A stretch of DNA of 64,000 nucleotides from Nitrospinota bacterium. Lineage in GTDB: Bacteria > UBA8248. The stretch covers positions 5,790 to 69,789 of the forward strand of contig JAPYQX010000001.1 of assembly GCA_029937135.1 (NCBI GenBank), given 5' to 3'. The notes under the pieces are model-generated. The model searched no databases. It was not told the origin of the DNA and worked only from the letters and a program-made list of their open reading frames with translations. Both the position numbers and the translations under genes were made by a program. Below, one piece after another: positions 1-64,000 of this stretch (within the stretch, counting starts at the first letter, position 1; the number at the start of each line of letters is the position of its first letter).

Positions 1-917
1 TCAGCATCGATGCGGCTCTTGTTCTCAGCGGAGCCGTGTTGACCAGCTACGTCGGCGTGAACGGCCTGATTCTCAGGATGACGCTGGATCGCTGCCTGCC
101 TCAGACGCTTCTGAAGACCAACCGGCGCCATACTTTTCACCGGATTATAATCGTTTTCTTTATTCTGTCCGTTTCCGTTTTGTTGATTACGAAGGGCGAG
201 CTTAAAGCGCTCGCCGGGGTGTACACCCTTTCGTTTCTCTCCGTCATGGCGTTGTTCGCCCTCGGAAACATCTTGTTGAAAGTGAAGCGCGAGCGCCTCC
301 CCCGGCCTTCACGGGCGGGATGGACCACCGTCATCGTCGGCATCGTTGCCGTTCTTGTCGGCCTGGTCGCCAACGCGATCATGAACCCGCCGTATCTGCG
401 CGTTTTCCTGAATTATTTTATACCATCGATGCTGATCATCGCGATTATGCTCACCCGGATCACGCTCTTGAAAGGTTGCCTGTTCCTGGTGCGCATCATC
501 AGCGCGTCTCTTTATAACCTACTGGGCGGAGTCACCGATTCCATCAGGCACAAAATCGAAGAAATCAATTCCCAACAGGTGGTTTTTTTCACACGGGGGG
601 ATAACGTCTCCAACCTGAATAACGCGGTCCTTTATGTTCGAGACAACGAACATGCCAACCGGATAAAAATCGTAACTGTTGTCGCCGACAAAAAAGAAGT
701 GCCCGATAAAATCAAGGACGATCTGAAATTCCTTTCCGAAACCTACCCCGATATCGACATCGATTTCGTGATTGTCGAAGGAACTTTCAGCCCCGATCTC
801 ATCCAGGAATTGTCAATAAAGTGGAACATCCCGGCCAACTTGATGTTTATCGGGTCGCCTGGCGGCAAGCTGGTTTACAGCCAGGCCGAGCTGGGCGGAG
901 TCCGGTTGGTCATTTAA
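1..917 (+). CDS. APC-family amino acid permease, 3' part with C-terminal cytoplasmic domain (5'-partial, reading frame continues upstream of the window)
   Basis: The frame is open from position 3 (SIDAALVLSGAVLTSYVGVNG...), typical of the last TM helices of APC permeases. Further hydrophobic helices follow, then a soluble tail of about 130 aa. Stop at 915-917. Confidence 0.6.
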   Translation, partial: SIDAALVLSGAVLTSYVGVNGLILRMTLDRCLPQTLLKTNRRHTFHRIIIVFFILSVSVLLITKGELKALAGVYTLSFLSVMALFALGNILLKVKRERLPRPSRAGWTTVIVGIVAVLVGLVANAIMNPPYLRVFLNYFIPSMLIIAIMLTRITLLKGCLFLVRIISASLYNLLGGVTDSIRHKIEEINSQQVVFFTRGDNVSNLNNAVLYVRDNEHANRIKIVTVVADKKEVPDKIKDDLKFLSETYPDIDIDFVIVEGTFSPDLIQELSIKWNIPANLMFIGSPGGKLVYSQAELGGVRLVI

Positions 918-1128
918 CGAGCGAAAGTTTTCAATGCCCTTTTGGCGATGGTCCGATGATTGACCGGGTTGCGATCCTGCCGTTGCCTGAAAGCCGTAGT
1001 TAATTTCTCGCAAACCAGAATACAAGTTATAATATTCATCCAGCGGCGTTGATCGAATCAATTAACTCTTGACGAGGGAGTGTGCTGGAGGGTTCTTCTT
1101 ACGGGCCCATCCGGCTATTCATGGAAAT

Positions 1129-1839
1129 ATGGCAAAAACTTTCAAGAACGCTTCGGAGGCGGTCGCGGATATTCCCGCCGGTGCCAGAATCCTGATCGGC
1201 GGATTCGGTATTTGCGGGATGCCTCATAATTTGTGCAAGGCGCTGAGCGATCGGGTTGGCGCTGGTGACCTGGAGATTGTCAGCAACGCCGGAGGGATGA
1301 ACGGTTGGGGCGCCGGACTTTTGTTCGAGGCGAAAAAGGTAAAGAGCATTATCGCCACCAGGGTGGGTCCGGCCTGCAAGGCCTATGAAGATCAGGTTAT
1401 GAATAATGAGATCGAAATCGAATTGATCCCCCAGGGAACCTTCGCCGAAAGAATCAGGGCTGGCGGGGCCGGCATTGGCGGATTTTTCACGCCCACTGGC
1501 ACGGGCACCGTTGTCGCCGATGGAAAGGAAAGCCGCTCTATCGATGGCCGCGAGCATATCCTTGAAATGCCCATTCGGGGGGATTTCGCGCTGATAAAAG
1601 CCTGGAAAGCGGATGAGACCGGAAATCTCATCTACCGGATGAGCGCCCGGAATTTCAACCCCGCGATGGCGACGGCGGCGGAGGTGACCATCGCCGAGGT
1701 CGAGGAAATCGTCCCGGCCGGGGAGCTCGATCCGGAACGGATTCATTCGCCGGGAATTTTTGTTCAGCGTCTGGTTGTCGCAGACGAAAAGGAAAAGCCG
1801 ATTGAAATCAAAACCAACAGGCCCCGGACGGGCCGCTAG
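1129..1839 (+). CDS. scoA: 3-oxoacid CoA-transferase subunit A
   Basis: Start MAKTFKNASEAV inside ORF 1069..1839. Motifs GGFGICGMP and NEIEIELIPQGTFAERIRAGGAGI are typical of CoA-transferase family I alpha subunits. Confidence 0.85.
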   Translation: MAKTFKNASEAVADIPAGARILIGGFGICGMPHNLCKALSDRVGAGDLEIVSNAGGMNGWGAGLLFEAKKVKSIIATRVGPACKAYEDQVMNNEIEIELIPQGTFAERIRAGGAGIGGFFTPTGTGTVVADGKESRSIDGREHILEMPIRGDFALIKAWKADETGNLIYRMSARNFNPAMATAAEVTIAEVEEIVPAGELDPERIHSPGIFVQRLVVADEKEKPIEIKTNRPRTGR

Positions 1840-1851
1840 CCGAGGACACCG

Positions 1852-2514
1852 ATGGCTTTGACGAGAGATGAAATCGCGCGCCGGGCCGCCGGGGAAGTCC
1901 CTCGGGGGGGCTATGTCAATCTGGGTCTCGGTATTCCGACCATCGTGAGTAATTTCATACCCCCCGAGCATGGGATCACGATCCATTCCGAAAACGGAAT
2001 TTTGGGGGTCGGCCCGTTTCCCTTCGAGGGGGAGGAGGATGCCGATCTCGTCAACGCAAGCAAAGAAACGGTGACGCTGATGCCGGGCGCGTCGTTTTTC
2101 GACAGCGCGACTTCGTTTTCCATGGTTCGCGGCGGGCATATCGACGTAACGATTCTGGGTGCCATGCAGGTGGCGGCGAACGGGGATCTGGCCAATTGGG
2201 CGGTGCCTGGAAAGATGATCTCTGGAATGGGCGGGGCGATGGATCTGGTCGTCGGGGCCAAGAAGGTCATCATCACGATGGGACATTGCACCCGAAAGGG
2301 GGAGCCGAAAATTTTGAACGAGTGCTCTTTCCCTCTTACGGGGAAAGGGGTGGTGGATATTATCGTCACAGAGTTGGCCCTTATTTCCGTCGAGGAAAAC
2401 GGTCTCGTCTTGAAGGAGCTGGCCCCGGGCGTCAGCGAGGAGGAGGTACGATCAAAGACAGAGGCCCCGCTTACCGCCGCCCCGGACCTTCGGGAAATGT
2501 TCGCGGCGGCCTGA
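1852..2514 (+). CDS. scoB: 3-oxoacid CoA-transferase subunit B
   Basis: [11 protein letters not shown] and [10 protein letters not shown] motifs. The ORF begins 13 nt after scoA (operon partner). Confidence 0.85.
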
Positions 2515-2623
2515 AGCCGCGCGCCCTCCACATGAATCCCTCCGGCATGAATCCAACCGATATGAGTTCCTCCGGCATGAGTGCTTTCATCTCCCTTTGT
2601 CATGAATATTCAAAAGGTGCGCC

Positions 2624-3535
2624 GTGATCAATCTCGATGAGTACACCCATAAATACTGGGGGATCCTGAGCCACCACGCCTACCGGCTCACCGGGAGTAT
2701 TCTCGACGCCGAGGATATCACCCAGGAGACGATGCTCCGCGTCGTGGAGATGGGTCCGGCCCTTGAAAATATCGAGGATCATCACGAGTGGCTCCACATC
2801 GCCGCCACCGAAGCGGCGATGGGAATGATGTGCAAGCCTATCGAGGCCGATGCGTTCGAGCTTCCGGACCTGGTTCAGACCACCGGGGCGGGAGCGGACG
2901 CCGATTCGCGGCCGGTGGGGGGCGGGGACGGATGGCCCGGCGCGACGCTCGATTTTCTGTTTCCGCTTCAATACATGACGCCCGAGCAGCGGGCGCTGGT
3001 TGTGCTCCGGGATGGTTTCGAGGACGGGGACCGCGTTGCCGCCGCCGCGCTTCATGTCACGATTCAGGAGGTGTTCGACATCGCGCGGGAGGCGGAGAGC
3101 GTCCGCGCGGCGGCCCGCAAGCGGTGGGGCTCGACCGTGCCCTTTGTTCCGCTGGCCGCCGATAAAAAAACGGAGCGGGTGTTTGACCGATTTATCGAGG
3201 TGTTCCGGATGAAGGATGCGGTATTGCTTCAGCAGATTATCTGGAAAAACGCCGAGATGGTGCTTGAGACGGAGCGGACAAGCGGCCAGGATTTTGTGGC
3301 CAAGGAGCTCTCTTCGCTTTCAAAGGGGATGGGGAGCAGGCTCAAGTTCGATTCGGTCTGGCTCAACGGGTGCCGCGGCGTTCTGATTTCGGATCGGCGC
3401 GGGCGAAACCCGGAGTGGACTCGGATGGCGCTGGCGCTGGTTCTGTGCAACGAGCGGGAGGTCAGGGCCCTGAAGTGGTATCTGGACGCCCACATCCTGC
3501 GAAAAATCCGGGTGGATGAATCAGCTTCGGAATGA
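2624..3535 (+). CDS. ECF-type RNA polymerase sigma-70 factor with an approximately 130-aa C-terminal extension
   Basis: Region 2 (AEDITQETMLRVVE) and region 4 (MTPEQRALVVLRDGFEDGDRVAAAALHVTIQEVFDIAREAESVRAAARKRW) are recognisable, followed by an extra C-terminal domain. GTG start with an AAAGG motif upstream. Confidence 0.7.
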   Translation: MINLDEYTHKYWGILSHHAYRLTGSILDAEDITQETMLRVVEMGPALENIEDHHEWLHIAATEAAMGMMCKPIEADAFELPDLVQTTGAGADADSRPVGGGDGWPGATLDFLFPLQYMTPEQRALVVLRDGFEDGDRVAAAALHVTIQEVFDIAREAESVRAAARKRWGSTVPFVPLAADKKTERVFDRFIEVFRMKDAVLLQQIIWKNAEMVLETERTSGQDFVAKELSSLSKGMGSRLKFDSVWLNGCRGVLISDRRGRNPEWTRMALALVLCNEREVRALKWYLDAHILRKIRVDESASE

Positions 3536-3729
3536 TCCCGAAAAAGTATCCGGTTTCGAGTCTGAATCAGAATCCGCTTCCGAATGATCACGAATCCGAA
3601 ACCGAATTCAATTTCGGCCCCGGCCCGGGGGAGTGAGTTGCCTCGCGGACGAAAATCATCTCGCTGCCGGGAATTCCCCGGCGGCCCGGAAATTCTTCGG
3701 GAAATTCGCGTTAAAAGGTTAGTCCTGCT

Positions 3730-3996
3730 TTAAAGAACCTCTCTGCGCTTCACACGCTCCTCGCACGGAATAATATCGGTGTTGCCCAGCCAGAGGTCCC
3801 AGGCGCTGTGATGGGCGATGTCCACTCCCTCGGCCTGGGCTTTTTCCTGGAGGGCGCACTGGAGGTCGTCGAGGAGTTCGCAATCCATGAGATCAAGATT
3901 TTCCCGCAGGTGGCGGTGAAGTGTCCTGTAGACCAGCTTCGCATCCTCAAAAGAGGCTTCGAGCAGAACCGAGTCGGTTTTTGGCGTGAAAGGCAT
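3730..3996 (-). CDS. hypothetical small protein (88 aa)
   Basis: Internal ATG (MPFTPKTDSV...) of ORF 3730..4056 with a weak AAGGA RBS. No recognisable domain. Convergent with the sigma factor gene. Confidence 0.35.
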   Translation of the reverse strand: MPFTPKTDSVLLEASFEDAKLVYRTLHRHLRENLDLMDCELLDDLQCALQEKAQAEGVDIAHHSAWDLWLGNTDIIPCEERVKRREVL

Positions 3997-4194
3997 CGGC
4001 GTAATTCCTTTCGTTAATGAGATATTATGGTCTGATAAGCATCGATAAAAGCGCACCTAATCGAAGCGCGCGCAGTCTAACCGATTGGCGCGGAGGAGAA
4101 AATCGTTATTTGGCCCGAGGGAAAAATATTATTTGTTGCTTGGGAGAAAATTGATGCCTGGTGCGAAAGAAAAATTCGTTACTTATCGGATGCC

Positions 4195-4247
4195 CAAAAA
4201 AGGAAGGGCCGAGGGCCCAAGAAATTGCAGGGGGATGGGCCCTCGGC
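4195..4247 (-). terminator. Rho-independent terminator downstream of mreB
   Basis: An 11-bp perfect stem (4208-4218 GCCGAGGGCCC pairs with 4237-4247 GGGCCCTCGGC) and an 18-nt loop. A T-run follows on the minus strand (genomic A-run 4195-4204). Confidence 0.6.
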
Positions 4248-4270
4248 TTTGGGGGGGGTCTTAATTTCTT

Positions 4271-5302
4271 TTAATTCAAGCAGACCTTCTTGAGGTCCGC
4301 TAAATTATCGAGTACATATCCCGTCCCCCGGACGATAGCGGTCAGGGGATCCTTGGCACGGAAGATGGGCAGATCGGTTTCGGTGTGAAGCCTCGAGCCA
4401 AGGCCCTTGAGCAGCGATCCGCCGCCGGCCAGTACGATTCCCCGCCGCCGGATGTCGGCGGCGAGTTCGGGGCTCGACTTCGAGAGCGCGTTGCGAATCG
4501 ACTCGACGATTGCCCGGACGGGGCTTTCCAGCGCCTCGCGGATCATGGTGTCGGTCATCAGGATGGAGCGGGGAATGCCGGTCTTCACGTTTATCCCCGC
4601 GACTTCTCCCTCGAGTGGTTCGGCAAGAGGCGCCGCCGAGCCGATTTCAATCTTGATCCGCTCGGCCTCGAATGATCCGATAGAGAGGCCGTGCTCGCGG
4701 CGCACGTAGCGCTGAATGCAGGTGTCCATCTCATCGCCCGCCACGCGAAGCGACTCCGAGTAGGCGATAGCGAACTGGGAGATGACCGCCACTTCGGTGG
4801 TTCCGCCCCCGATGTCGATGATCATGGAGGCGGTAGTGTCCTGAATCGGGAGCTTCGATCCGATGGCCGCCGCCATCGGTTCCTCGATGAGGTGAACTTT
4901 TCCGGCGCCGCACTGCATCGAGGAGTCGATCACCGCCTTCATCTCGACACTGGTGATGCCCGAAGGAACGCAGACCATCATTGTCGGCTGGCCGATCCGC
5001 CTTTTGGAAATGACCGAACCGATAAAATACTGGATCATCGCCTTGGTTACATCGAAGTCGGCGATAACGCCGTCCTTCATGGGGCGGACGGTCTTGATCC
5101 TGTCGGGGGTCCGGCCGTACATCTCCTTGGCGCGTTTTCCGACGGCGACGACGCCGCCGCCGTTGTCCGAGTTGAGCGCGACGACGGAGGGCTCGTCGAG
5201 AACGACACCCTTTTCCTTGGTGTATATCAGCGTGTTCGCTGTTCCGAGATCCATGGCAATTTTCGCGCCAAAATACGATCTGAAGCGATTAAATGAGAGC
5301 AT
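4271..5302 (-). CDS. mreB: rod shape-determining protein MreB
   Basis: 343 aa. DLGTANTLIY, ATP-binding and actin-fold motifs are present throughout, and the length is canonical. Confidence 0.95.
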   Translation of the reverse strand: MLSFNRFRSYFGAKIAMDLGTANTLIYTKEKGVVLDEPSVVALNSDNGGGVVAVGKRAKEMYGRTPDRIKTVRPMKDGVIADFDVTKAMIQYFIGSVISKRRIGQPTMMVCVPSGITSVEMKAVIDSSMQCGAGKVHLIEEPMAAAIGSKLPIQDTTASMIIDIGGGTTEVAVISQFAIAYSESLRVAGDEMDTCIQRYVRREHGLSIGSFEAERIKIEIGSAAPLAEPLEGEVAGINVKTGIPRSILMTDTMIREALESPVRAIVESIRNALSKSSPELAADIRRRGIVLAGGGSLLKGLGSRLHTETDLPIFRAKDPLTAIVRGTGYVLDNLADLKKVCLN

Positions 5303-6752
5303 TGGATGTCATCCCCCCTGTAAGACACATCTGATTGATTCCCGAGAATTTGGCTGACTTGAGGGCCTTCGAGGAGGCCAGGAACAGACCGTCCGCGTCG
5401 CCGGCGATTTCCGGGAAACACGAGGCGCCCACGCAGGCGCTGAGCATAATCTCCCTTTGTCCGATTTGAAGGGGGTTTTCGTTGATTGCCATCAGGATGT
5501 GCTCGGCCACCGCCTCCGCGTGCTCGATAGAGGTTCCCTGAAGGAGCAGGAAAAACCGCGGGCCCTCGTAGCGGACCAGAATATCCCCGTCCCTTGCGAA
5601 GGGCTCCAGCAGATCGAAGAGGTGCCGGGTCAGCTCCTCGGGGCCGGACGGCCCGTATTCGTTCCGGATGGAAATTACATTGTCGGGCTCAATGTCCAGC
5701 AAGGCGACGCGCCGCCCGCGCGGGCCGGCGTCCCGGAGAATTTCATCCATGCGGGTCCGGAGAAATTCGAGGTTCCTCCCACCGGTGGCGGGGTCGTATT
5801 CCGCCCGCTGCCGCCATTTTTTCTCTCGTCTCACGCGCGCTATGGCGTCCGCCGCGGGCACGGCAATCACCTCAGCGCGCTTGAGCGCATAGGAGTCGAA
5901 CTGGCCCCGCTGGCGATTGATGAACCCGAGAACGCCAATCGACTTGCCGTCGATGACCAACGGAACAGCCGCCACCGAGCGCGCGCCGAAATCCGGCTCG
6001 CCTTTCTGGAACAGGGGCCTTCTCTTCAGGTCGGGAAGCCTTAGAGGCTCGTTTTTCGTAAGGACGTAGCCCGATACGCTGGAGCGGTCGCTTATCTCGA
6101 TTTTATCCATGAAAAGTTCACCGAACCCGGAGGTGCTGACAAGATGCGAAACGCCTGCTTCCTCGTCTTTTAAAACGAGGAAGCAGGCGGTAAAGGGGAC
6201 CAATTCGCGTGGTACAAGGCAGATCGCGTTTAGCAGTTGATCCTCGCTATCGCAAGAGTGCAGCGAAGCGAGGTAGATGCCGAACGAATCGATGTTGACG
6301 CTCCGGCGTTCAACTTTCGCCGCCATTAGAGCGCCGTCCACCAGGTAAGCGAATTGCTGGGCGAACCCTGCTAGAATTTTTTGGCTTTTATTGGTGAAGG
6401 ACCACCGGTTTTTACCGTCAACGGCGAGGACCCCTGTTGTCATTGTCGAGGGAAGGGGGGTCGCCATGAAGGTCTTGATGTCTTCGTCGCGGCCGTAGTA
6501 GCCGAGAACGATTGTGTCCTTGTTGAATTGGTTGAGACATAGCGGTTCGTTGTTCTTAAGCACCCAGCCCATGAAACCCTGGCCGTATTTGATCGAAGCA
6601 TTGGGAATGATGTGAGGGCTCAGGCTGTGAAAAGTGGTGAGCTGGAATTCTTTCCGGCGTTTATTTTCGAGAAACAGGCAGGCCGAATACGCTTCGGTCA
6701 CATTACTGACCAGGGTCACGAGAGAAAACAGGTCTCTTTCCAGGTTGGTCAT
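5289..6752 (-). CDS. GAF-GAF-GGDEF domain protein with a degenerate diguanylate cyclase active site
   Basis: 487 aa. Two GAF-like regions precede a GGDEF-fold domain (YDPATGGRN...LLDIEPDNV...). The catalytic GGDEF motif reads YEGPRF. The 3' end overlaps the mreB start by 14 nt. Confidence 0.85.
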   Translation of the reverse strand: MTNLERDLFSLVTLVSNVTEAYSACLFLENKRRKEFQLTTFHSLSPHIIPNASIKYGQGFMGWVLKNNEPLCLNQFNKDTIVLGYYGRDEDIKTFMATPLPSTMTTGVLAVDGKNRWSFTNKSQKILAGFAQQFAYLVDGALMAAKVERRSVNIDSFGIYLASLHSCDSEDQLLNAICLVPRELVPFTACFLVLKDEEAGVSHLVSTSGFGELFMDKIEISDRSSVSGYVLTKNEPLRLPDLKRRPLFQKGEPDFGARSVAAVPLVIDGKSIGVLGFINRQRGQFDSYALKRAEVIAVPAADAIARVRREKKWRQRAEYDPATGGRNLEFLRTRMDEILRDAGPRGRRVALLDIEPDNVISIRNEYGPSGPEELTRHLFDLLEPFARDGDILVRYEGPRFFLLLQGTSIEHAEAVAEHILMAINENPLQIGQREIMLSACVGASCFPEIAGDADGLFLASSKALKSAKFSGINQMCLTGGMTSNALI

Positions 6753-6849
6753 GAAAAACTCTGCTTCTGGGCGAATCTGGGAACACCATGGATATTATAT
6801 AGAAGGAGGCGTTATCTCAAGTAAAATTTTAAGTGAGCACCGTAAGTTA

Positions 6850-6865
6850 TTGATATTTATATCAA
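6850..6865. promoter_or_regulatory. 7-2-7 palindrome TTGATATTTATATCAA inside an AT-rich promoter region (6780-6960) upstream of the GAF-GGDEF gene
   Basis: Perfect inverted repeat TTGATAT/ATATCAA in a roughly 180-bp stretch far below genome GC, immediately upstream of the minus-strand gene starting at 6752. Confidence 0.4.
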
Positions 6866-7057
6866 TATTCGTATATTTTTTTTCGAGCGGCAAAATATCC
6901 TAACGTGGTTTATGTAAGAAAACTTGTATATTATTGTTTTATAATGAATTATGGTTAGTAAAACTGGACGGTATGAAAATCGATATATGGGGAGGTCATC
7001 AGGAAATTGGACTATATGTGGGGTTTGGGAAATATCCGCGGCTGGGCGAAGGAATGA

Positions 7058-7627
7058 TCACGCGCCGGGGGGTTGCCCGCCAATCCAGGAACGCCAGTCG
7101 CGGAAAGCGGCGCGCGTTGTATCGAAGGCCAGATCATCAAAAGGGATTTCATCGGGTGGGACAAGGCGAAGGTCCGTGCTCTCGGCAAGGGCGCGGGGCT
7201 CTCCTCCGATGACTTCACCCGCGTAAACGATCAAGACCGTTGGATTCCCCGGGAAAGAGTAAACGCCCATGAGAAGCCCCACTTTCACATCGACGCCGGC
7301 CTCCTCTTTCGCTTCGCGGGCGGCCGCTTCGCTGACTACTTCGCCGCGATTAACAAAGCCACCGGGGAAAGTCCAAAGACCCTTGCCCGGATTGTGCGCT
7401 CTCTGGACGATGATGGCTTTTCCATCGATGGACGGTATGACACCGGCCGCGACTTTTGGATCAAGAAAATGAACGTGATTGCACTCCGGGTTTTTGCAGC
7501 AAAGCTGCATCGTGCCATCGCCTTCCTTCCAGGTCCGATAGACGAGTTCGGAACCGCAGGAAACGCAGAAGCGGATGTTCCCCCCAAGATGGGGATGGGC
7601 CGCGGGAGGAGGAGATATTTCAATCAT
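7058..7627 (-). CDS. NUDIX hydrolase with N-terminal zinc ribbon (NudC-like architecture)
   Basis: CVSCGSEL...CCKNPEC forms a Cys4 ribbon. The NUDIX box GFVNRGEVVSEAAAREAKEEAG is present. Confidence 0.8.
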   Translation of the reverse strand: MIEISPPPAAHPHLGGNIRFCVSCGSELVYRTWKEGDGTMQLCCKNPECNHVHFLDPKVAAGVIPSIDGKAIIVQRAHNPGKGLWTFPGGFVNRGEVVSEAAAREAKEEAGVDVKVGLLMGVYSFPGNPTVLIVYAGEVIGGEPRALAESTDLRLVPPDEIPFDDLAFDTTRAAFRDWRSWIGGQPPGA

Positions 7628-8283
7628 AGAAGATTTTCAGCGCCTTCCTGGCAAAACGGGTTTGTATCCTTCTCGCGGCCGATTGTGGTCTCGGGCCCGT
7701 GGCCGGGATAAACCACAGTGTCGGCGGGTAGGGAAAGCAATTGTGTACGGATAGAGTCAAGAAGGGTTTTGGCGTTTCCCATGTATAAATCAGTCCGCCC
7801 GATCGAGCCGGCGAAAAGCGCATCGCCAACGATGGCATGACCGGAACCGTTTCCATCGCCCGGCCAGTACAGGGTGATGTTTCCGGGAGCGTGTCCGTCG
7901 GTCAACCTGATCTCGAATATGATTTGACCGACGGTCAGAGTCTCACCGGGAGTGAGAAACCCGTCCACCTCGGGGACCTCGGGTTCCGGAAATCCGTACC
8001 CCCGCGCGGTGGCGGGCATATTCTGGAGGTTGTGAAGCTCCGCTTCGTGAAGAAAATAGGGAAGGCCGAGTTTTTCCTTTGTCTCGGCGACGCCTTCGGC
8101 ATGGTCGAGGTGGGCATGGGTGCCGACAAGGCGGGTCAGGCGGATATCTTTTTCGCGGGCCGCCTCGATTACGCGGTCCACCTCCGCGCCGGGATCGATA
8201 TAGATACCCTCTCCGGTTTTCTCGCAGCCTACGATATAGCTGTTCATCTGAAACTGACCGACGGCCAAGCGTTCAATAATCAT
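7624..8283 (-). CDS. MBL-fold metallo-hydrolase (glyoxalase II-like)
   Basis: THAHLDHAEG motif and downstream His/Asp ligands. It overlaps the NUDIX gene by 4 nt. Confidence 0.85.
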   Translation of the reverse strand: MIIERLAVGQFQMNSYIVGCEKTGEGIYIDPGAEVDRVIEAAREKDIRLTRLVGTHAHLDHAEGVAETKEKLGLPYFLHEAELHNLQNMPATARGYGFPEPEVPEVDGFLTPGETLTVGQIIFEIRLTDGHAPGNITLYWPGDGNGSGHAIVGDALFAGSIGRTDLYMGNAKTLLDSIRTQLLSLPADTVVYPGHGPETTIGREKDTNPFCQEGAENLL

Positions 8284-8396
8284 AGAATATTTCCATTGCC
8301 GAAAAGTGAAGGATTAGCCCAAAGGGAGTGAGGTGAATATCCCGCGAGGCGTCTCAAGGCGCGATAAAATACGCGAAGCCGTCAGGGTAAATCAGG

Positions 8397-9302
8397 TCAG
8401 GACGACGGCGGGAAAAGAACGATGTCGATGCGCCGGTTCTTTTTCTTTCCCCCCTTGGTCGAGTTGTTCGCGATGGGGCGGAATTCCCCCATGGCCGCCG
8501 CCGAAATCCGTTTCGGGTTGATGTTCCCGACTTCAACGAGGAAGCGCAGGATACGTGTCGCCCTGGAAGACGACAGCTCCCAGTTGGACTCCCACCGTTC
8601 GATGAGCCTGTCGCTGATGGGGATGTTGTCGGTATGGCCCTGAACCTGGATCTCACGGTTGAGATAGCGCTGAAAAATCCGTGAGATTTTTTTGAGATGT
8701 TTTTTTCCGCTGGGACGGATCCTGGCGCTCCCCGAGGAGAACAGAATAGCGCTGGAGAGGGTGATAACGACATTCTCACCCCGGCGGGAAATGGTTACGA
8801 TTCCCGACGGTGATTCCTTTGAAAATTGCGCGGCGAGGTCTTTTTTTAGCTGCTCTTGGAGCCGAAGACGGTCCTCGAAGCGGTCCAGCTTTTGGCGTAG
8901 ACCGGCGAGGGATTTTTCGAAGGTCTGCTCCCGGCCCCGGCTTTTTTCGAGAGCGCTTTTGAGTACGGAGCTTTCTTTTTGAGCCGCCTTGCCTTCCTGG
9001 TTTTGAAAGGAAAGGCGGGTCCGCGTATCGGCCAATCGTGATTCGAGTTTTTGCCCGTGGCGCCGGGACATGGTGAGCGACTGGGCGAGCTCCTCGTTTT
9101 CCAGCCGGCTGTCCCCGATCTGTTTTTTAATATCGTCGATTGTTCTGCGGAGCGAGGCGATCCGGGTCCGGGAAATGTCCAAATCCTTTCGAAGGCCAGA
9201 GGCCTCGGAAACTTTCTTTTCGTAGTCATCGACCCCAACGCACCCGGAAAGGGCCAGCATGGAAGTAAGGGCCAGGGTTTTGACCTTATTTGGTGTTATC
9301 AC
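8397..9302 (-). CDS. OmpA/MotB-family lipoprotein with a coiled-coil region
   Basis: GTG start 8 nt after a GGAGG motif gives a lipobox (MITPNKVKTLALTSMLALSGC). A long coiled-coil follows. The C-terminal OmpA-like domain contains NRRIDIVLF. The start overlaps the fbp stop (TAGTG). Confidence 0.8.
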   Translation of the reverse strand: MITPNKVKTLALTSMLALSGCVGVDDYEKKVSEASGLRKDLDISRTRIASLRRTIDDIKKQIGDSRLENEELAQSLTMSRRHGQKLESRLADTRTRLSFQNQEGKAAQKESSVLKSALEKSRGREQTFEKSLAGLRQKLDRFEDRLRLQEQLKKDLAAQFSKESPSGIVTISRRGENVVITLSSAILFSSGSARIRPSGKKHLKKISRIFQRYLNREIQVQGHTDNIPISDRLIERWESNWELSSSRATRILRFLVEVGNINPKRISAAAMGEFRPIANNSTKGGKKKNRRIDIVLFPPSS

Positions 9303-10342
9303 TATCCAAGTTCCTCCGAAAGAAACCGCTCGGCGTCCGCCACATCTTCCTTGCAGCCGACGAAAAAGGGAACGCGCTGATGAAGCTCCTCCGGCACGAT
9401 GTCGAGAATGCGGCGCCTGCCGTCGCTCGCCGCGCCTCCGGCCTGCTCGACGATGAAGGCCATCGGGTTGCATTCGTAGAGAAGGCGGAGCTTTCCGTTC
9501 GGATTCATCTTGTCGCCCGGGTAGAGGAATATGCCTCCCTTGAGGAGGTTCCGGTGAAAGTCGGCGACGAGGGAGCCGATGTAGCGGGCCGAGTAGGGGC
9601 GGCCCGAGGCCTTGTCGCTTTCCTTTAGATAGGCGACGTAGCGGGTCACCGGCTCGTCCCACTTCAGGGAGTTTCCCTCGTTGATGCTGTAGATTTTTCC
9701 CCGCGTCGGAATCTTGATGTCGGGGTGCGACAGAAAAAATTCACCAATCGAGGGGTCGAGTGTGAACCCGTTGACGCTGTTTCCGGCCGTGTAGACGAGC
9801 ATGGTCGAGGAGCCGTAAATCACGTATCCGGCGCAGACCTGCTCGGAGCCGGGTTGAAGAAAATCCGCCACCGTCGCCTCGCGGTCCGTGTTCTTTCTTC
9901 TCAGGATGGAAAAAATCGAGCCGATGCTTACGTTCACATCGATATTGGCGGAGCCGTCCAGCGGGTCGTAGACGACAACGTACTCTCCGTCGCCGAGGTA
10001 GTCGCCGGTGATGATATAGGGATCGTCCATTTCCTCGCTGGCCAGCGCGGCGACGGACCCGTGGTGATCCAGGGCTCGGCGGAGCACTTCATCGGCGAAA
10101 GCGTCGAGTTTCTGGACTTCCTCGCCCTGAATATTCGTCCGGCCGGTCAGGCCGAGGATATCCACGAGGCCCGCTTTGTTCACCTGTGCGTTGATGATTT
10201 TAGCGGCAAGAGAAATCTGGCTGATCAGTGTGGTGAAAACGCCCCGGGCCCGCGGAAATTTCCTCTCCTCTTCCTTTACATGCCGCTCAAGGGTAATTCC
10301 TTTTTTGAGCTCGGCCTCGGCCGTTGCCGCTTGTGAACTCAT
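9302..10342 (-). CDS. fbp: fructose-1,6-bisphosphatase class I
   Basis: Start MSSQAATAEA. Metal-binding motifs DPLDGSANID and GYVIYGSSTM, and the ending ...YECNPMAFIVEQAGG are canonical FBPase class I. Confidence 0.9.
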   Translation of the reverse strand: MSSQAATAEAELKKGITLERHVKEEERKFPRARGVFTTLISQISLAAKIINAQVNKAGLVDILGLTGRTNIQGEEVQKLDAFADEVLRRALDHHGSVAALASEEMDDPYIITGDYLGDGEYVVVYDPLDGSANIDVNVSIGSIFSILRRKNTDREATVADFLQPGSEQVCAGYVIYGSSTMLVYTAGNSVNGFTLDPSIGEFFLSHPDIKIPTRGKIYSINEGNSLKWDEPVTRYVAYLKESDKASGRPYSARYIGSLVADFHRNLLKGGIFLYPGDKMNPNGKLRLLYECNPMAFIVEQAGGAASDGRRRILDIVPEELHQRVPFFVGCKEDVADAERFLSEELG

Positions 10343-10422
10343 GGTCTCCGCCTCATTTCGGGAGAGGGTGTTGCATGGGCGATGTTTTATAACACAGGCT
10401 GCCTGATGCGCGATGCTGGCCC

Positions 10423-11451
10423 TTATGCTGCGGCGACTTCCTTTTCCATTTCGGCGGAGTAGGAGCCGGACCGCGCGGCGCCGTTGCATTTGGCGCGATG
10501 ATAAAAAACTTTTTGAGCGTTGGAGACGTTGTCAGACTCGCCGACCCAGGCTTTCAGGGCAGGGGCCTGAAGGGCGCGTCCATAGGAGAAGCTCAACTCC
10601 CATGGGTGGGGGCCGGCGGCGTTCATCGCGTTGAGGTGGGCTGTCGCCTCCTCGTCGGTTTGTCCCCCCGAGAGGAAAGCGATTCCCGTAACGCCGTCCG
10701 GCACGGTGGCTTTCAGGCAGTGCAGGGTCTGCTCGGCCACCTCCTCGACCCCCGCCCGCGAGGAGCAATCCTTGCCGGAGAGGATCATGTTGGGTTTGAG
10801 GATCATTCCCTCGAGGAGGACCCGCTGTTTCGATAGCTCCTCGAAAATGCATTTAAATGTCGCCTCGGAGGCCTCGTAGCAGGTTTCGATTGAGTGGCTG
10901 CCGTCCATGAGGACTTCTGGCTCGACGATGGGGACGAGGCTTGCTTCCTGCGAGAGGGCCGCGTAGCGGGCCAGCGCATGGGTGTTGGTCTCGATGGCGT
11001 AAGGGGTGGGGAGTCCTTCGCCGATGTTGATGACCCCGCGCCATTTCGTGAACCGCGCGCCGAGATCGTAGTACTCCTTCAGGCGGTCGCGGAGCCCGTC
11101 GAGGCCCTCGGTCACCGTCTCTCCGGGAGCGCCGGCGAGCGGTTTCGCGCCCTTGTCCACCTTGATGCCGGGGAGGATGCCCAGACCGGCGAGCAGAGTG
11201 GGAAAAGGGGTTCCGTCCTTGGCGCTTTGGCGAATCGTTTCATCGAAGAGGATGACGCCGCTGATGAACTCCTCGACGCCCTTGGTGGTGAAAAGAAGCT
11301 CCCTGTAGGAGCGGCGGTTTTCCTCGGTGGACGAGATATTGATCGAATCAAAGCGCTTCTTGATGGTGCCGTCGCTTTCGTCCGCGGCGAGAATTCCCTT
11401 GCCGGCTGCCACCATCTTGATTGCGTTGGTCTCGATCTCTTTTGTGCTCAT
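10423..11451 (-). CDS. fba: fructose-bisphosphate aldolase class I
   Basis: 342 aa. ILAADES, Schiff-base lysine region and ...GRALQ motifs are present. Confidence 0.9.
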   Translation of the reverse strand: MSTKEIETNAIKMVAAGKGILAADESDGTIKKRFDSINISSTEENRRSYRELLFTTKGVEEFISGVILFDETIRQSAKDGTPFPTLLAGLGILPGIKVDKGAKPLAGAPGETVTEGLDGLRDRLKEYYDLGARFTKWRGVINIGEGLPTPYAIETNTHALARYAALSQEASLVPIVEPEVLMDGSHSIETCYEASEATFKCIFEELSKQRVLLEGMILKPNMILSGKDCSSRAGVEEVAEQTLHCLKATVPDGVTGIAFLSGGQTDEEATAHLNAMNAAGPHPWELSFSYGRALQAPALKAWVGESDNVSNAQKVFYHRAKCNGAARSGSYSAEMEKEVAAA

Positions 11452-11585
11452 TACTCCGCCCCCCTGCTGGACAAAATGTTAGGTAACCGGACTTCGGTCC
11501 TCTGAAATATTAATATAGGATTTAATCCCCTCGAGCGTTCGGGAATTTTAACAAATCTTCCGCCGGATAGAAACATTTGAGATGA

Positions 11586-11607
11586 CCCACCACCAAGGGG
11601 TGGTGGG
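11586..11607. other. strong 9-bp-stem hairpin (CCCACCACC-AAGG-GGTGGTGGG) in the fba leader / divergent promoter region
   Basis: Seen directly in the sequence. No U-tract follows on either strand. Confidence 0.5.
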
Positions 11608-11631
11608 GCCCGGCCCCGGATCCGTTTAAGA

Positions 11632-11960
11632 GAAATAGTCTATATTCCCCGGGCGGTATTTGGAATCGGGGTGCCCCTTCGCCAGGGAGCGAATCGAGGC
11701 CGCGGGGGTGTGTTGAGGCCGGTGTTGAGGGTGGAAGCTGGAGGCCGGGCCGGGTTATTGGCGAAATAGTCTATATTTCCCCCGGGCGGCGTCTGAATTC
11801 TGGGCCGCCAAGGGGCGAAGGGGCCCGGCGTCAAGGGGCGAAGGGGCCTGGCGCCATGGGGCGCGGCGTCAAGATGAGTCCCGGCCGCGCATAGCGGGTG
11901 AGGCCGTCCGGCCTGATGGCGGGAGACCTTGATGGCAGTAGGTCTTGATGGCAGCAGGTC
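11632..11960. repeat. cluster of short direct and tandem repeats in the 550-bp fba/MFS intergenic region
   Basis: GAAATAGTCTATATT(T)CCCC(C)GGGCGG occurs at 11632-11656 and 11763-11789. CAAGGGGCGAAGGGGCC occurs twice in tandem (about 11808-11853). TTGATGGCAG(T/C)AGGTC occurs twice in tandem (about 11928-11960). Confidence 0.5.
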
Positions 11961-12002
11961 TGGATGACAGGAGGGGCGGCCGGGGATGCCAAGGATGCGA
12001 AG

Positions 12003-13181
12003 ATGAAAAAGGGGTTTGGGGCGCCCGCCGTCTGGCGGATTCCGGCGTTTTATTTTTTCCATTTCTTCGGCGTGGGCGTCACCCTCCCGTTCCTGAACGT
12101 CTTCTACCATTCGGTTGGGATCACGGCGGCCCAGCTCGGTTATTTGAACGCCGCGGCCAGGATATCGACCTCTCTGGTGCCTCTGCTGGTCGGGGCGCTG
12201 GCCGACAGGCTGCGCCGCTGCCGCGTGATTATGCTTGTCTGCGTAGCGGTGAGCAGCCTTGCCGTCCTGGGTTTTTGGTGGCGGGGCGGCTTCTGGTATT
12301 TTCTTGTGCTGATTTCCCTGTATTCGGCCTTCCGGGGGGCGATTGGCCCCATCGCGGAAAATGTCTCGCTCCGGCAGGTTGAGGCCAGCGGCGGTGAGTA
12401 TGGCCGCCTTAGATGGTGGGGTTCGCTGGGGTTTATTGTCGCCGCGCTGTTGGTTGGAAGGCTTATCGAGGTATATTCGATCAGCCTGATGTTTCCCGTG
12501 TTGTTCATTAGCGGGATGATTTTGATGGGCGTGGTCACGGCCTTCCCCCGGGAATGGGAGGGAACGGGGTCCGGCTTTCGAGGCAATCTGAAAGAGCTCC
12601 TGAAGAACAAACAGCTGATCAATTTTTTTTGCGCCGCCATTTTGGCCGCTGTGAGTTCGGGGCCGTTTGGCCTTTATTTCAGTATCTATCTCGGTGAACT
12701 CGGTTCATCGGCTTTTATTATCGGGCTGGCCTGGACGGTGGGCGTTGTCAGCGAGATTTTCTTCTTGTGGTTCGCCGGGAGCATTCAAAACCGAATCGGG
12801 CTTAAAGCGATGATAGCCCTGGGAATTTTTGCCTCGGCTTTCAGGTGGGAGTTCACGGCCTGGACGACGAATGTCTCGATCCTGATAGCGATTCAGGCGC
12901 TTCACGGCATTACTTTTGGCCTATACCACGTCGGAGCGGTTCAATACGTAGACCGGATGAGCGGCGATGCGATCAAGAACACGGGCCAGGCGCTTTATAG
13001 CGCCGCCACTTTCGGGGTCGGTTCCACCGCCGGGGTATTGCTGGCCGGATGGCTTCTCCCCTCCCTGGGATTTATCGTGTTGATGCATATGGGCGCGGTG
13101 CTGGCGCTGATCGCAGGGGTTTGGTTTGTCGTATCCACGAATATTCAACCCGCCGAAACCCCGGCGCCCGGCGGTTTTTGA
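12003..13181 (+). CDS. MFS transporter
   Basis: Start MKKGFGAPAVW. Twelve predicted TM helices and the GALADRLRRC motif between TM2 and TM3. Confidence 0.8.
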   Translation: MKKGFGAPAVWRIPAFYFFHFFGVGVTLPFLNVFYHSVGITAAQLGYLNAAARISTSLVPLLVGALADRLRRCRVIMLVCVAVSSLAVLGFWWRGGFWYFLVLISLYSAFRGAIGPIAENVSLRQVEASGGEYGRLRWWGSLGFIVAALLVGRLIEVYSISLMFPVLFISGMILMGVVTAFPREWEGTGSGFRGNLKELLKNKQLINFFCAAILAAVSSGPFGLYFSIYLGELGSSAFIIGLAWTVGVVSEIFFLWFAGSIQNRIGLKAMIALGIFASAFRWEFTAWTTNVSILIAIQALHGITFGLYHVGAVQYVDRMSGDAIKNTGQALYSAATFGVGSTAGVLLAGWLLPSLGFIVLMHMGAVLALIAGVWFVVSTNIQPAETPAPGGF

Positions 13182-13207
13182 CGAAAAAGATGTTACGGGA
13201 GACCCGG

Positions 13208-13438
13208 TTATGGGATTTGAAGCAGGACCGCGACGCCGCCTTTTTCGCCCGGCCCGGATGAAACAAGTTGAATGCCCTCGGCCTGAGCGCTTTGTGGAAC
13301 GCTTGTCGAGGGCTCCCCTTCGTCGAGCCATACTTCGAGGGTTTCACCGGGTTTCATTTCCTCGAGCGCGAGTTTTGTCCGCACCCAGGTCATCGGGCAG
13401 ATTTCTCCGAGGAGGTCCAGGGTTTTATCGGGCTTCAT
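13208..13438 (-). CDS. TusA-family sulfurtransferase-like protein
   Basis: A CPxP motif (LGEICPMTWV) in a 77-aa protein. Confidence 0.7.
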   Translation of the reverse strand: MKPDKTLDLLGEICPMTWVRTKLALEEMKPGETLEVWLDEGEPSTSVPQSAQAEGIQLVSSGPGEKGGVAVLLQIP

Positions 13439-13479
13439 TTCCGCTCCATTTTTCAAATTTAGAGTTCATAACGTGACCC

Positions 13480-14211
13480 ATGGGTGATCCTGCCATTTTT
13501 TTGACCGGAACCGGAACCGGCGTCGGGAAAACAGTCGTTGCTTGCGCTCTTGCGCTCCGGTGGGCCGCTCAAGGCCGCCGGCCGCGCGTTTACAAGCCGG
13601 CGGAATCGGGGTGTGAATTAAAGAGCGAGGGTCTTTATCCGGCGGACGCAACGGCGCTGAAGGCGGCGGCGGGCGACGGGCGGCCCCTGAGTGAGATTTG
13701 CCAGTATCGCTATGCGCTTCCGATGGCTCCGGCGCACGCGGCCGAGGAGGAGGGAAATCCGCCGGAGATCGAAAAAATCGTGGACGCCATCAGTGAATTG
13801 CGCTCCCGGCCGGGCCCGCTTCTCGTCGAGGGTGCGGGAGGGCTTCTCGTCCCCCTGGGGCCGGGGACGCGGATGAGCGATGTGGCGAGGCGGTGCAGGC
13901 TCGATGTTTTGATCGTGGCTCCCCTGGGGCTGGGTACGCTCAACGACACCCAGATGACCGTGCGGGTGGCCAGGGAGGAGGGGCTTTCCGTTGCCGGGAT
14001 TATTCTGAACGATTTGACCGGGATGGAATCCCCCTCCACGCGGCGAAACCCCTCGGCCATCGAAGAGCTGTGCGACGCTCCCTTGCTGGGTGTATTTCCG
14101 CATATTTCCGGTCTTGATTCCGGCATGAAAGAAAGTACGGAAGCAGGGTCGATAGCCGCCCGGCGGCTCGGCGAGGCAATTAACTACGTCGGTTGGAATT
14201 CGCTCGGGTGA
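13480..14211 (+). CDS. bioD: dethiobiotin synthetase
   Basis: P-loop TGTGVGKTVV, EGAGG and IVAPLGLGTLN motifs. Confidence 0.8.
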   Translation: MGDPAIFLTGTGTGVGKTVVACALALRWAAQGRRPRVYKPAESGCELKSEGLYPADATALKAAAGDGRPLSEICQYRYALPMAPAHAAEEEGNPPEIEKIVDAISELRSRPGPLLVEGAGGLLVPLGPGTRMSDVARRCRLDVLIVAPLGLGTLNDTQMTVRVAREEGLSVAGIILNDLTGMESPSTRRNPSAIEELCDAPLLGVFPHISGLDSGMKESTEAGSIAARRLGEAINYVGWNSLG

Positions 14212-14230
14212 GGGTTCGTCAGACGGCTCG

Positions 14231-15238
14231 TTAGTTCGTGGCTCCGGCGGCCGGGCCATTCAGGAAATGTTCCCTCAAATCGGTGATCTGCTCGGGGCGG
14301 CCCATGGCGTAAAGAATATCCCCATCGGCGATGGTATAATCCGCGCCCGGATTAAAAGTCATTTCTTCTCCCGTCCGAACCGCCAGGATGTATACGCCGG
14401 TTTCCTGACTAATCCTCGAGTCGCGGAGCGTTTTCCCTACCAGGGGGGGATCCCTGGAAATTTCGGCCTCCTCAAAATCCCAGTCTTTCGAGGTGTAGCC
14501 CGAAATCGTGTCGAAGAAATTCGCCAGTTTCGGCCGCAGTACGGATTCCGCCATTCGCAGGCCGCCCATCGTATAGGGCGAGATAACGCGGCTGGCGCCT
14601 GCATCGCGGAGCTTTGGAATCGCGCTGTCCCGGGCGGCCCTGGCCACGACGAAAAGACTCCTGTTCAGCCGCCGGGCGGAAAGGGTAACGAATACATTTT
14701 CCGCGTCGGTGGGCATGGAGCTGATGAGACCGACGGCTCGCTCCACCCCGGCCTCGATAAGCACATCGTCGTTGGTCGCGTTTCCGATGACCACGTGGAT
14801 GTCCTCGTCGATGAGTTGCGCGGCTTTTTCCGGGTTGTTCTCTATCACAACGTAGGCCCGGCCTTCCCGCCGGAATTCACGGCAAATAACAAATCCAATC
14901 CGGCCGTATCCGCAAATGACATGGTGCCCGTGTAGTTTATGAATTTCGCGCACTCTCTTTCGCCTCCCGAAAATTTGACGGACCCGCCCCTCGATCATGA
15001 TCTCGGCGATACCCGCCATGACATAAAATACAGCCCCGACACCCAGGATGAGAAGCGTGGCGGTGAACATTCTCCCCGCCGGACTCAGTGGCCTGACCTC
15101 CCCGTAGCCGACGGTCGTGATGGAGATAATGGTCATGTAAAACGCTTCGTTCAGCGGCCACCCTTCGATCAGAGTGTATCCGAGTGTTCCGAATACGGTG
15201 ATTCCAAGAAGGATTGCGCCGAAATAGAAAAAATGCAT
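14231..15238 (-). CDS. potassium channel with RCK (TrkA-N) and TrkA-C domains (MthK-like)
   Basis: Two TM helices flank the selectivity filter TTVGYGE. A Rossmann-type fold (ICGYGRIG) is followed by a TrkA-C region. Confidence 0.85.
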   Translation of the reverse strand: MHFFYFGAILLGITVFGTLGYTLIEGWPLNEAFYMTIISITTVGYGEVRPLSPAGRMFTATLLILGVGAVFYVMAGIAEIMIEGRVRQIFGRRKRVREIHKLHGHHVICGYGRIGFVICREFRREGRAYVVIENNPEKAAQLIDEDIHVVIGNATNDDVLIEAGVERAVGLISSMPTDAENVFVTLSARRLNRSLFVVARAARDSAIPKLRDAGASRVISPYTMGGLRMAESVLRPKLANFFDTISGYTSKDWDFEEAEISRDPPLVGKTLRDSRISQETGVYILAVRTGEEMTFNPGADYTIADGDILYAMGRPEQITDLREHFLNGPAAGATN

Positions 15239-15343
15239 GGGCTGGCCTATCTCCTCAAACCGGCAGGGATTTGTCTACACGCATATTATAAGGCCGGGTT
15301 GGGGGATGACGAACCCCGCGAAAAGAACCAGGTCAATCCCGGG

Positions 15344-15386
15344 ATTCGGTGTGCCCAAGATTCGGGGCGCCCAGAATTCGGGGCGA
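15344..15386. repeat. three tandem 15-bp repeats ATTCGG(G/T)G(C/T)GCCCA(A)G, each containing the GGGCGCCC palindrome
   Basis: Located between the TRAP substrate-binding-protein stop and the K-channel start. Confidence 0.4.
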
Positions 15387-16328
15387 TTACCGGCCTTTCT
15401 CGATCAAGGGAAAAAGCTCCCCGCCCAGGCGGCTTCGGGCGTCATTCAAGATGGGCTCGACGGCCTCCACGAAAACCTTGCGTTCCGGTGGAGTCAGGTC
15501 AACGATTTCGATGCCTTCTTCCTCGAGTTGGATGCGAAGCGCTTTTTCCTTGGAAAGGGCCAGCTCGCGCTGGACCCGGATGGCCTCGCGCGCCGACTCC
15601 CGGACGGCGATCCGCACGTCTTCGGGCCAGGAGTCGAAGCTTTCCTTGTGGATGTACAGACCCCGCGCTCCGAAAAAATGCGCGCTCAGGGTGATGTGAT
15701 TGTGATGATCGGTCACCCCGTAGGTGACGGTATTCGCCAGGGGGTTTTCCTGGGCGTCAACTTCGTGCGAGACGATTTTTTCGATCCCCTCTTTTAAATC
15801 GACCGGGACGGGAATGGCTCCCAACAACTCGAAAGTTTTTATGTGGACCTCGTTGGGCTGGAGCCTGATGCGCATGCCCTTGAGATCGGCGGGCGCCCGG
15901 ACGGGGCGGAGTAGATTAGACAGGTGGCGAAATCCATTGTCCCAGTAACCCATCACGCGGTATCCGGTGTGCTCTTCCGTTTTTTCGGTGAGATATTTTC
16001 CCAGCGCGCCGTCGAGGGCGGAGTGGGCGCTTTCTTCATTTTCAAATACAAAGGGCAGGTCGATGATCTCGAGCTGATAGAGCTCGGGAAAAAGACTCGT
16101 CAGATAACTGGTGGAGAAGTAGCACATCGTCAGAAGACCGCACTCCACCATCGAAAGAAGGTCGTCCGCGCGGTAGCCAAAATCGAGAATGTTCCAATAA
16201 ACATCGACATCAACAGCGTTTCCCAACCGCTTTTCAAGACACTCCTTGAAATGGATTGAGGCTTGGCTGTGGGTGGAGTCCGGTGGAGAATATCCCGCGA
16301 GCCGGAATTTGATTGCCTGGGTCATGGG
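15387..16328 (-). CDS. TRAP transporter substrate-binding protein (DctP family), orphan
   Basis: Start MTQAIKF. The DctP-type fold ends with ...HFFGARGLYI... No DctQ or DctM genes are adjacent. Confidence 0.8.
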   Translation of the reverse strand, partial: PMTQAIKFRLAGYSPPDSTHSQASIHFKECLEKRLGNAVDVDVYWNILDFGYRADDLLSMVECGLLTMCYFSTSYLTSLFPELYQLEIIDLPFVFENEESAHSALDGALGKYLTEKTEEHTGYRVMGYWDNGFRHLSNLLRPVRAPADLKGMRIRLQPNEVHIKTFELLGAIPVPVDLKEGIEKIVSHEVDAQENPLANTVTYGVTDHHNHITLSAHFFGARGLYIHKESFDSWPEDVRIAVRESAREAIRVQRELALSKEKALRIQLEEEGIEIVDLTPPERKVFVEAVEPILNDARSRLGGELFPLIEKGR

Positions 16329-16560
16329 GAATCCTTTTGTTATTCGAGCAAAATTCAAGACTAGCACATGAAATTCAGGGTATGGTTAATTTGAGAAATT
16401 CATGTAAAATATTGATTTAAATTGTTTTGTGCTGTAATTTTCGCTGTTTGTTTTCTTCCGGAAAAGAATAACATCTCCTTGACGCTTATTTATCTATTGG
16501 GCATGGTTCGTGTCCTGAAATTCGAGATCTGGCTCAGGCATCTTGGGAGAGTAAAAAAGA

Positions 16561-17157
16561 ATGGCAACCCTTCAAGAACAACTTTTTGTCCAAGTCGCTA
16601 CCCGCTCGTTGAATCTGTTGGCCAAGAATCTTCAAAAAAAGTACGAACCCAAAAAAGGAGACCGATTCAGCGTCAAGGGAATTACATATGAAATCGGTCC
16701 GCCTCGTTATGTGGACGACGGAATTCGTTTTGAGATCAGCAGCAAGATTCCGGGCGACGAGTTTCCGTCCGGCTATAACGAATCAAAGTATTTCAAGGAA
16801 ATCGAAAAGGTTTGCCAAAAATCCACTAAAAAACCCAGCTCCACCGATATGGAAAACATTATCCGCGAAACGCGGGACCAGGAACGAAAAGAGCGCGATT
16901 ACGTAAAATTGGCCTATCAATACGCCAAGAGCGAACTTTACGATGAAAGCGAAATTTTAAAAGAGGTCGAGAAATTTTCTAAAAACCCGGACCTCGAAAT
17001 TCCTCCTGCCGTGCCGGGCGCGAATACTCTCGCGGCCAGGTTGATTTTGGACCACCTTGAAGGAAGCCTGCTTGAATCGGCGGAAAAGAATATCGAAGGT
17101 CTCATCAAGGCGAACGATTTCGTCCGCTCGGGGTTCAAGAAAGCAAAGGGAAAGTAA
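16561..17157 (+). CDS. hypothetical protein encoded in a low-GC island
   Basis: 198 aa with no recognisable domain. The gene is about 48% GC, against a 62-65% background. It is preceded by a 230-bp AT-rich region and ends 12 nt before nagA. Confidence 0.5.
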   Translation: MATLQEQLFVQVATRSLNLLAKNLQKKYEPKKGDRFSVKGITYEIGPPRYVDDGIRFEISSKIPGDEFPSGYNESKYFKEIEKVCQKSTKKPSSTDMENIIRETRDQERKERDYVKLAYQYAKSELYDESEILKEVEKFSKNPDLEIPPAVPGANTLAARLILDHLEGSLLESAEKNIEGLIKANDFVRSGFKKAKGK

Positions 17158-17168
17158 CATTCTCCTCC

Positions 17169-18401
17169 GTGCCCATGACCCCGCTTATCGCGATTACCGG
17201 ATGCGCGGTCAGATCGCCGCTTGAACATATATCCAACGCCCTGATCCTCGTGGATCAGGGCGTTGTTTCTTATGTCGGGCCTTTGGGTTCGCTTCCAATA
17301 CCCCAAAATGCGGAAACCCTGGATCTCGGCGGGCGGGTGGCTTGTCCCGGTTTTATCGACCTCCAAGTGAACGGCCTGGGCGGCTACGCGGTGATGGCCG
17401 GCGAGGCCGCCGGCGTCAGGGCGATGGCCCTTGAACTGGCCTCGCGCGGAACCACGTCGTTTCTTCCCACCCTTACAACATCCTCGAAAGACCATCTTTT
17501 GGCCTCGGCCTCGGCCGTGCGCCAGGCGTGGGAAACTCTTGAAAAGGAAAATATCCCCGCCGCCTTGATTTTGGGCGTACATCTCGAGGGCCCCTATTTT
17601 TCAAAAATCATGGCGGGCGCGCATCCGCCCGAGCACATCCGGCCGATTGATCTCGAAGAGATCGAACTCATCGCGGAGGCCTCGGGGGGGTGGGGGGCGG
17701 AGGGCCGTCCGGGGCTCCGGCTGGTCACGCTCTCCCCCGAGCTCGAAGGCGCTCCCGAGGCGGTCCGCTGGCTCGGGGAGCGCGGCGTCCTGGCCGCGAT
17801 GGGGCACACGGCGGCTTCGGACCATAGGGTGGAGGCGTTCATATCCGCTGGAGGAGCGTTCGCGGTCCATGCCTATAACCGCTACGGCTCGCCCGGAGAT
17901 GCCGATTCTCCGGAGGGGAGCCCTCCCGATCACCGCTCCCCGGGGCCGATGGCGGCCGTGGGTTCTGACCCCGGGCTAATGGCGGGCATCATCGCGGATG
18001 GCGTCCACGTACACCCAAAAGTAGTTTCCGAATTTATCCAGATAAAAGGCTGGTTCCGGACGGTTCTCACTTCCGACCTTGTGTCCGGCGGCGGGCTTTC
18101 AGGGAGTGAAAATACACAAGCTTCCAGGTTCGCCGTTAAGCATGAAGGTATTTTGACCGGAAGCCGCTTATCCGTCGGGGAGATGATCCCGCTGATTAAA
18201 AAATGGTGCCCGTTGGACGATAGCCGTATCCTGGCGCTCGCCACCTGGAACCCTGCGAGGCTTCTTGGGGCGCCGGGGGAAATAGGCTGCCTGCGCCCGG
18301 GCGCGAGGGCGGATATCTGCTTCCTCGACCCGGGATCCCTGGAGGTATCAAGAGTGATTGCTGGCGGCGAATGGGTTTCCGGCTCCCCGCCCCGGGGGTG
18401 A
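17169..18401 (+). CDS. nagA: N-acetylglucosamine-6-phosphate deacetylase
   Basis: PGFIDLQVNGLGG, LPTLTTSS, GVHLEGPYF, GHTAAS and GIIADGVHV correspond to conserved NagA blocks. One low-complexity insertion is present. Confidence 0.8.
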   Translation: MPMTPLIAITGCAVRSPLEHISNALILVDQGVVSYVGPLGSLPIPQNAETLDLGGRVACPGFIDLQVNGLGGYAVMAGEAAGVRAMALELASRGTTSFLPTLTTSSKDHLLASASAVRQAWETLEKENIPAALILGVHLEGPYFSKIMAGAHPPEHIRPIDLEEIELIAEASGGWGAEGRPGLRLVTLSPELEGAPEAVRWLGERGVLAAMGHTAASDHRVEAFISAGGAFAVHAYNRYGSPGDADSPEGSPPDHRSPGPMAAVGSDPGLMAGIIADGVHVHPKVVSEFIQIKGWFRTVLTSDLVSGGGLSGSENTQASRFAVKHEGILTGSRLSVGEMIPLIKKWCPLDDSRILALATWNPARLLGAPGEIGCLRPGARADICFLDPGSLEVSRVIAGGEWVSGSPPRG

Positions 18402-18486
18402 TTTGAAAAGAACTTTCATGTAAATTTACGGGAGAGGCTCCTCTCTCGTCCGTCTGTCCAGGAATTTTTCTCTGACTAGGCGTGTC

Positions 18487-20079
18487 ATGTTCGACTTCCT
18501 TTTTCGCAATGCGCTTGTATATGACGGAAGCGGCGCGGATCCCTATGTCGGGGATTTGGCGGTCGAAGGGGAAATCATCGCCGAGATCGCTCCGGTGGGC
18601 GCTCAAAACGCCCGCTGGGTTATCGACGCCGAGGGTTTGGCCCTCACCCCCGGTTTTATCGATATCCACGGCCACTCCGATTATTACCTCTTGATGAACC
18701 CCACGGCCGAGGCCAAGGTTCGCCAGGGAGTGACGACCGATGTCGGCGGGAATTGCGGTTATTCCGCCGCCCCTATCGGCGGGATGGAGCTCGAGGAGCG
18801 CCGCTCGTATTACCGCGAGCAGTTCGGTTTGGAGATTCCCTTTTCGCGCCTTGATGAGTACCTCCGCCATGTCGAGGACATTGGCGTGTCGGTGAACTAC
18901 GCCCCCCTTATCGGCCACAACACTCTCCGCGCCACCGTGATGGGAGGAAGTGATCGGCCCGCGGGGCCGGACGACCTCGCCCGGATGGATCGTCTGGTTG
19001 ATGAGGGAATGCGGGCGGGCGCTTTCGGTCTTTCAACCGGCCTGGTTTATGCCCCGGCCTGTTTCGCTGATCGCTCGGAGTTGACGGCTCTATCCAGAAC
19101 CGCCTCGCGGCATGGCGGTTTGCTCGCTACCCATATGAGGAGCGAGGGCGCCGGGCTTTTGGAGTCGATCGAGGAAGTTATCGAAATCGCCCGGAACGCC
19201 GCGCTTCCCCTTCAAATCAGCCACCTGAAAACCGCGGGAGAGAAAAACTGGGATAAACTGGACGCGGCATTCGCGTTGATCGAAGGGGCGAGGTCGTCGG
19301 GTCAGGACGTTACCTGCGACCGATATCCTTATATAGCGTCGAATACCCATCTGAGTGCCCTGCTGCCCGATTGGGTCCATAATGGCCAGTTGGATGAGAA
19401 ATTGGCCCGGCTGCGCGAGCCCGCTAGCAGAAACCGGATTCGCGGCGAATTGATGGAAACTTATCCGGGCGCGGATTATTGGGATCGCGTTTTGATCAGC
19501 CGGGTCCTTACGGAGGAAAACAGTTTTTGCGAGGGGCTCACCGTGGCGGGGCTCGCGGAAAAAAGAGGGGTCGATTCACCGGAAGCGATGATGGATCTCC
19601 TTGCCGAAGAAAAGCTGTCCGTTGAAATCCTCATCTTCATGATGAACGAGGAAAACATGCGCCGGGTCATGGAAAAACCCTATGTGATGGTCGGCTCGGA
19701 TTCCGCCGCTTTAACTCATGAGCCTCCCCTGGGGTCGGGGAGACCCCACCCGAGGAATTTCGGGACGTTCCCGGCGGTGCTGGGAAATCTGGCGAGAGAC
19801 GAAGGGCTGTTTTCTTTTTCCGAAGCGATACGAAAGATGACCTCCGCTCCCTGTGATCGGCTGGGTATAAACAATCGCGGAAGATTGGCGGCCGGGATGA
19901 AAGCCGATCTTGTTCTTTTGGACCCCGAGCGGATTCTGGATACGGCGACTTATGATAAGCCTGTTTCCTACCCCGCCGGAATACGGATGGTTCTCGTGAA
20001 CGGTGAAGCTGTAGTCGAAGACGGAGAGCACACAGGAGCCCGCCCCGGCCGGGCGCTCCGCAAATGGGATTCAAGATAA
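18487..20079 (+). CDS. N-acyl-D-amino-acid deacylase (D-aminoacylase) family amidohydrolase
   Basis: GFIDIHGHSD and DRYPY motifs, 530 aa. Confidence 0.85.
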   Translation: MFDFLFRNALVYDGSGADPYVGDLAVEGEIIAEIAPVGAQNARWVIDAEGLALTPGFIDIHGHSDYYLLMNPTAEAKVRQGVTTDVGGNCGYSAAPIGGMELEERRSYYREQFGLEIPFSRLDEYLRHVEDIGVSVNYAPLIGHNTLRATVMGGSDRPAGPDDLARMDRLVDEGMRAGAFGLSTGLVYAPACFADRSELTALSRTASRHGGLLATHMRSEGAGLLESIEEVIEIARNAALPLQISHLKTAGEKNWDKLDAAFALIEGARSSGQDVTCDRYPYIASNTHLSALLPDWVHNGQLDEKLARLREPASRNRIRGELMETYPGADYWDRVLISRVLTEENSFCEGLTVAGLAEKRGVDSPEAMMDLLAEEKLSVEILIFMMNEENMRRVMEKPYVMVGSDSAALTHEPPLGSGRPHPRNFGTFPAVLGNLARDEGLFSFSEAIRKMTSAPCDRLGINNRGRLAAGMKADLVLLDPERILDTATYDKPVSYPAGIRMVLVNGEAVVEDGEHTGARPGRALRKWDSR

Positions 20080-23000
20080 TGGGCCTCTATTCCTCCCTGT
20101 CCCTGGTTGGCGCGATGGCGGTTAGTGCGCTCATCGCCATCTGGCTGTTCTACAAGCGCTCGCACAGGGATGATTTTCCCGAGGAAACCTGGGACCCCTA
20201 CTTTGACAAAAATCAGATCGGCGGTGGGGAAAATCCCGAAAGAGAGATCGAAGATATCTCCGGAAGGGGGGCCGGGGATGCCGCCGCGCCAGGTCTTGAA
20301 CCGGCATCTGAAAATCCGCCCGTCCCGGCCTCCAATGCGCTGGAGGATCGAATTCGGGGACTCAGGGATGAGATGTCTTCTCCGGGAGAGGACACCGACG
20401 AAGTATATGAATTCGGAGACAGCAAGAACCCCGTTCCCGAATTTGATCTCGGTCTCGACGATCAGGTGGAACAGATTGGCGGCGGCCCTGTTTCTCCCGA
20501 AAAACCCGATACAGACCGCGAAACGGCTGATCTCGCCTACGCCGCGGGTGAGGCGGAGGACGATTTCTCCGTTCCTGGAAGCCCGATTGAAACGCCCGCT
20601 CATCCACAGGGCGTATCGTCCGGTTTTGGCGGCCCGGAGGATTTTGAACCTGATTTGAATGAAAAAGCCGCCGCCTCTTCTCCGGGCGTCCCGTGGTGGG
20701 AGGGGCTTCCCGCCGCCAAGGAAGTTGTTTTCCAGAGAGGTGTGGCGGAACTGATGGGGATGACCGTCATCGATCCCCCGGGGCGGGCCGAGGCGGGTCC
20801 CGGCGAAGCCTCTACACTCGAAGCATCGACTCTTGAAGCATCGCCTCCCGAAACATCGGCTCTCGAAGCCTCGGAGACCTTCAATATGCCCGGCGATATG
20901 GCGGCGGATTCAATTCCCCCGGAAGGAGTGGATGAAGCCGAGGAGCCGCCCGCCCCGGAATTCGCCGGAGCGCCGCCCTTCGGGGAGGAAGATTCGGAGA
21001 CGCCGCGTTCCTTTGAGGAAGAAGCTTTCGAGGAAGATGAATCCCCCGTCCCGGCGCCCGCTCCGGAGGAGCAGCCCCCCGGCGAGCCGGTTTCTATATC
21101 GGACGAATCCGTGCCCACCCAAGAAATCCCGGCTGTGGATGAAGGTGATGAGTCGTCCTTTACCCTTGATTCCTTGTCGTTCGGTGACGAGCCGGACGAG
21201 GCTCCCGTGATGTACGAGGCCGAAAGCGCCACCAACCGGGCGGAAGACGGCGGATTCGCCGAACCGGGCGTCGATCAAGAAGACGTGGCCGGAGAGGGGC
21301 TTGCCCCGAAGGAGCCCGCTTTTGAGGAATCATCGGAGCAGGTTTCGTTAACCAGCGAGCCAGTCCCGGAAGAGCCGGTCGGTGCTCCCGAAAACCTCAG
21401 TGAATCTCCCTCCCCCGGCGAATCCGCTTCCACCCAAGAAATCCCGGCTGTGGATGAGGGTGATGGGTCGTCCTTTACCCTTGATTCCTTGTCGTTCGGT
21501 GACGAGCCGGACGAGGCTCCCGTGATGTACGAGGCCGAAAGCGCGCCCGCCCCTGTGGGAGAGGAGGAAATTTCGCTTTCGTCTCCCTCGGACAGCGAAT
21601 CCTCCGAAGCGATTGGTAACTTTCTCGCGGAGACTGAACCGCCTCCCTCCGCTCCGGGCGCTCCGGGCGCGGAGAGCGATTTCGTGGACGATGAGATTGA
21701 ACCTGCTCAGGAGACCGTAACCGAAGGGGAAATTTCTCCCGAACCGGAAGATGAAAGTTTCTCGAGTTTGGGAGAGTCCGAGGAAAAGCCCATGGCTTTC
21801 GATCTTGCCGCCGAGGGGTCGGAGTTCATCGATTCCGATGAATCGGCGCAAGAGCTGCCCACCGATCTTGGAGACGAAAAATTCGCATCTCATGAACCGG
21901 AGGAATTTTCCGCGGCATCCACCGGGCCGGTGGAGCCCGCCGGGCTTGGGGCGGAGGAAAGCGCTCCCGGCGATGAGCTGGAAAAAATTTCCAAAGACTC
22001 CGCCGAGGCAATCCTCGATCCCGAAGAGCTTGAGGAAGAGACGGAGCCTGAAGAAGAGCCCGCCGGCGCCGGCAGCGAACCCGTTCAAACAGAAGAAGCA
22101 TCAACGGGGGCGGTTCTCGATCCGATGGAGATGGAAGAGGAGCCTCCTGAACGGGCAATTGATTCGGAATCGTTCGAGGCCGAACCCGCGCCTCACTCTT
22201 TCGTCCAGCCGGATGACGCCCTGCCCGCCGCCGAACCGGAGGGACCTGCCCCGGAGGGACCTGTATCTGAGGAGCCCGAACCGCCGGAGCCCGTTTCGGG
22301 AGGATATGTCCCGGAGGAGTCTCTTGATGTTTTCTCCGTTCTGGAGCAGGAGCGCTCCGAAACCCCGGAGAGCATGCCGCAGGAATCGATTGGAAACGCG
22401 GCTCTTTTTGAGGATTTCGGCGATGAGAGGGCCGAGCCGCCGGAACCCCACGCCGCCGGGTGGGGCGGCGATCCTGCCGGGGCTGGAGGCGATTCCGAAG
22501 ATGCTTCCCGGAGAGAATTTGACTCGGAGGAAATCCCGGCCCAATCCGAAGAAGTCGAAGCAGAGCCCCCCCGGGAAGGAAAAATTCCTGCCGAGGAAGC
22601 GCTGGAACCAGCCATTTCTCCCCGGCCGGCCCCGCCTTCACTGCCGGCCATTACTCCCTTAACGGGTGGGTCGATGCCCGAAATTGTGCGGAATTTTATC
22701 GCCAATTATTGTCCTGACGATCTTCTGTTGATTGAAGAGGAGTGGGATACCCTTCCTGGTGGTATTGATAAAGTCGCCGCTTCCGCCTGGAAAGATATAC
22801 AGGAGCGTCTGGAAGCGCGCCAGGAAGTTGATGAGGCGGAATTTCTCCGAATCGGCCTCCTTGAATATTTGATGGGCGATCATGATGCCGCCTTGGCTCA
22901 TCTGAAAGAGTCGCTTCGGCGGGCTAAGCGCATGGGCCCGGTTTTAAATGCTCTTGGCGCGACCAGCTTTGCACGGGGGAAAATCGACCCGGCGATTTCT

Positions 23001-23819
23001 TATTGCCGGGAAGCGGTCCGGGAGGCGGGGCCGGACATGAAAATGCTGGTTGCCATCAACCGGAATCTGGGGGTTCTCTACCAAACCAAGGGCGAGTTCG
23101 GGCGCGCGGCCGAGGCGATTGCCTCGGCTATCAAGTTCGTGAGGTCCGAGGGAAGCCCCGGGATGTTGGCGAACCTTCATCTCCGGGCGGGGCAGTTGTT
23201 CCGGAAACTCGGGGACGCCGAAGCCGCCAGGCATCATCTTTCCGAGTCGGCGCATTTGTTCCTTCGTGCGGGCGACGATGCCGCGCGAATCAGGTCGCTT
23301 GTGGCGCTCGCCGCCGCGCAGACGAGATTAAACGAAATTGACGAGGCGCTCAAGAATCTGAACGAAGCGGCCTTGATGTGCCGAAGGGCGGGGGACAAAA
23401 ACGGAGAGGCCCTGGTCATGGGGCAGATGGGAATCGCCTACTCCGCCCAGGAGCAATATACCAGGGCGCTTGAATTTTATGAGAATGCCATTTCCCTCAA
23501 CCGAGAGCTTGAAAATCGCAAGGGGGAAGGGGCCAACCTCAGCAACATTGGGAACATTCATTATTTCAGGGGCGATTTCGACGAGGCGCTTTCCGCCTAC
23601 GACGAGGCGCTCGTGATTAATATCGAGCAGGATCATCTCATCGGGCAAGCCACGATTATGGGGAACCTGGGAAGAATTTATCTCGAGCAAGGGAGGGTGG
23701 AAGAGGCGATCGCGCGGCTGAAAGAATCGCTGGAAATATTCAAGCCCTTTGCCGCTGATAGCCAGATGGAAAATATACGGGAAATGCTGGCCGAGGCGGC
23801 CCGCACCCGGGATCAATAA
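20079..23819 (+). CDS. membrane-anchored, extremely acidic low-complexity protein with C-terminal TPR domain (HubP/FimV-like architecture)
   Basis: ATG overlaps the upstream stop (TAATG). The N-terminal TM helix is MGLYSSLSLVGAMAVSALIAIWLF. About 850 aa of E/P/S/A/D-rich sequence with internal repeats follow. The last 350 aa or so form TPR repeats. Confidence 0.8.
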   Translation: MGLYSSLSLVGAMAVSALIAIWLFYKRSHRDDFPEETWDPYFDKNQIGGGENPEREIEDISGRGAGDAAAPGLEPASENPPVPASNALEDRIRGLRDEMSSPGEDTDEVYEFGDSKNPVPEFDLGLDDQVEQIGGGPVSPEKPDTDRETADLAYAAGEAEDDFSVPGSPIETPAHPQGVSSGFGGPEDFEPDLNEKAAASSPGVPWWEGLPAAKEVVFQRGVAELMGMTVIDPPGRAEAGPGEASTLEASTLEASPPETSALEASETFNMPGDMAADSIPPEGVDEAEEPPAPEFAGAPPFGEEDSETPRSFEEEAFEEDESPVPAPAPEEQPPGEPVSISDESVPTQEIPAVDEGDESSFTLDSLSFGDEPDEAPVMYEAESATNRAEDGGFAEPGVDQEDVAGEGLAPKEPAFEESSEQVSLTSEPVPEEPVGAPENLSESPSPGESASTQEIPAVDEGDGSSFTLDSLSFGDEPDEAPVMYEAESAPAPVGEEEISLSSPSDSESSEAIGNFLAETEPPPSAPGAPGAESDFVDDEIEPAQETVTEGEISPEPEDESFSSLGESEEKPMAFDLAAEGSEFIDSDESAQELPTDLGDEKFASHEPEEFSAASTGPVEPAGLGAEESAPGDELEKISKDSAEAILDPEELEEETEPEEEPAGAGSEPVQTEEASTGAVLDPMEMEEEPPERAIDSESFEAEPAPHSFVQPDDALPAAEPEGPAPEGPVSEEPEPPEPVSGGYVPEESLDVFSVLEQERSETPESMPQESIGNAALFEDFGDERAEPPEPHAAGWGGDPAGAGGDSEDASRREFDSEEIPAQSEEVEAEPPREGKIPAEEALEPAISPRPAPPSLPAITPLTGGSMPEIVRNFIANYCPDDLLLIEEEWDTLPGGIDKVAASAWKDIQERLEARQEVDEAEFLRIGLLEYLMGDHDAALAHLKESLRRAKRMGPVLNALGATSFARGKIDPAISYCREAVREAGPDMKMLVAINRNLGVLYQTKGEFGRAAEAIASAIKFVRSEGSPGMLANLHLRAGQLFRKLGDAEAARHHLSESAHLFLRAGDDAARIRSLVALAAAQTRLNEIDEALKNLNEAALMCRRAGDKNGEALVMGQMGIAYSAQEQYTRALEFYENAISLNRELENRKGEGANLSNIGNIHYFRGDFDEALSAYDEALVINIEQDHLIGQATIMGNLGRIYLEQGRVEEAIARLKESLEIFKPFAADSQMENIREMLAEAARTRDQ
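21116..21229 (+). repeat. copy A of a 114-bp near-identical intragenic repeat (encodes TQEIPAVDEGDESSFTLDSLSFGDEPDEAPVMYEAESA)
   Basis: Two mismatches against copy B, which lies 315 bp downstream. Confidence 0.9.
21431..21544 (+). repeat. copy B of the 114-bp intragenic repeat
   Basis: See copy A. Confidence 0.9.
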
Positions 23820-23862
23820 TTGGCCGTTTGAAATTTTTCGCGGTTTGCCCCGTTGGTTTTAT

Positions 23863-24373
23863 CTAACCTCCCACGAGAACATCGGTCTCGCGGAGTTTCC
23901 TGGAAAGCTCTTTCGCCAAATGAGTAGCGATCTTGAAGCCCAGCGAGGGCAGGGTGTCGGCCAAAATGTCGCGTTCTATCGAAAAAAGCAATGTTTCCCT
24001 GGCGGCCTCCGCAGTGGCGACACGGGGCGCTTCCTCGAGAATCGCCATCTCCCCGAAACAATCTCCTTGTTTAAGTCTCGAAAGTTCGGTTATGCCGCGC
24101 CGTATGATCACCTCTCCATAAACGATCACGTAAAAACAATTTCCCAAGTCGCCCTGGTCGAATATCGTTTGGCCGGGCTCGTACGATCTGCGTCCGCAGA
24201 GTTTCAATATCCAGGTAATTTCCCTCTCGTCCATCACGGAGAAAAAAATCGTAATTCTCCCGGAGCTTGGCAATGAGTTCGGTGACCGGGGATATTCCTT
24301 CGCGCGTCAATTGAAAACCTCGTTCTTTCTGCGGGACATCGCCCGAGTTGTAGTTCGTTTTCTCCTTGCTCAT
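23863..24373 (-). CDS. cyclic nucleotide-binding domain protein, apparently interrupted by a +1 frameshift at an A7 tract (24242-24248)
   Basis: The core cNMP-binding domain (FDQGD...FGEMAILEEAPR..) lies in ORF 23863..24273. A strong RBS (GGAGGGGGAGGAG) and ATG at 24373 open a second frame whose product (..ELIAKLRENYDFF) continues seamlessly into the domain (SVMDEREITW..) if one A is removed. Confidence 0.6.
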
Positions 24374-24499
24374 GACTCCTCCCCCTCCGTGCCCGTTTCA
24401 GGCAAGAGCTGACGTATGAAATATAAATTAAAAAGAAGGAACTTTCATGACTTTTCGTGTAAGCGGGGTCACTTTTAGCGAGGGTTGGGGTTGGAGAAA

Positions 24500-25087
24500 T
24501 TACAGTTTTTTGACTTTTTCTTTTATGACGTTGAGTTGTCTTTGCATCAACTTGATGGTTTCGTTCGAATCGCGGAGCTTTTCGGAAAGTTGGCGTGCGA
24601 TGCTCGCTATGACCTTGTTGCCAAAAGTCGGCATTTTGGAATAGAGAATCGTCTTTGAAATGGAAAAAGGAAGGAGGGTTCCGAAGCCATCGCGGACGCC
24701 GTACGCCTCGCATCGTCGAGCAGGGCCATTTCACCAAAGACCATTCCGGGTCTCATTCGGGCGACCTCCTTGTCTCCGACGGTGATAATGATCTCGCCCG
24801 AAACAACCAGGTAAAATTCATTTCCGTGTTCGCCTTCCTTGAAAACCCTGCTCCCGGAATTGAAATTTTCCCTTTTGCAAAGTTTCAGGAATTGGCCCAC
24901 CTCCATCCCCTCCATCTCGGAGAAGAAGGGGGTAGTTTTTCTAAAGTTTTTGAATCAGGTTCAGCAGCGCTTTCGGAATGGATTTTTCGAACTTGATTCT
25001 CTGAGCCATGAGGTTCGGAGCCGCGGGAGCCGCCGGAGTCACCGGGGCACCGGGTTTGGGATTTCCTTTTCCAGCGGGCATGTTCAT
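24500..25087 (-). pseudogene. second cNMP-binding domain paralog, split by two frameshifts at homopolymers (T5 at 24947-24951 and A5 at 24664-24668)
   Basis: Three consecutive ORF pieces (24941..25087, 24607..24915, and a third frame ending in TAA at 24500-24502) align end to end with paralog 1. ..ALLNLIQ | KTTPFFSEMEGMEV..FGEMALLDDARRTASAMASEPSFLF | SISKTILYSKMP..IARQLSEKLR.. Confidence 0.5.
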
Positions 25088-25271
25088 TACTCTTCGCTCC
25101 CCGAGAGATGAATGCGGGTTTGAAGGAAGCACGAAAAAATCATTTCGCCTGCTCCGCTGGTATCGTTAAAATCCAGTTACTTCGCGTTCAATCCACATCA
25201 GCCTGAAAGATATACCTTAAAAAAAGGATGGTACAACTATTAGAATTTTAATAGTTACGAATAAACAAACA

Positions 25272-25287
25272 AGAAATTCGAATTTCT
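25272..25287. promoter_or_regulatory. 16-bp perfect palindrome AGAAATTCGAATTTCT in the AT-rich region upstream of the cNMP-paralog genes
   Basis: Directly visible. It lies 1 nt past the stop of the M20 peptidase gene. Half-sites GAAATTC(G/A) recur at 16370, 16395 and 16517. Confidence 0.4.
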
Positions 25288-25288
25288 A

Positions 25289-26464
25289 CTAGGTTAGGGC
25301 ATATTTTTCGGTAATTCCCGCGAGAATGACGGCGGACATGCGAAGTTCCTCCACCTCGACATATTCGTCGGGACCGTGCGCTTGCCCGATGTTTCCGGGC
25401 CCGAGTAGAAAACATTGAGAGTTTCCGGTGCGCGCGGCGGCGAGACCGGCGTCCGTGTAGTAGCTGACGCCGGCCGGCCGGGGCGGGGCGCCGGTGATTC
25501 CGGCGATGGCCTCACTGATGATTTTCCCTCCCGATCCCCGGAGGTCGGAGAGGACAGGGGGCCTATCGACCGAAAGGGTCCGGAGCGTGGCCGAGGCGCC
25601 CGGAACGTCCTTGCAAGCCTCCTCGGCCGCATCCAACAAAAAGGCGCTCACTTCGGGGATGGACAACGGCGGGATAAACCGGACATCCACCTCGATGCGG
25701 CAGCTGTCGGGGACGATATTGATTTTGCTTCCGCCCCGGATAACGCTCGTAACGATGGTGGTTTTTCCCAGTAAATCGTGGGTGGTATCCATCGAGGTGG
25801 CTAACTCCTCGAGTTGGACGAGGGTTCTCGCCGCCGCCTGAATAGCGTTCGCGCCTAATTGGGGGGTGGCGGCGTGGGCGCTGCGTCCGGAGAAGAGCAA
25901 CTCGAACCACATCGCGCCCTTTTGTGCTGTTTTCAGCTCAAGGCCCGTGGGCTCACAGGAAATGACGACATCCTCCTTCGTGATTCGCCCGATATCCACC
26001 GCCTTCGACACCCCTTGCATCCACTGGCATTCCTCGTCCACCACAAGGCAGGTTCTAATCGGCCGCCGGAGCTTCGCCCCCCGGTCAAGTCTCGCTTTCA
26101 GGGATTTAACGGCGATCAGGGCGGCGGCCAGGCCGCCTTTCATATCGCATGCGCCGCGTCCCCACAGCTTCCCCCCGGAGACCTCCGCTGAAAACGGATC
26201 GCGCGTCCAGCCTTCCCCGGCGGGAACGGTGTCCATGTGATTCAGGAAAACGAGTGCCGGGGCGGTTGAAGACGCGCTTAATTCGGCGGTGATATTCTGG
26301 CGCCCGTCGATGACCTCATCGCGCTGGACATCGAGGCCCAGCCCCCGAAGGAAAGCTTCGGTGCGCTCCATCATATCGGCTTCGGTTCCGCCGGGGTTCT
26401 CGCTCCGGAGCCGCACGAGTTCGCGGGTCAGCGAAACGGTCTCGTCAATTAGCTTGCTGTCCAT
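25289..26464 (-). CDS. M20-family peptidase (ArgE/DapE-like deacylase)
   Basis: Start MDSKLIDETV. HMDTVP, GRGACDMKGG and EEC metal-ligand motifs. Confidence 0.85.
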   Translation of the reverse strand: MDSKLIDETVSLTRELVRLRSENPGGTEADMMERTEAFLRGLGLDVQRDEVIDGRQNITAELSASSTAPALVFLNHMDTVPAGEGWTRDPFSAEVSGGKLWGRGACDMKGGLAAALIAVKSLKARLDRGAKLRRPIRTCLVVDEECQWMQGVSKAVDIGRITKEDVVISCEPTGLELKTAQKGAMWFELLFSGRSAHAATPQLGANAIQAAARTLVQLEELATSMDTTHDLLGKTTIVTSVIRGGSKINIVPDSCRIEVDVRFIPPLSIPEVSAFLLDAAEEACKDVPGASATLRTLSVDRPPVLSDLRGSGGKIISEAIAGITGAPPRPAGVSYYTDAGLAAARTGNSQCFLLGPGNIGQAHGPDEYVEVEELRMSAVILAGITEKYALT

Positions 26465-26522
26465 CGCGTCCTCCGGTGGAAACATCCGCGCCTGTCCGCC
26501 GCGAAAGCGTTTTATGTCTTTT

Positions 26523-27722
26523 CTAAAGCATCGAGAGATAATTCTTGCCGGGCGTTATGTTGCCCAGGATAACGGCCCGCTCCGCTCCCGTGGCCGCGGG
26601 GACATTGGCCGGCACTCCCCGCAGCGTTGCCCAGCCGAGGAGAGCGAAAGCGGCCGCCTCCACGGCGGTAGAATAAATTCCGCGCTCGGCGCTGGTCACC
26701 AGGGGGGCCGAGCCGAGCCCTTTCGCGAGCCGGTCCATCATCGAACGGTTGTTCACACCTCCTCCGCCCGCGATGAATTCCACCGGGGGCGAATCGGGGG
26801 GAAAGTGCTCGCGGACGGCGCGAACGATGCACTCCGCCGAAAATGCCGTCAAGGTGGCCATCTGATCCTCGGGGGCCATGCCGAGCCCGCCGAAAAGGAC
26901 AAGCGTCTCGTTTAAAAAAGTCTCGCCGAAGGCTTCGCGCCCGGTGCTCTTCGGCGGCGGAAGCTTCAGATAAGGATGGTTCATGAGGGAGGCGAGCGCT
27001 TCTTCGTTTACCCGGCCTCTCACAGCCGATTCGCCGCCGCGATCAAAGCGCTCCTTTCCCCCCGAAAGTTTCCAGGCCAGCGCGTCGATCGCCATATTCG
27101 CGGGCCCGGCATCGAAGCCGGTGAGCCCCTTTTCATTCGCCGGAGGGATGTAGGTGATGTTCGATATTCCGCCGAGGTTGATGAACGCTGTTGACTTGTC
27201 CGCGCGCCCGAAGAGAATCTGGTGCGCCCAGGGGGTGAGGGGTGCGCCCATGCCGCCCGCCGCTACGTCGCGTGCGCGAAAATCCGAGACAATTGTGCTG
27301 CCCGTCCGCTCCGCGATTACGGCGGGGTCCCCGATCTGGAGCGTCGAGGGTAGAAGCCGCCCCCCGGGGCCTTCGCCTCCCCCGGGCAGGTGACGCACCG
27401 TCTGACCATGACTGCCGATGAAGTCCACCTTGTTCGGCGCCACCCCCGAGGACTCCATCAGGGCGATAGCGGCCCCGGCGAAGGCGTCGCCGATCTCGCG
27501 GTGAAGCGAGCAAATTTCCCCGGTGAGGGCTCCGGGCTCCCCGCCCGCGCCGAGCACACGGCGCCGAAGCTCATCCGAATACGGAACGGACTCAAACGCC
27601 AGAACCTCAATCTCATGAGAGGGACCCGAGGCGATTCGCACCAATGCCGCGTCCACCCCGTCGGCCGAGGTTCCGGACATCAGGCCGATGGCGATATGGT
27701 CCCGCGCGGATGAATTATTCAT
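26523..27722 (-). CDS. anmK: anhydro-N-acetylmuramic acid kinase
   Basis: N-terminal GLMSGTSADGVD, 399 aa, full-length similarity pattern to AnmK. Confidence 0.9.
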   Translation of the reverse strand: MNNSSARDHIAIGLMSGTSADGVDAALVRIASGPSHEIEVLAFESVPYSDELRRRVLGAGGEPGALTGEICSLHREIGDAFAGAAIALMESSGVAPNKVDFIGSHGQTVRHLPGGGEGPGGRLLPSTLQIGDPAVIAERTGSTIVSDFRARDVAAGGMGAPLTPWAHQILFGRADKSTAFINLGGISNITYIPPANEKGLTGFDAGPANMAIDALAWKLSGGKERFDRGGESAVRGRVNEEALASLMNHPYLKLPPPKSTGREAFGETFLNETLVLFGGLGMAPEDQMATLTAFSAECIVRAVREHFPPDSPPVEFIAGGGGVNNRSMMDRLAKGLGSAPLVTSAERGIYSTAVEAAAFALLGWATLRGVPANVPAATGAERAVILGNITPGKNYLSML

Positions 27723-27725
27723 GCG

Positions 27726-30020
27726 TCACCTTTTCGATTTCTTCGTAGATTGGCTCTGCTTTCCGTAGATTCGCCGATATTCGTCAAGATAGCCGAGAAC
27801 TTTTTTAACGTAATTGCGCGTTTCCTGATAAGGGATTCGTTCGATAAAAACTTCAATGGGCTCCTCGCCCCGCCTGGCCCACCATTTCTTAACCACCCTT
27901 TTGCCGGCGTTGTAGCTGGCGATCGCCGGAACGAGTTCACCCTTGAATCCTTTCACCAGATCGCCCAGATAACGCGCCCCGAGGCGCACGTTCAGCGCCG
28001 GGTCGAACAGGGCTTTATCCGAGGGCCGGGGGATTTTAAGTTTTCGGGACAACCGCCGCGCCGTGGCGGGCATGAGCTGCATGAGCCCGATGGCCCCGGC
28101 GCGCGAAAAAGCGTTTCGGTCGAAAAAACTCTCCGCGCGGATGATGGCGTTGACGAGGAGCGTATCGGCGTCGCCCGGCCTTTTTTTGTTTTGTTGGAGG
28201 GGAAACGCTATTTTCCAAAAAGAAGGCGGCAGATCTTTTCCCCCCGACCGGACGGCATCCCAGAAGGATTTGTGCATGATTTTTATCGCCATGTCATGGC
28301 GTTCTCCATTGAGGTACGCCCTGGCGGTCCGGAGTTTGAAGTAGGACGAGGGCCCCAGCCGCTTGAATTCCTCGGCGGCCAGGAAATAAAACCCCATGGA
28401 GCCGAGCAACTCCCCCGCCCGCCAGTGGTTCATCGAGCCCTTGGTGAGGATGTTTTTCGGGGGGTTAAGCCAATTCCGGTAGCCGGCCGTGGGCCGGGGA
28501 ATCGGCTTGGGGGCGAATCCCGACTCGCGGGCCATGCGCCCGAGGGCGGTTATCGCCCGCTGGCCGTAGTAGCGGTGCCGATAGATCCGGGCGCATTTCA
28601 GGAAAAGCGCCTCGGCCTTTTCCCGCTCCCCCGCCCGTTCGGCGGCTGTGGCGCCCCAGAAGAGGGCCGAGGAGGCGAGGCGGTGATTTGGATGGAGGGC
28701 TTCGAATTTCTCGAATCCCCGGGCCGCCTCGAAATAATCTTTTTCTCTTAAAAGAATCCACGAAAGCTGCCAGCGGGCTTTCGGGGCAAGCGGCGAGTAG
28801 GGATGTTTTTGAATGACCTCCCGGTAGAAGCGGGCGGCGTTTTCATACTCGCCGTCGTCCTCGCTGACCCGCGCGAGGAGAAACCGCGTCCGCCCCGCCC
28901 ACATCCCGTTGGGGGCCTCCTCCAGAAGCGCGCTTGCCTCGGACTTGAAGGCCAGATGATCGTGGCGGCGCAGTTGATTTCGGGTCAGATAGAAGCGGGC
29001 CTGCGCGCGGGCGGGGGAATCGGCGGGAAACAGATGAACGGCTTCCCGGAGCGCCCGCTGGGCTTTTTCGGTCCGGCGGAGTGAATAAAGGGTAAGCGAT
29101 TCGTAGAGGCTGACCTCTCGCTGATGAGGGGATGCCGGAAAGAGGCGGGTCAGCTCCCGGTAGGCCCCAAGGGCTTTTTCGTAGTGATATTTCTTCTGAA
29201 GATGCCGGGCCCTGAGAAAATAGTCGCGCGGCCCGAAGGGGCGAAGGGGAGGGGCCAGGGCCTGGCCGGCCTCACCGGCCCGCTCGAGGGCGCGCTTCGA
29301 GGCGGCGCTCTCCGGGTAGCGGAGCCATAGCCGCCTCCATGCGACCGTGGCTTCCCTCATGCGCCCGCCTCCCTCGAAAGCCTTGGCCCTCCTGGCCAGA
29401 AATTTTCCCGCTTTTTCGTGATTCGGTTTATGGCGAAGCAACTCGCCGAGCCGGGCGGCGGCGCGAAGAAATCGGCCGTTTTGAAACTCGATCCGGGCCA
29501 TCGTCTCCAGAGCGTCCGCGACGTGCGGACTCGCCGGGTCGGTAAGAGTTAATTTCTCCAGCGCCTTTTTCGCCGCCTCGCCGTCCTTGGCGGCAAGCGA
29601 CGCCCTTGCCGAAAAGTGAAGGATATGGGAGCGAAGCTCGGGCGCTTGGCGAAGGGCGCGTCTGAAATAGGATACGGCGTCCTGGTTGCGTTTCAGCTTT
29701 AACGAAGCGTAACCGAGTAAAAAAGAGCGGCGACCGTTCAACTGAGAGGTGTGTTCCTCCAGCCGGGACACCAGCTTTTTATAATTTTTCTTTTTGATGA
29801 GACGAAGTAAATCTTTTGGAAGCGCGGAAATCATCGGTGGTTTTTTCCGCTTGTTTCTTCTCTTGCTTGTTTTCTTTTTTAATTTGAAACCGGTTTTGGA
29901 GGGTTTCTTCAAATCAATGGAGGGGATCGGTATTTTAGGAGCGGAATGGGAATGGGAAAGGGAAGCAAAAGAATATACGGCGGCGAATGTCAGAGTGAAA
30001 ATAATTTTTCGGCGAACCAT
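27726..30020 (-). CDS. soluble lytic murein transglycosylase (Slt70-like; superhelical repeat domain plus SLT catalytic domain)
   Basis: Signal peptide, long TPR-like helical region, and a C-terminal SLT domain (ESFFDRNAFSRAGAIGLMQLMPATA....SYNAG). Confidence 0.85.
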   Translation of the reverse strand: MVRRKIIFTLTFAAVYSFASLSHSHSAPKIPIPSIDLKKPSKTGFKLKKKTSKRRNKRKKPPMISALPKDLLRLIKKKNYKKLVSRLEEHTSQLNGRRSFLLGYASLKLKRNQDAVSYFRRALRQAPELRSHILHFSARASLAAKDGEAAKKALEKLTLTDPASPHVADALETMARIEFQNGRFLRAAARLGELLRHKPNHEKAGKFLARRAKAFEGGGRMREATVAWRRLWLRYPESAASKRALERAGEAGQALAPPLRPFGPRDYFLRARHLQKKYHYEKALGAYRELTRLFPASPHQREVSLYESLTLYSLRRTEKAQRALREAVHLFPADSPARAQARFYLTRNQLRRHDHLAFKSEASALLEEAPNGMWAGRTRFLLARVSEDDGEYENAARFYREVIQKHPYSPLAPKARWQLSWILLREKDYFEAARGFEKFEALHPNHRLASSALFWGATAAERAGEREKAEALFLKCARIYRHRYYGQRAITALGRMARESGFAPKPIPRPTAGYRNWLNPPKNILTKGSMNHWRAGELLGSMGFYFLAAEEFKRLGPSSYFKLRTARAYLNGERHDMAIKIMHKSFWDAVRSGGKDLPPSFWKIAFPLQQNKKRPGDADTLLVNAIIRAESFFDRNAFSRAGAIGLMQLMPATARRLSRKLKIPRPSDKALFDPALNVRLGARYLGDLVKGFKGELVPAIASYNAGKRVVKKWWARRGEEPIEVFIERIPYQETRNYVKKVLGYLDEYRRIYGKQSQSTKKSKR

Positions 30021-31252
30021 TACTTTTTCGCGGTTCCGGTGCTTGAAGCCGGGCGCCCGCCCTCGACCCGAAGCTTTTCGTTTCGAAACGCTTCCTTGAC
30101 CCGGTCTCTCGCTTTTTTATCGAGGAAGATATCGACGCCGGTCATCGCGAGAGCCTTGGCCCCGAGGATAAGTGTTTTTTTCCCGGCGACTCCTCCAGCA
30201 GCCCTGGCGAAGGCCTGCGTGTGCGCGGAGATATCGGGCGATACCATTTGAATCTCGGGATGAATGGTGGGCGCGTTCTGGCTGGCGTTCCCGACATCCG
30301 AAGAACCCATGGCAAGGGGAGGAAGCGGATCCAGCTCAAAGACGCCCAGACTTTCGAGATTTTTTCTGAATAGAGAGGCCAACTCTCCGTTTACGCGCAT
30401 GGGCGCGTAGGTGATCGGATTTTTTTCGACGCGGACCCTGGTTCCGGTGGCGCGCGCCGCCCCCCTGGCGCAGTTGATGACTCGCTGGACAATATCATCG
30501 AGGCCTTTCGCGGTTTCACTCCGGACGTAAAACCAGGCGGATGCCTTTTCGGGGATGATGTTGGGCGCTTCTCCGCCCTCGGTGATCACTCCGTGGACCT
30601 TGGCGCCCGGCGGAAGGTGCTGCCTGAGAGCGGAAATGGCGCTGAATGTGGCGAGAACGCCATCCAGCGCGTTGATTCCTTTTTCGTGGGCCGCCGATGC
30701 ATGGGAGGCTTTGCCGTGAAAACGAAATCGAAGCTCCGCCAGGGCGAGGAAATTGACCATCGCGCGGGTCTCCCCCGAAGGATGCATCATCATATTGGCG
30801 TCGATTTTCCGGAAAAAACCCTTTTTCGCCATGATAACTTTTCCGCCCCCGCCCTCCTCGGCGGGTGTCCCAAGGACCTGGACGCCGCCTGCCTCGGGCC
30901 CCAAGACACTGACCAGCGCGGCGCCGGCTCCTGCGCTGGCCATGGCGATTACGTTGTGCCCGCAGGCATGTCCCAGGCCGGGAAGAGCATCGTATTCGGC
31001 CATGAACGAGACCACCGGCTTGCCCGCGCCCTTGGCCGGACGTTTTGCCCTGAAAGCGGTGGGAAGGTCCGCCACCCCCATCTCGACGCTGAAGCCCCGC
31101 TCCTCCAGGAACCGGGCGACGGCCGCCGAGGCGCGTTTTTCCTGAAAAGCCAGTTCGGGGTGGCGGTGGAGTTCGAGGGAAAGGGACCAAAGAGAAGGCA
31201 CTGCCACATCGATGCTCACGGCGACAGCGGATTTGATTCGGTCGAGTTCCAT
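30020..31252 (-). CDS. M20-family amidohydrolase (AbgB/hippurate hydrolase-like)
   Basis: Start MELDRIKSAV. HACGHN and other M20D metal-ligand motifs. Confidence 0.85.
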   Translation of the reverse strand: MELDRIKSAVAVSIDVAVPSLWSLSLELHRHPELAFQEKRASAAVARFLEERGFSVEMGVADLPTAFRAKRPAKGAGKPVVSFMAEYDALPGLGHACGHNVIAMASAGAGAALVSVLGPEAGGVQVLGTPAEEGGGGKVIMAKKGFFRKIDANMMMHPSGETRAMVNFLALAELRFRFHGKASHASAAHEKGINALDGVLATFSAISALRQHLPPGAKVHGVITEGGEAPNIIPEKASAWFYVRSETAKGLDDIVQRVINCARGAARATGTRVRVEKNPITYAPMRVNGELASLFRKNLESLGVFELDPLPPLAMGSSDVGNASQNAPTIHPEIQMVSPDISAHTQAFARAAGGVAGKKTLILGAKALAMTGVDIFLDKKARDRVKEAFRNEKLRVEGGRPASSTGTAKK

Positions 31253-31340
31253 GACAAGGACCCATGGGCGGATTGACCAGCGATTATCGCCGGAGCTTAG
31301 AATTGATGTCAACGATTCGTCGAAAACAACTGTATTGACG

Positions 31341-32144
31341 ATGATTGTTAAAAAAGCAATACTTTTCCTGCCCGCCCGACGGAGAATGGTCTTGCAGTTT
31401 ATTCTTGCACCGGCGCTGGCGGTTGGCGAAAGCTTGCCCGCTGCTCAGACTGGTTTGGATATCTGGAGCCTGGCCTTTGGCTCCAGCGGTGTTGTTTTTT
31501 TTGTCCTGCTTATCTTGATTTTTTTCTCGTTGGCCTCCTGGGCGATTATCATCTGGAAATTCATCGAACTTCGGCGGGCGAAAATCGCCTGTGATGATTT
31601 CCTGATGACTTTCTGGCAAGCCAAGCGGCTCGATCAGCTCTACGAGGAGGCCGTCGTCACCGAGGGAAATCCCGTTGTCGAGGTTTTCACGGCGGGCTAC
31701 CGCGAGGCGGAGCATGTCCTCAAGGCGCGGACGAGAAACGCCTCCGAGGATTCGTCGGTCCTGACCTCCGAGCTGTCAGGCGTGGAGAGCGTGGAGCGCG
31801 CTCTCCGGCGGGCGGCGAACCAGGAAATCTCAAACCTCGAGCGCCTTATTACTTTTTTGGCCACGACGGCCAGCGCGACCCCGTTTATCGGTCTTTTTGG
31901 AACCGTTTGGGGGATCATGAAATCGTTTCGCGACATCGGCGTCCAGGGGTCCGCCGGGCTGGCGGTCGTCGCTCCCGGAATCAGCGAGGCGCTGATCGCC
32001 ACGGCGCTCGGCCTGGCGGCGGCGATTCCCGCTGTTATCGCGTATAATCACTTTCAGAATCGCATCAAGGTTCTCTCCGACGAAATCGAGAACTTTACAG
32101 CGGACTTTCTCAATCTCGTTGGTCGCCATTTCATGAGTATGTAG
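31341..32144 (+). CDS. tolQ: Tol-Pal system protein TolQ (MotA/TolQ/ExbB proton-channel family)
   Basis: Three TM helices and the C-terminal motif TTASATPFIGLFGTVWGIM. The start is uncertain (alternatives at 31386 or a TTG further downstream). Confidence 0.8.
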   Translation: MIVKKAILFLPARRRMVLQFILAPALAVGESLPAAQTGLDIWSLAFGSSGVVFFVLLILIFFSLASWAIIIWKFIELRRAKIACDDFLMTFWQAKRLDQLYEEAVVTEGNPVVEVFTAGYREAEHVLKARTRNASEDSSVLTSELSGVESVERALRRAANQEISNLERLITFLATTASATPFIGLFGTVWGIMKSFRDIGVQGSAGLAVVAPGISEALIATALGLAAAIPAVIAYNHFQNRIKVLSDEIENFTADFLNLVGRHFMSM

Positions 32145-32160
32145 GCTCCGGAGCGGACAT

Positions 32161-32610
32161 TTGGCCGGTCACATCAACCGCGGCGGCGGCTCACGCCTAT
32201 CGGAAATCAACGTAACCCCCTTTGTGGACGTGATGCTCGTCCTGCTGATTATTTTCATGGTAACGGCTCCGATGCTCGAACAGCAGCAGAGCCAAGTGAA
32301 TGTCGATCTACCCGACGTGATGGCCGCTCCATCGAGCGCGGCCGAGGGCGCCGTAGTCATCACGGTGGATATCGGCCGGCGAATTTATATTAACGATAAC
32401 GAAGTAAAACCGGAGGATCTCGAGGTGAAGCTGACCCTCCTATTTAAAAGCCGGGCGCGCAAGGAGATTTTCCTCCGGGCCGATCAGGCCGTACCCTATG
32501 GCGATGTGGTGAAGACAATGGCGGCCATCCGCAAAGCGGGAATCACGCACCTAAACATGGTAACCGAACCGCTGGAGCGTAAAAGCAGAAAAACCTCACG
32601 CCGCCGATAA
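32161..32610 (+). CDS. tolR: Tol-Pal system protein TolR (ExbD/TolR family)
   Basis: TTG start 8 nt after GGAG. SEINVTPFVDVMLVLLIIFM TM helix followed by a periplasmic domain. Confidence 0.85.
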   Translation: MAGHINRGGGSRLSEINVTPFVDVMLVLLIIFMVTAPMLEQQQSQVNVDLPDVMAAPSSAAEGAVVITVDIGRRIYINDNEVKPEDLEVKLTLLFKSRARKEIFLRADQAVPYGDVVKTMAAIRKAGITHLNMVTEPLERKSRKTSRRR

Positions 32611-32625
32611 GCCCAGTTTCATAAA

Positions 32626-33744
32626 ATGAGCGAAAAAACCCCCAACCCCCCCTCCGGAGAAACCTCCGGCTCCACCCCGCCCCTCAGGGGGTTCGGCGGA
32701 GCGCCGTATAATGGCGGGGTGCGCGTTCTTTTCCGCGATAAAAAGTTCCGGTGGGCCTGGGGAATTTCGCTCATCCTCCACGCGGTGCTGTTCGCTACCG
32801 CCGCATGGTCCCCCTCGTCGGCGAATTACCGATTCTTCGGGAGCGGAACGGCGGTCAGCCTCGTGGGGGTGGACGAAATCCCGGGGGGGTCGGCCCGAGG
32901 AAAATCCGGTGATCGCCCGGAGGACGTACAAAAGCCCAAATCCTCCGGAGGCGGCAAGGCCCGGAAAATCGCCGCGCCCGAAAAAAATAGCAAGAAAAAA
33001 AAGACCAAGGCCCGGAAAATCGCCGCGCCCGAAAAAAATAGCAAGAAAAAAAAGACCAAGGCGCGTAAACGCCGGGTCCGGAAGAAAAAATTTCCTCCGA
33101 AAAAATCGGCCAGAAAGCTACTGTTAGATAAGAAAAAAAAGAATAAAAAGAAGAAGAAAAAAATGAGCAGGGTGCACCGGGCCCGGCTCAAGCGGCTGAG
33201 AGCGCGCCGGGCCAGGCTGAAAAAATGGCGCAACAGACAAAAGAAGGTGGTCAAGGGCAAGGCGAAGGCGCCCTCTTCCTCCAGGCCTCCTTCTGCCAAG
33301 AAGAGCCGAAAAACGAAGAAGCTGGTCGGAGACCGCGTCGCGAAAGTTGCGCCGGCCAAGCCTAAGGCAGGTTACCCCGGCGAGGGCGGGGGTGACGGCC
33401 AGGGCGGCGGGAGTTTGGGCGGCGGGAGCGGCGGGGTCGCGCGGACCGAAATCGACCGTTATTATGGTCTCCTGGGCGAGCGGGTGAGAAATTTCTGGAC
33501 CGTTCCGGAGATTTTCTCCGATCTCGAAAAACTAAGGACCGTTGTGATTTTCGATGTTTCGCGCGAGGGTGAAATTCGCCGTCTCCGCATCGAGAAAACG
33601 AGCGGCAACCGGATATACGAGACCGCAGCGCTGCGGGCGGTTCAGCGCGCCGCCAACCCCTCTCTTCCTCGGCCGCCCAATACGGTGACGGAAGAGTGGC
33701 TCCAATTGGGCTTTCGATTTTGCGGGAAGAGTTTATGCCGTTAA
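32626..33744 (+). CDS. tolA: TolA-like protein (TM anchor, Lys-rich helical linker, TonB/TolA C-terminal domain)
   Basis: N-terminal TM helix (WAWGISLILHAVLFATAAW), a K/R-rich central region containing a tandem duplication, and a C-terminal TolA/TonB-type domain. Confidence 0.75.
   Translation: MSEKTPNPPSGETSGSTPPLRGFGGAPYNGGVRVLFRDKKFRWAWGISLILHAVLFATAAWSPSSANYRFFGSGTAVSLVGVDEIPGGSARGKSGDRPEDVQKPKSSGGGKARKIAAPEKNSKKKKTKARKIAAPEKNSKKKKTKARKRRVRKKKFPPKKSARKLLLDKKKKNKKKKKKMSRVHRARLKRLRARRARLKKWRNRQKKVVKGKAKAPSSSRPPSAKKSRKTKKLVGDRVAKVAPAKPKAGYPGEGGGDGQGGGSLGGGSGGVARTEIDRYYGLLGERVRNFWTVPEIFSDLEKLRTVVIFDVSREGEIRRLRIEKTSGNRIYETAALRAVQRAANPSLPRPPNTVTEEWLQLGFRFCGKSLCR
32956..33057 (+). repeat. perfect 51-bp tandem duplication (2 copies) inside tolA, encoding KARKIAAPEKNSKKKKT twice
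   Basis: 32956-33006 equals 33007-33057. It contains A7-A8 tracts. Confidence 0.9.
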
Positions 33745-33758
33745 CGGAGATGATTCTG

Positions 33759-35129
33759 ATGATTCGGACTGGAACCTGGCGGGGGAGAATTGGCCGCCGC
33801 CGCAGTGGATGGATTGCCGCGGGGGTTGTTTTGTTTGTGCTGGCGGCCGGGGGAGGCTTCACGGGGCGGGCCGAGGGTGCTCCCAAGGGCCGCGTCTATA
33901 TGGATTTATACTCGCCAAGCGCGAGGAGAATTCGCCTTGCCATCCCCGAGCTTCGCCCGCTGGGGGGCAAACGCGACCCGATGGGGCTTCGCATCGCCGA
34001 GATTATCGAATCCGATCTTCAGCGCAGCGGTTTGTTTTTCGTCCGAAACCGGAAAGGGTATCTCGAGAATCCGCTTAAATCGGGAATCCGGAAAAACGAG
34101 CAGCGCTTCAAGGAATGGCTCAACGTCGTCAAGGTCGAGGGATTGATCAAAGGGGGCTACCGCATATCGGGAAATACGATTGAAGTGGAAATGTATCTCT
34201 ACGACACCGCGCGCGGGGTGCAGGAGCTCGGGAAGCGGTACCGCTATCCTCGTTCGAACTGGAGGCTGCTCGCACACCGGTTCGCCAATTCCGTGCTCGA
34301 GCGCTACACCGGCCAAAAAGGTATATTCCACACCCAGCTTGCTTTTGTGTCCCGCCGCTCCATAAAACACCGGGGCGAAATTTACATCATGGATTGGGAT
34401 GGCGCCCAGCTCCGCCGCGTCACGCGCAACGGGCAGGGCAACAACGCCCCCGTCTGGTCGCCGGACGGAAAATGGCTGGCCTACTCATCTTTTAAAACGA
34501 GGGTGCCCGGCGTATTTATTCTTCCGACGAACGGGGGCAGGGAGTTCCGGGTTAGCTCGAGGCGGGACCAGGCGATTGGCGGCGCGTTCTCCCCGGACAG
34601 CCGTTATTTCGCCTACTCCCAACTCACCGGCCGAAACTATGAAATTTACCGGTACGATATGTTCTCTCGTGTGAGGAAGCGCCTTACGAGAAATTTTGGA
34701 GTCGATGTTACGCCGTCCTTTTCACCGGACGGTAAAAAAATCGTGTTTTCTTCGGGCCGCAACGGAAACCCCCAGATCTACGTCATGAACGTCAACGGCT
34801 CCGGGGTGCGGCGAATCTCTCAGCGGGGGACCTACAATACCGAGCCGGAATGGAGCCCCAGGGGCGACCGAATCGCTTTTACCGGCCGGGTTACGGACGG
34901 CTCCTCCATCGATATCGTTACGGTGAATCCCGACGGGAGCGATTTGCGCCGCCTGACCGGGGGCCAGCGAAGGAATGAGTCTCCCACCTGGTCTCCGGAC
35001 GGCAGGAATATTGCGTTTTCCTCAGATCGCTCGGGCCAGAAATACATTTATGTGATGACCTCGGCCGGAACCCAGCTAAAACGCCTTCAATTGGGACAAG
35101 AACCCTCCTGGTCGCCCTCTCTCCCGTGA
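33759..35129 (+). CDS. tolB: Tol-Pal system beta-propeller protein TolB
   Basis: Signal peptide, TolB N-terminal domain, and repeated WSPDG beta-propeller blades (SPDGKWLAY, FSPDS, FSPDGKK, WSPRGD, WSPDGRN). Confidence 0.9.
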   Translation: MIRTGTWRGRIGRRRSGWIAAGVVLFVLAAGGGFTGRAEGAPKGRVYMDLYSPSARRIRLAIPELRPLGGKRDPMGLRIAEIIESDLQRSGLFFVRNRKGYLENPLKSGIRKNEQRFKEWLNVVKVEGLIKGGYRISGNTIEVEMYLYDTARGVQELGKRYRYPRSNWRLLAHRFANSVLERYTGQKGIFHTQLAFVSRRSIKHRGEIYIMDWDGAQLRRVTRNGQGNNAPVWSPDGKWLAYSSFKTRVPGVFILPTNGGREFRVSSRRDQAIGGAFSPDSRYFAYSQLTGRNYEIYRYDMFSRVRKRLTRNFGVDVTPSFSPDGKKIVFSSGRNGNPQIYVMNVNGSGVRRISQRGTYNTEPEWSPRGDRIAFTGRVTDGSSIDIVTVNPDGSDLRRLTGGQRRNESPTWSPDGRNIAFSSDRSGQKYIYVMTSAGTQLKRLQLGQEPSWSPSLP

Positions 35130-35251
35130 CGAGGGTCACAAAAATACAGGATAAGGCTTGCCCCTTATCCATCAAGGCCTTATACTCTCCCATCGTGACT
35201 TCAATGAATGTGGGGGCACCATCCCGCCCTGATTCGGGGGCGTATCTTGTG

Positions 35252-35277
35252 AAGGGGACGGCTCCCCTTTGTTTTTA
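35252..35277 (+). terminator. terminator-like hairpin plus T-run after tolB
   Basis: AAGGGGA-CGGC-TCCCCTT followed by TGTTTTT. Confidence 0.45.
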
Positions 35278-35330
35278 TGCTTCCCGCTCCAATTGAATAC
35301 TATACAGAGGGCTGCGAGGAGGATGTTTGA

Positions 35331-35909
35331 ATGGGATATATCAAGCAATTTAAATTCGTTGTACTAGGAGGAGCAGCCCTGCTCCTTGCGGTGGGATGTG
35401 CTCAGCAGACGGTAAAATCCGATGAAGCGGTGGCTTCGGCTTCCCCGGCCATGAAAATGGGGAAATCTTCTACTCCCCGGGCCATGAGCGAAGGGAGCAT
35501 GACCGAGTCCGAACGCCGGCGAAAGCGGGCGACCTTCAAAAGATCGTTGAGCGAATTCGAGGATTCTCTTGTCTATTTCGATTTTGATCGCTCGGCAATC
35601 CGGGCCGATATGCGGGCTGTCCTCGACCGCAAGGCGCAATTTCTCCTCGATTTTTCGACCGTTCGCATCCAGATCGAGGGTCATTGCGACGAAAGGGGCA
35701 CCGCCGAGTATAATGTCGCCCTGGGCCACCGCCGCGGCCAGACCGCGAAGGACTATCTGGTCTCGCTCGGTGTGGCGTCTTCGAGAATTGATACGGTAAG
35801 CTATGGGGAAGAGCGGCCCTCCAATGCGGCCTCCCACGAGCTCGCGTGGGCCCAGAATCGCCGGGCGAAATTCAACGTGATTGGCGGCATTCCCTCGGGG
35901 ATGAATTAA
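35331..35909 (+). CDS. pal: peptidoglycan-associated lipoprotein Pal
   Basis: Lipobox LLLAVGC. OmpA-like domain with YFDFDRS...NRRAKF. GAGGAGG RBS. Confidence 0.9.
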   Translation: MGYIKQFKFVVLGGAALLLAVGCAQQTVKSDEAVASASPAMKMGKSSTPRAMSEGSMTESERRRKRATFKRSLSEFEDSLVYFDFDRSAIRADMRAVLDRKAQFLLDFSTVRIQIEGHCDERGTAEYNVALGHRRGQTAKDYLVSLGVASSRIDTVSYGEERPSNAASHELAWAQNRRAKFNVIGGIPSGMN

Positions 35910-35936
35910 GGATTTTGTTTTTCGCGCTTTAAAGGA

Positions 35937-35969
35937 CTCCCCGGCGGCAATCCGCCGGGGAGTTTTTTT
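35937..35969 (+). terminator. Rho-independent terminator after pal (11-bp stem, 4-nt loop, T7)
   Basis: CTCCCCGGCGG-CAAT-CCGCCGGGGAG followed by TTTTTTT. It ends 2 nt before the cpoB ATG. Confidence 0.6.
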
Positions 35970-35971
35970 CT

Positions 35972-39071
<3,100 letters not shown>

Positions 39072-39167
39072 CGAAAATGACTGATTTTATTAGGATTTCC
39101 TGGAAATGGACGACTCAAATCCCCCATCTACCCCGCATCCAGAATCTTCAAGCAGCAACCTGTCGAG

Positions 39168-40058
39168 TTGCGAGCCGGCCTCGTGAGTAAAATTCGTAAA
39201 GCTGTTTTTCCGGCTGCCGGTCTGGGCACCCGTTTTCTGCCCGCCACCAAGGCGATTCCCAAGGAAATGTTGCCGATAGTGGACATACCTCAGATTCAGG
39301 TGGGTGTTCAGGAGGCGCTCGACGCCGGGTTCGAGGACATCATATTCATCACCGGCCGGGGCAAGGTCTCGGTGGTGGATCATTTCGATGTTTCCTACGA
39401 GCTTGAGGAGCATCTCCGGAGCCGAGGGAAATCCGATCTGTATTCGCTCACACGGGAGGTCGCCGAAAAGGCGCATGTCGTATCCATCCGGCAAAAAAAC
39501 CCGCTCGGCCTTGGCCATGCGGTTTTGTGCGCTAAATCCGTTATTGGCGACGAGCCTTTTGCCGTGATTTTGAGCGACGATATTATCCAAAGCCGGCAAC
39601 CGGTCATCGGCCAGATGGCCGAGGCTTACGAGAAGTACGGTGGCGCTATTCTTTCGGTGATGGAGGTGGATGAGGGGGAAATATCGAAATACGGATGTGC
39701 AATCCCCGCCGACGCCCCCTCGCCGGGCCCCCGGCTCACTCCGCTCAAGGGCATGGTCGAGAAGCCTTCGGCCAGCGACGCGCCATCGAACCTGGCGATC
39801 ATCGGGCGCTATATTCTTCCGCCCGAGATATTCGATTGTCTCGAAAAAGTATCGCCCGACGCCAACGGAGAAATTCAGCTGACCGACGGAATCCGTTTAC
39901 TTCTTGAGAAATCTCCGGTGTTCGCCTATGAGTTCGAGGGCAAGCGCTATGACGTTGGAGATAAACTTGGATTTTTACAGGCAACCGTGGAATTCGCGCT
40001 GGCCCGCGACGATATCGGCCCCCCGTTCAGGGAATATTTGAGGAGCCTGGATCTGTAA
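39168..40058 (+). CDS. galU: UTP--glucose-1-phosphate uridylyltransferase
   Basis: KAVFPAAGLGTRFLPATKAIPKEMLP and VEKP motifs. The start may instead be GTG at 39183. Confidence 0.85.
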   Translation: MRAGLVSKIRKAVFPAAGLGTRFLPATKAIPKEMLPIVDIPQIQVGVQEALDAGFEDIIFITGRGKVSVVDHFDVSYELEEHLRSRGKSDLYSLTREVAEKAHVVSIRQKNPLGLGHAVLCAKSVIGDEPFAVILSDDIIQSRQPVIGQMAEAYEKYGGAILSVMEVDEGEISKYGCAIPADAPSPGPRLTPLKGMVEKPSASDAPSNLAIIGRYILPPEIFDCLEKVSPDANGEIQLTDGIRLLLEKSPVFAYEFEGKRYDVGDKLGFLQATVEFALARDDIGPPFREYLRSLDL

Positions 40059-40074
40059 TGACTCTGTCAGAGCC

Positions 40075-40104
40075 TCCGGACGAACCCCATCCTCCGGATT
40101 TTTT
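40075..40104 (+). terminator. weak terminator-like hairpin plus T6 after galU
   Basis: The self-complementary TCCGGA copies at 40075-40080 and 40093-40098 form a 6-bp stem around a 12-nt loop, followed by TTTTTT at 40099-40104. Confidence 0.35.
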
Positions 40105-40177
40105 ACAAAGGGTTATTGCCTCATGTGTCCCCGGTTGGCCGGAGTCGTGTTTTCGGCCCCGGCTTGGGGTTTAAGTC

Positions 40178-41452
40178 ATGGAAGCCGATTTAATCCTCCG
40201 GCTCGCCGCCTTTGTATTGTTGATGTTTCTCTCCGCGTTTTTTTCTGCCAGCGAGACGGCTTTTTTCTCCCTCAGCCGCGTCCGGGTGCAGGTTCTCCGC
40301 AAGGAAAGCCGGTCGGGTGAAAAAATCGCTTCGCTTCTCGATCGCCCGCGCCGGCTGATCATTTCCATCCTGATGGGAAATGAAATCGTCAATATCGTCG
40401 CTTCGGTGATATTCACGGGCGGGATTATCATTGTTCTGGGAGAAAGCCGGAGTTGGCTCGCTCCCATCCTGATGGCGCCGATCCTGATGGTGTTCGGAGA
40501 AATTTCGCCGAAATCCTTCGCGGCCCGTTTTCCTGAGTCACTGGCACGGGGCCTGGTGGTTCCGCTGACCTGGTTCACCAATATTATCCAACCGGTTCGC
40601 TGGGTATTCCTCCAAATCGCCAACGCGGTCCTTTCTCTTTTGGGCGCTTCGGTCAGGGATCAGAGCAATATTTTGATGGAAGACGAGTTCCTGACATTGG
40701 TCGATGCGGGTTTGGAGGAGGGCGAGCTGGACGCTACCGAGCAGGCCTATATCCGGAACATATTCGAGTTTTACGACAGGACCGTTGGCGAAATAACAAT
40801 TCCCCGCACGGACATGGAGTGCTGGGAAGCTGGTCTACCCCTTTCCGAGATATCAAGGCTGGTGCGGGAGTCGGCCCACTCGCGCGTCCCCATATACGAG
40901 AGCGACCGCGACCATATCGCCGGAATACTTTATCTGAGGGATTTTCTGGGTGTCTCCGGGCAAACGCAATTCGACCCCAAACTTCCACTGCCGCGCAAGT
41001 TGCTGCGCGAGCCGTTGATCGTTCCCGAAGGCATGAAACTCGATGCGCTCTTCCGCATCTTTCGGCAAGAGAGAACCCATCTGGCGATTGTGGCCGATGA
41101 GTTCGGCGGGGTCGCCGGATTAGTGACGATGAACGATTTGCTGGATGAAATATTCGGTGAAATCCGGGACGAATTCGACGAGCCGGAAAAGGCGGATATC
41201 GAGGGACAGCCGGACGGCGCTTTCATATGCCAGGCGCGGGTTCCTTTGTGGGATTTCTCGGAGGAAACCGGCTGGCTTCTTCCCGACTACGCCGAGGCCC
41301 ATTCCGTGGGCGGCCTGGTGTTCACCTTGATGGGTCATGTGCCCGAACCGGGCGAGAGCGTCCGCTACGGGGGAGTCGAGTTCACGGTCCTTGAGGTGGA
41401 GAATACCCGCGTGGTCCGGTTGCGGGCCGTGCGCATCGAGGAGAAAGGGTAA
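40178..41452 (+). CDS. HlyC/CorC-family transporter (DUF21/CNNM TM domain, CBS pair, CorC_HlyC)
   Basis: Four TM helices, a CBS pair and a C-terminal transporter-associated domain. Confidence 0.85.
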   Translation: MEADLILRLAAFVLLMFLSAFFSASETAFFSLSRVRVQVLRKESRSGEKIASLLDRPRRLIISILMGNEIVNIVASVIFTGGIIIVLGESRSWLAPILMAPILMVFGEISPKSFAARFPESLARGLVVPLTWFTNIIQPVRWVFLQIANAVLSLLGASVRDQSNILMEDEFLTLVDAGLEEGELDATEQAYIRNIFEFYDRTVGEITIPRTDMECWEAGLPLSEISRLVRESAHSRVPIYESDRDHIAGILYLRDFLGVSGQTQFDPKLPLPRKLLREPLIVPEGMKLDALFRIFRQERTHLAIVADEFGGVAGLVTMNDLLDEIFGEIRDEFDEPEKADIEGQPDGAFICQARVPLWDFSEETGWLLPDYAEAHSVGGLVFTLMGHVPEPGESVRYGGVEFTVLEVENTRVVRLRAVRIEEKG

Positions 41453-42735
41453 TGTCTCTGTGGGTATTCATCCCCGTCGGTATATTACTCCTCATCGGCG
41501 AGGCCCTCTTTTCGGGCTCCGAGATAGCCATTATCTCCGCGAACCGCGCCCGCCTTCGCACCCTGGCGAGGGAGGGTGACCGCGGGGCCGAAACGGCGCT
41601 ACGCCTCATCGATGCGCCCGAGTGGCTGATGGGAACGATTCTGACCTGCCACAATGTGTGTTTCGTGACCAATGTGACGCTGGCGACGCTGGCGGCGATA
41701 GAGCTTGTCGGCCCCGGATACGGGGAGCTTCTTTCAATCGTGTTGATCATCCCGTTCCTCGTGATTTTCGGCGAGGTGGTCCCGAAGAGCTATTGTCAGG
41801 AGCGCGCCGACGCACTCGCGCCCCGGCTGGCCCGGATAGTATGGGCCGCCCGGGGGGTGGTCTATCCAGCCGTGTGGCTCCTCAACCGTCTGATCCAATC
41901 GGTCCTGAACCGGGGAAGCGAGACAAACCACAGCAGCCCCTTCGTTACCCGCCAGGAACTCGAGCTCCTCGTCGAGGAGCCCAGAGAGGGCGACCTGCAG
42001 GCGGGCGAGCGAAAGATGATCGGCCGCATTTTGTCTTTTGGCGATCTGGATGTCGCCAATGTGATGGTGCCCCAGGTCGAGGTCTCGGCCGTGGACGAGG
42101 AGGCCACAATCGAAGAAGTGATTGAGCGAATCAAGACGGACGGGCACTCCAGCATCCTGGTCTACAAAGAGGAGATTCATCATATCGTCGGGGCCGTTGA
42201 CGCGAGGGATATCATCGCGATTGGAGAGGAAGCGCATGGCCCGCTCAAGGGAAAACCGGGTTTGATACGCGCCCCCTATTTTGTCCCCGAATCCCAACCG
42301 GCGGATGTCCTTCTTGAAGAGATGCAGCGCGAAAAGGTAAAACTCGCGGTGGTAGTGGACGAGTACGGCGGATGCGTGGGCGTCGTCACGATGGAAGATT
42401 TAATCGAGGAGATTGTCGGGGAGATCAGCGACGAATTCGACGTGGACGAAGGCGGGTTTTTCCAGCGATTTTCGGACGGAAAAATCATGGTGGATGCCCG
42501 GATGGAGGTCGAAGCGGTGCGGGAGGAGCTTTCGATTCCCGTTCCCGAGGGCGACTACGAGACCCTGGGCGGCTACCTCCTTGAAGTGTTTGAGCACATC
42601 CCGAAGAAGGGCGAGCGGGTAACGATCGATGGATGGAAATTCATCGTGGAAGAAGCCACTGCGAGGCAAATCGAGAAAATTAGCTGCGAGCCGGTTTCCG
42701 GGGAGCAGGTTTCAAAAAACAATCCCTCCGGCTAA
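41452..42735 (+). CDS. HlyC/CorC-family transporter, tandem paralog
   Basis: Same architecture as the upstream gene. The start overlaps the previous stop. Confidence 0.85.
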   Translation: MSLWVFIPVGILLLIGEALFSGSEIAIISANRARLRTLAREGDRGAETALRLIDAPEWLMGTILTCHNVCFVTNVTLATLAAIELVGPGYGELLSIVLIIPFLVIFGEVVPKSYCQERADALAPRLARIVWAARGVVYPAVWLLNRLIQSVLNRGSETNHSSPFVTRQELELLVEEPREGDLQAGERKMIGRILSFGDLDVANVMVPQVEVSAVDEEATIEEVIERIKTDGHSSILVYKEEIHHIVGAVDARDIIAIGEEAHGPLKGKPGLIRAPYFVPESQPADVLLEEMQREKVKLAVVVDEYGGCVGVVTMEDLIEEIVGEISDEFDVDEGGFFQRFSDGKIMVDARMEVEAVREELSIPVPEGDYETLGGYLLEVFEHIPKKGERVTIDGWKFIVEEATARQIEKISCEPVSGEQVSKNNPSG

Positions 42736-42767
42736 ATTGATGATGTGAATAATTTATTAAAAAAACC

Positions 42768-43838
42768 TCATGCGGAAAGTGAGGTGGGAACCTCGATACC
42801 CGTATCTTTCGATATCCCTCGGAGCATTTCCCACTGGGTCTCTTCGTAGGGGATGCCGTTTGCCTTGGCGTCGGCCATGTTGCGCGCCTCGCGCTCACCC
42901 GGAAGGAGCATCTCGGGCCCTCCGTATTTCCTGAAGTCGTTGACGGTCTCCTCCAGGCGGCGGCGGACTTCCTCCTCGGGAAATAAAAAGTCGATCCGCC
43001 AGGCTTCAAAGGTCTGGGACACCCGGCTTTTAGGCGTCTCCCGCATGTTTTTGATTCGCTTGGTCGAGCCGCCGCCGATGACGTTGTCCAGCTCGACGAG
43101 AATATTCAACCCCGATCCCTTGTAGCCGAAAGCCTCCCCGCCCAGGGGAAGAACCGATCCCCCCAACAAACTTTCGTAGGGAACCACTCCTTCGAGCATG
43201 TTGCCGTCCTTGTCCTTGAAATAATCGGGAGGAATGGGCGTGCCCGCTCTCGTGGCGCGGATAGCCGGGCTCACCGCGCGCTGGGTCGTGGCGATATCGA
43301 TGACGATGGCCTCATCTCCGCAGGGGAGCCCCCAGGCGATGGGGTTTGTTCCCAGCCGGACGCGGTTGCCGCCGTAGGGCATCATCCAGGAGCCCGAGGT
43401 GCAGGTGGCCCGGGCGGCGAACCCCCGCGCGATCAGCGCCTCGACATATACACAGGCCGCCCCGAAATGATTCCCGTCGTGGACATGGACCCGGCCACAG
43501 CCGTATTCTCCGGCCAGATCGCCCGCGAGCTGGGCGGCTTCCATCGCCGCCGTGGCTCCGAGGCCGCCGTTGGCGTTTATGGAGGCGACAGCCCAGCCGC
43601 TCTTGTGTTTCACCTCGGGAAGCGCCGTGACATCGATGGCGTCCAGCCGTGATCGATCGACAAGTTCCCTCAACCCGGTGCCCCCGGCGACGCCGTGGCT
43701 GGATATTCCCCTCAAATCGGCGGCGGTGAGAACTTCCGCCGTTACTCTCGCCCGATCCGCCGCCGCCCCGAGGGATTTGGTCACATCCGTGGCGAAATCG
43801 GTCAGCGCTTCCGGCGAGATGCGTTTGGTATTCACCAT
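42768..43838 (-). CDS. Ldh2-family (malate/L-lactate/L-sulfolactate dehydrogenase type 2) oxidoreductase
   Basis: GISSHGV, NPIAWG and GYKGSGL motifs of Ldh_2. Confidence 0.85.
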   Translation of the reverse strand: MVNTKRISPEALTDFATDVTKSLGAAADRARVTAEVLTAADLRGISSHGVAGGTGLRELVDRSRLDAIDVTALPEVKHKSGWAVASINANGGLGATAAMEAAQLAGDLAGEYGCGRVHVHDGNHFGAACVYVEALIARGFAARATCTSGSWMMPYGGNRVRLGTNPIAWGLPCGDEAIVIDIATTQRAVSPAIRATRAGTPIPPDYFKDKDGNMLEGVVPYESLLGGSVLPLGGEAFGYKGSGLNILVELDNVIGGGSTKRIKNMRETPKSRVSQTFEAWRIDFLFPEEEVRRRLEETVNDFRKYGGPEMLLPGEREARNMADAKANGIPYEETQWEMLRGISKDTGIEVPTSLSA

Positions 43839-43852
43839 GAATAAATTTTTTC

Positions 43853-44653
43853 CTATGATTTATAGGGAATGCATAAGGTGAACGATATGCCTCCGCCTGA
43901 AGGTGTTTTTACGGTTAGCTCCCCGCTCCAAAACCGGGCGGTGAGGTATGAGCGGTAAAGACCGATTCCCACGCCTTCAAACCCTTTGGTTTCCTGGAGA
44001 CAGGTATCAAGCCATTCGAGAATCGTGCCGGTCCCGGCCGGCGGAAAGTTCGTCGCACGATTTTCGGTGGAAAGATAAATATTATCTTCATCGCGGAACA
44101 GACGGACAAGAATGGTCCCCCCCTCGGGGGAGAGAAGTATCGCCGCGTCCAGAAGGTCGTTGAACAGGGTGGCGAGCCGGGCCTTGTCGCCCGTGACAAG
44201 GAAGGCCGAGGATGGCAATTCCGGCTGGAATCGATATCCGCGAAGGCGCCGGAGCCGCTTGCTGATCTGCTCGCTGAGAAGGGCGGCCAAATCGACAGCC
44301 TCCTCTTTTTCAGTCAATTCCCCCGATTCAATCGCAGCGGTATCGACAAGATCGCGGACGAGGCGGTCCAGCCTGTAAACGGTTTCCGAGAGTTCGGACA
44401 AACTCTCGCGAAGCGCTAAAAGATTTGTTTCGTTGGTCAATTCCTGGAAACGATTTCGGAATTCGGCGAATGGTTCGCCGAGGTCGCGGCTCACGAGCCG
44501 AAGGAAGAGTGAGTCCTTCCGGGCGTTTGCTTCGGCGGGATGATCCCTGGACCCATCGTTCACTTTGATCTCCCGCAGTATGAGAGCGCGCTTCACGGCC
44601 TGAATCTGGTGTGAATTTGGCGTGATTCTCCGCGATCCCCGAATATCTGTCAA
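43853..44653 (-). CDS. soluble histidine-kinase-like protein (DHp-like helix plus HATPase_c) lacking the conserved phospho-accepting His
   Basis: The C-terminal GHKL ATPase fold (GVGIGL, G-box) is present. The region where the H-box is expected reads ELSETVYRLDRLVRDL, with no His. Confidence 0.55.
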   Translation of the reverse strand: MTDIRGSRRITPNSHQIQAVKRALILREIKVNDGSRDHPAEANARKDSLFLRLVSRDLGEPFAEFRNRFQELTNETNLLALRESLSELSETVYRLDRLVRDLVDTAAIESGELTEKEEAVDLAALLSEQISKRLRRLRGYRFQPELPSSAFLVTGDKARLATLFNDLLDAAILLSPEGGTILVRLFRDEDNIYLSTENRATNFPPAGTGTILEWLDTCLQETKGFEGVGIGLYRSYLTARFWSGELTVKTPSGGGISFTLCIPYKS

Positions 44654-44709
44654 AAAGAGTGCAAATAGCTGCCCAAACCGGAGGGCGCGTGTCTGGCTTG
44701 GCGCCCCGC

Positions 44710-45159
44710 TTAAATGGAAATGTTTTGCGCCTGCATATCCCCGGCGGCGTCGAGAATGACCCTGGCCGTTCCCCGCGTCATGGGCTCGATGTTTTCCAGT
44801 TCCTCAAGCGCGACCCATTTAGCCTCGGTGATGTCGCTTCGGGGTTGAAGCGAGCCATCCACAGGGCGGCATATAAAATCGACGAGGACGTAGTGATACT
44901 GCACCCGGTCCCAGTTGTCCCGCGTGATGCGATCAAGAACCGCGCAACGCGAGACGATCTCGACGGTGAGGCCCGTTTCCTCAAGCACCTCCCGCTTGCA
45001 TCCCTCCTCGAGCGTCTCACCCAGCTTGAGCGCCCCTCCGGGAACACTCCAGTTTTTCGCTCCTGGGGCCTTGCCCCTTCGCGCCACCAGGACTTTTCCT
45101 TCGCTGAAGATGATGGCCCCGACCCCGACAATGGGCCGAAGGGGATATTCGCGGCTCAT
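44710..45159 (-). CDS. NUDIX hydrolase
   Basis: Start MSREYPL after a GGGAGG RBS. NUDIX box GGALKLGETLEEGCKREVLEETG. Confidence 0.8.
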   Translation of the reverse strand: MSREYPLRPIVGVGAIIFSEGKVLVARRGKAPGAKNWSVPGGALKLGETLEEGCKREVLEETGLTVEIVSRCAVLDRITRDNWDRVQYHYVLVDFICRPVDGSLQPRSDITEAKWVALEELENIEPMTRGTARVILDAAGDMQAQNISI

Positions 45160-45285
45160 ATAGCCTCCCGTATTTGTTTGTGCTAACACCACTATTTGTG
45201 TTGACGACATTGATAAGCTCGACCGTAGCACTCCATCCGCCGCCGGAAAAGTATAACGCCCGGTGAAATCCTGACGGAGGTCAAA

Positions 45286-46128
45286 TTGCCGCCGGAAATT
45301 GTTTTTGCTCTTCTTTCCTTGTGTTTTCTCGGCACGAGCGATTTTCTCTATAAATGGGGCCAAAAGTGGGATCTGCGGGGCGGCCCGTTCATGCTGGTGC
45401 AAAATTTCGCCTATATGCCCACCGCCTTCAGTCTTGCCTTCCTTCGCTCGGAGCTGGTCTGGAGCCCTGGCCTCTGGTTCGGTTTATTGAACGGCGTCCT
45501 CGCTTTCACGGCTTTTCTTTTTATCCTTCTGGCGATGCGGCGGGGGGAGGCCGTCACGCTCATTCCCATCGTTCGGCTCAATTTCGCGGTGACCGCTCTA
45601 CTGACGATAACCTTCATCGGGGAGGAAGTGACCCTGATCAAGGGCGCGGCTCTCCTCCTGGCTGGTTCGGCGGTTTTGGCCGGGGGGACGGGCGTTTTCT
45701 CCGGCAAGGGAGACCGGCGCGCCCTCGTTATGGCGTTGGGCGCCATGATCTTGTTCGGATTTATCGGCCTATTCATCAAACTTGGGCTCGGCATGGGGGC
45801 GACCCCGGCGGGCATGACCTTCGCGCAGAGCCTGGGCGTTTTTTGCATGGCGCTTCCGTTCGCGATCCGCTCGGGAGACCCGATGCCCCGGCGCGGCGGC
45901 GCTCTGTGGGTCCCCCTTGCATGCGGCGTGCTCACTTCGTCGAGCTATGTTTCGCTTTCGGTTGGTTTTACCTATGGGGATGCCGTGGTGATAGCGCCCA
46001 TCGCTCAGTTGAGTTTTGTTCTCACGGGATTGCTGGCGATTGTTTTTCTCGGGGAAAGACTTTCCCCGAGAAAAGGGATTGGCGTGGCCTGCGCGGTCCT
46101 GTCAATCCTGATCTTCACGGCGGTCTGA
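45286..46128 (+). CDS. EamA/DMT-family transporter
   Basis: Ten TM helices arranged as two EamA repeats. Confidence 0.8.
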   Translation: MPPEIVFALLSLCFLGTSDFLYKWGQKWDLRGGPFMLVQNFAYMPTAFSLAFLRSELVWSPGLWFGLLNGVLAFTAFLFILLAMRRGEAVTLIPIVRLNFAVTALLTITFIGEEVTLIKGAALLLAGSAVLAGGTGVFSGKGDRRALVMALGAMILFGFIGLFIKLGLGMGATPAGMTFAQSLGVFCMALPFAIRSGDPMPRRGGALWVPLACGVLTSSSYVSLSVGFTYGDAVVIAPIAQLSFVLTGLLAIVFLGERLSPRKGIGVACAVLSILIFTAV

Positions 46129-46134
46129 ATCGGG

Positions 46135-47313
46135 TCAGACCACCTCGTCCCGGCGGAGCGCGTCCACATCATCGGCCCCCATTCCCAGCCATTCGCCTAA
46201 TATTTCACTGGTGTGGGCTCCGAGGGCGGGGCCTGTCCAGCGGATTTCCAGCGGCGTTTCGGACATGCGCGGCGTGGCGTTTTGCATGGGCACCTCCCCG
46301 AAATCGGGGTCGGGTATATATTTAATAAGCTCCCTTTCGCGAAAATGAGGGTCGGCGAAAATATCCTCGATATCGTAGATGGGCATCGCGGTGACGCCCC
46401 CCTCCACGAATCGGCGCATGTTCTCCTCGCAGGTTCGCTGGCTGATCTCGGCGCCGATGAGCGCGTCGAGAGCAGGGTTATTGGCGACCCGCGCGGTGTT
46501 GTCCTTGAACCGCGCATCGGAAATAAGGCCGGCCCGGTCAATGCCCCTGGCCAGGCGCTCGAACATGGGCTGGGTCGAGGCCGATATGGCGATCCATCTA
46601 TTGTCGCTTGTCGGATAACAGTTCCGGGGGGAGGAGTTTTCGGAAAGATTCCCCGTGCGCTTGTATTTTTTGCCGTTCAGCACGAACTCGGCGGCGTAGG
46701 GGCCGATGATGGTGAACAAAGGTTCGTAGAGCGCCAGGTCGATGACCTGGCCTTTTCCGCCGCCGAGGGCGTCCCGCCGGTAGAGAGCGAACATGGTGGA
46801 TGAGACCCCGTAGAGGCCCGCCGTCATGTCCGCGATGGGGACCGGCGGCAGCAGCGGCGGCGAGTCGGGAAATCCGTTTATCGCGCCGAACCCGGAGGCC
46901 GCCTCGACCAGCGTGCCAAAGCCGGGGCGATCCCGGTAGGGGCCGTCCTGTCCCCAGCCGGAAATTCTCACGATGACGAGGCGGGGGTTCACTTTGTGTA
47001 GCTCATCGGGAGACAGGCCCCACGATTCGAGTTTGCCCGGAAAAAAATTCTCGGCGAGTACGTCCGCTTCCGCCGCCAGTTTTTTTAAAAGTGTCTGGCC
47101 TTCAACCTTCGTCAGGTCGAGGGTGATGGATTTTTTCCCGCGCCCGTACACCTTCCACCACGAAGGACTCCAGGCCCGGAGGGTATCCCCCCTGTGAGGT
47201 ATCTCGACCTTCACCACTTCGGCGCCCGCGTCGGCGAGAAGCATTCCGTAAAAGCCGCCGACGATGAGGCGGGTCAGATCGAGGACTTTCATCCCTTCGA
47301 GAGGAGCTGTCAT
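46135..47313 (-). CDS. CoA-transferase family III (CaiB/BaiF) protein
   Basis: N-terminal GMKVLDLTRLIVGG...AGAEVVKVE and the catalytic Asp region. Confidence 0.85.
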   Translation of the reverse strand: MTAPLEGMKVLDLTRLIVGGFYGMLLADAGAEVVKVEIPHRGDTLRAWSPSWWKVYGRGKKSITLDLTKVEGQTLLKKLAAEADVLAENFFPGKLESWGLSPDELHKVNPRLVIVRISGWGQDGPYRDRPGFGTLVEAASGFGAINGFPDSPPLLPPVPIADMTAGLYGVSSTMFALYRRDALGGGKGQVIDLALYEPLFTIIGPYAAEFVLNGKKYKRTGNLSENSSPRNCYPTSDNRWIAISASTQPMFERLARGIDRAGLISDARFKDNTARVANNPALDALIGAEISQRTCEENMRRFVEGGVTAMPIYDIEDIFADPHFRERELIKYIPDPDFGEVPMQNATPRMSETPLEIRWTGPALGAHTSEILGEWLGMGADDVDALRRDEVV

Positions 47314-47643
47314 CCGGATCGCCTCGCGCCGCGTTTTGAGATGGGTCTACGCATGGTTTCCGACATCCGCATGAACCCTGCCTCCGCCGCCCGGGGCGGA
47401 GACGGGGGCTCCGCGCCGGGAAAAAAGAATTTCGAGAAGAGCCGAGCATATCATGCCCCCCGCCCCGGTTGATGCTTTGAGAAGACATTTTGTTTCAATG
47501 GTTTACGATGAAGGGAATGCTGTATATATATTCGGGTCCGCCGGAGGTTCGATTCGGACCTGCCGGAAGGCCGGGCCGGGCCCGGAGCGAGATCGAATTT
47601 TTCGGCCTCCCTGTGGCTTTCTTCATGCCGGGATGATTTACAT

Positions 47644-48237
47644 ATGACGGTGAAATTAAAAAGGCTTTGCGTGTTTACCGGCTCCCGCGAGGGAAATCGC
47701 GCCGTCTACCGGGAGGCGGCCAGGAATCTGGGCGAGACGCTTTCGGCGAGGGGCATTGGCCTTGTCTACGGCGGCGGGCATATCGGGTTGATGGGAATCC
47801 TCGCCGACGCGGCCCTTGAGGGCGGGGGCGAGGTGATCGGTGTGATTCCGCAGGGTATCGTCGATCTCGAAGTTGCCCACAAGGGCGTGACCGAGCTTTG
47901 CATCGTCGAGACGATGCACGAGCGCAAGGCCCGGATGGCCGACCTCTCGGATGGATTCATCGTCCTTCCGGGTGGCCTCGGAACGCTCGAGGAGATGACG
48001 GAAATAATCTCCTGGGTCTATCTCCGGTTCATCAGCAAACCAATCGGGCTGTTGAATGTGGAGGGCTACTTCGATCCCCTTTTGTCGTTTTTCAGCCACG
48101 CGGCCGGGGAGGGGTTCATGCCGGAGAGCTACGAGAAATTATTCACGGTAGGCGAAAATTCCGATCATCTGATTTCCGGGATGGAGGGCTACTCCCCGCC
48201 GGACGAGGTCCTCGTGCGCGGTATTGCGCCCAATTAG
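47644..48237 (+). CDS. LOG-family cytokinin riboside 5'-monophosphate phosphoribohydrolase (TIGR00730)
   Basis: CVFTGSREGN, GLVYGGG and PGGLGTLEE motifs. Confidence 0.85.
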   Translation: MTVKLKRLCVFTGSREGNRAVYREAARNLGETLSARGIGLVYGGGHIGLMGILADAALEGGGEVIGVIPQGIVDLEVAHKGVTELCIVETMHERKARMADLSDGFIVLPGGLGTLEEMTEIISWVYLRFISKPIGLLNVEGYFDPLLSFFSHAAGEGFMPESYEKLFTVGENSDHLISGMEGYSPPDEVLVRGIAPN

Positions 48238-48295
48238 AGATCTGCTGCACGGTATTGCCCCCATTCAAGGCCCTGGTGCGTGGAACTACTCCCAT

Positions 48296-48958
48296 TCAAG
48301 GATTTTGAGATACCCCCCCGCCGGGATTTCGGCCAGCGGGGCCGAGCCCCATCGCTTTTTTATGCGCCTGGATGGTTTTCAGGTGTGCGTAGCACTCCCA
48401 CAGCGTGTGCCGGAAGACGTATTCCAGGTTGTAGTGAAAAAGGTCCGGGTCGGTTTCATCCCTCCGATATTCGGTGGGATGCGTCTTCAGGGTCACATTC
48501 TCCGTCCACTCCCGGAACCCGTCTCCCGAGGCCCAACGCAGATCCCAGGGGATACGGCGCGTGAAGGTTTTCTCCCGCAGGGAGCCCAACGTTTCCCCGT
48601 CGAGTATCTCCAGGGCGAGGCCGATGGCGTCCTCAAGCGCGGCCAGCAAATCGGGCATCTCAAAAAACCGGCCGGCGTCAAGGCACCGGTCGCCTCCCCC
48701 GGTGTCGAGAAGCGTTTTCTCGCGCGGAAGATTCTCCCCGAACAGCTTTTCGCCCACCCGGCCGATATACCAGCGGTAATGCGCCCAGGCGGTATGGCTG
48801 ACCTGCTGCCTGATGGACCAGGCCCCCCAGCTTTTTCCGGGTTGCGTCATGTCGAGTTGTTCTGCGGACAGCTCGCGGACTTCAAGTTCAAACATCGCGT
48901 GAATCCGGGGATACTCCGGAAACACCTCCCGCGCCGGCGTCGATAGGTTGTCGTTCAT
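48296..48958 (-). CDS. DinB/YfiT-superfamily (DinB_2-like) protein
   Basis: His-containing helices (QQVSHTAWAHYRW and HTLWECYAHL) match the three-His pattern of the DinB fold. Confidence 0.55.
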   Translation of the reverse strand: MNDNLSTPAREVFPEYPRIHAMFELEVRELSAEQLDMTQPGKSWGAWSIRQQVSHTAWAHYRWYIGRVGEKLFGENLPREKTLLDTGGGDRCLDAGRFFEMPDLLAALEDAIGLALEILDGETLGSLREKTFTRRIPWDLRWASGDGFREWTENVTLKTHPTEYRRDETDPDLFHYNLEYVFRHTLWECYAHLKTIQAHKKAMGLGPAGRNPGGGVSQNP

Positions 48959-49122
48959 GTCGGGCTCCCGTTCATGTCCGGTTCTCAATCATGTCGGGGT
49001 TCCTTTCATAACAATCCGCCCCCAGATATTGAGATGCGTAAGCGATTTTTCTCCGTCATTCTGGCCGGTTTCCCCCCGTCGCGCTATGGCCGCCAGCCCC
49101 GGCGTGAGACAATCCACTCTCT

Positions 49123-50034
49123 TTGCGTCCATCCAACCGAGGCGTGCTTGTCTTGTTTGAGCTCTTTTATGCTATTCCCCCGGAGTACCGCGCCCTTCTG
49201 GGGAGCTTTTTCTTCGCCTGCAATCAAATCATCGTCCGCAGGTTAACGGACAGAGGCTCCCCTCTGACCGTGACGATCATGGTCAATTTCTGGATGTCCG
49301 TCACCGCTCTTTTCTTGTTTCCGTTCTCGGACTCGTTCGACGGGAATTTGCTCCGCGCACTTCCTTTTTTCGTGGGTGTGGGTTTGCTGGGGCAGGCGAC
49401 AGCCCGGTATCTGGCTTACTCATCGAACAAGATAATCGGCGTGAGCCGGACAAATACCGTTGTCGCAGGTTCTCCCATCGGGGCCTCGCTGATGGGTGTC
49501 GTGATTTTGGGCGAGCGGCCCGCGCCCGAGGTGGGGATCGGCATCATCTTGATCGTCATCGGGCTGATTTTCATGACGAGCGAGCGCGGGGCGGGCAGAC
49601 TGCCCCTTAAGAGCTACACTTTTGCGTTCGTGGCGATGCTCGCCTTTTCGATAACGCCTTATCTCCGAAAGGGAGGGATGGCGGAGCTGAGCGCGCCCGC
49701 GTTTGGGGTCGTTTTCTCCACCATTATCGCCAACTCGACCCTGATGGCGACCTCGAAGGTCATGCCCGGACCCCAGAAATTTCGCTTTGACCGATCACTT
49801 TTTCTGGCGAGCATCCCGGCGGGAGTTTTGGGGATGGCCGCGGCATTAAACTTCTGGACCGCCCTCAGGGATGGCCCTCTTACCGTAATCTCCCCGCTCA
49901 TCCGGATGACACCGATTTTCATACTCTTGCTATCGGCGGTTCTTCTCAGGGACAAGGAGACCATTACGAAACGGTTGGTTCTGGCCACCTTGATTGTCGT
50001 GGCGGGGGCGGCGCTGATTACGGCGAGTCCGTGA
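49123..50034 (+). CDS. EamA/DMT-family transporter
   Basis: Ten TM helices. The start is uncertain. Confidence 0.75.
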   Translation: MRPSNRGVLVLFELFYAIPPEYRALLGSFFFACNQIIVRRLTDRGSPLTVTIMVNFWMSVTALFLFPFSDSFDGNLLRALPFFVGVGLLGQATARYLAYSSNKIIGVSRTNTVVAGSPIGASLMGVVILGERPAPEVGIGIILIVIGLIFMTSERGAGRLPLKSYTFAFVAMLAFSITPYLRKGGMAELSAPAFGVVFSTIIANSTLMATSKVMPGPQKFRFDRSLFLASIPAGVLGMAAALNFWTALRDGPLTVISPLIRMTPIFILLLSAVLLRDKETITKRLVLATLIVVAGAALITASP

Positions 50035-50162
50035 TTTCAAGGCGCGCGGATTGACCGCATCCTCCTTTGTTTGCGACAATTTCCACATCCGAACCGTTTG
50101 ATTCAAAGCCGCCGGGGATTTATCGGCCTTCTCCGGCTCATTCCGCATTTCGAGGAGAGAGG

Positions 50163-50645
50163 ATGAAAGTACTCAAGATCGTTCCCGAGCGGTGTACGGG
50201 CTGCATGAGGTGCGAGCTGGCCTGCTCCTATGAGCAAACCGGCGCCTTTCAGCCCTCCAAATCCGTTATCCGGGTTTCGGCGTTCGAGGGTCATACGAGC
50301 TATTCGCCCTACACCTGCCCCCAGTGCGACGAGGGGTGGTGTTTGACGGCCTGTCCCGTCGAGGCCATTTCGATCAATGCGGCGGGCGCGAAGGATGTCA
50401 TGGACGAAGCGTGCGTGGGTTGTAAGCTTTGCACCATCGCATGTCCCTACGGGACGATTTTCTACGACCCGGCCCGGCACAAGGCGTTCAAGTGCGATCT
50501 GTGCGGCGGTGCACCCGCCTGCGTGGATGTGTGCCCGAGGGCTGCCATTTTGTATGAGGAAGCCGAAGTGTCGGATTGGGTCGGGCCCTTCGCGGCCGAG
50601 CGGACTCACGGCCCCGGCGGGGCGCTCACGGCGGAGGTGAAATAA
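50163..50645 (+). CDS. 4Fe-4S ferredoxin-type electron-transfer subunit (AorA-like)
   Basis: Four Cys clusters (CTGCMRCELAC, CPQCDEGWCLTACP, CVGCKLCTIACP, CDLCGG..CVDVCP). Confidence 0.8.
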   Translation: MKVLKIVPERCTGCMRCELACSYEQTGAFQPSKSVIRVSAFEGHTSYSPYTCPQCDEGWCLTACPVEAISINAAGAKDVMDEACVGCKLCTIACPYGTIFYDPARHKAFKCDLCGGAPACVDVCPRAAILYEEAEVSDWVGPFAAERTHGPGGALTAEVK

Positions 50646-51973
50646 TGGCCAAACGTCACGTCATCGTCGGCGGGGGAACCGCCGGCTGGAACGCGATTAC
50701 CACGATTCGGGAAATTGACGGGGGGGATTCGGAGATTATTCTGGTATCCGCCGAAAACCCCTATTCGCGGATGGTTCTTCCCTACTACCTCTCGCAGGAA
50801 ATCGGCGAGGCGCATGTATTCACGGCGAGCGAAACCCGCCTTGGGGCGCTCGGGGTGGAGACGCGGTTTGGCCGCCGGGCGGTCAGGCTGAACCCCAACG
50901 ACAACAAGCTCATCCTCGATGACGACGAAGAGTTGGCCTATGACGATCTCCTGATCGCTACCGGCTCCTCGGCGGTCCGGGCGCCGGTGCCCGGCGCCGA
51001 CGGCGCGAATGTTCACAGCTTCTGGACGCTCGATCAGGCGAAGGAGGTGACCGCCAGTCTCAAACCGGGTGTGCGCGTGGCGATGATCGGTGCGGGTTTC
51101 ATTTCCTTTACGATTTTGAATGCCCTGATCAAGCGGGGCGCCGATCTCACCGTCATCGAGATCGCGCCGAGGATACTTCCCCGGATGGTGGACGACGCCG
51201 GGGCCGAAATCGTCCAGGGCTGGCTCGAGGAGCGAGGCGTGAAGATTCTGGCCGGAGCGGAGATCACTTCCATCGAGGATGCCCCGGGAGGCGGAAAGAC
51301 TCTCAAGCTCAAGGCCGGCGCGAACATCGAAGCCGATCTCGTGATCATGGCGACGGGAATCAAAACGAATCTGGAATGGCTCGAAGGCTCGGGTGTTGAG
51401 GTGAACAGCGGCGTTGTTGTCAACGATCACCTCCGCTCGAGCGATTCCAATATATATGCCGCGGGCGATGTGGCTGAGGGGCCCGATCTGCTGGGGGACG
51501 GAAAAGCGGTCCACGCCATCGAGCCCACCGCCATGCAGCACGGCAGGGTGGCCGGCGCGAACATGGCTGGCTTGGACACCGCCTACGAGGGCAGCCTCCT
51601 GATGAACATCGTCGATGTGCTCGATCTGGAGATTGCCAGCTTCGGCAACTGGAACGACGAAGATGCCGAAGTTATCCAGATTGTTAAAAAGGACCGTCCC
51701 GCCTACCGTAAACTTCTTTTTAACGGGGGGCGGCTCGTCGGGGCTATTCTCCTCGGGCGGAGCCGGGACATCTGGATGACGAACGACGTGGGGATGCTCA
51801 AGGGACTTGTTCAGAGCGGCTGCGATCTTTCCGAGTGGAAGGAGCACCTGCGCGGCAATCCATTTGATATCAAACGTGCATATCTCGCCGTGGGCGCCTC
51901 CGGGTCTCTGATACCGGAAACGCTGTTGGGCCGGCCCTCGGTCCCCGAGCGGGATATCGCTGTTCAGTCATAG
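50645..51973 (+). CDS. FAD-dependent pyridine nucleotide-disulfide oxidoreductase (AorC-like NAD(P)-linked subunit)
   Basis: ATG overlaps the previous stop. Contains GGGTAGWNA (FAD site), GAGFIS (NAD site) and AAGDVA motifs. Confidence 0.8.
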   Translation: MAKRHVIVGGGTAGWNAITTIREIDGGDSEIILVSAENPYSRMVLPYYLSQEIGEAHVFTASETRLGALGVETRFGRRAVRLNPNDNKLILDDDEELAYDDLLIATGSSAVRAPVPGADGANVHSFWTLDQAKEVTASLKPGVRVAMIGAGFISFTILNALIKRGADLTVIEIAPRILPRMVDDAGAEIVQGWLEERGVKILAGAEITSIEDAPGGGKTLKLKAGANIEADLVIMATGIKTNLEWLEGSGVEVNSGVVVNDHLRSSDSNIYAAGDVAEGPDLLGDGKAVHAIEPTAMQHGRVAGANMAGLDTAYEGSLLMNIVDVLDLEIASFGNWNDEDAEVIQIVKKDRPAYRKLLFNGGRLVGAILLGRSRDIWMTNDVGMLKGLVQSGCDLSEWKEHLRGNPFDIKRAYLAVGASGSLIPETLLGRPSVPERDIAVQS

Positions 51974-51997
51974 AAATAACATCGGGAGATACAGACA

Positions 51998-53884
51998 TTG
52001 AGCGACTCATACGCATATGCGGGACAAATCCTCAGAGTGGATCTTTCGGCCGGTAAAACATGGGCCGATCCGTTCACACCCGAGGACCAGCGGAAATATA
52101 TCGGCGGAGCCGGATTGGGCGCGAAAATCCTCTGGGAGGAAGTCCCCCCCGAGGTGGCATGGGACGATCCCGGCAACCGCCTCATCATGGCGACCGGCCC
52201 GCTCGCGGGCCTTCCGATTTGGGGAACGGGCGGGCTAACCGTCGTTACGCGTGGCGCGTTGACGGGGGGCGCCACAAACACGAACGCCAACGGCTTCTTC
52301 GGTGCGAATATCAAGCTCTGCGGTTATGACGCTCTTGTCCTCCAGGGACGCTCGGAGGGCTGGGTGTACGTTCATATCCAGGACGACCGGGTGGAGCTCA
52401 AGGACGCCACGCACCTGCTGGGCAAGGATACCTGGGAAACTCAACAGGCGCTCGAAAGCGAGTTGGGCCTCAGCGGCCACCAGCTCAGCGTGTATTCGAT
52501 TGGTCCGGCGGGCGAGAACCTTGTCCGCTTCGCCGCCATCCAGGGCGATTACGGCCATGTGGCGAGCAAAAACGGATGCGGGGCGGTCATGGGGAGCAAA
52601 AGAGTCAAGGCCGTGGTCATCGAGCGAGGTGGCAAGGGCATCTCGGTCGCTCACATGAAAGCGCTCTACGCCGCGGCGGACGAGATCGCCCACAATCTCC
52701 AGAACGATCCGAGTACAAAGGGCCTTTATCTGTACGGAACGCTGGGCGGGGTCCGGAATCTGCACGGGATGGGCGCTCTTCCTATCCGCAACTACACGAC
52801 GAACGTATGGCCTGATGGTTTGGAAACGAAAAAATGGGAGGGGCCCAGCCTCCGAGAGGGATTCGATCACCGGGGCCATCAGTGCAACGCCTGCGGCATG
52901 TACCATTGTCACATGCAGGTGATTTCCTCGGGGCCGCACAAGGGCGCCATCGTCGATGAACCCGAGTACGAGGGTTGGTCCGGGGCGGGCTGGGCCACCG
53001 GCGCCACCGAGCCCAGCGAGGTCTCCTGGATGAATACCCAGCTCGACCGCGCCTGCGTGGATGTCAACGAGTGGGGCTGGCTTTGCGGCTGGGTGATGGA
53101 GTGCCAGGAGAAGGGGTATATCAGCGAAAGCGACCTCGGCTTCCGGCTCGAATGGGGGGATATCGAAGGGGCGAACCGGCTGCTTCAGATGATCTCCCGC
53201 CGCGAGGGGATGGGCGATCTGCTCGCCGAGGGGGTGAAGCGGGCTTCCGAGAAGGTCGGGGGCGAGGCGGCGGACTGCGCCATTTATACGATGAAGGGCG
53301 ATTCGCCGCGCGGACACGACCACCGCGCGCGGTGGGAGGAGATGCTGGACACCTGCACCGGCGGCGGCGGGACGATGGACACCGCGCCCGCCGTGCAGCC
53401 GACCGAGTTTGGTCTTCCGGCCCGGATTGGCGCGCAGGACCCCGATTTGGTTCCCTTGGCGGTGGGGACGATGCGCGGCCGGCGTCATTTCGAGGATTCG
53501 CTGGGGGCGTGCGTGTTCACCACCCGCGTCCGGATGGAGGTGTTGTGCCGTTCGATCGAGGCCGCGACGGGCTGGGACATTCGCCGGGAGGAGGCGATGA
53601 CCGCCGGGCGGCGGACGGCGACGCTTTTCCGCGCTTTCAACCTGCGCTGCGGAATCGGCCCCGAGCTTGAGCGGCCCTCGAAGCGCTATGGCTCAACCCC
53701 CGTGGACGGTCCGCTCAAGGGGGTCTCGATCATGGACCAATGGGAAAAAATGCTGGATATTTGGTATGAGACCGTCGGCTATGATCGGGCGACGGGGCGG
53801 CCCACCGCCGAGACGCTCGCGGCGCTGGACCTCGAGGAGCTCATCGAGCCTCTCTGGGGCAAGGAAGCGGCCGCCAGGGTTTAA
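51998..53884 (+). CDS. aldehyde:ferredoxin oxidoreductase family tungsten enzyme (AorB-like)
   Basis: 628 aa. AOR N-terminal domain with a tungstopterin and [4Fe-4S] domain (Cys motifs CNACGMYHC, ...C...). Confidence 0.92.
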   Translation: MSDSYAYAGQILRVDLSAGKTWADPFTPEDQRKYIGGAGLGAKILWEEVPPEVAWDDPGNRLIMATGPLAGLPIWGTGGLTVVTRGALTGGATNTNANGFFGANIKLCGYDALVLQGRSEGWVYVHIQDDRVELKDATHLLGKDTWETQQALESELGLSGHQLSVYSIGPAGENLVRFAAIQGDYGHVASKNGCGAVMGSKRVKAVVIERGGKGISVAHMKALYAAADEIAHNLQNDPSTKGLYLYGTLGGVRNLHGMGALPIRNYTTNVWPDGLETKKWEGPSLREGFDHRGHQCNACGMYHCHMQVISSGPHKGAIVDEPEYEGWSGAGWATGATEPSEVSWMNTQLDRACVDVNEWGWLCGWVMECQEKGYISESDLGFRLEWGDIEGANRLLQMISRREGMGDLLAEGVKRASEKVGGEAADCAIYTMKGDSPRGHDHRARWEEMLDTCTGGGGTMDTAPAVQPTEFGLPARIGAQDPDLVPLAVGTMRGRRHFEDSLGACVFTTRVRMEVLCRSIEAATGWDIRREEAMTAGRRTATLFRAFNLRCGIGPELERPSKRYGSTPVDGPLKGVSIMDQWEKMLDIWYETVGYDRATGRPTAETLAALDLEELIEPLWGKEAAARV

Positions 53885-53931
53885 GGGGAACCAGCACTGT
53901 CCGGAAGAGCCGCCGTGGGGAGTTGTCATGG

Positions 53932-54258
53932 ATGAGGGCCGTCGTGGCTGAGGAAAAGCGAACCGTCGTGATTGAACTCCTCGCCTGGGCGACGGTGTTC
54001 GTCGGCGGGGACGGCAGCGAGAGCCGGGAGTTTTCCGAGGAAATCCTCCCCGGCGATACGATACGGGCCGTGCTCAAGCGCCACAGCCGCCGCCACCGTG
54101 ATCTGAACCATGCCCTCTGGGATCGTGGCTCGGACGATCTCGGCGAGCACATCGAAATCGCCGTGAACGACGCAATCCTGGGGATCAACCACACGCTCGA
54201 GAGCGAGGTGGTGGACGGGGACCGGATCATTCTCATGGGACAATACATGGGAGGATGA
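53932..54258 (+). CDS. MoaD/ThiS-family beta-grasp sulfur-carrier-like protein ending in Gly-Gly
   Basis: ATG 9 nt after GGGGAG. The C-terminus is ...DRIILMGQYMGG*. Confidence 0.7.
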   Translation: MRAVVAEEKRTVVIELLAWATVFVGGDGSESREFSEEILPGDTIRAVLKRHSRRHRDLNHALWDRGSDDLGEHIEIAVNDAILGINHTLESEVVDGDRIILMGQYMGG

Positions 54259-54319
54259 GGTTTCCGGCGGTCGTGTGCGCGGGAATCAACCGGGTGGACA
54301 TCCATCGAATGGCAATCAG

Positions 54320-54352
54320 GTGCGCGTCCTATCCGGGGCGCGCGCTTTTTTT
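54320..54352 (+). terminator. Rho-independent terminator after the AOR cluster
   Basis: A 7-bp GC stem (GTGCGCG/CGCGCGC) and a 12-nt loop, followed by T7. Confidence 0.6.
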
Positions 54353-54643
54353 CCTGAGCGGCTCAATCCTGAAAGGCCGCCGGGGGGTCCGGCGTTCAAC
54401 CGGTTGAAAAAACACTCTCAACCAAGCTTCCGTTCTGACATGATCGAAAGACCCAGCCAAGGGAGCGGTTTTGACGGGGAGCGGCCTTGAAACAGCCTCA
54501 CCCGCTTGGCGCGGTCCGGCGCCCCTGGAGAGAATTGACGCCGGATGGGCACTTTGTTAGCGTCCGCCTTTCCAGGGGAAGTTCTCCCCGTCAATGTTTT
54601 AGCGTCCCGAATTGTCGCCTAAAGAAATCCGGAGGTTTTTTTC

Positions 54644-55900
54644 ATGGTTTCTGCTCTCGAAATGATGGACCCCGAAATTTTCGACGCGATGGAAAAAGAA
54701 ACCACCCGGCAGGGGGACGAACTCGAGCTCATCGCTTCCGAGAATTACGTTAGCGCCGCGGTCATGGAAGCGGCCGGCGGCGTCATGACGAACAAGTACG
54801 CCGAGGGCCTGCCCGGAAAGCGCTACTACGGCGGTTGTGAATTCGTGGACATCGCCGAGACCCTGGCCATCGAACGCGCCAAGGCCCTTTTCGGCATGCC
54901 GCACGCCTCGGTTCAGCCCCACAGCGGAGCGCAGGCCAACGCCGCTGTCTTTTTTGGTCTCCTCGAGCCCGGAGACACTATTCTGGGAATGAACCTCTCC
55001 CATGGCGGCCATCTGACCCACGGCCACCCGGTCACGTTTTCGGGGAGATGGTTCAATGTTGTTGCCTATGGCGTCGATCCCGAGAACCACATCATCGACT
55101 TCGAGGAAGTCGAGAAACAGGCCAGGGAACACAGGCCGAAGGTGATTATCGTGGGCGCGAGCGCCTACCCGCGAACCATCGACTATCAAAGGTTTCGCCA
55201 GATCGCCGATGAGGTGGGCGCGGTGGTCATGGCCGATATCGCCCATATCGCCGGGCTTATCGTCGCGGACGAGCACCCCTCGCCCGCCGGACACGCCCAC
55301 ATTGTCACCACCACGACCCACAAAACGCTTCGCGGCCCGCGCGGGGGCATCATTTTCGCCGACGAGGAACACGCCGCTGCCATGAGCAAGGCGGTTTTCC
55401 CGGGAATGCAGGGCGGGCCGCTGATGCACATCATCGCGGCCAAGGCGGTGGCGCTCAAGGAAGCCGCGTCCTCCGAATTTCGCGGCTACGCCGCCCAGAT
55501 TGTCAGAAACGCCAAGGCGCTGGCGGAGTCTTTCAAGGGAAGGGGCGTTCAAATGGTATCGGGCGGAACGGACAATCACCTGCTCCTGCTCGATTTGCGC
55601 GAGGCCGGATTCAGCGGACGAAAAGCCGAGGGCGCTCTCAGCCGCGCCGGGATTACGGTCAATAAAAACGCGATTCCGTTCGATACCCGAAAGCCGACGC
55701 TCACCAGTGGAATCCGGATAGGAACCCCCGCCCTGACCTCGCGGAAGATGAAGGAGCCTGAGATGCAGGTGGTTGGCGGCTGGATCGCCGATGTTTTGAA
55801 CAATATCGAAGACGAAGACCTCATCGCTTCGATCCGCAAGGATGTCCGGGAGCTTTGCGTGAAATTCCCGATGGGCCCTGGCGGCGCCCGCCCGCAGTAG
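54644..55900 (+). CDS. glyA: serine hydroxymethyltransferase
   Basis: 418 aa. PLP-lysine motif [13 protein letters not shown]. Canonical throughout. Confidence 0.97.
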
Positions 55901-56012
55901 TCCTGGGCGGTTCCGGGTGCGTTATTCCGGGATTAATCCGCATAACCCGGAGCCGTTCCGGGTTCCGGCGCCTGTGATACCTCATGTTCCTTCTGTCTTT
56001 CCGTGTGCCCTT

Positions 56013-57431
56013 CTAACCCTCGTATGGCGCGTATTGAAACCGAACCGCGCCGGTTTTTTCCAGTTGATGGGCCGCCGCGATGGTTTTGTGATCGTGAAGC
56101 GGCGGGCCGATGAGCTGGGCCCCGAGCGGGAGGCCCTCGCCGCTGAAGCCGGCCGGAAACGAGGTGGCGGGAAAACCCAGGAAGTTGATATGCCGGGTCA
56201 GGGCGATCAGGTGGCCCCGCGCGGCGTATTCCTTTCCGCCGATGGTGACCGTTTTCGCGGACCGCAGGGGCGCTGGCATCGGCGTCGCCGCCGCCAGGAC
56301 CAGATCCACCTTTCCGAATACCTCCTTGAGCACCCGAGCCGTCCACTGCGAGCGGAACCGTTGGGCCTGGATGTAGGCGGTCGCGGGGACGAAAAATCCA
56401 ATCAACAGCCGCTCAAGCACCATCGGGTCGTAATCGTCCGCTCGCGCGCGGACATCCTTTTCGTGAATGGCCGAAGCCTCGGACATCATGAAATTCGTGG
56501 CTGTATCGTAGGCGGTTTCGAGATCGGGAATATCCACCTCGATAACCTGGGCCCCCGCGTCGGCCAGCGCCCGGGCGGTTTCTTCGATTGCCTTGACCAC
56601 GGCGGGGTCCGACTGGTCGGCGTAGTAGCTTCGTGCATGGCCGATCCGGACTCCCTTGAGCGGCGTGTCCAGGGCTTCGGTGAAGTCGGGCGCCTCGACC
56701 TGGAGCGAACTGGGGTCCTCCGGGTCCGGGCCCGCGATGGCGGTCATCATCAGGGCGCAGTCCTCGGCGGAGGCGGCAAGGGGGCCAAAGCTGTCCAGCG
56801 ACCATGAAAGCGGAATACAGCCCGCTTTCGTCACCAGCCCGAAGGTGGGTTTATGTCCGAATGCTCCGCAGAGGGATGCGGGAATCCGGATCGAGCCGCC
56901 CGTATCCGAGCCGATTGTGATGGAGGCCTGCCCGGTTAAAACCGCGTTGGCCGAGCCTCCGCTGGAGCCGCCTGTGACCCGCTCCGGGTCCCATGGGTTT
57001 TTCTGATCGCCGTAGTGGGGGTTGTGGCCGGAGGGGCCGAAGGCGAATTCCTGGAGATTGAGTTTCCCTAGGATAACCGCTCCGGCCTCCCTGATTTTCC
57101 GGGTGAGCGGGGCGTCCCCGGCGGCCACGTTGTCGCGGTAGATCAGGCTTCCGGCGGTGGTGCGGAGCCCGGCCACATCGATGAGGTCCTTCAGGCCGAC
57201 CGGAACGCCCGTCAGCGGCCCGCGCGCGGAACCCTCCGCGATGCCGCGATCAACCTTGCGGGCTTCGCTCAGCGCGCCTTCCCGGTCCAGGGTGATCCAG
57301 GTATTAAGGCCCGGCCCGATTTTTTCGGCGCGATCGAGAAACGCTTCCGCCGCCTCGAGCGCGGAGATTTCCTTTGCCCGGATTTTCCGGGCGAGAGCGG
57401 CGGCCGGCAGGCGCGTGATGTCATTCGCCAT
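56013..57431 (-). CDS. amidase-signature family amidase
   Basis: GGSSGGS and Ser-cisSer-Lys triad context (GSDTGGSIRIPA). GAGGAG RBS. Confidence 0.9.
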   Translation of the reverse strand: MANDITRLPAAALARKIRAKEISALEAAEAFLDRAEKIGPGLNTWITLDREGALSEARKVDRGIAEGSARGPLTGVPVGLKDLIDVAGLRTTAGSLIYRDNVAAGDAPLTRKIREAGAVILGKLNLQEFAFGPSGHNPHYGDQKNPWDPERVTGGSSGGSANAVLTGQASITIGSDTGGSIRIPASLCGAFGHKPTFGLVTKAGCIPLSWSLDSFGPLAASAEDCALMMTAIAGPDPEDPSSLQVEAPDFTEALDTPLKGVRIGHARSYYADQSDPAVVKAIEETARALADAGAQVIEVDIPDLETAYDTATNFMMSEASAIHEKDVRARADDYDPMVLERLLIGFFVPATAYIQAQRFRSQWTARVLKEVFGKVDLVLAAATPMPAPLRSAKTVTIGGKEYAARGHLIALTRHINFLGFPATSFPAGFSGEGLPLGAQLIGPPLHDHKTIAAAHQLEKTGAVRFQYAPYEG

Positions 57432-57621
57432 GGCTAGGGCTCCTCAGGATGGTGCGATGGCCCATCGGCTCCGAATCGGGGGTCAGACCGGCCACGGTTT
57501 GATCGTTGGCCCGGTCGAGGGACCCCAGAAGCGCGGCGAGGCCGGATCGCCGGCCGGCGTTAAGTGGTTTCCCGAATATTTCTTGGTAGCGGCGTGAGAT
57601 TTCTTCGTCGGAAACGGACAC
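57421..57621 (-). CDS. hypothetical small protein (66 aa) overlapping the amidase start by 11 nt; possible small partner subunit
   Basis: GTG start 9 nt after ACGGAG. High GC3 consistent with coding sequence. No recognisable motif. Confidence 0.3.
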   Translation of the reverse strand: MSVSDEEISRRYQEIFGKPLNAGRRSGLAALLGSLDRANDQTVAGLTPDSEPMGHRTILRSPSHGE

Positions 57622-57683
57622 GAGACATTCTCCGTGAATTGAGGGTTTAAACGGGAGTTTGGAAGGATGCTAGCCTGTCCTCT

Positions 57684-57728
57684 CCGCCGGATGCAAATCC
57701 GCTGGATGCTAATCCGCCGGACACAAGT
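57684..57728. repeat. three tandem 15-bp repeats (CCGCCGGATGCAAAT / CCGCTGGATGCTAAT / CCGCCGGACACAAGT) in the divergent amidase/BON promoter region
   Basis: Directly visible. Confidence 0.45.
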
Positions 57729-57840
57729 TCCCGGGGGGGGCCTTTTCTTGATTCCCGGCCTTGGGTTTCACCCTTGAATCAGGGCCTTGAAAGGTGGAAA
57801 ATCACCCCATCGATTCGCTCCGCCCCCCCGGGAACGTGAA

Positions 57841-58488
57841 ATGCACTTTGGTGAGTTGATTCGGCGTGTCGGCCTGCTGACGCTGACGGGGATTTTGGTT
57901 TTCCTCCTCGGGGGATGCACTTTTGTCATCAAGGAAACCTTCACCCGCGGGCTTCAGGACAGAACCGGGGCTGAGCAACTGGACGACGCCCGCATAGATG
58001 TTGTTTTCACCGAGAAAATCAACAGGATCAACACGGACCTGATTTATGACGTATTCATCGATGTCTGGAAGGGGCGGGTCATGCTGACGGGGGTGGTGGA
58101 CGATCCCCGGATGATTTCAACCCTTTCCCGGCTGGCTGGCGAGGATGTCCAGACAAGAGCCGTATATAACGAGATACAGGTTGTGCCGCGCAAGGAAAAG
58201 GGGGATCTGGAGAATACCCTCTCGCCTCTCCAGAAACTCAGCGATTTGTTTCTTGAGCTGAATGTCAAAACGAGGCTTTTTTCGGACGAGAAAGTGAAGT
58301 CGATTAATTATCATCTGCGCTCGGTGCTGAACCGGGTCTATGTCATTGGGCGCTCCGAAAGCACCGAGGAGCGCCGGCGCGTGCTCCGCCTCATACGCGA
58401 GACGCAGGGCGTCAAGAGCCTAAAGGAATTTATCGAGATAGCGCCGCCGGCCCGGATTAATTCGACGGCCGGGCTGACTCGGAATTAA
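57841..58488 (+). CDS. BON-domain lipoprotein (OsmY-like)
   Basis: Signal plus lipobox (LLGGC) and two BON-like repeats. Confidence 0.7.
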   Translation: MHFGELIRRVGLLTLTGILVFLLGGCTFVIKETFTRGLQDRTGAEQLDDARIDVVFTEKINRINTDLIYDVFIDVWKGRVMLTGVVDDPRMISTLSRLAGEDVQTRAVYNEIQVVPRKEKGDLENTLSPLQKLSDLFLELNVKTRLFSDEKVKSINYHLRSVLNRVYVIGRSESTEERRRVLRLIRETQGVKSLKEFIEIAPPARINSTAGLTRN

Positions 58489-58513
58489 ACCAACCTTTCA
58501 TTTTGGGATTTTA

Positions 58514-59527
58514 ATGACTCGCCTTGGAATACTGGACCAGTCTCCGATACGAAGTGGAGGCACGGCTGCGGACGCCATCCGCGAGACGGTGCTGCTCGCC
58601 GAGGCTGCTGAGCGCCTGGGCTATCACCGCTACTGGGTGGCCGAGCATCACAACCATCCCGGCCTGGCGGGACCCTCGCCCGAGGTCATGATTGGCCAGA
58701 TAGCCGCGCGAACGAAAAAAATGCGTGTGGGCGCGGGCGGGGTCATGCTCAGCCACTACAGCCCGTTCAAGGTGGCGGAGAATTTCAGGGTCCTGGAGAC
58801 GCTCTATCCGGGGCGAATCGACTTGGGAATCGGCCGGGCGCCGGGGTCGGACCGCATCGCCTCGCGCGCGCTGGCGAACGGCGGAAACCCGCTGTCCGTC
58901 GAGGATTTTCTGAGAAAAGTCTCCGACCTGCTCGGCTATCTCGGCGACGGCCTCGAACCAGGTCACCCCTTCGAGAGCCTCCGGGCGATGCCGGACGGCC
59001 CGACCCAGCCGGTGACCTGGCTGCTCGGCTCGAGCGATCAGAGCGCCATCCTCGCCGCGCATTTCGGCTGTCCGTTTTCCTTTGCCCACTTCATCAACAA
59101 TCACGGCGCGGCGCAGGTGATGGGCATCTACCGCGATAATTTCAAGCCCACGCCTCGGCTCACCGCGCCGGAGGCCAGCCTGGGCGTGTTTGTTTTTTGC
59201 TCGGAGGACAGAGACGAAGCCCTGCGCCACGCGGCAAGCAGGGGATTGTTCTTCCTCAGGACTCGCATGGGGGAGTCGGGGGGCGTTCCCTCTCCCGAGG
59301 AGGCGCTCTCCTATCCCTATACCGAGATGGAGCGCGCTTTCGTGAGCGACACCCTGAGCCGGACCATCGCCGGCACGCCCGAGGAGGTGAAGGCGCGGAT
59401 GCTCGCGCTGGGCGAGGAGACGGGGGTCGATGAGTTTGTCGTCGTGAACCAGTGCCATGACTTCGGTTTCAGGCTGAAAACCTACGAGCTTTTGGCCGAG
59501 GTTTTTGAGCTTGAGACGCGGGAGTAG
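58514..59527 (+). CDS. LLM-class flavin-dependent oxidoreductase (luciferase-like)
   Basis: Matches the LLM pattern. Motifs ...YHRYWVAEHH... and GIGRAPG. Confidence 0.85.
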   Translation: MTRLGILDQSPIRSGGTAADAIRETVLLAEAAERLGYHRYWVAEHHNHPGLAGPSPEVMIGQIAARTKKMRVGAGGVMLSHYSPFKVAENFRVLETLYPGRIDLGIGRAPGSDRIASRALANGGNPLSVEDFLRKVSDLLGYLGDGLEPGHPFESLRAMPDGPTQPVTWLLGSSDQSAILAAHFGCPFSFAHFINNHGAAQVMGIYRDNFKPTPRLTAPEASLGVFVFCSEDRDEALRHAASRGLFFLRTRMGESGGVPSPEEALSYPYTEMERAFVSDTLSRTIAGTPEEVKARMLALGEETGVDEFVVVNQCHDFGFRLKTYELLAEVFELETRE

Positions 59528-59566
59528 TGGCGCGAGAGAGCGGCGCGGGGGTAGCTGGAGGCTTTC

Positions 59567-61372
59567 CTACGCGTGTTTCCTCGCCCTGAGCTCGGTCTTG
59601 CGGAAGCGAAAGGCGTCGGGCGTAACCTCGAGGCATTCCCCCTCTTTAAGAAACTCGATGGCCTGCTCAAGGCTGAACTGACGCGGCGGGACGATCTGGG
59701 CGCTGATGTCGGCGCCCGAGGCGCGCATGTTGGTGAGTTTTTTCTCTTTCGTGATGTTGATGTCCATGTTCTGCACCCGGCTGTTCTCGCCGATGATCAT
59801 CCCCTCGTAGACCTCATCGGTCGGCGAGACGAAGAGAACCCCCCGGTCCTGTAAATGTTCAATGGCGTAGGCGGTGACTTTCCCCCCCCGGTCGGCGACG
59901 AGGGCGCCCGTGATCCGGCCGGGGATATCTCCCGCCCAGGGCTCCCACCCTCCGAATAGGGTGGTGAAAATGCCGCTGCCCCGCGTATCGGTGAGAAATT
60001 CATTACGGTAGCCAAATAGTCCCCGGCTCGGAATTTTGAACTCGAGGCGGGCGCGGCCCCGGCCCGGGTTGGCCATCAGGGTCATCTTTCCCCGGCGCTC
60101 GCCGAGTTTTTGGGTGACGATGCCAATATATTCCTCGGGAATGTCGATGACGGCGTTCTCGACGGGCTCGAGCGTCTTTCCCCCATCAGTGCGCGTGATG
60201 ACCTCCGGCCGGCCGACGATGAGCTCGAACCCCTCGCGGCGAAGCTGCTCGATCAGGATGGCGAGCTGAAGCGAGCCGCGCCCCGATAGGCGGAAAGCGT
60301 CGGAGGAGCCGGTTTCCTCGGCCACGATGGCCGGGTTGTTCAGCGCTTCCCTGAAGAGGCGCTCCCCGATCTGGCGCGAGGTGAGGAGCTTGCCGCTCCG
60401 GCCCGAGAAGGGGGAATCGTTTACCCGGAAAACCATCGTGATTGTCGGCTCATCGAGAACGATGGGGGGAAGCGGGCGCGGGTCCTCCGGGTCGGCGATG
60501 GTGTCCCCGATGTTGATTGGATCAAAGCCCGCGACGGCGACGATATCCCCCGCCCGCGCCTCCTTGATTTCCTTTCGCTGGAGACCTTCGTAACCGTAAA
60601 GGACAGTCACCTCGGCGGTTTGGCTCTTGCCATCAACGCCGATCAGTGTGCATTTCTCACGGGCCCGGATCGAGCCGTTCCACACGCGCCCGATGGCGAG
60701 GCGGCCGACGTAGTTATCGTATTCGAGCTGTACGACGAGGAGCTGAAGCGGCGTGTCCTCATCGAATTTCGGCGGGGGAATGGTATCGAGCAGGGCTGCG
60801 AAAAGGGGATCGACGTTTTCCGCCAGCACGTCCGGGGAGGTGCCCGCCCGCCCGTCCTTGGCGATGGCGTAGAGGACGGGGAAATCGAGCTGATTTTCAG
60901 TCGCGTCGAGGTCGATAAAAAGATCGTAAATTTCGTTCAACACTTCCTCAATCCGCGCGTCCGAGCGATCCACCTTGTTGATAACAACGACGAAGGGAAG
61001 CTCATGCTCGAGGGCCTTTCCGACAACGAACCGCGTCTGCGGAAGCGGGCCCTCGGAGGCGTCCACGAGGAGCAGGGCTCCGTCCACCATTGAGAGCACC
61101 CGTTCGACCTCGCCGCCGAAATCGGCGTGCCCCGGCGTATCGACGATGTTGAAGGTCGTATCGCCGTATTTGATCGCGCAGTTTTTCGCCATGATCGTGA
61201 TGCCTTTTTCGCGCTCTAAATCCATCGAGTCGAGAACGCGCTCGGCTACCGCTTGGCCCTCGCGGAAAATACCGCTCTGCCAGAGCATGGAATCGACGAG
61301 GGTGGTCTTGCCGTGATCGACATGGGCGATGATGGCGAAGTTTCGGATGTCGTTTCGGGTGGTAATGGCCAT
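59567..61372 (-). CDS. typA: translational GTPase TypA/BipA
   Basis: ATG 6 nt after [23 protein letters not shown] and NKVD G-motifs. Total length about 600 aa. Confidence 0.95.
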
Positions 61373-61712
61373 GGGCCGCTCCTGGGTTTCCTTCAATTTT
61401 CCGCTTTCATAAAAGACGGCGCTCTCCTGCGGAGGGGCCGGGGCCCGCTGAGGGCCGGGGCGGACGGATAATGGCTGAAAAGGGGGGATGGTACAAGGGA
61501 AAAATCATGATCTGGCCACGTTTTTCTCGGGGGGTGAATTCCCCCGCGATAGCCTGTTTTCATGCCCCGGCTGGCCATTTCGCCCTGTATTTGGAAATAT
61601 ACTCATCATATTCCTGGAATTCGGAAAATCAGGTGTTTGGCGCACGGGCCCCCGGCGCCGGAGGAACCTGCTCGAATAGCCGATTTTGGGGGTATTTCAT
61701 GGAGGATTCGTT

Positions 61713-62267
61713 TTGGAAAAGCCGATTCTGACGACCGACCTCAGCTCCACGCCCGGCGAGCGTCTTATCGAAAAGCCCGAGCTTCCGCCCGGCGGGACCG
61801 TTTCCCGCCAGTGGGCGGAGACGGAATGGACGGGCGACGGCCAAATCAAGGTGGGGCGAAAGGAGAAATTCGAGGTATTTTGCGACGAGCCGCCGCGTAT
61901 CGGCGGGCAGGACCGCTACCCTCAACCGCTCACCTATATCTGCATGGGCGTTGGGTTCTGACTACTCACTCAATTGGCGCGGTACGCGCACATGATGAAA
62001 GTCGAGATTAAGTCGGCAAGCTGCCGGGTGGAGATGGATTATTTCCTGAAAGGCTCGGTGCTCAAGGGGACAGTGGATTCCGGTTGTACGGAGACGCGCA
62101 CTTTTTTCCGGGTGGAAAGCGACGCCCCGGCCGATAAAATTGCCCTGCTCATCCGGAACGCAAAGCAGGGATGCTACGCAGAGCGTATGATCCAGTCCGC
62201 CGTTCCGCTCAAGAGCGAGGTCGAGCTGAACGGCGCTCCCCTTAGCCTGGAAGGCATCACGAAGTAA
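61713..62267 (+). CDS. OsmC/Ohr-family protein with an in-frame TGA at 61959-61961 (candidate selenocysteine codon; alternatively a nonsense mutation)
   Basis: ORFs 61686..61961 and 61974..62267 are in the same frame and together give a complete OsmC fold (..FEVFCDEPPRIGGQDRYPQPLTYICMGVGF-TGA-LLTQLARYAHMMKVEI...NAKQGCYAERMIQ). A TTG lies 7 nt after GGAGG. Confidence 0.55.
61977..61989 (+). other. GC-rich hairpin (GCGCG-GUA-CGCGC) 16 nt downstream of the in-frame UGA; candidate minimal bacterial SECIS-like element
   Basis: Directly visible. The apical loop contains G and U. The distance from the UGA falls in the 16-37 nt window reported for bacterial SECIS elements. Confidence 0.3.
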
Positions 62268-62333
62268 TCGATACCGGGCTGGGGGGGGGGCACCCGAGCC
62301 TCGCCTTTTTCCCGCCCTGCGGAGAGGCTCTCA

Positions 62334-63173
62334 ATGAAACAGTTGACCGACCGCGTTTTTTACATGAACAGATACCCCACGGTGGGGCTAGTCGTTACTT
62401 CCGAAGGCGTCGTTGCCATCGACGGGCCGATGAAGCCCGGCGACGCGATTGAATGGCGCGATTTCATCGCCTCGAAGGGGCCCCTTCGCTACCAGGTCAA
62501 TACCGAGCACCATCAGGACCACATCACATCGAACTGGTATCTGAAAGCGGAGAAAATTATTTCGAGTGAGGCGACCTACGCGGATTTTCTCACCTCCCTC
62601 ACTTCGCTGGAGGTGACGCGGGGGCGGATGCTGAAATACGATCCGGGTTGCGACGCCCTTTTGGAGGGATACGAAATCCGGTGGCCCGACATTACGTTCA
62701 AAAGCCGGATGACGCTTCGACTCGGGGGCGAGACTTTTCACCTCATCCATTCGCCCGGCCACACACGGGGGCAAACTGTCGTACATGCCGTGGAGGCGCG
62801 GGTCGCTTTCACGGCCGACAACATCACCCCGGGGAATTATCCCTTTTTTCACTCCGCCGCCGTTTGGGAGTGGTTCGAGTCGCTTGCTCTTCTCGAATCG
62901 CTCGATGTGGACTGGTACGTGCCGGGGCACGGGGAGCCTTGCAGGAAAGACGAAATCCCCCGGCAGCGGCAGATAATGTTCGACATCATCAACGAAATTA
63001 AAGAGCTTAAAAACCAGGGCCTCGGCCGGGAGGAGGTCCAGGAGCGGGTGAACTACATTGATCAGCCGGGTCTCGATCACCCACGCGTTCTGGGGCCCCG
63101 CGCCTATGAACTGCAAAAAGGGGGCGTAGGAAACATTTACGACGCGCTCGGCGATCATCCCTCAGGGCCTTGA
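62334..63173 (+). CDS. MBL-fold metallo-hydrolase
   Basis: HHQDH and HSPGHTRG motifs. Confidence 0.8.
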   Translation: MKQLTDRVFYMNRYPTVGLVVTSEGVVAIDGPMKPGDAIEWRDFIASKGPLRYQVNTEHHQDHITSNWYLKAEKIISSEATYADFLTSLTSLEVTRGRMLKYDPGCDALLEGYEIRWPDITFKSRMTLRLGGETFHLIHSPGHTRGQTVVHAVEARVAFTADNITPGNYPFFHSAAVWEWFESLALLESLDVDWYVPGHGEPCRKDEIPRQRQIMFDIINEIKELKNQGLGREEVQERVNYIDQPGLDHPRVLGPRAYELQKGGVGNIYDALGDHPSGP

Positions 63174-63376
63174 AACGGCCCTGGAAGTTTCTTGAAACCG
63201 CCGTGACGCTGCAGCGGGATTTCACTGATTCACCGGGTCCGGCCCGCTTCGGGCTGGCGTACCCCCGCTTTCCCGATATTGCCAATTTGCCCGCCTTGTA
63301 GTCGCCCGGGCGCGGAGGGTAAAATGAGCCGGGTCGGAGTTTGTTTTTTGGTCGCCTTAACTGGAGTGGTTTTTTC

Positions 63377-64000
63377 ATGGAATACATTCATGTAGATGAA
63401 ATCCCGGAATTGAACAATCCGCTTTTTGTCCTGGCTTTCGAGGGTTGGAATGACGCGGCCCAGTCGGCGACCATCGCGGCGAGGTACCTGGTTAACCGCT
63501 TCGACGGCAAGCGGTTCGCGGGGTTCAAGTCGGACGAATTTTTCCAGTTCTCGGATCAACGGCCGCACGTCCGCCTCGACATCGACGGAAACCGCATGAT
63601 CACCTGGCCCGAAAATTCGTTTTTTTATTGCAAGCATCCTGATTTGGCGCGTGACCTTGTGGTGTGCATTGGCGTTGAACCTCAATTGAGGTGGAAGTCA
63701 TTCAGCCGGGGCGTCATGGAGCTCATCCGCAGGTGCGGCTCCGGGCTCACGGTGACGATGGGCGGGCTACTGGCGGGAAACCCCCATGACGAGCCTCTGG
63801 AGCTTGTATGCCTCGCGACGGAGCCGCGGCTGGCCGCCCTCACGGGTGTCCAGGTGACGAAATACGAAGGGCCCACGGGGATCATCGGCGTTATTCACAC
63901 CGAGCTTCAGGATGCCCACATGCAGGCCGTGAGCCTTTGGGTCAACATTCCCCAGAAAATTTCATCGCTTCCGAATCCCAAGGGAGCCTATGCGCTCCTC
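63377..64000 (+). CDS. PAC2-family protein (3'-partial, continues past the window end)
   Basis: ATG 8 nt after GGAGTGG. VLAFEGWNDA near the N-terminus is typical of PAC2 / ATP-grasp-like proteasome-assembly-chaperone family proteins. No stop codon before position 64000. Confidence 0.65.
   Translation, partial: MEYIHVDEIPELNNPLFVLAFEGWNDAAQSATIAARYLVNRFDGKRFAGFKSDEFFQFSDQRPHVRLDIDGNRMITWPENSFFYCKHPDLARDLVVCIGVEPQLRWKSFSRGVMELIRRCGSGLTVTMGGLLAGNPHDEPLELVCLATEPRLAALTGVQVTKYEGPTGIIGVIHTELQDAHMQAVSLWVNIPQKISSLPNPKGAYALL

What the first reader, a model, noticed from the sequence alone, without database searches (positions are those of the whole stretch)
5289..6752. GAF-GAF-GGDEF protein with degenerate active site (YEGPRF), overlapping and presumably co-transcribed with mreB
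The GGDEF fold is intact but the catalytic GG(D/E)EF signature is replaced by EGPRF, so the protein is probably not a cyclase and may act as a receptor or sensor. Its 3' end overlaps the mreB start by 14 nt. This is a direct genomic coupling of a signalling protein with the cell-shape actin homolog. Upstream is an unusually AT-rich 300-bp region with a 7-2-7 palindrome (6850-6865).
Basis: partly seen in the sequence, partly recalled or inferred. Interest (0 to 1): 0.5.

Follow-up and report, generated by a model that had tools for sequence, protein, structure and literature searches.

The report
Sensor-like protein gene coupled to mreB
This gene encodes a sensor-type protein with a dead enzyme domain, and it belongs to an unnamed family that almost always sits directly in front of the cell-shape gene mreB in at least two bacterial phyla, so it is a strong new candidate partner of the bacterial actin MreB.

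Summary
ORF 5289-6752 (-) encodes a 487-aa GAF-GAF-GGDEF protein. Its GG(D/E)EF signature reads EGPRF, other catalytic and substrate-binding residues are also lost, and its stop overlaps the mreB start by 14 nt.

The pairing is not a coincidence. In 34 of 34 Nitrospinota loci that could be read, the two genes overlap or lie no more than 4 nt apart, and the mreB ribosome-binding site lies inside the upstream gene's C-terminal Gly-Gly codons. A sigma-70-type promoter in the AT-rich region is conserved across these loci.

It is the N-terminal GAF domain, and to a lesser degree the second one. An exhaustive profile search found more than 100 relatives. About 74 are GAF-GAF only and about 34 carry a GGDEF domain; none of those 34 has a canonical motif. 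Outside the Nitrospinota clade, mreB is the next gene downstream in 10 of 10 look-ups and 75 of 77 metagenome loci. Named members include Oceanidesulfovibrio indonesiensis.

The I-site RxxD is present here but not conserved in the family. The 7-2-7 palindrome is real but not conserved.

Most likely this is a non-enzymatic sensor or adaptor that works with MreB. I found no curated family and no literature. Physical interaction with MreB is inferred, not shown.

The parts
5289..6752 (-). Gene for the 487-aa GAF-GAF-degenerate-GGDEF protein
   Evidence: ORF list; Pfam; AF2 model with pLDDT 85.7. A 100% identical protein, P0001, exists in public data, and 33 orthologue clusters are found in Nitrospinota.
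6303..6752 (-). GAF1 (aa 1-150), the most conserved part and the hallmark of the family
   Evidence: Mean pairwise identity is 78% in Nitrospinota, against 63% for GAF2 and 47% for GGDEF. The hallmark SLS..GxGLxGWV..F..D...LGYY..K.F..P..G.L.DS..F..QK is kept in 117 representatives.
5835..6251 (-). GAF2 (aa 168-306)
   Evidence: Pfam GAF_2 at 168-304. The family profile matches the PtsP GAF domain structures 3ci6 and 3trc.
5334..5804 (-). GGDEF-fold domain (aa 317-473), catalytically dead
   Evidence: Pfam PF00990, 53 bits; alignments to solved cyclases; Foldseek TM 0.92 to 4urs.
5553..5573 (-). Degenerate signature R-Y-E-G-P-R-F (aa 394-400) in place of RxGG(D/E)EF
   Evidence: alignments; 0/33 orthologues are canonical.
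5583..5594 (-). RxxD (RDGD, aa 387-390) at the canonical I-site position
   Evidence: Read directly. The Arg is conserved in only 8/33 orthologues; the Asp is invariant.
4271..5302 (-). mreB (343 aa)
   Evidence: Pfam MreB_Mbl 416 bits; NCBIfam PRK13927 437 bits (cutoff 293); TIGR00904 427 bits (cutoff 366).
5289..5318 (-). Translational-coupling junction. It holds a G-run Shine-Dalgarno (5313-5318, coding Gly-Gly of the upstream protein), the mreB ATG (5300-5302), the 14-nt overlap, and the upstream stop (5289-5291).
   Evidence: Sequence. A G-rich SD inside the upstream gene's 3' end, with stop and start between -29 and +4 nt, is seen in 34/34 Nitrospinota loci.
6792..6820 (-). Sigma-70-type promoter (-35 TTGAGA, 17 nt spacer, -10 TAATAT), preceded by an A-tract
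   Evidence: Consensus scan. ACTTGA is invariant or nearly so, and a TAtAaT-like box lies at fixed spacing in 30 aligned upstream regions.
6753..7057 (.). AT-rich intergenic region (36% GC) that holds the promoter and a conserved distal ATCAAT box
6850..6865 (.). 7-2-7 palindrome TTGATAT-AA-ATATCAA. It is real but not conserved and not statistically unusual.
   Evidence: shuffles give p about 0.1; absent at this position in 35 other loci. Its right arm overlaps the conserved box.
4193..4247 (-). Intrinsic-terminator-like hairpin and U-run after mreB, marking the end of a two-gene operon
   Evidence: Scan. RNA fold: 12-bp GC stem, -32.4 kcal/mol, z = -3.9.
3730..4056 (-). Small conserved ORF downstream of mreB (probably 88 aa, starting at 3996). 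It is a conserved neighbour, probably a separate transcript, of unknown function.
   Evidence: Found after mreB in 31 of 34 Nitrospinota loci; no Pfam hit.

Best explanation
The gene encodes a soluble, probably dimeric signalling-type protein. It has two GAF sensor domains joined by long helices to a GGDEF domain that keeps its fold but cannot make c-di-GMP.

It is the Nitrospinota form of an unnamed family whose defining part is a distinctive N-terminal GAF domain plus a second GAF. That family's gene lies directly upstream of mreB on the same strand, in Nitrospinota, in Thermodesulfobacteriota and in further unplaced lineages. In this window the two genes form a bicistronic operon: a conserved sigma-70-type promoter in the AT-rich region, then the GAF-GAF-GGDEF gene, then mreB, then a terminator. 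The mreB ribosome-binding site is embedded in the last codons of the upstream gene, so the two proteins are made together.

The most likely function is a non-enzymatic sensor or adaptor that acts on MreB. It would sense a cytoplasmic small molecule through its PtsP-like GAF domains and modulate MreB filament assembly or elongasome activity. The degenerate GGDEF would serve as a lineage-specific dimerisation or interaction module.

Shown here: the domain architecture, the loss of catalytic residues, the conserved synteny, the conserved coupling junction, and the conserved promoter.

Inferred: a physical or functional interaction with MreB, ligand sensing, and the direction of regulation.
For: Architecture and inactivation. 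None of 33 orthologues and none of 34 distant long forms is canonical.

Synteny in Nitrospinota: 34/34 loci, with gaps of -29 to +4 nt and the SD inside the upstream gene. This holds even though the upstream flanks differ: NUDIX/MBL is adjacent in some loci and 1.5-3 kb away in others.

Synteny beyond the clade: P0036, P0037, P0050, P0051, P0070, P0075, P0214, P0083, P0092 and P0173 are all followed by mreB. In the metagenome scan, 75 of 77 readable loci have mreB next, 50 of the 75 with a gap of 20 nt or less. These loci form 51 clusters at 90% identity and 23 at 70%.

The flanking genes differ between lineages, so only the pair is conserved: gatB/IF-2B, dnaN/gyrB, and inositol monophosphatase.

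GAF1 is as conserved as MreB itself: 78% mean pairwise identity, against 72-76% for MreB relative to the window protein.

The promoter is conserved and a terminator follows mreB.

GAF similarity to the PtsP GAF domain.
Against: There is no experimental or structural evidence of contact with MreB; gene order alone cannot prove it.

Two of 77 loci keep the GAF-GAF gene but lack mreB next to it, so the protein can exist without an adjacent mreB.

Some loci have gaps of 100-530 nt, so coupling is not universal.

No ligand is known. Many of the conserved GAF1 residues are generic GAF core motifs.

I could not test whether these genomes carry a second mreB or where mreCD and rodZ lie.
Confidence: 0.6

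Rival explanations
1. It is a c-di-GMP receptor. The degenerate GGDEF domain binds c-di-GMP at the retained I-site (RDGD), as in PelD or PopA, and passes the second-messenger level on to MreB.
For: RxxD lies at exactly the canonical distance, 5 residues before the signature, in this protein and its closest relatives. The I-site Asp (D390) is invariant in 33 orthologues. The GGDEF fold is kept under purifying selection (47% identity).
Against: The I-site Arg is kept in only 8 of 33 Nitrospinota orthologues; elsewhere it is S, T, N, K, Q or A. About 74 of about 108 family representatives have no GGDEF domain yet keep mreB downstream. c-di-GMP binding therefore cannot be the conserved basis of the pairing. 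At most it is an added layer in the window's sub-clade.
Confidence: 0.15
2. It is a neighbour with no functional link to MreB. The GAF protein is an independent signalling protein that shares a promoter with mreB for historical or expression-level reasons.
For: Only synteny links the two genes. Two loci keep the GAF gene without mreB. In E. coli the degenerate GGDEF-EAL gene csrD also sits directly upstream of mreB. To my knowledge its known function, CsrB/C turnover, has nothing to do with MreB.
Against: The adjacency survives across at least two phyla while every other neighbour changes. Overlapping or near-touching stop and start codons are maintained in most loci. That degree of conservation is typical of functionally linked products. 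The csrD-mreB pair has a 304-bp gap and only GGDEF-domain-level similarity to this family.
Confidence: 0.15
3. It regulates mreB expression rather than the MreB protein. For example, translation of the upstream ORF could gate mreB translation, or the protein could bind the transcript.
For: The mreB SD lies inside the upstream coding sequence, and the overlap is conserved. Translation of mreB therefore probably depends on ribosomes finishing the upstream gene.
Against: Coupling by itself needs only an ORF, not a 300-490-aa protein whose GAF1 domain is 78% conserved. No nucleic-acid-binding domain was detected. Loci with gaps of 100-500 nt keep the protein.
Confidence: 0.08
4. It is an active diguanylate cyclase with an unorthodox active site.
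For: The GGDEF fold is intact. A few distant family members have near-canonical motifs such as GGDNF, RGEEF and AGEEF.
Against: Both acidic signature residues are replaced by Pro and Arg. The guanine-binding Asn and Asp, and the Lys and His of the substrate helix, are also replaced. In many orthologues this helix carries a 4-5-residue deletion.
Confidence: 0.02

Closest known systems
Degenerate GGDEF proteins that act without catalysis (PelD and PopA as c-di-GMP receptors; GdpS; CsrD)
   Same: The GGDEF fold is retained while the GG(D/E)EF signature and catalytic residues are lost. In this particular protein the RxxD I-site is retained, as in PelD and PopA.
   Different: The I-site is not conserved across the family, and the GGDEF domain is dispensable in most relatives. 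The conserved element is an N-terminal GAF domain, and the conserved partner gene is mreB. Neither is a feature of PelD, PopA or GdpS (my knowledge of those proteins).
E. coli CsrD (YhdA), a degenerate GGDEF-EAL protein encoded directly upstream of mreB
   Same: A catalytically dead GGDEF protein gene lies immediately upstream of mreB on the same strand. The two signatures look alike: RYHRSDF in CsrD, RYEGPRF here.
   Different: CsrD has an EAL domain and, to my knowledge, transmembrane segments, and it has no GAF domains. The similarity is limited to 116 columns of the GGDEF domain (27% identity, hhalign probability 88%). The NCBIfam CsrD model scores 26 bits against a cutoff of 663. A 304-bp gap separates csrD from mreB, and in E. 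coli mreB is followed by mreCD.
Tandem-GAF signalling proteins (PDE2/5/6 regulatory segments, cyanobacterial CyaB2, GAF-GGDEF cyclases such as P. aeruginosa Dcsbis)
   Same: The arrangement is the same: GAF-GAF, a long helix, then an output domain. These are the best Foldseek matches.
   Different: In those proteins the output domains are active enzymes controlled by cyclic-nucleotide binding. Here the output is dead or absent, and GAF1 has no significant sequence match to any solved GAF.
PtsP (EI-Ntr) N-terminal GAF domain
   Same: It is the closest characterised GAF by sequence. NCBIfam PRK11061 matches residues 6-146 (E = 1.7e-10) and reaches 92 bits in relative P0092. PDB entries 3ci6 and 3trc match GAF2. 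IMG labels some members 'GAF and PtsI domain'.
   Different: There is no PtsI phosphotransferase part, and the scores are far below the family cutoff of 583. From memory, the PtsP GAF senses glutamine and 2-oxoglutarate. This is a lead for the ligand, not evidence.
GGDEF-family proteins that moonlight in cell-wall growth or division (YfiN/DgcN acting on the divisome; RgsP in Rhizobiales)
   Same: These are precedents for GGDEF-domain proteins acting on morphogenetic machinery by protein-protein contact rather than through c-di-GMP output (PMC4992967, PMC6107284; found).
   Different: Both are membrane proteins with other sensor domains, they act on FtsZ or on polar growth, and they are not encoded with mreB.

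Membership tests
Diguanylate cyclase (GGDEF domain, PF00990) | GGDEF-domain fold | tested here: met
   Pfam 53 bits against cutoff 23.8. Foldseek TM 0.92 and rmsd 1.7 A to the T. maritima GGDEF domain 4urs.
Diguanylate cyclase (GGDEF domain, PF00990) | GG(D/E)EF active-site signature with two acidic residues for metal binding and catalysis | tested here: not met
   The signature reads E396-G-P-R-F400, so the acidic pair is replaced by Pro and Arg. None of 33 orthologues is canonical.
Diguanylate cyclase (GGDEF domain, PF00990) | Substrate and metal-binding residues of the DxFKxxNDxxGHxxGD segment (PleD D327, K332, N335, H340, D344; numbering from memory) | tested here: not met
   The aligned residues are E355, I360, R363, P368 and E372. 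The segment is partly deleted in many orthologues.
c-di-GMP receptor of the degenerate-GGDEF type (PelD/PopA-like) | RxxD inhibitory-site motif 5 residues upstream of the signature | tested here: met
   RDGD at 387-390. The Arg is kept in only 8/33 orthologues.
c-di-GMP receptor of the degenerate-GGDEF type (PelD/PopA-like) | Binding of c-di-GMP | not testable with these tools
   This needs DRaCALA or ITC on the purified protein.
GAF domain proteins (PF01590/PF13185) | Two GAF folds in tandem | tested here: met
   Pfam GAF_2, 79 bits, two stretches. The AF2 model and Foldseek matches point to PDE2/5/6 and CyaB2 tandem GAFs.
CsrD (RNase E specificity factor) | GGDEF plus EAL domains, with a score above the NCBIfam NF008281 cutoff | tested here: not met
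   No EAL hit. NF008281 scores 25.8 bits against a cutoff of 663. hhalign covers the GGDEF domain only.
Unnamed mreB-linked GAF-GAF family (defined here) | N-terminal GAF with the hallmark SLS..GxGLxGWV..F..LGYY..K.F..P..G.L.DS..F..QK | tested here: met
   The window protein carries all hallmark positions, and these are conserved in 117 representatives.
Unnamed mreB-linked GAF-GAF family (defined here) | mreB is the next gene downstream on the same strand | tested here: met
   In the window the genes overlap by 14 nt. The pairing holds in 34/34 Nitrospinota loci, 10/10 look-ups and 75/77 metagenome loci.
MreB (the downstream gene) | Scores above the curated MreB model cutoffs | tested here: met
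   PRK13927 436.6 bits (cutoff 293) and TIGR00904 427.5 bits (cutoff 365.75).

The most novel reading that the evidence does not exclude
The GAF-GAF(-dead GGDEF) proteins are a widespread, so far unrecognised class of direct MreB partners. They would feed a metabolite signal, read by PtsP-like GAF domains, straight into the actin-like cytoskeleton. They occur in Nitrospinota, in Thermodesulfobacteriota (including gut Desulfovibrionaceae-like organisms) and in other lineages. In every locus examined, mreB is not followed by mreCD, so this protein rather than MreC/MreD is its constant genomic companion there.
Probability: 0.35. Interest if true: 0.8.

Novelty: new variant of a known kind. Interest (0 to 1): 0.62.

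Why it matters
MreB is the central organiser of rod-shaped growth, and few cytoplasmic regulators of it are known. A protein family that is nearly always encoded with mreB, often translationally coupled to it, and spread across phyla with cultured and genetically tractable members (Desulfovibrionales) would be a concrete candidate for how metabolic or signalling state is passed to the cell-wall elongation machinery. It would also give an example of a GGDEF domain decaying, and being repeatedly lost, after its host protein took on a non-enzymatic role. The idea can be tested directly with standard interaction and deletion experiments.

Tried and rejected
(1) I looked for mreC, mreD, pbp2 and rodA next to mreB. 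ORFs at 47.6-56.8 kb that seemed the right size turned out to be an EamA transporter, a ferredoxin, an oxidoreductase, AOR, SHMT and others. Downstream genes in other lineages are inositol monophosphatase, glycosyltransferase, beta-lactamase-like or amidase genes, never mreC.

(2) The palindrome as an operator: rejected as a conserved element.

(3) A specific relationship to CsrD: only GGDEF-domain-level similarity.

(4) Transmembrane anchoring: the two most hydrophobic 19-residue windows (176-194 and 260-278) are GAF2 core strands in the model, so the protein is predicted to be soluble.

(5) The broad alignment A6 was too diverse for the metagenome scan, so I used the group-1 alignment A7. 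As a result, large-scale context sampling outside Nitrospinota covers one sub-group well and the others only through single look-ups.

(6) The third word-indexed homology search added little beyond two new named or contextualised members.

(7) Taxonomy of the gatB/IF-2B-linked sub-group could not be established, because no names were on record.

(8) Contig L051 ends right after the gene, so its context is undetermined.

(9) The AFDB Foldseek library was unavailable.

(10) Literature searches for GAF or GGDEF together with mreB, Nitrospina or Desulfovibrio returned nothing relevant.

(11) Terminator-like hits inside the coding region (5425-5440 and 5561-5577) have weak U-runs and lie in conserved codons. 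I treated them as chance.
Full report
**What is at the coordinates.** The ORF at 5289..6752 on the minus strand is real. It has an ATG start and encodes 487 aa. It is followed by mreB at 4271..5302, so the stop of the first gene and the start of the second overlap by 14 nt.

Pfam finds two GAF domains (N-terminal and 168-306) and a GGDEF domain (317-473, 53 bits). NCBIfam finds no specific family, only generic GGDEF and PtsP-like GAF similarity.

An AlphaFold2 model built on 33 orthologues is confident (pLDDT 85.7). Foldseek matches it to tandem-GAF regulators (PDE2/5/6, CyaB2) and to GAF- or phytochrome-linked cyclases. The GGDEF part superposes on the T. maritima GGDEF domain with TM 0.92 and rmsd 1.7 A. 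The fold is therefore intact.

mreB is a standard MreB: PRK13927 scores 437 bits against a cutoff of 293.

**The active site.** In ungapped alignments to solved cyclases, RYEGPRF (aa 394-400) lines up with R-x-GGDEF. The first Gly is Glu, and the two acidic residues are Pro and Arg. In the substrate and metal segment, I-D-L-D-R-F-K-H-I-N-D-S-L-G-H-P-I-G-D of an active enzyme corresponds to I-E-P-D-N-V-I-S-I-R-N-E-Y-G-P-S-G-P-E. The equivalents of PleD K332, N335, H340 and D344 (numbering from memory) are therefore I, R, P and E.

This is not a sequencing slip. None of 33 Nitrospinota orthologues has GG[DE]EF, and many carry a 4-5-residue deletion in that helix. The protein is not a cyclase.

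Across the orthologues, however, the Arg is kept in only 8 of 33, while the Asp is invariant.

**The gene pair in Nitrospinota.** The protein has a 100% identical database entry and 33 orthologue clusters down to 46% identity. These are labelled Nitrospinae, Nitrospinota or (for some MAGs) Tectomicrobia. Similarity then drops sharply, from E = 1e-83 to 1e-22.

A scan of one genome per GTDB species found 36 loci. Two are cut inside the gene. In the other 34, mreB follows directly.

Reading the junctions shows stop and start between -29 and +4 nt in all 34, with a run of G (GGGGGG or GGAG) 8-16 nt before the mreB start. In the window this run is at 5313-5318 and encodes the conserved C-terminal Gly-Gly. 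The mreB ribosome-binding site is thus part of the upstream coding sequence, which is the classic layout for translational coupling.

Upstream neighbours are not fixed. NUDIX/MBL/OmpA/FBPase are adjacent in some loci and 1.5-3 kb away or absent in others. A small ORF (window 3730-4056) usually follows mreB.

**Transcription signals.** The 305-bp spacer at 6753-7057 is AT-rich: 36% GC overall and 30% at its core, against about 58% in the flanks.

A -35 TTGAGA / 17 nt / -10 TAATAT promoter lies at 6820-6792. It is the best-conserved non-coding element in 30 aligned upstream regions. ACTTGA is invariant or nearly so, it is preceded by an A-tract, and a TAtAaT-like box follows at fixed spacing. 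A distal ATCAAT box is also conserved.

The palindrome itself is absent from every other locus, and about 10% of shuffles of the region contain an equivalent one.

After mreB there is a 12-bp GC-rich hairpin followed by a U-run (-32.4 kcal/mol, z = -3.9). The unit therefore looks like promoter, GAF-GAF-GGDEF gene, mreB, terminator.

**Where the conservation lies.** Within Nitrospinota, mean pairwise identity is 78% for GAF1, 63% for GAF2 and 47% for the GGDEF domain. GAF1 is about as conserved as MreB, which is 72-76% identical to the window protein across the same loci.

**The pairing extends beyond Nitrospinota and does not need the GGDEF domain.** Two weak hits of the first search, P0036 and P0037, are proteins of about 320 aa with GAF-GAF only. 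They are 38-40% identical to GAF1. Both are followed at once by an MreB gene.

An exhaustive HMMER search with a GAF-GAF profile found 374 representative clusters at E <= 1e-30. Among the best 150 hits:
- about 74 are 284-356 aa (GAF-GAF only);
- about 34 are 453-509 aa (with a GGDEF domain);
- about 35 are giant multi-GAF proteins that probably score by repetition.

None of the 34 long forms has a canonical GG[DE]EF. The GAF1 hallmark is kept in 117 representatives.

Context look-ups across sub-groups all show mreB as the next gene on the same strand: P0050, P0051, P0070, P0075, P0214, P0083, P0092 and P0173, in addition to P0036 and P0037. That is 10 of 10; an eleventh contig ends too early to tell.

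A metagenome scan with the largest sub-group returned 80 loci. mreB is directly downstream in 75, absent in 2, and undetermined in 3. In 50 of the 75 the gap is 20 nt or less. The loci form 51 clusters at 90% identity and 23 at 70%.

In the two exceptions the GAF-GAF gene is followed by the inositol-monophosphatase gene that normally comes after mreB, so mreB is cleanly missing there.

Flanking genes differ between lineages: gatB and an IF-2B-family gene, dnaN/gyrB, inositol monophosphatase, glycosyltransferase, and amidase. In no locus examined is mreB followed by mreC.

Named members are Oceanidesulfovibrio indonesiensis WP_144303992.1, MAGs of Desulfobacteraceae and Thermodesulfobacteriota, and short forms labelled Nitrospinota. 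Some loci come from human-gut and other host-associated metagenomes.

**Interpretation.** Two points are settled. The protein cannot be a cyclase. Its association with mreB is ancient, is maintained while everything around it changes, and is often enforced at the level of translation.

The best reading is that this family works with MreB. Because the constant part is GAF1 (with GAF2), and the GGDEF domain is degenerate or absent, the GGDEF domain is a lineage-specific appendage. It is kept as a fold, perhaps for dimerisation or for a further contact, and is not the reason for the pairing.

The GAF domains are closest to the PtsP (EI-Ntr) GAF domain. From memory, that domain senses glutamine and 2-oxoglutarate. 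This is a lead for a metabolite input, not evidence.

A c-di-GMP receptor role through the I-site remains possible for the window's own sub-clade, but it cannot be the conserved function. Direct binding to MreB, the ligand, and the effect on MreB are all inferred. None could be tested here.

**Comparison with what is known.**
- Degenerate GGDEF proteins acting as receptors or adaptors are a known kind (PelD, PopA, GdpS, CsrD).
- E. coli csrD, a dead GGDEF-EAL gene, also lies directly upstream of mreB. The resemblance is limited to the GGDEF domain, there is a 304-bp gap, and mreCD follow mreB there. I treat it as an analogy at most.
- GGDEF-family proteins acting on division or polar growth (YfiN/DgcN, RgsP) are functional precedents (PMC4992967, PMC6107284).
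- I found no curated family model and no paper linking a GAF or GAF-GGDEF protein with mreB. The library searched is incomplete, so this shows only that nothing turned up in it.

**Verdict.** The finding is larger than reported: the window holds one member of an apparently undescribed, multi-phylum family of GAF-GAF proteins encoded with mreB. It counts as a new variant of a known kind, a non-enzymatic signalling-domain protein with a new and conserved partner. It is of moderate to high interest because the hypothesis is specific and testable in cultured organisms.

Noticed in passing
window 3730-4056 (-), probably 3730-3996: A small ORF (about 88 aa from the internal Met, no Pfam hit) follows mreB, after the terminator-like hairpin, in 31 of 34 Nitrospinota loci. 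It is a conserved neighbour of unknown function.
   Followed up: partly
window 2624-3535 (+): A 303-aa protein with only a sigma-70 region-2 hit (ECF-like) lies convergent to the mreB module. It recurs downstream of the module in most Nitrospinota loci, at variable distance.
   Followed up: partly
L006, L007, L009, L011-L030 and L036, last ~40 nt before the GAF gene start (alignment A2): Many Nitrospinota loci, but not the window's own clade, have a conserved leader of the form GTTCCCAATCCGTCCC-N-TTGGGTG. A CCCAA(T)/(A)TTGGG stem there could pair with the likely Shine-Dalgarno, and some stem positions change on both sides between clades. This may be a translational control element.
   Followed up: no
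L038, L041, L042-L044, L046: In one sub-group the module is gatB, then an IF-2B-family (MtnA-like) gene, then GAF-GAF, then mreB. The IF-2B-family gene overlaps the GAF gene start by about 17-38 nt. The taxonomy of this sub-group could not be established.
   Followed up: partly
L054 and L072; compare L056, L059, L068, L085, L094: In the Desulfovibrionales-like sub-group an inositol-monophosphatase-family gene usually follows mreB. In two loci that gene follows the GAF-GAF gene directly, so mreB is cleanly absent from its usual place.
   Followed up: partly
L037 (E. coli K-12 NC_000913.3, 3396000-3405000): csrD, a degenerate GGDEF-EAL gene, lies directly upstream of mreB-mreC-mreD on the same strand with a 304-bp gap. 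This parallels the arrangement studied here, but the only homology is at the level of the GGDEF domain.
   Followed up: yes
proteins P0067, P0068, P0082, P0096 and others: Giant proteins of 1,400-3,950 aa, with up to 17 GAF-like stretches, score very highly against the GAF-GAF profile. I did not look at their nature or context.
   Followed up: no
L133 3377-4697: In one long-form lineage, mreB is followed by a 117-aa ORF with no Pfam hit and then an Amidase_3 (cell-wall amidase) gene, which is another link to the cell wall.
   Followed up: no

Follow-up and report, generated by a model that had tools for sequence, protein, structure and literature searches.

What kind of protein is encoded by the long gene at this locus, and is it a member of the HubP/FimV polar scaffolds, as a preliminary description of the DNA had proposed? 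The gene lies in a stretch of 64,000 nucleotides (below, the window) from a marine bacterium, a nitrite-oxidising member of the Nitrospinota. Members of this phylum are the ocean's main nitrite oxidisers, and to our knowledge almost nothing has been learnt about their cell biology.

A single gene of an uncharacterised family

20079..23819, forward strand: the whole gene, encoding a bitopic membrane protein of 1246 aa with a TM anchor, an acidic disordered region and a TPR domain (from the ORF and its translation)

The open frame extends over 20064..23819, and the conserved ATG at position 20079 was taken as the start, because every ortholog opens with MGLYSS or MSLYSS. This ATG overlaps the TAA stop codon of the upstream ORF, in ...AAGATAATGGGC. 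The frame of 1246 aa with an N-terminal TM helix, an acidic stretch and a C-terminal helical domain was confirmed as initially described, and NCBI holds a protein 100% identical to its product, as well as 4 close full-length relatives.

The frame could in principle be a chance product of GC-rich DNA, or a fusion of two genes through an assembly or sequencing error, since many long ORFs arise here from the high-GC DNA and two neighbouring genes of the window contain frameshifts. However, independent assemblies have the same unbroken ORF with its parts in unchanged order, down to approximately 40% identity. The indels are without exception in-frame, and every segment of the gene has a dN/dS below 1. 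Both the 16 TM-anchored relatives retrieved as proteins (588-1250 aa, the same architecture) and three further loci have one ORF each with the parts in the same order, in agreement with a single gene rather than two. Thus, the comparison with orthologs already refutes an artefact, whose probability is close to nil.

The family to which the gene belongs is uncharacterised. All TM-anchored members with a taxon label are labelled Nitrospinota, and a sister subfamily without the TM helix exists in another lineage.

Membrane anchor and predicted topology

20094..20150, forward strand: TM helix, residues 6-24 (SLSLVGAMAVSALIAIWLF), mean Kyte-Doolittle hydropathy 2.15
20151..20201, forward strand: juxtamembrane motif YKRSHRDDFPEETWDPY, residues 25-41, the best conserved part of the protein

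As had been noticed from the first, the protein has a single N-terminal TM helix, being the only hydrophobic helix observed. It is directly followed by YKRSHRDD, and in all 16 TM-anchored members K and R are absent N-terminal to the helix and clustered after it (KRSHR in our protein, RRxxRR in the relatives). By the positive-inside rule, the N-terminus is predicted to be outside and most of the protein to be cytoplasmic, the external tail comprising only residues 1-5, upstream of the helix. The juxtamembrane motif is 85% identical to that of two distant orthologs; 12 of the 16 TM-anchored members have FPxETWD, and W38 is shared by all 16. For the TM and juxtamembrane part dN/dS is 0-0.05.

A TonB/TolA-type transducer was considered and rejected, as the predicted orientation is opposite (TonB and TolA have the N-terminus inside and a Pro/Glu-rich periplasmic spacer) and no TonB_C or TolA match was found with Pfam.

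An N-out TM helix, a long flexible charged proline-rich linker and a C-terminal peptide-binding domain also make up ZipA, the membrane tether of FtsZ in gammaproteobacteria. Given the same topology and order of parts, the protein could be a divisome or elongasome tether of this kind, its C-terminal domain capturing the acidic-hydrophobic C-terminal tail of FtsZ or of a comparable component of the cytoskeleton; the location of the gene in a Tol-Pal-CpoB block, with MreB 15 kb away, would also fit. Nevertheless, Pfam gives no ZipA_C match in the protein, the linker is far longer than in ZipA, strongly acidic and equipped with conserved motifs, and the gene lies outside any dcw cluster, so that we regard a ZipA-like tether as very improbable.

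The acidic disordered region carries conserved motifs

20202..22655, forward strand: acidic intrinsically disordered region, residues 42-859 (composition, charge, AlphaFold pLDDT < 50)
20688..20768, forward strand: conserved module PWWEGLPAAKEVVFQRGVAELMGMTV, residues 204-230 (family alignment)
20804..20873, forward strand: tandem 15-bp repeat encoding EAS[T/P]L pentapeptides (TRF: period 15, 4.7 copies, 78% matches)
21780..21869, forward strand: conserved island EKPMAFDLAAEGSEFIDSDESAQELPTDL, residues 568-597 (5-sequence alignment)
22116..22151, forward strand: conserved island LDPMEMEEEPPE, residues 680-691 (alignment of relatives)
22314..22415, forward strand: conserved island EESLDVFSVLEQERSETPESMPQESIGNAALFED, residues 746-779 (family alignment)

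The region following the juxtamembrane motif is rich in E (19.5%), D (7.9%), P (13.7%), S (10.3%) and A (11.4%), with only 3.4% of K+R. Its net charge is about -195 (-198 over 826 aa; D+E 27%), and the pI of the whole protein is 4.05; few membrane proteins are likely to be more acidic. The analyses of charge and disorder agree with the E/D/P/S/A-rich stretch reported earlier, which measures approximately 820 residues, and the nested short repeats, such as EASTLEASTLEASPPETSALEASE, are indeed present. AlphaFold assigns pLDDT < 50 to residues 47-893.

In the family, the length of this region varies from 179 to 838 aa, and it is always acidic. The acidic character is conserved, every member having a negative net charge, from -13 (P0041) to -232, with the marine clade being the most negative (-103 to -232).

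Within the region dN/dS is 0.37-0.39, indicating purifying selection, and hence the disordered part is constrained and is not junk. Conserved islands rise above the background identity of 28%. We observed approximately eight short conserved motifs on the tether, each with an aromatic or hydrophobic residue within acidic sequence: FPEETWDPY, PWWEG, SFTLDSLSF...PVMYEAE (present twice), PMAFD...EFID, LDPMEMEEE, DVFSVLEQER and AALFEDF. In the module at residues 204-230, W206, A212, P213, R220, V222, A223, L225, M226 and G227 are common to at least 13 of the 16 TM-anchored members, and AlphaFold predicts a short low-confidence helix at residues 216-225. PWWE occurs once in most TM-anchored members (WW is missing from two, P0005 and P0028) and two to four times in each TM-less relative. 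The island at residues 568-597 has ten residues invariant in the 5-sequence alignment (E569, P571, M572, F574, F583, I584, E588, Q591, P594 and L597), and that at residues 680-691 is tandemly expanded, with a 42-bp unit, in the ODZ_NOB7a ortholog. In the last island, D750, V751, F752, S753, E758 and R759 are common to at least 13 of 16 members, and a low-confidence helix is predicted at residues 751-760.

If the polyanionic region itself were the functional part, it could serve as a membrane-attached electrostatic brush, a store of cations (Mg2+/Ca2+/metal) or a spacer keeping the nucleoid and ribosomes out of a membrane zone, the TPR domain only self-associating. The large charge, its sign being the same in every member, and the low identity of the bulk sequence would be consistent with this. 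On the other hand, the discrete motifs are strongly conserved, dN/dS is well under 1, the length varies almost five-fold, and the charge falls as low as in P0041. The length range and the smallest charge suggest that the motifs and the TPR domain, rather than the total charge, are the constant features, and we find a purely polyanionic function quite unlikely.

The C-terminal domain is an eight-TPR solenoid

22656..23816, forward strand: C-terminal folded domain, residues 860-1246, a TPR solenoid with caps

The domain consists of an N-terminal cap (..CPDDLLLIEE..LP), eight TPRs with a period of 40 residues and a C-terminal capping helix. Pfam finds TPR families only (aa 937-1222), and AlphaFold yields a confident all-helical domain (aa ~866-1246, pLDDT 88, 19 helices). 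The earlier assignment to TPR stands, while the proposed size of approximately 350 aa does not, the folded part comprising approximately 380-390 aa. Here dN/dS is 0.14-0.18.

The AlphaFold model is an eight-TPR superhelix with a 40-residue repeat, like that of LGN/AGS3/Pins, and aligns with LGN/Pins over 295-358 positions, the repeat pattern being shared. The identity to these eukaryotic cortical polarity adaptors (LGN/GPSM2/Pins) is only about 20%, which corresponds to shared membership in the repeat class; any common origin beyond TPR_12 would be hypothetical. Unlike in LGN, the TPRs are C-terminal, following a TM anchor and acidic disorder; no GoLoco motif was matched by Pfam, and the protein ends at the TPR capping helix.

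A TPR_12/TPR_10-type solenoid is also common to our protein and kinesin light chain (KLC), although the latter has six TPRs, a heptad-repeat region and no membrane anchor. In KLC, W-acidic, Y-acidic and intramolecular LFP-acidic motifs bind the concave TPR groove, and one aromatic-acidic motif, residing in its own disordered linker, is auto-inhibitory (PMC6214655). The disordered region described above bears conserved FP-, W- and Y-acidic-looking motifs, their likeness to the KLC ligands being judged by eye and composition only.

With the groove register taken from the standard numbering of TPRs rather than from the coordinates of a model, the estimated groove positions contain 19% K/R, 22% N/Q and 3% D/E, compared to 9, 8 and 15%, respectively, in the rest of the array. 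N996, R1036 and R1042 are conserved in 89-100% across 64 family members. As a whole, these register-estimated positions are no better conserved family-wide than other helix-A positions (0.70 vs 0.76-0.78). AlphaFold modelling of residues 47-1246 with the 5-sequence alignment, the juxtamembrane motif being outside this range, produced no confident docking of a motif onto the TPRs.

Comparison with HubP and FimV

HubP (Vibrio, Shewanella) and FimV (Pseudomonas) have a single TM segment in the inner membrane, then a long, acidic and largely unfolded stretch in the cytoplasm whose repeats vary between lineages, and a C-terminal TPR-type domain (PMC12918733). Our protein has a similar general layout: by the predicted topology, a single TM helix precedes a large cytoplasmic part, and the repeats of the acidic region differ in number and sequence between close relatives, as they do in HubP and FimV. 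To this extent the proposed match to these scaffolds holds, whereas homology and membership do not. LysM is described as a defining feature of HubP/FimV and is required for the polar anchoring of FimV (PMC12918733). Our protein has neither a signal peptide, nor a periplasmic domain, nor LysM, its anchor being situated at the extreme N-terminus. That LysM is missing had been noted before, and our results agree: Pfam gave no match to it at E <= 0.01, and the 5-residue tail is too short for a domain of approximately 44 aa. The NCBIfam FimV models did not match the protein even at E <= 1, and the FimV C-terminal domain was matched neither in sequence nor in fold; the fold check suggested at the outset returned the LGN/Pins-like solenoid of approximately 390 aa instead of the FimV motif of approximately 48 aa. 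The phylum and the gene context differ as well. Hence, in view of the missing LysM, the lack of FimV model or structure matches and the size of the solenoid, membership in HubP/FimV is rejected. Judging from sequence and predicted structure, the protein appears to be built like HubP and FimV while being unrelated to them, the resemblance being only an analogy.

It could still be a polar landmark or hub equivalent to HubP/FimV, marking the pole or the division site and recruiting flagellar, pilus, chemotaxis or chromosome-segregation clients, be it as a diverged homologue or as a convergent analogue. Along with the shared plan, this would agree with the neighbours of the TM-less relatives, which include SPOR-TPR, prepilin peptidase and Tad pilus genes. 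However, apart from the missing periplasmic domain and the different solenoid, the annotated genes of the window include no flagellar, pilus or ParA-type clients, and a polar hub in either form seems unlikely to us.

Gene neighbourhood

16561..17157, forward strand: conserved ORF of 198 aa, the first of the same-strand run, no Pfam or NCBIfam match
17169..18401, forward strand: NagA-like amidohydrolase (TIGR00221, 187 bits, below the cut-off of 225.65)
18487..20079, forward strand: D-aminoacylase-like amidohydrolase of 530 aa (PDB 1m7j, E 6.8e-89; Pfam Amidohydro_3), its stop overlapping the start of the 1246-aa gene

The gene follows a D-aminoacylase-like gene in all 12 TM-anchored loci with a readable upstream gene, the stop and the start overlapping or adjoining in ten of them and being 12-17 nt apart in the other two. 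This adjacency, the overlap itself and the homology to 1m7j bear out the coupling to a D-aminoacylase suggested by the preliminary description. Its second claim, that the gene follows nagA, is true insofar as a NagA-like gene precedes the D-aminoacylase-like one, but the identification as nagA is not upheld, given the score below the cut-off. The NagA-like gene is found in most relatives' loci and is missing from L001-L003; an ORF of 198-201 aa occupies the same position as the first gene of the run in all annotated TM-anchored loci (239 aa as called in L003). Nearby genes encode AnmK, which passes its NCBIfam cut-off, a lytic transglycosylase, two M20 hydrolases and TolQRAB-Pal-CpoB (TolA of the window at 32626-33744).

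The protein might be devoted to the co-translated D-aminoacylase-like enzyme, perhaps to the NagA-like one too, as its membrane tether or regulator, and hold steps of cell-wall recycling at the inner membrane, at the place of muropeptide entry. Besides the tight spacing of the two genes, this is favoured by the upstream product being clearly a homologue of D-aminoacylases or N-acyl-D-glutamate deacylases, and by the adjacent AnmK, lytic transglycosylase and M20 hydrolase genes. Members of the group reportedly hydrolyse L-Xaa-D-Glu dipeptides, e.g. L-Ala-D-Glu of murein peptides (Cummings et al. 2009). On the other hand, a region of approximately 25 kb is syntenic in all Nitrospinota examined, and therefore the adjacency of cell-wall genes may reflect inherited gene order rather than a functional link. 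Moreover, no muropeptide permease was identified, and no D-aminoacylase-like gene was found in the 10-kb flanks read for the TM-less relatives. A dedicated enzyme tether is thus possible, but rather doubtful.

Proposed function

Taken together, we consider it about an even chance (probability approximately 0.5) that the protein is a lineage-specific bitopic inner-membrane scaffold, a membrane-tethered multivalent adaptor binding aromatic-acidic peptides in its TPR groove. The N-terminal helix would be the anchor, leaving about five residues outside and the rest in the cytoplasm, and the polyanionic proline-rich tether of approximately 820 residues would end in the TPR solenoid of the LGN/Pins/kinesin-light-chain type. 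The concave Arg/Asn-rich groove would bind extended aromatic-acidic peptides, which could belong to the protein itself, with binding in cis (auto-inhibition) or in trans (a membrane network), or be similar motifs of partner proteins. The remaining motifs of the tether may recruit cytoplasmic clients, the first candidates being the products of the same run, that is, the D-aminoacylase-like amidohydrolase, the NagA-like enzyme and the 198-aa protein. The run sits among genes for cell-wall turnover and the Tol-Pal system, and a link to cell-wall recycling is conceivable. Counting against this reading are the synteny of the whole region, the nearby MFS transporter, which does not resemble AmpG, and the different context of the TM-less relatives, whose neighbours are SPOR-TPR, HAMP and Tad pilus genes.

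A bolder version, which we hold to be improbable at present, would make the protein an undescribed type of bacterial scaffold, a membrane-tethered LGN/KLC-type TPR receptor carrying its own array of ligands. Binding in trans would then create a switchable multivalent network or condensate at the cytoplasmic side of the membrane, organising cell-wall recycling or envelope enzymes in Nitrospinota, and the TM-less form of the sister lineage would use its multiple PWWE motifs instead of the anchor.

Since the motifs are short and defined and the predicted peptide-binding fold is confident, the sequence alone is enough to plan direct tests of binding. Should aromatic-acidic motifs prove to be recognised by the TPR domain, the family would be a bacterial counterpart of the adaptor recognition by LGN and kinesin light chain, and the protein would be a second, independent invention of an acidic membrane hub of the HubP/FimV type. 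Otherwise, it would be an uncharacterised lineage-specific TPR protein and a tidy case of concerted evolution of a linear motif in a disordered region.

Concerted evolution of the 38-aa repeat

21116..21229, forward strand: copy 1 of the 38-aa motif TQEIPAVDEGDESSFTLDSLSFGDEPDEAPVMYEAESA (DNA comparison)
21431..21544, forward strand: copy 2 of the motif, the one to which the lone copy of other relatives aligns (DNA comparison)

The 114-bp duplication reported earlier was reproduced, the copies differing in 2 of 114 bases with a spacing of 315 bp, and at copy 2 SFTLES...PVMYEPE is conserved within the marine clade. It had been attributed to a recent duplication or gene conversion. The duplication is older than the split from a relative 67% identical to our protein, and hence not recent, and the copies have been homogenised. 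Thus, the two 38-aa copies go back to an old duplication and have been kept alike by gene conversion.

Gene model and protein architecture

The ORF listing of the window gives the target as 20064..23819 on the + strand. We took the ATG at 20079 as the start, since the products of all relatives begin with MGLYSS or MSLYSS; the A of this ATG is also the A of the TAA of the upstream ORF, within ...AAGATAATGGGC, hence the overlap of start and stop suggested by the preliminary description is real. From a word-indexed search in 5.8 billion proteins emerged one NCBI protein identical to the target, together with four relatives of full length (67, 68, 42 and 40% identity), which align with the target end to end, with every indel in frame. 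Compared codon by codon with its two closest orthologs, the target has a dN/dS of 0–0.05 for the anchor and juxtamembrane segment, 0.37–0.39 for the acidic region and 0.14–0.18 for the C-terminal domain. Given the end-to-end in-frame alignments and this dN/dS pattern, the possibilities that two genes had been fused or that the ORF is spurious are excluded, and an artefact is refuted: the target is a real, single gene.

The protein begins with one hydrophobic helix (residues 6–24, mean hydropathy 2.15), with no K or R before it and KRSHR after it. By the positive-inside rule, the N-terminus is likely outside and all the rest cytoplasmic. A TonB/TolA-like periplasmic spacer was rejected, as the charge orientation disagrees and a domain match is absent. 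A ZipA-like tether, suggested by topology only, is an unlikely rival. The approximately 820 residues past the helix are rich in E (19.5%), D (7.9%), P (13.7%), S (10.3%) and A (11.4%), K and R together making up just 3.4%. Counted over 826 residues, the net charge is –198; for the whole protein, the pI is 4.05. This region includes an EAS[T/P]L run, encoded by a 15-bp tandem repeat (4.7 copies, 20804–20873). In the AlphaFold model of residues 47–1246, pLDDT is below 50 across residues 47–893, with a few short low-confidence helices (87–96, 216–225, 751–760). Thus, composition, charge and predicted disorder agree with the layout described earlier, a membrane helix followed by an E/D/P/S/A-rich stretch.

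The C-terminal TPR domain was also identified correctly: Pfam matches on the target are to TPR families only (aa 937–1222; TPR_12, E 5.7e-34). The estimate of its size, about 350 aa, was too low, as the folded domain spans about 380–390 aa. Modelled alone, the C-terminal 392 residues form 19 helices (pLDDT 88.2, pTM 0.77), namely two N-terminal ones, eight pairs that repeat every 40 residues and one capping helix. The top Foldseek matches in the PDB are the TPR domains of LGN/Pins (6hc2, 3sf4, 4a1s, 5a7d; E down to 3.5e-12, about 345–358 aligned columns, TM 0.58–0.70), after which come the TPR of OGT and designed consensus TPRs. Among natural PDB entries, LGN is likewise the best match by sequence (E 2e-26), with the common pattern GEaxaxxNLGNxxxxxGxFdeA.

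A family with constant motifs and a variable acidic region

Scanning 1.84 billion cluster representatives with HMMER and a three-sequence profile, we observed two groups of relatives. The first comprises TM-anchored proteins (n = 16, including five close relatives; 588–1250 aa) built of five parts in the same order.

Parts of the TM-anchored proteins, from the N-terminus
Part 1: TM anchor
Part 2: juxtamembrane FP(E/A)ETWDPY
Part 3: PWWEgLPAPkdv..RRtVAeLMG module
Part 4: DVFSVxExER motif
Part 5: cap (LxRxLVxxxCPxDLLLxE), then the same TPR domain

All labelled members of this group belong to Nitrospinota, including a Rifle aquifer MAG and a sponge-series MAG; the taxon-labelled close relatives are marine Nitrospinota MAGs, the close-relative records being ODZ_NOB7a (titled just "bacterium"), ETNP2_MAG_82 and OC6_4000m_MAG_328. 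The second group is a TM-less sister subfamily of about 55 clusters, from genomes of ~2.4–5.3 Mb, some with two paralogs, for which the sole taxon label found was "Deltaproteobacteria bacterium" (one MAG protein). In the C-terminal domain, this subfamily shares 44% identity with the window protein; its N-terminal half is acidic and proline-rich, with 2–4 PWWE motifs and, in most members, Y(M/V)YRGVRYG motifs. The anchor/PWWE module was not seen in other architectures: used as a query, the N-terminal 240 aa retrieved just one 198-aa fragment.

Against a background identity of 28% to two distant orthologs, the disordered region contains conserved islands. Four of them, namely the juxtamembrane motif, the PWWE/RRxVAELMG module, DVFSVxExER and the cap, recur in all 16 TM-anchored members or in most of them, and every island consists of an aromatic or hydrophobic residue set within acidic sequence. 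The acidic region is between 179 and 838 aa long, with a net charge ranging from –13 to –232, the longest and most acidic versions being those of the window's marine clade. Both the conserved motifs and the five-fold variation in length weaken the reading of this region as a polyanionic brush or a cation store.

The duplicated 38-aa motif

The duplication of a 114-bp segment is confirmed, 21116–21229 and 21431–21544 differing at two bases. ODZ_NOB7a also has two copies of the motif, 312 bp apart.

DNA identity of the motif copies and of the spacer between them
Two copies within the window: 96.6%
Two copies within ODZ_NOB7a: 94.0%
Copies, window vs ODZ_NOB7a: 73–77%
Spacer between copies, window vs ODZ_NOB7a: 60% (shuffled control 47 ± 2%)

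Both copies in each genome carry species-specific substitutions (TLDSLSF...YEAE vs TLESISL...YEPE). From these substitutions and from the identities within and between the genomes, we conclude that the duplication is older than the split between the window and ODZ_NOB7a, and that the copies were later homogenised by gene conversion. Thus, of the two origins offered previously, gene conversion is retained and a recent duplication is not.

Single copies are found in several relatives. ETNP2_MAG_82 and one metagenome contig have lost one copy with the spacer, a deletion of one period; P0005, a relative's protein, keeps two diverged copies; other relatives have one recognisable copy, as do three more orthologs from a protein-pattern scan. 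The single copy of the distant orthologs aligns with copy 2 (21431–21544). The conserved core of the motif is SFTLESL...PVMYEPE. An exact 30-mer of the repeat had no match in metagenome contigs.

Comparison with HubP/FimV

According to PMC12918733, HubP and FimV have in common a LysM-like domain in the periplasm ("a defining feature"), a TM region, a cytoplasmic region of acidic character and, at the C-terminus, a TPR "FimV domain", which in P. putida FimV corresponds to aa 863–910. The target resembles them in layout and not in descent; hence the HubP/FimV-like architecture proposed initially holds as a plan, and the resemblance is not one of homology. The acidic repeats of HubP differ between close relatives, and the same tendency is observed in the target family, where the comparison of related genomes showed that each lineage has internal repeats of its own.

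Lineage-specific internal repeats
Window: the 38-aa pair and the EASTL run
ODZ_NOB7a: 42-bp x 4 LDPGELEEEPAEAT array
P0030 (a relative's protein): LPDISREISLASEDAAA x 2 and VSFEDDPSxD x 3

A polar hub of the HubP/FimV kind, suggested by analogy only, is a less likely rival. The family itself is uncharacterised, its members being named only "tetratricopeptide repeat protein" in the databases, and it realises the HubP/FimV plan with different, unrelated parts. No literature on the protein was found, including under the topics of Nitrospina TPR and Nitrospina gracilis cell wall and cell division.

A possible membrane-tethered adaptor

In solved relatives, the concave groove is where extended peptides bind, the ligands of LGN being Insc, NuMA, Frmpd and afadin (PDB entry titles). 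The tether of the target contains FP-acidic, W-acidic (ETWD, PWWE) and Y-acidic (VMYEAE) motifs and, judging by its sequence, would bear the very kind of ligand that its TPR class binds. At the groove positions of TPR3–8, as estimated from the canonical TPR numbering (by register, not coordinates), K/R account for 19%, N/Q for 22% and D/E for 3%, vs 9, 8 and 15%, respectively, elsewhere in the array. N996, R1036 and R1042 are conserved in 89–100% of 64 family members; the groove positions as a class are no more conserved than the others. The full-length AlphaFold model, which has a shallow alignment and starts past the juxtamembrane motif, gave no confident docking of a motif on the TPR.

Because a TPR solenoid is combined with a tether bearing ligand-like motifs and with this groove chemistry, we propose that the target may be a membrane-tethered multivalent adaptor. 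The TPR groove would bind aromatic-acidic motifs, either its own (resulting in auto-inhibition or network formation) or those of clients, and the other tether motifs would recruit cytoplasmic partners, the first candidate being the co-translated amidohydrolase. Everything in this chain beyond the fold class is what we infer. The family is of moderate interest: its anatomy is striking, and the hypotheses are open to direct testing; however, TPR proteins that are lineage-specific and have disordered regions are common, and the family is functionally uncharacterised.

Gene neighbourhood

The gene directly upstream is, as described earlier, a clear D-aminoacylase homologue (PDB 1m7j, E 6.8e-89). 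A gene does precede it where nagA had been named, but it is NagA-like only (187 bits vs the cut-off 225.65).

Features around the target
4271–5302, – strand: MreB, 15 kb upstream, adjoining a GAF-GGDEF gene
16561–17157, + strand: 198-aa ORF, first gene of the same-strand run
17234–17265: perfect 14-bp inverted repeat with a 4-nt loop (CAACGCCCTGATCC TCGT GGATCAGGGCGTTG) inside the 5' part of the NagA-like ORF, reported on both strands by the terminator scan
23863–25130, – strand: cNMP-binding genes
27726–30020, – strand: SLT lytic transglycosylase, 764 aa, with a long TPR region
31212–36934, + strand: complete Tol-Pal cluster, 7 kb downstream

The same-strand run (198-aa ORF, NagA-like gene, D-aminoacylase-like gene, target) occurs in nine annotated TM-anchored loci, with the NagA-like gene missing in three (L001–L003); in three further loci from the protein-pattern scan, stop and start codons join the upstream ORF and the target gene in the same way. 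Overall, the D-aminoacylase-like and target genes overlap or adjoin in 10 of 12 loci and are separated by 12–17 nt in the other two. This coupling, together with the genomic context, is consistent with a rival reading, in which the target would be a dedicated tether of the D-aminoacylase-like enzyme in murein-peptide recycling; a D-acylase review gives no physiological role.

The first ORF of the run has no Pfam or NCBIfam match, and an ORF of 198–201 aa (called 239 aa in L003) occupies the same position in every annotated TM-anchored locus examined. Its GC falls to 0.44 and its pI is 8.4; the role of a basic counter-ion partner was rejected, as its net charge is only +2.

Downstream of the target, on the other strand, are 0–3 cNMP-binding genes, an M20 hydrolase, AnmK (passing NF007148, 421.7 bits vs the cut-off 387), the SLT lytic transglycosylase with TPRs and a second M20 hydrolase, followed by TolQ, TolR, TolA, TolB, Pal and CpoB. 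The theme of the neighbourhood is cell-wall turnover and envelope maintenance. However, synteny extends over the entire block of about 25 kb in each of these genomes, so the linkage of the target to cell-wall genes may be inherited. The TM-less relatives are located elsewhere. Their conserved context, in L011, L013 and L014 (proteins P0043, P0178, P0204), has Tll0287-like and ammonium-transporter genes upstream; on the downstream side are genes for a HAMP protein, a TPR-SPOR protein, a prepilin peptidase and RcpC, and Tad pilus genes.

CpoB passes TIGR02795, and LigA comes after the Tol-Pal cluster. The best NCBIfam match of the SLT protein is the Borrelia "flagellar assembly lytic transglycosylase" (179 bits, under the 234 cut-off). 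An AmpG-like role of a nearby MFS transporter was rejected.

Both cNMP-binding genes of the window, in a region of low GC (0.47–0.51), are split over two reading frames, as seen by tblastn in comparison with ODZ_NOB7a, whose orthologs (170 aa and 207 aa) are intact, with frame changes near 24245 and near 24650/24955; hence they are either pseudogenes or carry assembly or sequencing frameshifts. In the ODZ_NOB7a locus (L005/L006, 6627–8294), the NagA-like and D-aminoacylase-like genes are separated by an inserted gene for a HAMP-guanylate/adenylate cyclase. This gene adjoins the two cNMP-binding genes, which may hint at cyclic-nucleotide signalling around this locus.

What the first reader, a model, noticed from the sequence alone, without database searches (positions are those of the whole stretch)
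23863..25132. Two tandem cNMP-binding-domain paralogs disrupted by three frameshifts, each at a homopolymer tract
Paralog 1: the frame that opens at a very strong RBS and ATG (24373) joins the cNMP-domain frame if one A is removed from an A7 run (24242-24248), giving ..LRENYDFF|SVMDEREITW... Paralog 2: three ORF fragments join by deleting one T from T5 (24947-24951) and adding one A to A5 (24664-24668). The two reconstructed proteins are collinear across every junction. Three independent disruptions in two adjacent paralogs, all at mononucleotide runs, while some 55 other genes in the window are intact, suggests slipped-strand phase-variable genes, recent pseudogenisation, or localised homopolymer sequencing error in this AT-richer segment.
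Basis: seen in the sequence. Interest (0 to 1): 0.55.

Follow-up and report, generated by a model that had tools for sequence, protein, structure and literature searches.

The report
Recently broken cyclic-nucleotide sensor gene pair
Two neighbouring genes for small cyclic-nucleotide-binding proteins, intact in every related marine Nitrospinota genome examined but one, are real and very recent pseudogenes in this population, not sequencing errors and probably not on/off switches; this is an ordinary case of gene decay.

Summary
On the minus strand, 25087..24500 (P2) and 24373..23863 (P1) are a tandem pair of stand-alone cNMP-binding-domain genes (PF00027), and both are broken.

The lesion list needs correcting:
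- P1 has one lesion, a +1 T (T6 to T7; plus-strand A7 at 24242-24248).
- P2 has three lesions, not two: a CAG-to-TAG nonsense codon (24941-24943), a +1 C (C4 to C5; plus-strand G5 at 24928-24932), and a -1 deletion at 24664-24675.

The same lesions recur in contigs from 7 NCBI assemblies and 4 independently assembled Logan runs at 99.5% identity or more. By contrast, 0 of 130 homopolymers in 11 flanking genes are disrupted. Sequencing error is therefore excluded.

A sister population (95% nt) and more distant relatives keep both genes intact in the same synteny. P2's lesions are the same in every near-identical contig that covers them. P1 is polymorphic: T7 in nine sequences (window plus eight contigs), an independent -1 allele in two contigs, and the intact T6 in one.

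dN/dS is still low (0.12-0.18), so inactivation is very recent. Another Nitrospinota lineage has decayed both genes independently. Best reading: recent, ongoing pseudogenisation.

The parts
24500..25087 (-). P2: pseudogene of a stand-alone cNMP-binding-domain protein (about 195 aa when repaired; ATG at 25087, stop at 24500-24502). It has a Pro/Ala-rich N-terminus, a CNB domain with the phosphate-binding cassette FGEMALLDDARRTASA, and a C-terminal helix.
   Evidence: PF00027 at 61.2 bits after repair. Intact orthologs of 187-212 aa lie at the same syntenic position. The ortholog-guided repair is colinear with L004 and L180.
24941..24943 (-). P2 lesion 1: an in-frame TAG stop where intact relatives have CAG (Gln).
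   Evidence: The window and L008, L009, L011, L013 and L179 read CTTTAG. L180, L181 and L004-L006 read CTTCAG.
24928..24932 (-). P2 lesion 2: a +1 frameshift, C5 on the coding strand (G5 on the plus strand) where intact relatives have C4.
   Evidence: TACCCCCTT in the window against TACCCCTT in intact relatives.
24664..24675 (-). P2 lesion 3: a 1-nt deletion. The exact base is ambiguous: T6 to T5 (plus-strand A5, 24664-24668) or CCC to CC at about 24674.
   Evidence: The window reads GAACCCTCCTTCCTTTTTCCATTTC and L180 reads GAACCCTCCCTTCTTTTTTCCATTTC. The window state is identical in all ten near-identical contigs that cover the site.
24947..24951 (-). It is NOT a lesion: intact orthologs have the same tract length.
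   Evidence: CAAAAACTT is present in the window, L004-L006 and L180/L181.
23863..24373 (-). P1: pseudogene (this allele) of a stand-alone cNMP-binding-domain protein, 169 aa when repaired. Phosphate-binding cassette FGEMAILEEAPRVATA.
   Evidence: PF00027 at 69.8 bits. Intact orthologs of 169-174 aa lie in synteny.
24242..24248 (-). P1 lesion: a +1 frameshift, T7 on the coding strand (A7 on the plus strand) where the intact allele has T6. The site is polymorphic in the population: T7, T6 (intact), and A-T5 (a -1 allele).
   Evidence: T7 is in the window plus L002, L008, L009, L010, L012, L013, L014 and L015. T6 is in L001. AATTACAATTTTTCTCC is in L011 and L179. Orthologs read GAC-T5 (L004) or GAG-T5 (L180/L182).
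24376..24388 (-). Shine-Dalgarno-like GGAGGGGGAGGAG just upstream of the P1 ATG, still intact.
   Evidence: Read directly from the sequence. The G-rich stretch is conserved, with base changes, in L001, L011 and L004.
24420..24448 (-). Promoter-like -35/-10 match upstream of P1 (ATGAAA-17-TATATT). This is a consensus match only.
   Evidence: The region is conserved in the alignment.

Best explanation
The segment holds a conserved tandem pair of small stand-alone cyclic-nucleotide-binding (CNB) domain proteins. This pair is typical of Nitrospinota/Nitrospinaceae and Tectomicrobia genomes. In them it sits between an M20 peptidase gene and a gene for a large TPR protein.

In the population the window comes from, both genes have been inactivated by ordinary spontaneous mutations. 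The population is an uncultured marine Nitrospinota-like bacterium. Its closest species representative is the MAG 'ODZ_NOB7a'.

P2 was hit first and is fixed as a pseudogene. It carries one nonsense substitution and two single-base indels in short C and T runs.

P1 is being lost now. A synonymous change made a T6 run. That run has slipped to T7 in most genomes sampled and, independently, to T5 on another haplotype. A minority of genomes still carry the intact T6 allele.

Short homopolymers are simply where indels arise most easily. The indels persist here and nowhere else nearby, which implies that selection on these two genes has been relaxed. The gene products are presumably non-functional.

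Shown: the lesions, their reproducibility, the intact orthologs, the polymorphism, and the lack of excess substitutions. Inferred: relaxed selection as the cause, the order of events (P2 before P1), and the loss of function at the protein level.
For: 1. Identity of the genes. PF00027 hits. The nearest solved relatives are PKG/PKA CNB domains. The family alignments conserve the phosphate-binding cassette.

2. Intact orthologs in conserved synteny.
- L004/L005, about 85% nt, with genes of 207-212 and 170 aa.
- L016-L018.
- L019-L023, L025 and L027.
- Sister population L180/L181 at 95.35% nt, with genes of 204 and 169 aa.

3. Lesions defined against these orthologs.

4. Reproducibility.
- The TAG and C5 lesions are present in all 5 near-identical contigs that cover them.
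- The third P2 lesion is present in all 10 near-identical contigs that cover it.
- T7 is present in 8 of 11 such contigs.
- The contigs come from 7 NCBI assemblies (JAPOGH, J, L, N, O, P, Q) and 4 Logan runs.

5. Specificity. Three of 10 homopolymers are hit in these genes, against 0 of 130 in 11 flanking genes that are full-length relative to L004.

6. Two independent P1-inactivating alleles and one intact allele, each linked to distinct SNP haplotypes.

7. Recency.
- dN/dS against the sister lineage is 0.12 for P1 and 0.18 for P2, against 0.25 for the flanking M20 gene.
- There is no excess of window-specific amino-acid changes.
- The RBS is still intact, and a promoter-like consensus match is still present.

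8. Independent decay of the same pair in another lineage. L026 has different frameshifts, and its cassette reads FSEMS in place of FGEMA. P0062 shows the same frame-shifted N-terminus, with FSEMA.
Against: - No read-level data were available, so heterogeneity of tract length within a sample cannot be excluded.
- All near-identical contigs seem to come from one study (consecutive accessions). They are independent samples but possibly one sequencing platform and one environment.
- The low dN/dS means there is no positive substitution-based signal of relaxed selection. The case rests on the disabling lesions themselves.
- No cause for relaxed selection was identified. The idea that a neighbouring adenylate cyclase was lost is not supported.
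- The T7 allele of P1 could still yield some full-length protein through transcriptional or translational slippage. This was not tested.
Confidence: 0.85

Rival explanations
1. Phase variation (a contingency locus). The poly-T tract in P1 switches the gene on and off by slipped-strand mispairing, and the T5, T6 and T7 alleles are snapshots of a reversible switch controlling a cNMP receptor.
For: Three tract-length alleles (T5, T6, T7) coexist among contigs at 99.5% identity or more. Both out-of-frame states arise at the same run. The RBS is intact, and a promoter-like match is still present.
Against: - The tract is short (6-7 T). Known contingency tracts are usually longer (own knowledge).
- Orthologs interrupt the run (GAC-T5 in L004, GAG-T5 in L180), so the tract is not conserved.
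- The T6 and T5 alleles sit on a haplotype that four linked SNPs separate from the T7 haplotypes. The T5 allele also carries a G-to-A change. This points to stable inherited alleles.
- The partner gene P2 is irreversibly dead: it has a nonsense codon and two indels, identical in all contigs.
- A cytoplasmic signalling protein is not the usual kind of phase-variable gene (own knowledge).
Confidence: 0.07
2. Sequencing or assembly artefact. The indels are homopolymer miscalls confined to this AT-richer segment, and the real genes are intact.
For: Three of the four lesions lie in mononucleotide runs. An intact P1 allele exists at 99.5% identity. All supporting contigs may share one platform.
Against: - The same lesions occur in contigs from 7 NCBI assemblies and 4 Logan run-level assemblies.
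- L008 is 100% identical to the window over about 4 kb.
- One lesion is a C-to-T substitution that creates TAG.
- None of 130 runs of 5 or more bases in the flanking genes is disrupted.
- The near-identical contigs show no other gaps against the window.
- The lower GC of these genes is a conserved property of the orthologs.
Confidence: 0.03
3. The genes are still functional through recoding. Transcriptional or ribosomal slippage on the T7 run restores P1, or the fragments act as split proteins (for example the 123-aa CNB-domain ORF starting at ATG 24234).
For: The T7 run could in principle support low-level slippage (own knowledge of poly(A/T) slippage in endosymbionts). The 123-aa fragment contains the whole CNB domain. 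dN/dS is still low.
Against: - Orthologs have neither a conserved slippery site nor a conserved frameshift. They encode the protein in one frame.
- There is no Shine-Dalgarno sequence before ATG 24234.
- A different (-1) allele and an intact allele coexist, which would not be expected for a programmed event.
- P2 would need stop-codon read-through and two frameshifts.
- The low dN/dS is explained equally well by recency.
Confidence: 0.05

Closest known systems
Stand-alone cyclic-nucleotide-binding (CNB, PF00027) domain proteins; CNB domains of PKA regulatory subunits and PKG
   Same: Both repaired proteins match PF00027 well above the cut-off. They carry the phosphate-binding cassette (FGE...R-x-A-T/S-A). 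The best matches among solved structures are PKG/PKA CNB domains.
   Different: They are only about 170-200 aa: one CNB domain, a short N-terminal extension and a C-terminal helix. No kinase, channel or other effector domain is present. The ligand and the output are unknown. In this window both genes are disabled.
CRP/FNR-family transcription factors
   Same: They share the CNB effector domain. NCBIfam gives weak sub-threshold similarity to CRP (34-39 bits against a cut-off of 266).
   Different: No C-terminal helix-turn-helix DNA-binding domain was detected. The proteins end about 30-45 residues after the CNB domain. They are not members of this family.
Bacterial pseudogenes formed by homopolymer indels and nonsense mutations under relaxed selection
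   Same: Single-base indels in short runs and a nonsense codon. Intact syntenic orthologs exist in close relatives. Regulatory signals are still present. The state is polymorphic in the population.
   Different: The organism appears to be a free-living marine nitrite-oxidiser-like bacterium, not a host-restricted one. The decay is confined to this gene pair within the 64-kb window.
Contingency loci (slipped-strand phase variation), as in Neisseria, Haemophilus and Campylobacter
   Same: A coding-region homopolymer whose length differs (T5, T6, T7) among near-identical genomes, toggling the reading frame of P1.
   Different: The tract is short and not conserved. The alleles are linked to haplotypes. 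The partner gene is inactivated by a substitution. The product is not a surface or restriction-modification protein.

Membership tests
cNMP-binding domain proteins (PF00027) | Profile match above Pfam's gathering threshold | tested here: met
cNMP-binding domain proteins (PF00027) | Phosphate-binding cassette with conserved Gly-Glu and Arg (FGE...R[x]A[TS]A) | tested here: met
   P1 reads CFGEMAILEEAPRVATA and P2 reads FGEMALLDDARRTASA. The Gly-Glu and Arg residues are invariant in the ortholog alignments.
cNMP-binding domain proteins (PF00027) | Actual binding of cAMP or cGMP | not testable with these tools
   This needs biochemistry on an intact ortholog such as P0001 or the L180 proteins.
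CRP/FNR transcription factors | C-terminal helix-turn-helix DNA-binding domain | tested here: not met
   No HTH family appears in the Pfam or NCBIfam scans. The CRP equivalog scores 34-39 bits against a cut-off of 266.
Pseudogene | Intact orthologs at the same syntenic position in relatives | tested here: met
   L004/5/6, L016-18, L019-23, L025, L027 and L180/181.
Pseudogene | Frame-disrupting or nonsense lesions relative to those orthologs, reproducible in independent assemblies | tested here: met
   Four lesions were mapped. They recur in contigs from 7 NCBI assemblies and 4 Logan runs.
Pseudogene | Relaxed selection visible as a raised dN/dS or an accelerated lineage-specific rate | tested here: not met
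   dN/dS is 0.12 and 0.18, against 0.25 for the neighbouring gene. The relative-rate test shows no excess. This fits very recent inactivation, but there is no positive signal.
Pseudogene | No functional product | not testable with these tools
   This needs transcript or protein data.
Phase-variable contingency locus | Tract length varies among near-identical genomes and toggles the frame | tested here: inconclusive
   Met for P1 (T5, T6, T7), but the alleles are linked to haplotypes. Not met for P2, where all contigs are identical.
Phase-variable contingency locus | A long, conserved repeat tract maintained in orthologs | tested here: not met
   The runs are 4-7 nt. Orthologs interrupt the P1 run (GAC-T5, GAG-T5).
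Phase-variable contingency locus | Within-population or within-sample length heterogeneity in reads | not testable with these tools
   No read data were available.
Homopolymer sequencing artefact | Indels absent from independent assemblies and spread over homopolymers in general | tested here: not met
   The same indels are present in the other assemblies. None of 130 runs in the flanking genes is affected. One lesion is a substitution.
Programmed ribosomal frameshift | The frameshift and a slippery site are conserved in orthologs | tested here: not met
   Orthologs encode each protein in a single frame.

The most novel reading that the evidence does not exclude
The poly-T run in P1 (T5, T6, T7 alleles coexisting at 99.5% identity or more) is a functional, reversible on/off switch for a cyclic-nucleotide receptor in a free-living marine nitrite-oxidiser-like bacterium. 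This would be a contingency locus acting on intracellular signalling, not on a surface structure. P2 would have been discarded because it was redundant.
Probability: 0.06. Interest if true: 0.6.

Novelty: new member of a known kind. Interest (0 to 1): 0.25.

Why it matters
Mostly as a clean negative: frameshifts at homopolymers in a metagenome-derived genome are not automatically sequencing errors or phase variation.

This case could be resolved without reads, by comparing independent assemblies and close relatives. It shows a gene pair caught in the act of being lost. One gene is fixed as a pseudogene. The other is still segregating as one intact allele and two independently broken ones.

Annotators should label both loci as pseudogenes, not call five short ORFs.

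Biologically, the same conserved CNB pair has decayed independently in a second Nitrospinota lineage (L026). This hints that this cNMP-sensing module is dispensable in some marine niches. That would be a modest lead for anyone studying signalling in uncultured nitrite oxidisers.

Tried and rejected
1. Loss of a neighbouring cyclase as the cause.
- L004/L005 carry a HAMP + class III cyclase gene three genes away, and the window lacks it.
- The more distant L016-L018 also lack it.
- No ortholog at about 85% identity exists in the protein collection; the next best hit is 69%.
- The cyclase therefore looks like a gain in the L004 lineage, and the idea has no support.

2. Other broken genes in the window.
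- A mechanical scan for single-base indels that lengthen open frames flagged about 24 sites.
- All 10 ORFs checked have complete Pfam domains.
- Eleven syntenic genes are full-length against L004.
- The flagged sites checked are false positives, typical of GC-rich DNA.

3. Scans of JGI metagenome contigs.
- An exact pattern spanning the P1 tract gave 0 hits.
- A protein-pattern scan was saturated by distant cNMP proteins and returned no close relative.

4. A literature search for the accession prefixes and run numbers found nothing. The sampling site and the sequencing platform stay unknown.

5. A structured RNA in the intergenic regions: no Rfam match at E of 0.1 or below.

6. Different gene lengths called for the P2 ortholog in L016-L018 looked like possible further lesions. 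The DNA is identical and intact, and only the called start codons differ.

7. The 'AT-richer segment' as a sign of foreign DNA or error: orthologs show the same GC offset of about 5 points.

Full report
**What is there**

On the minus strand of the window, two adjacent genes encode cyclic-nucleotide-binding (CNB) domain proteins. Both are broken into ORF fragments. I call the upstream gene P2 (25087..24500) and the downstream gene P1 (24373..23863).

The two proteins align with each other at 42% identity over 132 residues without gaps, across every proposed junction. Neither has a DNA-binding or other effector domain. The nearest solved relatives are the CNB domains of PKG and of PKA regulatory subunits. 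Both keep the phosphate-binding cassette, FGEMAILEEAPRVATA in P1 and FGEMALLDDARRTASA in P2, whose Gly-Glu and Arg residues are invariant in the ortholog alignments. The basic observation is therefore real.

**Correcting the lesion list**

Searching the repaired proteins found orthologs with genomic context:
- L004/L005, about 85% nt identity. L004's contig is also the closest GTDB species representative, titled 'MAG: bacterium isolate ODZ_NOB7a'.
- L016-L018, Nitrospinaceae MAGs at about 69% aa identity.
- L180/L181, a sister population at 95.35% nt identity over 4.7 kb.

All of these have both genes intact (187-212 aa and 169-174 aa). All share the same synteny: M20 peptidase, P2, P1, then a convergent gene for a roughly 1,200-aa TPR protein.

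Against these orthologs the lesions are as follows.

| Gene | Lesion | Window coordinates |
|---|---|---|
| P1 | +1 T; T7 where the intact allele has T6 (plus-strand A7) | 24242-24248 |
| P2 | CAG-to-TAG nonsense codon | 24941-24943 |
| P2 | +1 C; C5 in place of C4 (plus-strand G5) | 24928-24932 |
| P2 | -1 deletion; T6 to T5 (plus-strand A5, 24664-24668) or CCC to CC next to it | 24664-24675 |

The repaired protein is 100% identical to database protein P0001.
Intact relatives have the same tract.
- The ortholog-guided repair reads LIQKLQKNYPFFSEMEG, identical to the orthologs.
- The total is four lesions, one of them a substitution.

**Not a sequencing artefact**

Exact-sequence look-ups of the window's own ORF fragments found eleven contigs at 99.5% identity or more. 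They come from seven NCBI metagenome assemblies (WGS prefixes JAPOGH, J, L, N, O, P, Q) and four Logan assemblies of single runs (SRR21607480, 84, 85, 86).
- Every contig that covers the sites has the window's state. TAG and C5 are in 5 of 5 contigs, and the third P2 lesion is in 10 of 10.
- One Logan contig, L008, is 100% identical to the window over about 4 kb. Apart from the P1 tract, none of the eleven contigs has any gap relative to the window.
- Within the window, 3 of the 10 homopolymers of 5 nt or more inside the two CNB genes carry a frame-breaking indel. None of the 130 such runs does in the 11 flanking genes, which are full-length against L004 (Fisher p = 2.7e-4).
- Other sites flagged by a mechanical indel scan are false positives. 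The ORFs checked have complete Pfam domains.
- A nonsense substitution cannot be a homopolymer miscall.
- The lower GC of these genes is shared by the orthologs.

**Population picture**

P2's three lesions are identical on all haplotypes sampled, so that gene is fixed as a pseudogene.

P1 is polymorphic:

| P1 tract allele | Frame | Found in |
|---|---|---|
| T7 | +1, broken | window and eight contigs |
| AATTACAATTTTTCTCC (G-to-A and T5) | -1, broken | L011, L179 |
| T6 | intact | L001 |

- In the sister lineage the tract is GAG-T5 and the gene is intact (L180, L181, L182).
- The T6 and T5 alleles share four SNPs clustered in the P1 upstream region (24386-24437) that the T7 contigs L002, L008-L010, L012, L013 and L015 lack. 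L014 (T7) carries two of them and looks recombinant. The alleles thus appear to be stably inherited, not rapidly switching.
- In L004 the codon before the run is GAC, in L180 it is GAG, and in L001 and the window it is GAT. The T6 run therefore appears specific to this lineage; it was a mutable site that then slipped in both directions.

**Timing**

Measured against the 95%-identical sister lineage, dN/dS is 0.12 for P1 and 0.18 for P2, against 0.25 for the adjacent M20 gene. A relative-rate test with L004 and L016 shows no excess of window-specific amino-acid changes. The P1 ribosome-binding site is unchanged, and a promoter-like consensus match is still present. Inactivation is therefore very recent. 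It is younger than the roughly 5% divergence from the sister lineage, and too recent to leave a substitution signature.

**Recurrence**

The tandem pair is widespread in Nitrospinota and Tectomicrobia MAGs, and L020 and L025 have three copies. One further lineage, L026 (Nitrospinota MAG OC6_4000m_MAG_328), has independently decayed copies of both genes. It has different frameshifts in P2, a frameshift in P1, and FSEMS in place of FGEMA in the binding cassette. Protein P0062 shows the same frame-shifted N-terminus, with FSEMA in the cassette.

**Why the genes are decaying**

This is unknown. I tested whether a neighbouring HAMP + class III adenylate/guanylate cyclase had been lost from the window lineage. 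That gene is present in L004/L005 as a 2.1-kb segment between two amidohydrolase genes, and the window has the empty site at 18402-18486. However, the more distant L016-L018 also lack it. No ortholog at about 85% identity exists in the 5.8-billion-protein collection; the next best hit is 69%. The cyclase is therefore more likely a gain in the L004 lineage. Relaxed selection on the CNB pair is an inference from the accumulation of disabling mutations in these genes only.

**Rival readings**

- Phase variation is excluded for P2. For P1 it is unlikely but not excluded without reads. The tract is short, it is not conserved, and the alleles are linked to haplotypes.
- Recoding by slippage, or function as split proteins, has no support from orthologs, which encode each protein in one frame.
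- No structured RNA family matches the region.

**Verdict**

This is a well-supported, ordinary case of recent and still ongoing pseudogenisation of a conserved pair of stand-alone cNMP-binding proteins in an uncultured marine Nitrospinota-like population. One lesion site was wrong and the nonsense codon was missed. Interest is low to moderate. The main value is for annotation, with a small lead about the dispensability of this signalling module.

Noticed in passing
window 18402-18486; L004 16017-17684: The related ODZ_NOB7a lineage (L004/L005) has a 2.1-kb segment with a HAMP + class III adenylate/guanylate cyclase gene between the two amidohydrolase genes. The window has the empty site, with short similar sequences (TCTTT[T/C]A) at both edges in L004. 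The next best database homolog of the cyclase is only 69% identical, which suggests a lineage-specific acquisition in L004.
   Followed up: partly
L026 3233-4478 (JAYGFR010000145.1, Nitrospinota MAG OC6_4000m_MAG_328): Both CNB genes have decayed independently in a second lineage. There are different frameshifts in P2 and in P1, and the conserved FGEMA motif reads FSEMS. Protein P0062 (14 member sequences, ENA) has the same frame-shifted N-terminus, with FSEMA.
   Followed up: partly
L020 2756-4528; L025 2148-3798: Some Nitrospinota MAGs carry three tandem copies of the stand-alone CNB gene where the others carry two.
   Followed up: no
window 20064-23819 (+): This gene encodes a 1251-aa protein with a long acidic, Pro/Glu-rich, low-complexity N-terminal half and C-terminal TPR repeats. 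It contains an internal direct repeat of about 130 nt (21100-21229 and 21416-21544). It is the most divergent gene of the syntenic block (67% aa against L004, with many indels, against 73-92% for its neighbours). It is always convergent with the CNB pair.
   Followed up: no
window 24985-25012 (P2 N-terminal Pro/Ala-rich region): There is in-frame length variation between lineages: the window is 9 codons shorter than L180 and 12 shorter than L004. It lies in a repetitive GCTCCCGCGGCTCC-like stretch and is not a disabling lesion.
   Followed up: partly
window 24386-24437: Four SNPs clustered within 52 nt of the P1 upstream region separate the haplotype that carries the intact (T6) and -1 (T5) alleles from the T7 haplotypes. 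L014 looks recombinant.
   Followed up: partly
window 23863-25087; L004 9250-10513; L016 9315-10525: The CNB genes are about 5 percentage points lower in GC than their surroundings in all three lineages (for example 0.50-0.52 against 0.586 in the window). The 'AT-richer segment' is therefore a conserved property of the genes.
   Followed up: yes
window 5289-6752 (-): An intact GAF-GGDEF (diguanylate cyclase) gene, so other nucleotide second-messenger signalling is retained in the window.
   Followed up: no
window 6001-7000 and 16001-17000: Two further 1-kb windows with low GC (0.475 and 0.447, against a mean of 0.586). The second overlaps the intergenic region between the DctP-like gene (15387-16367) and the 198-aa gene (16561-17157). 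Neither was examined further.
   Followed up: no

Follow-up and report, generated by a model that had tools for sequence, protein, structure and literature searches.

An OsmC-related gene with a conserved in-frame UGA and a downstream hairpin in a Nitrospinota-related bacterium: a probable selenoprotein of a known family

An OsmC-like selenoprotein family carrying its selenocysteine (Sec) in a UxxT motif was reported in the Sargasso Sea selenoproteome (Table 3 of Zhang, Fomenko and Gladyshev 2005; PMC1088965), and it is still included in reviews from 2022 (PMC9312934) and 2026 (PMC13188914). The family is also represented by a curated profile, NCBIfam NF041052, "OsmC-related (seleno)protein" (OsmC_like_Se); in the literature, we found no biochemical characterisation of any NF041052 member. 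The closest described enzymes are E. coli OsmC/Ohr (PDB 1qwi, 1nye, 1n2f, 1zb9), which are two-cysteine organic hydroperoxide reductases. In these proteins one cysteine, on the central helix, is peroxidatic and is activated by a catalytic Arg and Glu; the other, near the C-terminal helices, is resolving, and the enzymes are reduced in a lipoyl-dependent manner. Cysteine is the usual counterpart of Sec in the homologs of selenoproteins, and this Sec/Cys pairing is a classical selenoprotein signature.

Our study identified a further gene of this kind in the window (the whole 64 kb stretch of DNA that was analysed). As in the 2005 family and in NF041052, its product has an OsmC-type domain with the Sec position in a U-x-x-T motif (here U-L-L-T), Cys homologs exist, and the UGA is followed directly by a hairpin whose small apical loop contains G. 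No substantive point sets it apart from them; its host is a Nitrospinota-related uncultured bacterium, and the gene is unannotated as a selenoprotein. Since the 2005 publication already described the family, its Sec motif and its SECIS, and a curated profile is available, the gene is an ordinary member of an already known family. A first-pass annotation, made from the sequence of the window, had proposed a candidate selenoprotein at this position and had placed it in the context of anaerobic deltaproteobacterial selenoproteomes. The selenoprotein reading is supported by several of the lines of evidence presented below, namely the conservation of the TGA, a covarying hairpin, the match to NF041052, the alignment with Cys homologs and the recurrence of the TGA in independent contigs. 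As for the proposed context, the OsmC-like selenoprotein family has indeed been reported, but the host belongs to a Nitrospinota-related lineage (GTDB UBA8248-type) and is not an anaerobic deltaproteobacterium.

Translation of positions 61686-62267 on the forward strand gives 91 residues, a TGA and then 101 residues up to the TAA at 62265-62267. Two ORFs, 61686-61961 and 61974-62267 (+), share this reading frame, and the TGA at 61959-61961 is all that separates them. When the joined protein was searched with Cys substituted at the TGA, the Pfam OsmC profile (PF02566) matched residues 74-177 over profile positions 1-99 of 100 (E 4.5e-11; 43.5 bits against a cutoff of 27.5). Since this match runs across the TGA junction, the two ORFs are halves of one domain, as the first-pass annotation had read them. 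NF041052 itself matched over profile positions 13-144 of 144 with 172.2 bits (cutoff 95; E 5.8e-51), which places the protein in that family. Codons 81-87 around the TGA read GF-U-L-L-T-Q, a U-x-x-T motif within an OsmC/COG1765-type domain in which the presumed Sec is codon 83. The second cysteine (KQGCYAE), described earlier as intact downstream of the TGA, is indeed present as codon 154 (62172..62174, +); it is invariant in our alignment (A6) and is the presumed resolving cysteine.

The complete gene extends over 61713..62267 (+), with 184 codons followed by the TAA. Its start had previously been placed at 61686; the comparison with relatives argues for a different position. In two of the closest relatives, L004 and L005, an ATG aligns with the TTG at 61713..61715 (+), which is where conservation begins, and a Shine-Dalgarno-like GGAGGA can be read at 61701..61706 (+), 6 nt 5' of that codon. 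For these reasons, the TTG at 61713 is most likely the real start, and the upstream in-frame TTG at 61686 is probably an over-extension by 9 codons. The aligned ATG codons of L004 and L005 are also preceded by purine-rich stretches (AAAAAGGG and AGGAGAGGAG), and public gene calls likewise begin at TTG 61713, giving an 82-aa N-terminal half. The protein opens with an N-terminal extension of about 45 residues, which contains the conserved motif PGERxIDKPELP.

Special attention was given to the conservation of the TGA among relatives. We scanned 185,579 species-representative genomes (GTDB), which yielded 207 relatives, and used the best 80 of the 207 loci; these come from MAGs of Nitrospinota, Tectomicrobia, Burkholderiales/Betaproteobacteria and Woeseiaceae. 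The TGA is found at the Sec site in 86 of the 86 copies inspected, which comprise 82 copies in the best 80 of the 207 loci, the window itself and the same locus in three metagenome contigs. Identity to the window protein in the best 80 loci is 47-88% for the N-terminal half and 53-86% for the C-terminal half; the half that follows the TGA is as conserved as the half that precedes it, and coding constraint therefore extends past the TGA. In homologs at a greater distance (39-47% identity), the TGA column holds Cys. Four of them (P0002, P0003, P0004 and P0008) read GFCLLTQ, and the Cys codon in their DNA is TGC or TGT. An in-frame UGA that orthologs keep, coding conservation that continues 3' of it and Cys homologs aligned to it are what is looked for in a selenoprotein gene, and each of these features is found here.

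It is important to consider that the same arrangement could arise in a pseudogene, in which a nonsense mutation had turned the Cys codon TGC or TGT into TGA and the downstream half was left untranslated. One base change is enough for this, and gene callers do report two short unnamed ORFs. Three factors make this explanation so improbable that we give it almost no weight. First, the TGA occupies the same codon in all 86 copies, which span several phyla. Second, protein conservation is no weaker in the downstream half than in the upstream one, and substitutions there do not follow a neutral pattern. Third, a conserved, covarying hairpin lies 3' of the TGA, and the curated model NF041052 expects Sec.

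Because the source is a metagenome-type assembly, the TGA could also be a sequencing or assembly error for TGC or TGT. We consider the likelihood of this to be negligible: an identical 55-nt context around the TGA occurs in nine independent contigs (from six NCBI metagenome assemblies and three assemblies of SRA runs), and the TGA is also present in orthologs at 80-88% identity.

The same contigs differ from one another in the N-terminal half. A 36-nt in-frame segment at 61750..61785 (+), which encodes the conserved N-terminal motif PGERLIEKPELP and was delimited by alignment with L001-L003, is flanked by 9-nt direct repeats (CGCCCGGCG) at 61750-61758 and 61786-61794. Seven of the nine independent contigs lack the segment, which the window and one other contig (L089/L090) retain; this looks like a repeat-mediated deletion allele that would be common in the population. 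A length difference in a poly-G stretch, suspected at 62281-62290, was checked and is absent.

The public gene calls in the protein collection searched divide the gene in two, an N-terminal ORF of 82 or 70 aa and a C-terminal one of 91 aa, which are unnamed or labelled "hypothetical protein". The split ORFs correspond to window positions 61713-61961 and 61992-62267, and the same division occurs at loci L001, L003 and L090-L095; the selenoprotein is consequently missing from those protein sets. One further homolog, P0005, appears in its database translation with Trp at the Sec site, probably a TGA translated under another code table.

Comparisons with solved structures locate the TGA within the fold. 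In HMMER alignments, it coincides exactly with the first conserved Cys in PDB 2opl, 3cje and 1vla, and KQGC falls on the second conserved Cys of 3cje (KKGC). The first-pass annotation had put the TGA within one residue of the first cysteine; the three structures, together with the Cys homologs that read GF[C]LLTQ, show the match to be exact. Both redox positions of the two-cysteine OsmC/Ohr proteins are therefore kept, as U83 and C154. Alignment with E. coli OsmC is less direct. C154 pairs with its Cys125 in a weak profile-comparison alignment (E 0.015, probability 3%) that covers the C-terminal Cys region only, and in a MAFFT alignment its Cys59 lies two columns away from U. The spacing P-x10-C, counted by eye on the MAFFT alignment, restores the register between Cys59 and U and is consistent with the HMMER results for 2opl, 3cje and 1vla; the two-column offset is thus probably a misplacement.

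A structural model was available for the Cys homolog P0002, which is 47% identical to the window protein and is not the window protein itself (AF2, pLDDT 76). In this model the first Cys lies within a long helix and the second at a helix junction, and the only structures it matches in the PDB, 39 at E <= 0.001, are those of OsmC/Ohr proteins. The family thus appears, on modelling, to share the fold of E. coli OsmC/Ohr, in which the central helix bears the redox residue and a second Cys precedes a C-terminal helix. Unlike E. coli OsmC/Ohr, the window protein is predicted to have Sec in place of the first Cys, its identity to these proteins is only about 10-20%, and it carries the N-terminal extension with PGERxIDKPELP, which classical OsmC lacks.

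The second main element of the locus is the hairpin that follows the TGA. The first-pass annotation had pointed out a GC hairpin with a loop containing G and U at 61977-61989, and our analysis finds it there, with the sequence GCGCG-GUA-CGCGC and a 15-nt spacer that separates the UGA from its stem. The SECIS-type element as delimited by folding and comparative data occupies 61976..61992 (+). Its core stem pairs 61977-61981 with 61985-61989 around a GUA loop at 61982-61984, and in the window it can be extended by G61976-C61991 and U61975-A61992 around a bulged A61990, for a total of 5-7 bp. A stem of this length and a small G-containing loop, GUA at +24 to +26, are features of a SECIS; the distance is likewise SECIS-like by the numeric limits of bSECISearch. 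The 64 kb window contains a single match to the degenerate 13-nt pattern GNGCGGTACGCNC, where 0.02 would be expected. An Rfam scan of 61600-62400 at E <= 10 returned no SECIS family, and its only hit was a chance match to a lncRNA. In terms of energy, the 81 nt examined have a z of -1.05 and are no more stable than shuffled sequence; since fold stability is unremarkable, the evidence for the hairpin is comparative and not energetic.

This comparative evidence comes from an alignment of 78 distinct sequences that covers the TGA with 9 nt on its 5' side and 63 nt on its 3' side. All 78 contain the core stem and the GUA loop. Across these sequences, the six-pair structure has standard pairs in 97% of cells, and three of its pairs are invariant. 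One pair, 29-39, covaries (CG in 55 sequences, GC in 19, AU in 2 and GU in 2, with none unpaired). The covariation score of the hairpin was reached by none of 500 shuffles, and pairing deteriorates strongly when the 3' partners are shifted by one to three columns. It is important to note that the covariation rests on a single pair, because variation within the six-pair stem is confined to it. The 5' base of that pair is a second codon position, where the change alters the amino acid (Ala/Gly/Glu); the 3' base opposite it is the third, wobble position in an Ala codon (GCG, GCC or GCT).

Constraint is also visible at synonymous positions within the stem-loop. Positions +20, +23 and +26 have zero entropy, while flanking synonymous sites range over 0.5-1.9 bits; they correspond to the G that ends the Ala/Gly/Glu codon, the G of CGG and the C of TAC, respectively. 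Inside the hairpin Arg is always encoded by CGG and Tyr always by TAC, against 35% of Arg codons and 55% of Tyr codons in the genes of the window. The hairpin is unconserved in the Cys-type homologs, where the Arg codon is CGC, CGA or CGG (three distinct sequences only); one of these homologs, L084, forms a shifted stem with a UAC loop. In view of its position and conservation, we infer that the hairpin acts as a bacterial SECIS.

The SelB-binding SECIS of E. coli fdhF (UGA140) offers the nearest point of comparison, since it too is a coding-region hairpin that lies shortly after the UGA. Counting from the U of UGA, the G-U of the loop lies at +24/+25 here and at +23/+24 in fdhF (MG1655 record), that is, one nucleotide apart. 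The window hairpin differs from the fdhF element in having a shorter stem made up entirely of G-C pairs and a 3-nt loop (G-GUA-C) instead of GGUC. It also has no evident counterpart of the bulged U17, and the two sequences are unrelated.

A further possibility is that the UGA is recoded to something other than Sec, either as Trp or Gly throughout the genome or as Cys through a SelB/SECIS-like route with a Cys-charged tRNA. The earlier statement that the window holds no sel genes agrees with our results, which could be taken in favour of such recoding: Pfam annotation of 50 ORFs found no SelA, SelB or SelD domains and hence no selA, selB or selD in the 64 kb, and ARAGORN found no tRNA in the window; no tRNA-Sec was found in 60 related loci either. 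The Trp of homolog P0005 points in the same direction, but it most likely reflects the code table of the gene caller. Against recoding, 14 of the window's 43 other genes with Pfam support end in TGA, among them ligA, tolB and the adjoining MBL-fold gene. UGA is therefore not reassigned genome-wide, in agreement with the previous remark that TGA serves as a normal stop in neighbouring genes. Moreover, homologs align Cys with this codon, as is usual for Sec positions, and the lineage of the closest syntenic relative is listed among the richest selenoproteomes. Insertion of Cys at the UGA would look the same as Sec insertion in the sequence, but we saw no positive sign of it. Taking both sides together, we regard recoding to a residue other than Sec as highly unlikely, and Sec as the reading of this codon to be preferred.

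The relationship to selenoprotein-rich genomes is based on gene order. The arrangement bipA (minus strand), OsmC(Sec), MBL-fold hydrolase and PAC2, which occupies 59567-64000 of the window, is common to the Nitrospinota MAG L004, at 83-88% identity; L005 (FO_M_Nitrospinota_01), at about 80%, has the same order without the MBL gene. A database restricted to species that have two or more genes of the Sec pathway lists 54 selenoprotein genes for FO_M_Nitrospinota_01, a count that places it in the top ten of bacterial selenoproteomes (PMC13326102). By analogy with this syntenic relative, the source genome would be expected to encode the sel machinery.

Our analysis also included a six-frame scan of the window for coding-like ORF pairs split by one TGA, in which no second selenoprotein gene was seen. 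Seven other candidate pairs were rejected: most look like antisense shadows of real genes, and in one, located upstream of 30020-31312, the upstream half is non-coding-like. A weak terminator-like stem with a T-run is found at 62287-62310, between the selenoprotein and MBL-fold genes; such sites are unenriched relative to shuffled sequence. Elsewhere in the window, a gene for a pyridine nucleotide-disulfide oxidoreductase with a rubredoxin-reductase C-terminal domain lies directly 5' of one for an aldehyde:ferredoxin oxidoreductase (AFOR), whose family consists of tungsten or molybdenum enzymes (50576-53884), and two paralogous CNNM/CBS/CorC-type transporter genes (424 and 427 aa) stand back to back on the same strand at 40178-42735.

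Taken as a whole, the locus very probably encodes one 184-residue U-x-x-T selenoprotein of the NF041052 family, in which the UGA is recoded through a SECIS and whose chemistry is likely that of a peroxidase. During translation, the UGA at 61959 would be read as selenocysteine and not as a stop. The hairpin 15 nt downstream would serve as the SECIS and would bring SelB-GTP-Sec-tRNA(Sec) to a ribosome that has paused on this codon, and translation would then continue after Sec to the TAA at 62265; these steps are modelled on the established bacterial pathway of Sec insertion. In the protein, Sec83 would take the place of the first (peroxidatic) Cys of OsmC/Ohr and Cys154 that of the resolving Cys. 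A hydroperoxide would likely be reduced by Sec83 by way of a selenenic acid, Cys154 would resolve this intermediate to a selenenyl-sulfide, and a thiol or lipoyl donor would re-reduce the enzyme. Both the peroxidase activity and the reductant are proposed by analogy with OsmC/Ohr enzymology, through homology at about 20% identity.

Alternatively, the product could be a selenoprotein of the OsmC fold that is not a hydroperoxide reductase, but a distinct Se-dependent redox module or a module for Se/S handling or transfer, acting on another substrate. The protein is distant from characterised OsmC/Ohr proteins (E 1e-8 or weaker, about 20% identity to solved structures), the PGERxIDKPELP extension absent from classical OsmC is conserved, a nearly identical SECIS is kept across phyla, and an AIR-synthase-like gene with SelD/HypE-like scores below cutoff comes next in 17 paralog loci. 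On the other hand, both OsmC/Ohr redox positions (U83 and C154) are kept, and the Cys-type homologs adjoin a GcvH-like lipoyl carrier, which fits the lipoyl-dependent reduction of Ohr/OsmC. We therefore consider a role outside hydroperoxide reduction unlikely, if deserving of consideration; a UGA read as Cys instead of Sec would presumably be rarer still. The peroxidase-type selenoprotein is retained as the preferred reading.

The neighbours of the gene in related genomes differ between the Cys-type and Sec-type loci. A GcvH-like (PF01597) lipoyl-carrier gene is located directly 3' of the Cys-type homologs L084 (3618-4010) and L086 (1356-1669). Among the Sec-type loci examined, a GcvH-like match was found only in L009, on the opposite strand and about 2.5 kb upstream. 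This neighbour may hint at the physiological reductant or lipoyl donor.

In 17 of the 80 loci (best 80 of 207), which belong to one paralog group, an AIR-synthase-family gene is found 3' of the OsmC(Sec) gene, approximately 30-1300 nt downstream; these loci include L018, L019, L021, L025, L027-L031, L036, L038, L040 and L048. In many loci of this group a tRNA-Phe gene also lies downstream. The AIR-synthase-family protein scores 97.5 bits with the SelD profile (cutoff 125) and 101.5 bits with that of HypE (cutoff 251.6). It has PVGK at the position where E. coli SelD has CGCK, and is thus without the catalytic Cys/Sec. A link between this neighbour and selenium handling is possible.

Duplications of the gene were also observed. 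Two tandem copies, as separate ORFs each with its own TGA and hairpin, are present in L012 (2418-3555), L020 (3007-4143) and L037 (1013-2164). In P0001, from Nitrospinaceae, the C-terminal half of one copy runs without a stop into the N-terminal half of the next, which suggests that P0001 is part of a fused protein that would contain two Sec residues.

For the biology of the lineage the gain is small, as the gene adds one more instance in a lineage already reported to be rich in selenoproteins. Its value is mainly practical: protein sets based on the split gene calls miss a selenoprotein that a curated model, NF041052, would recognise once the two halves are joined. Finally, the locus provides a clean comparative case of a bacterial SECIS embedded in a coding region, and it could help to refine SECIS models.
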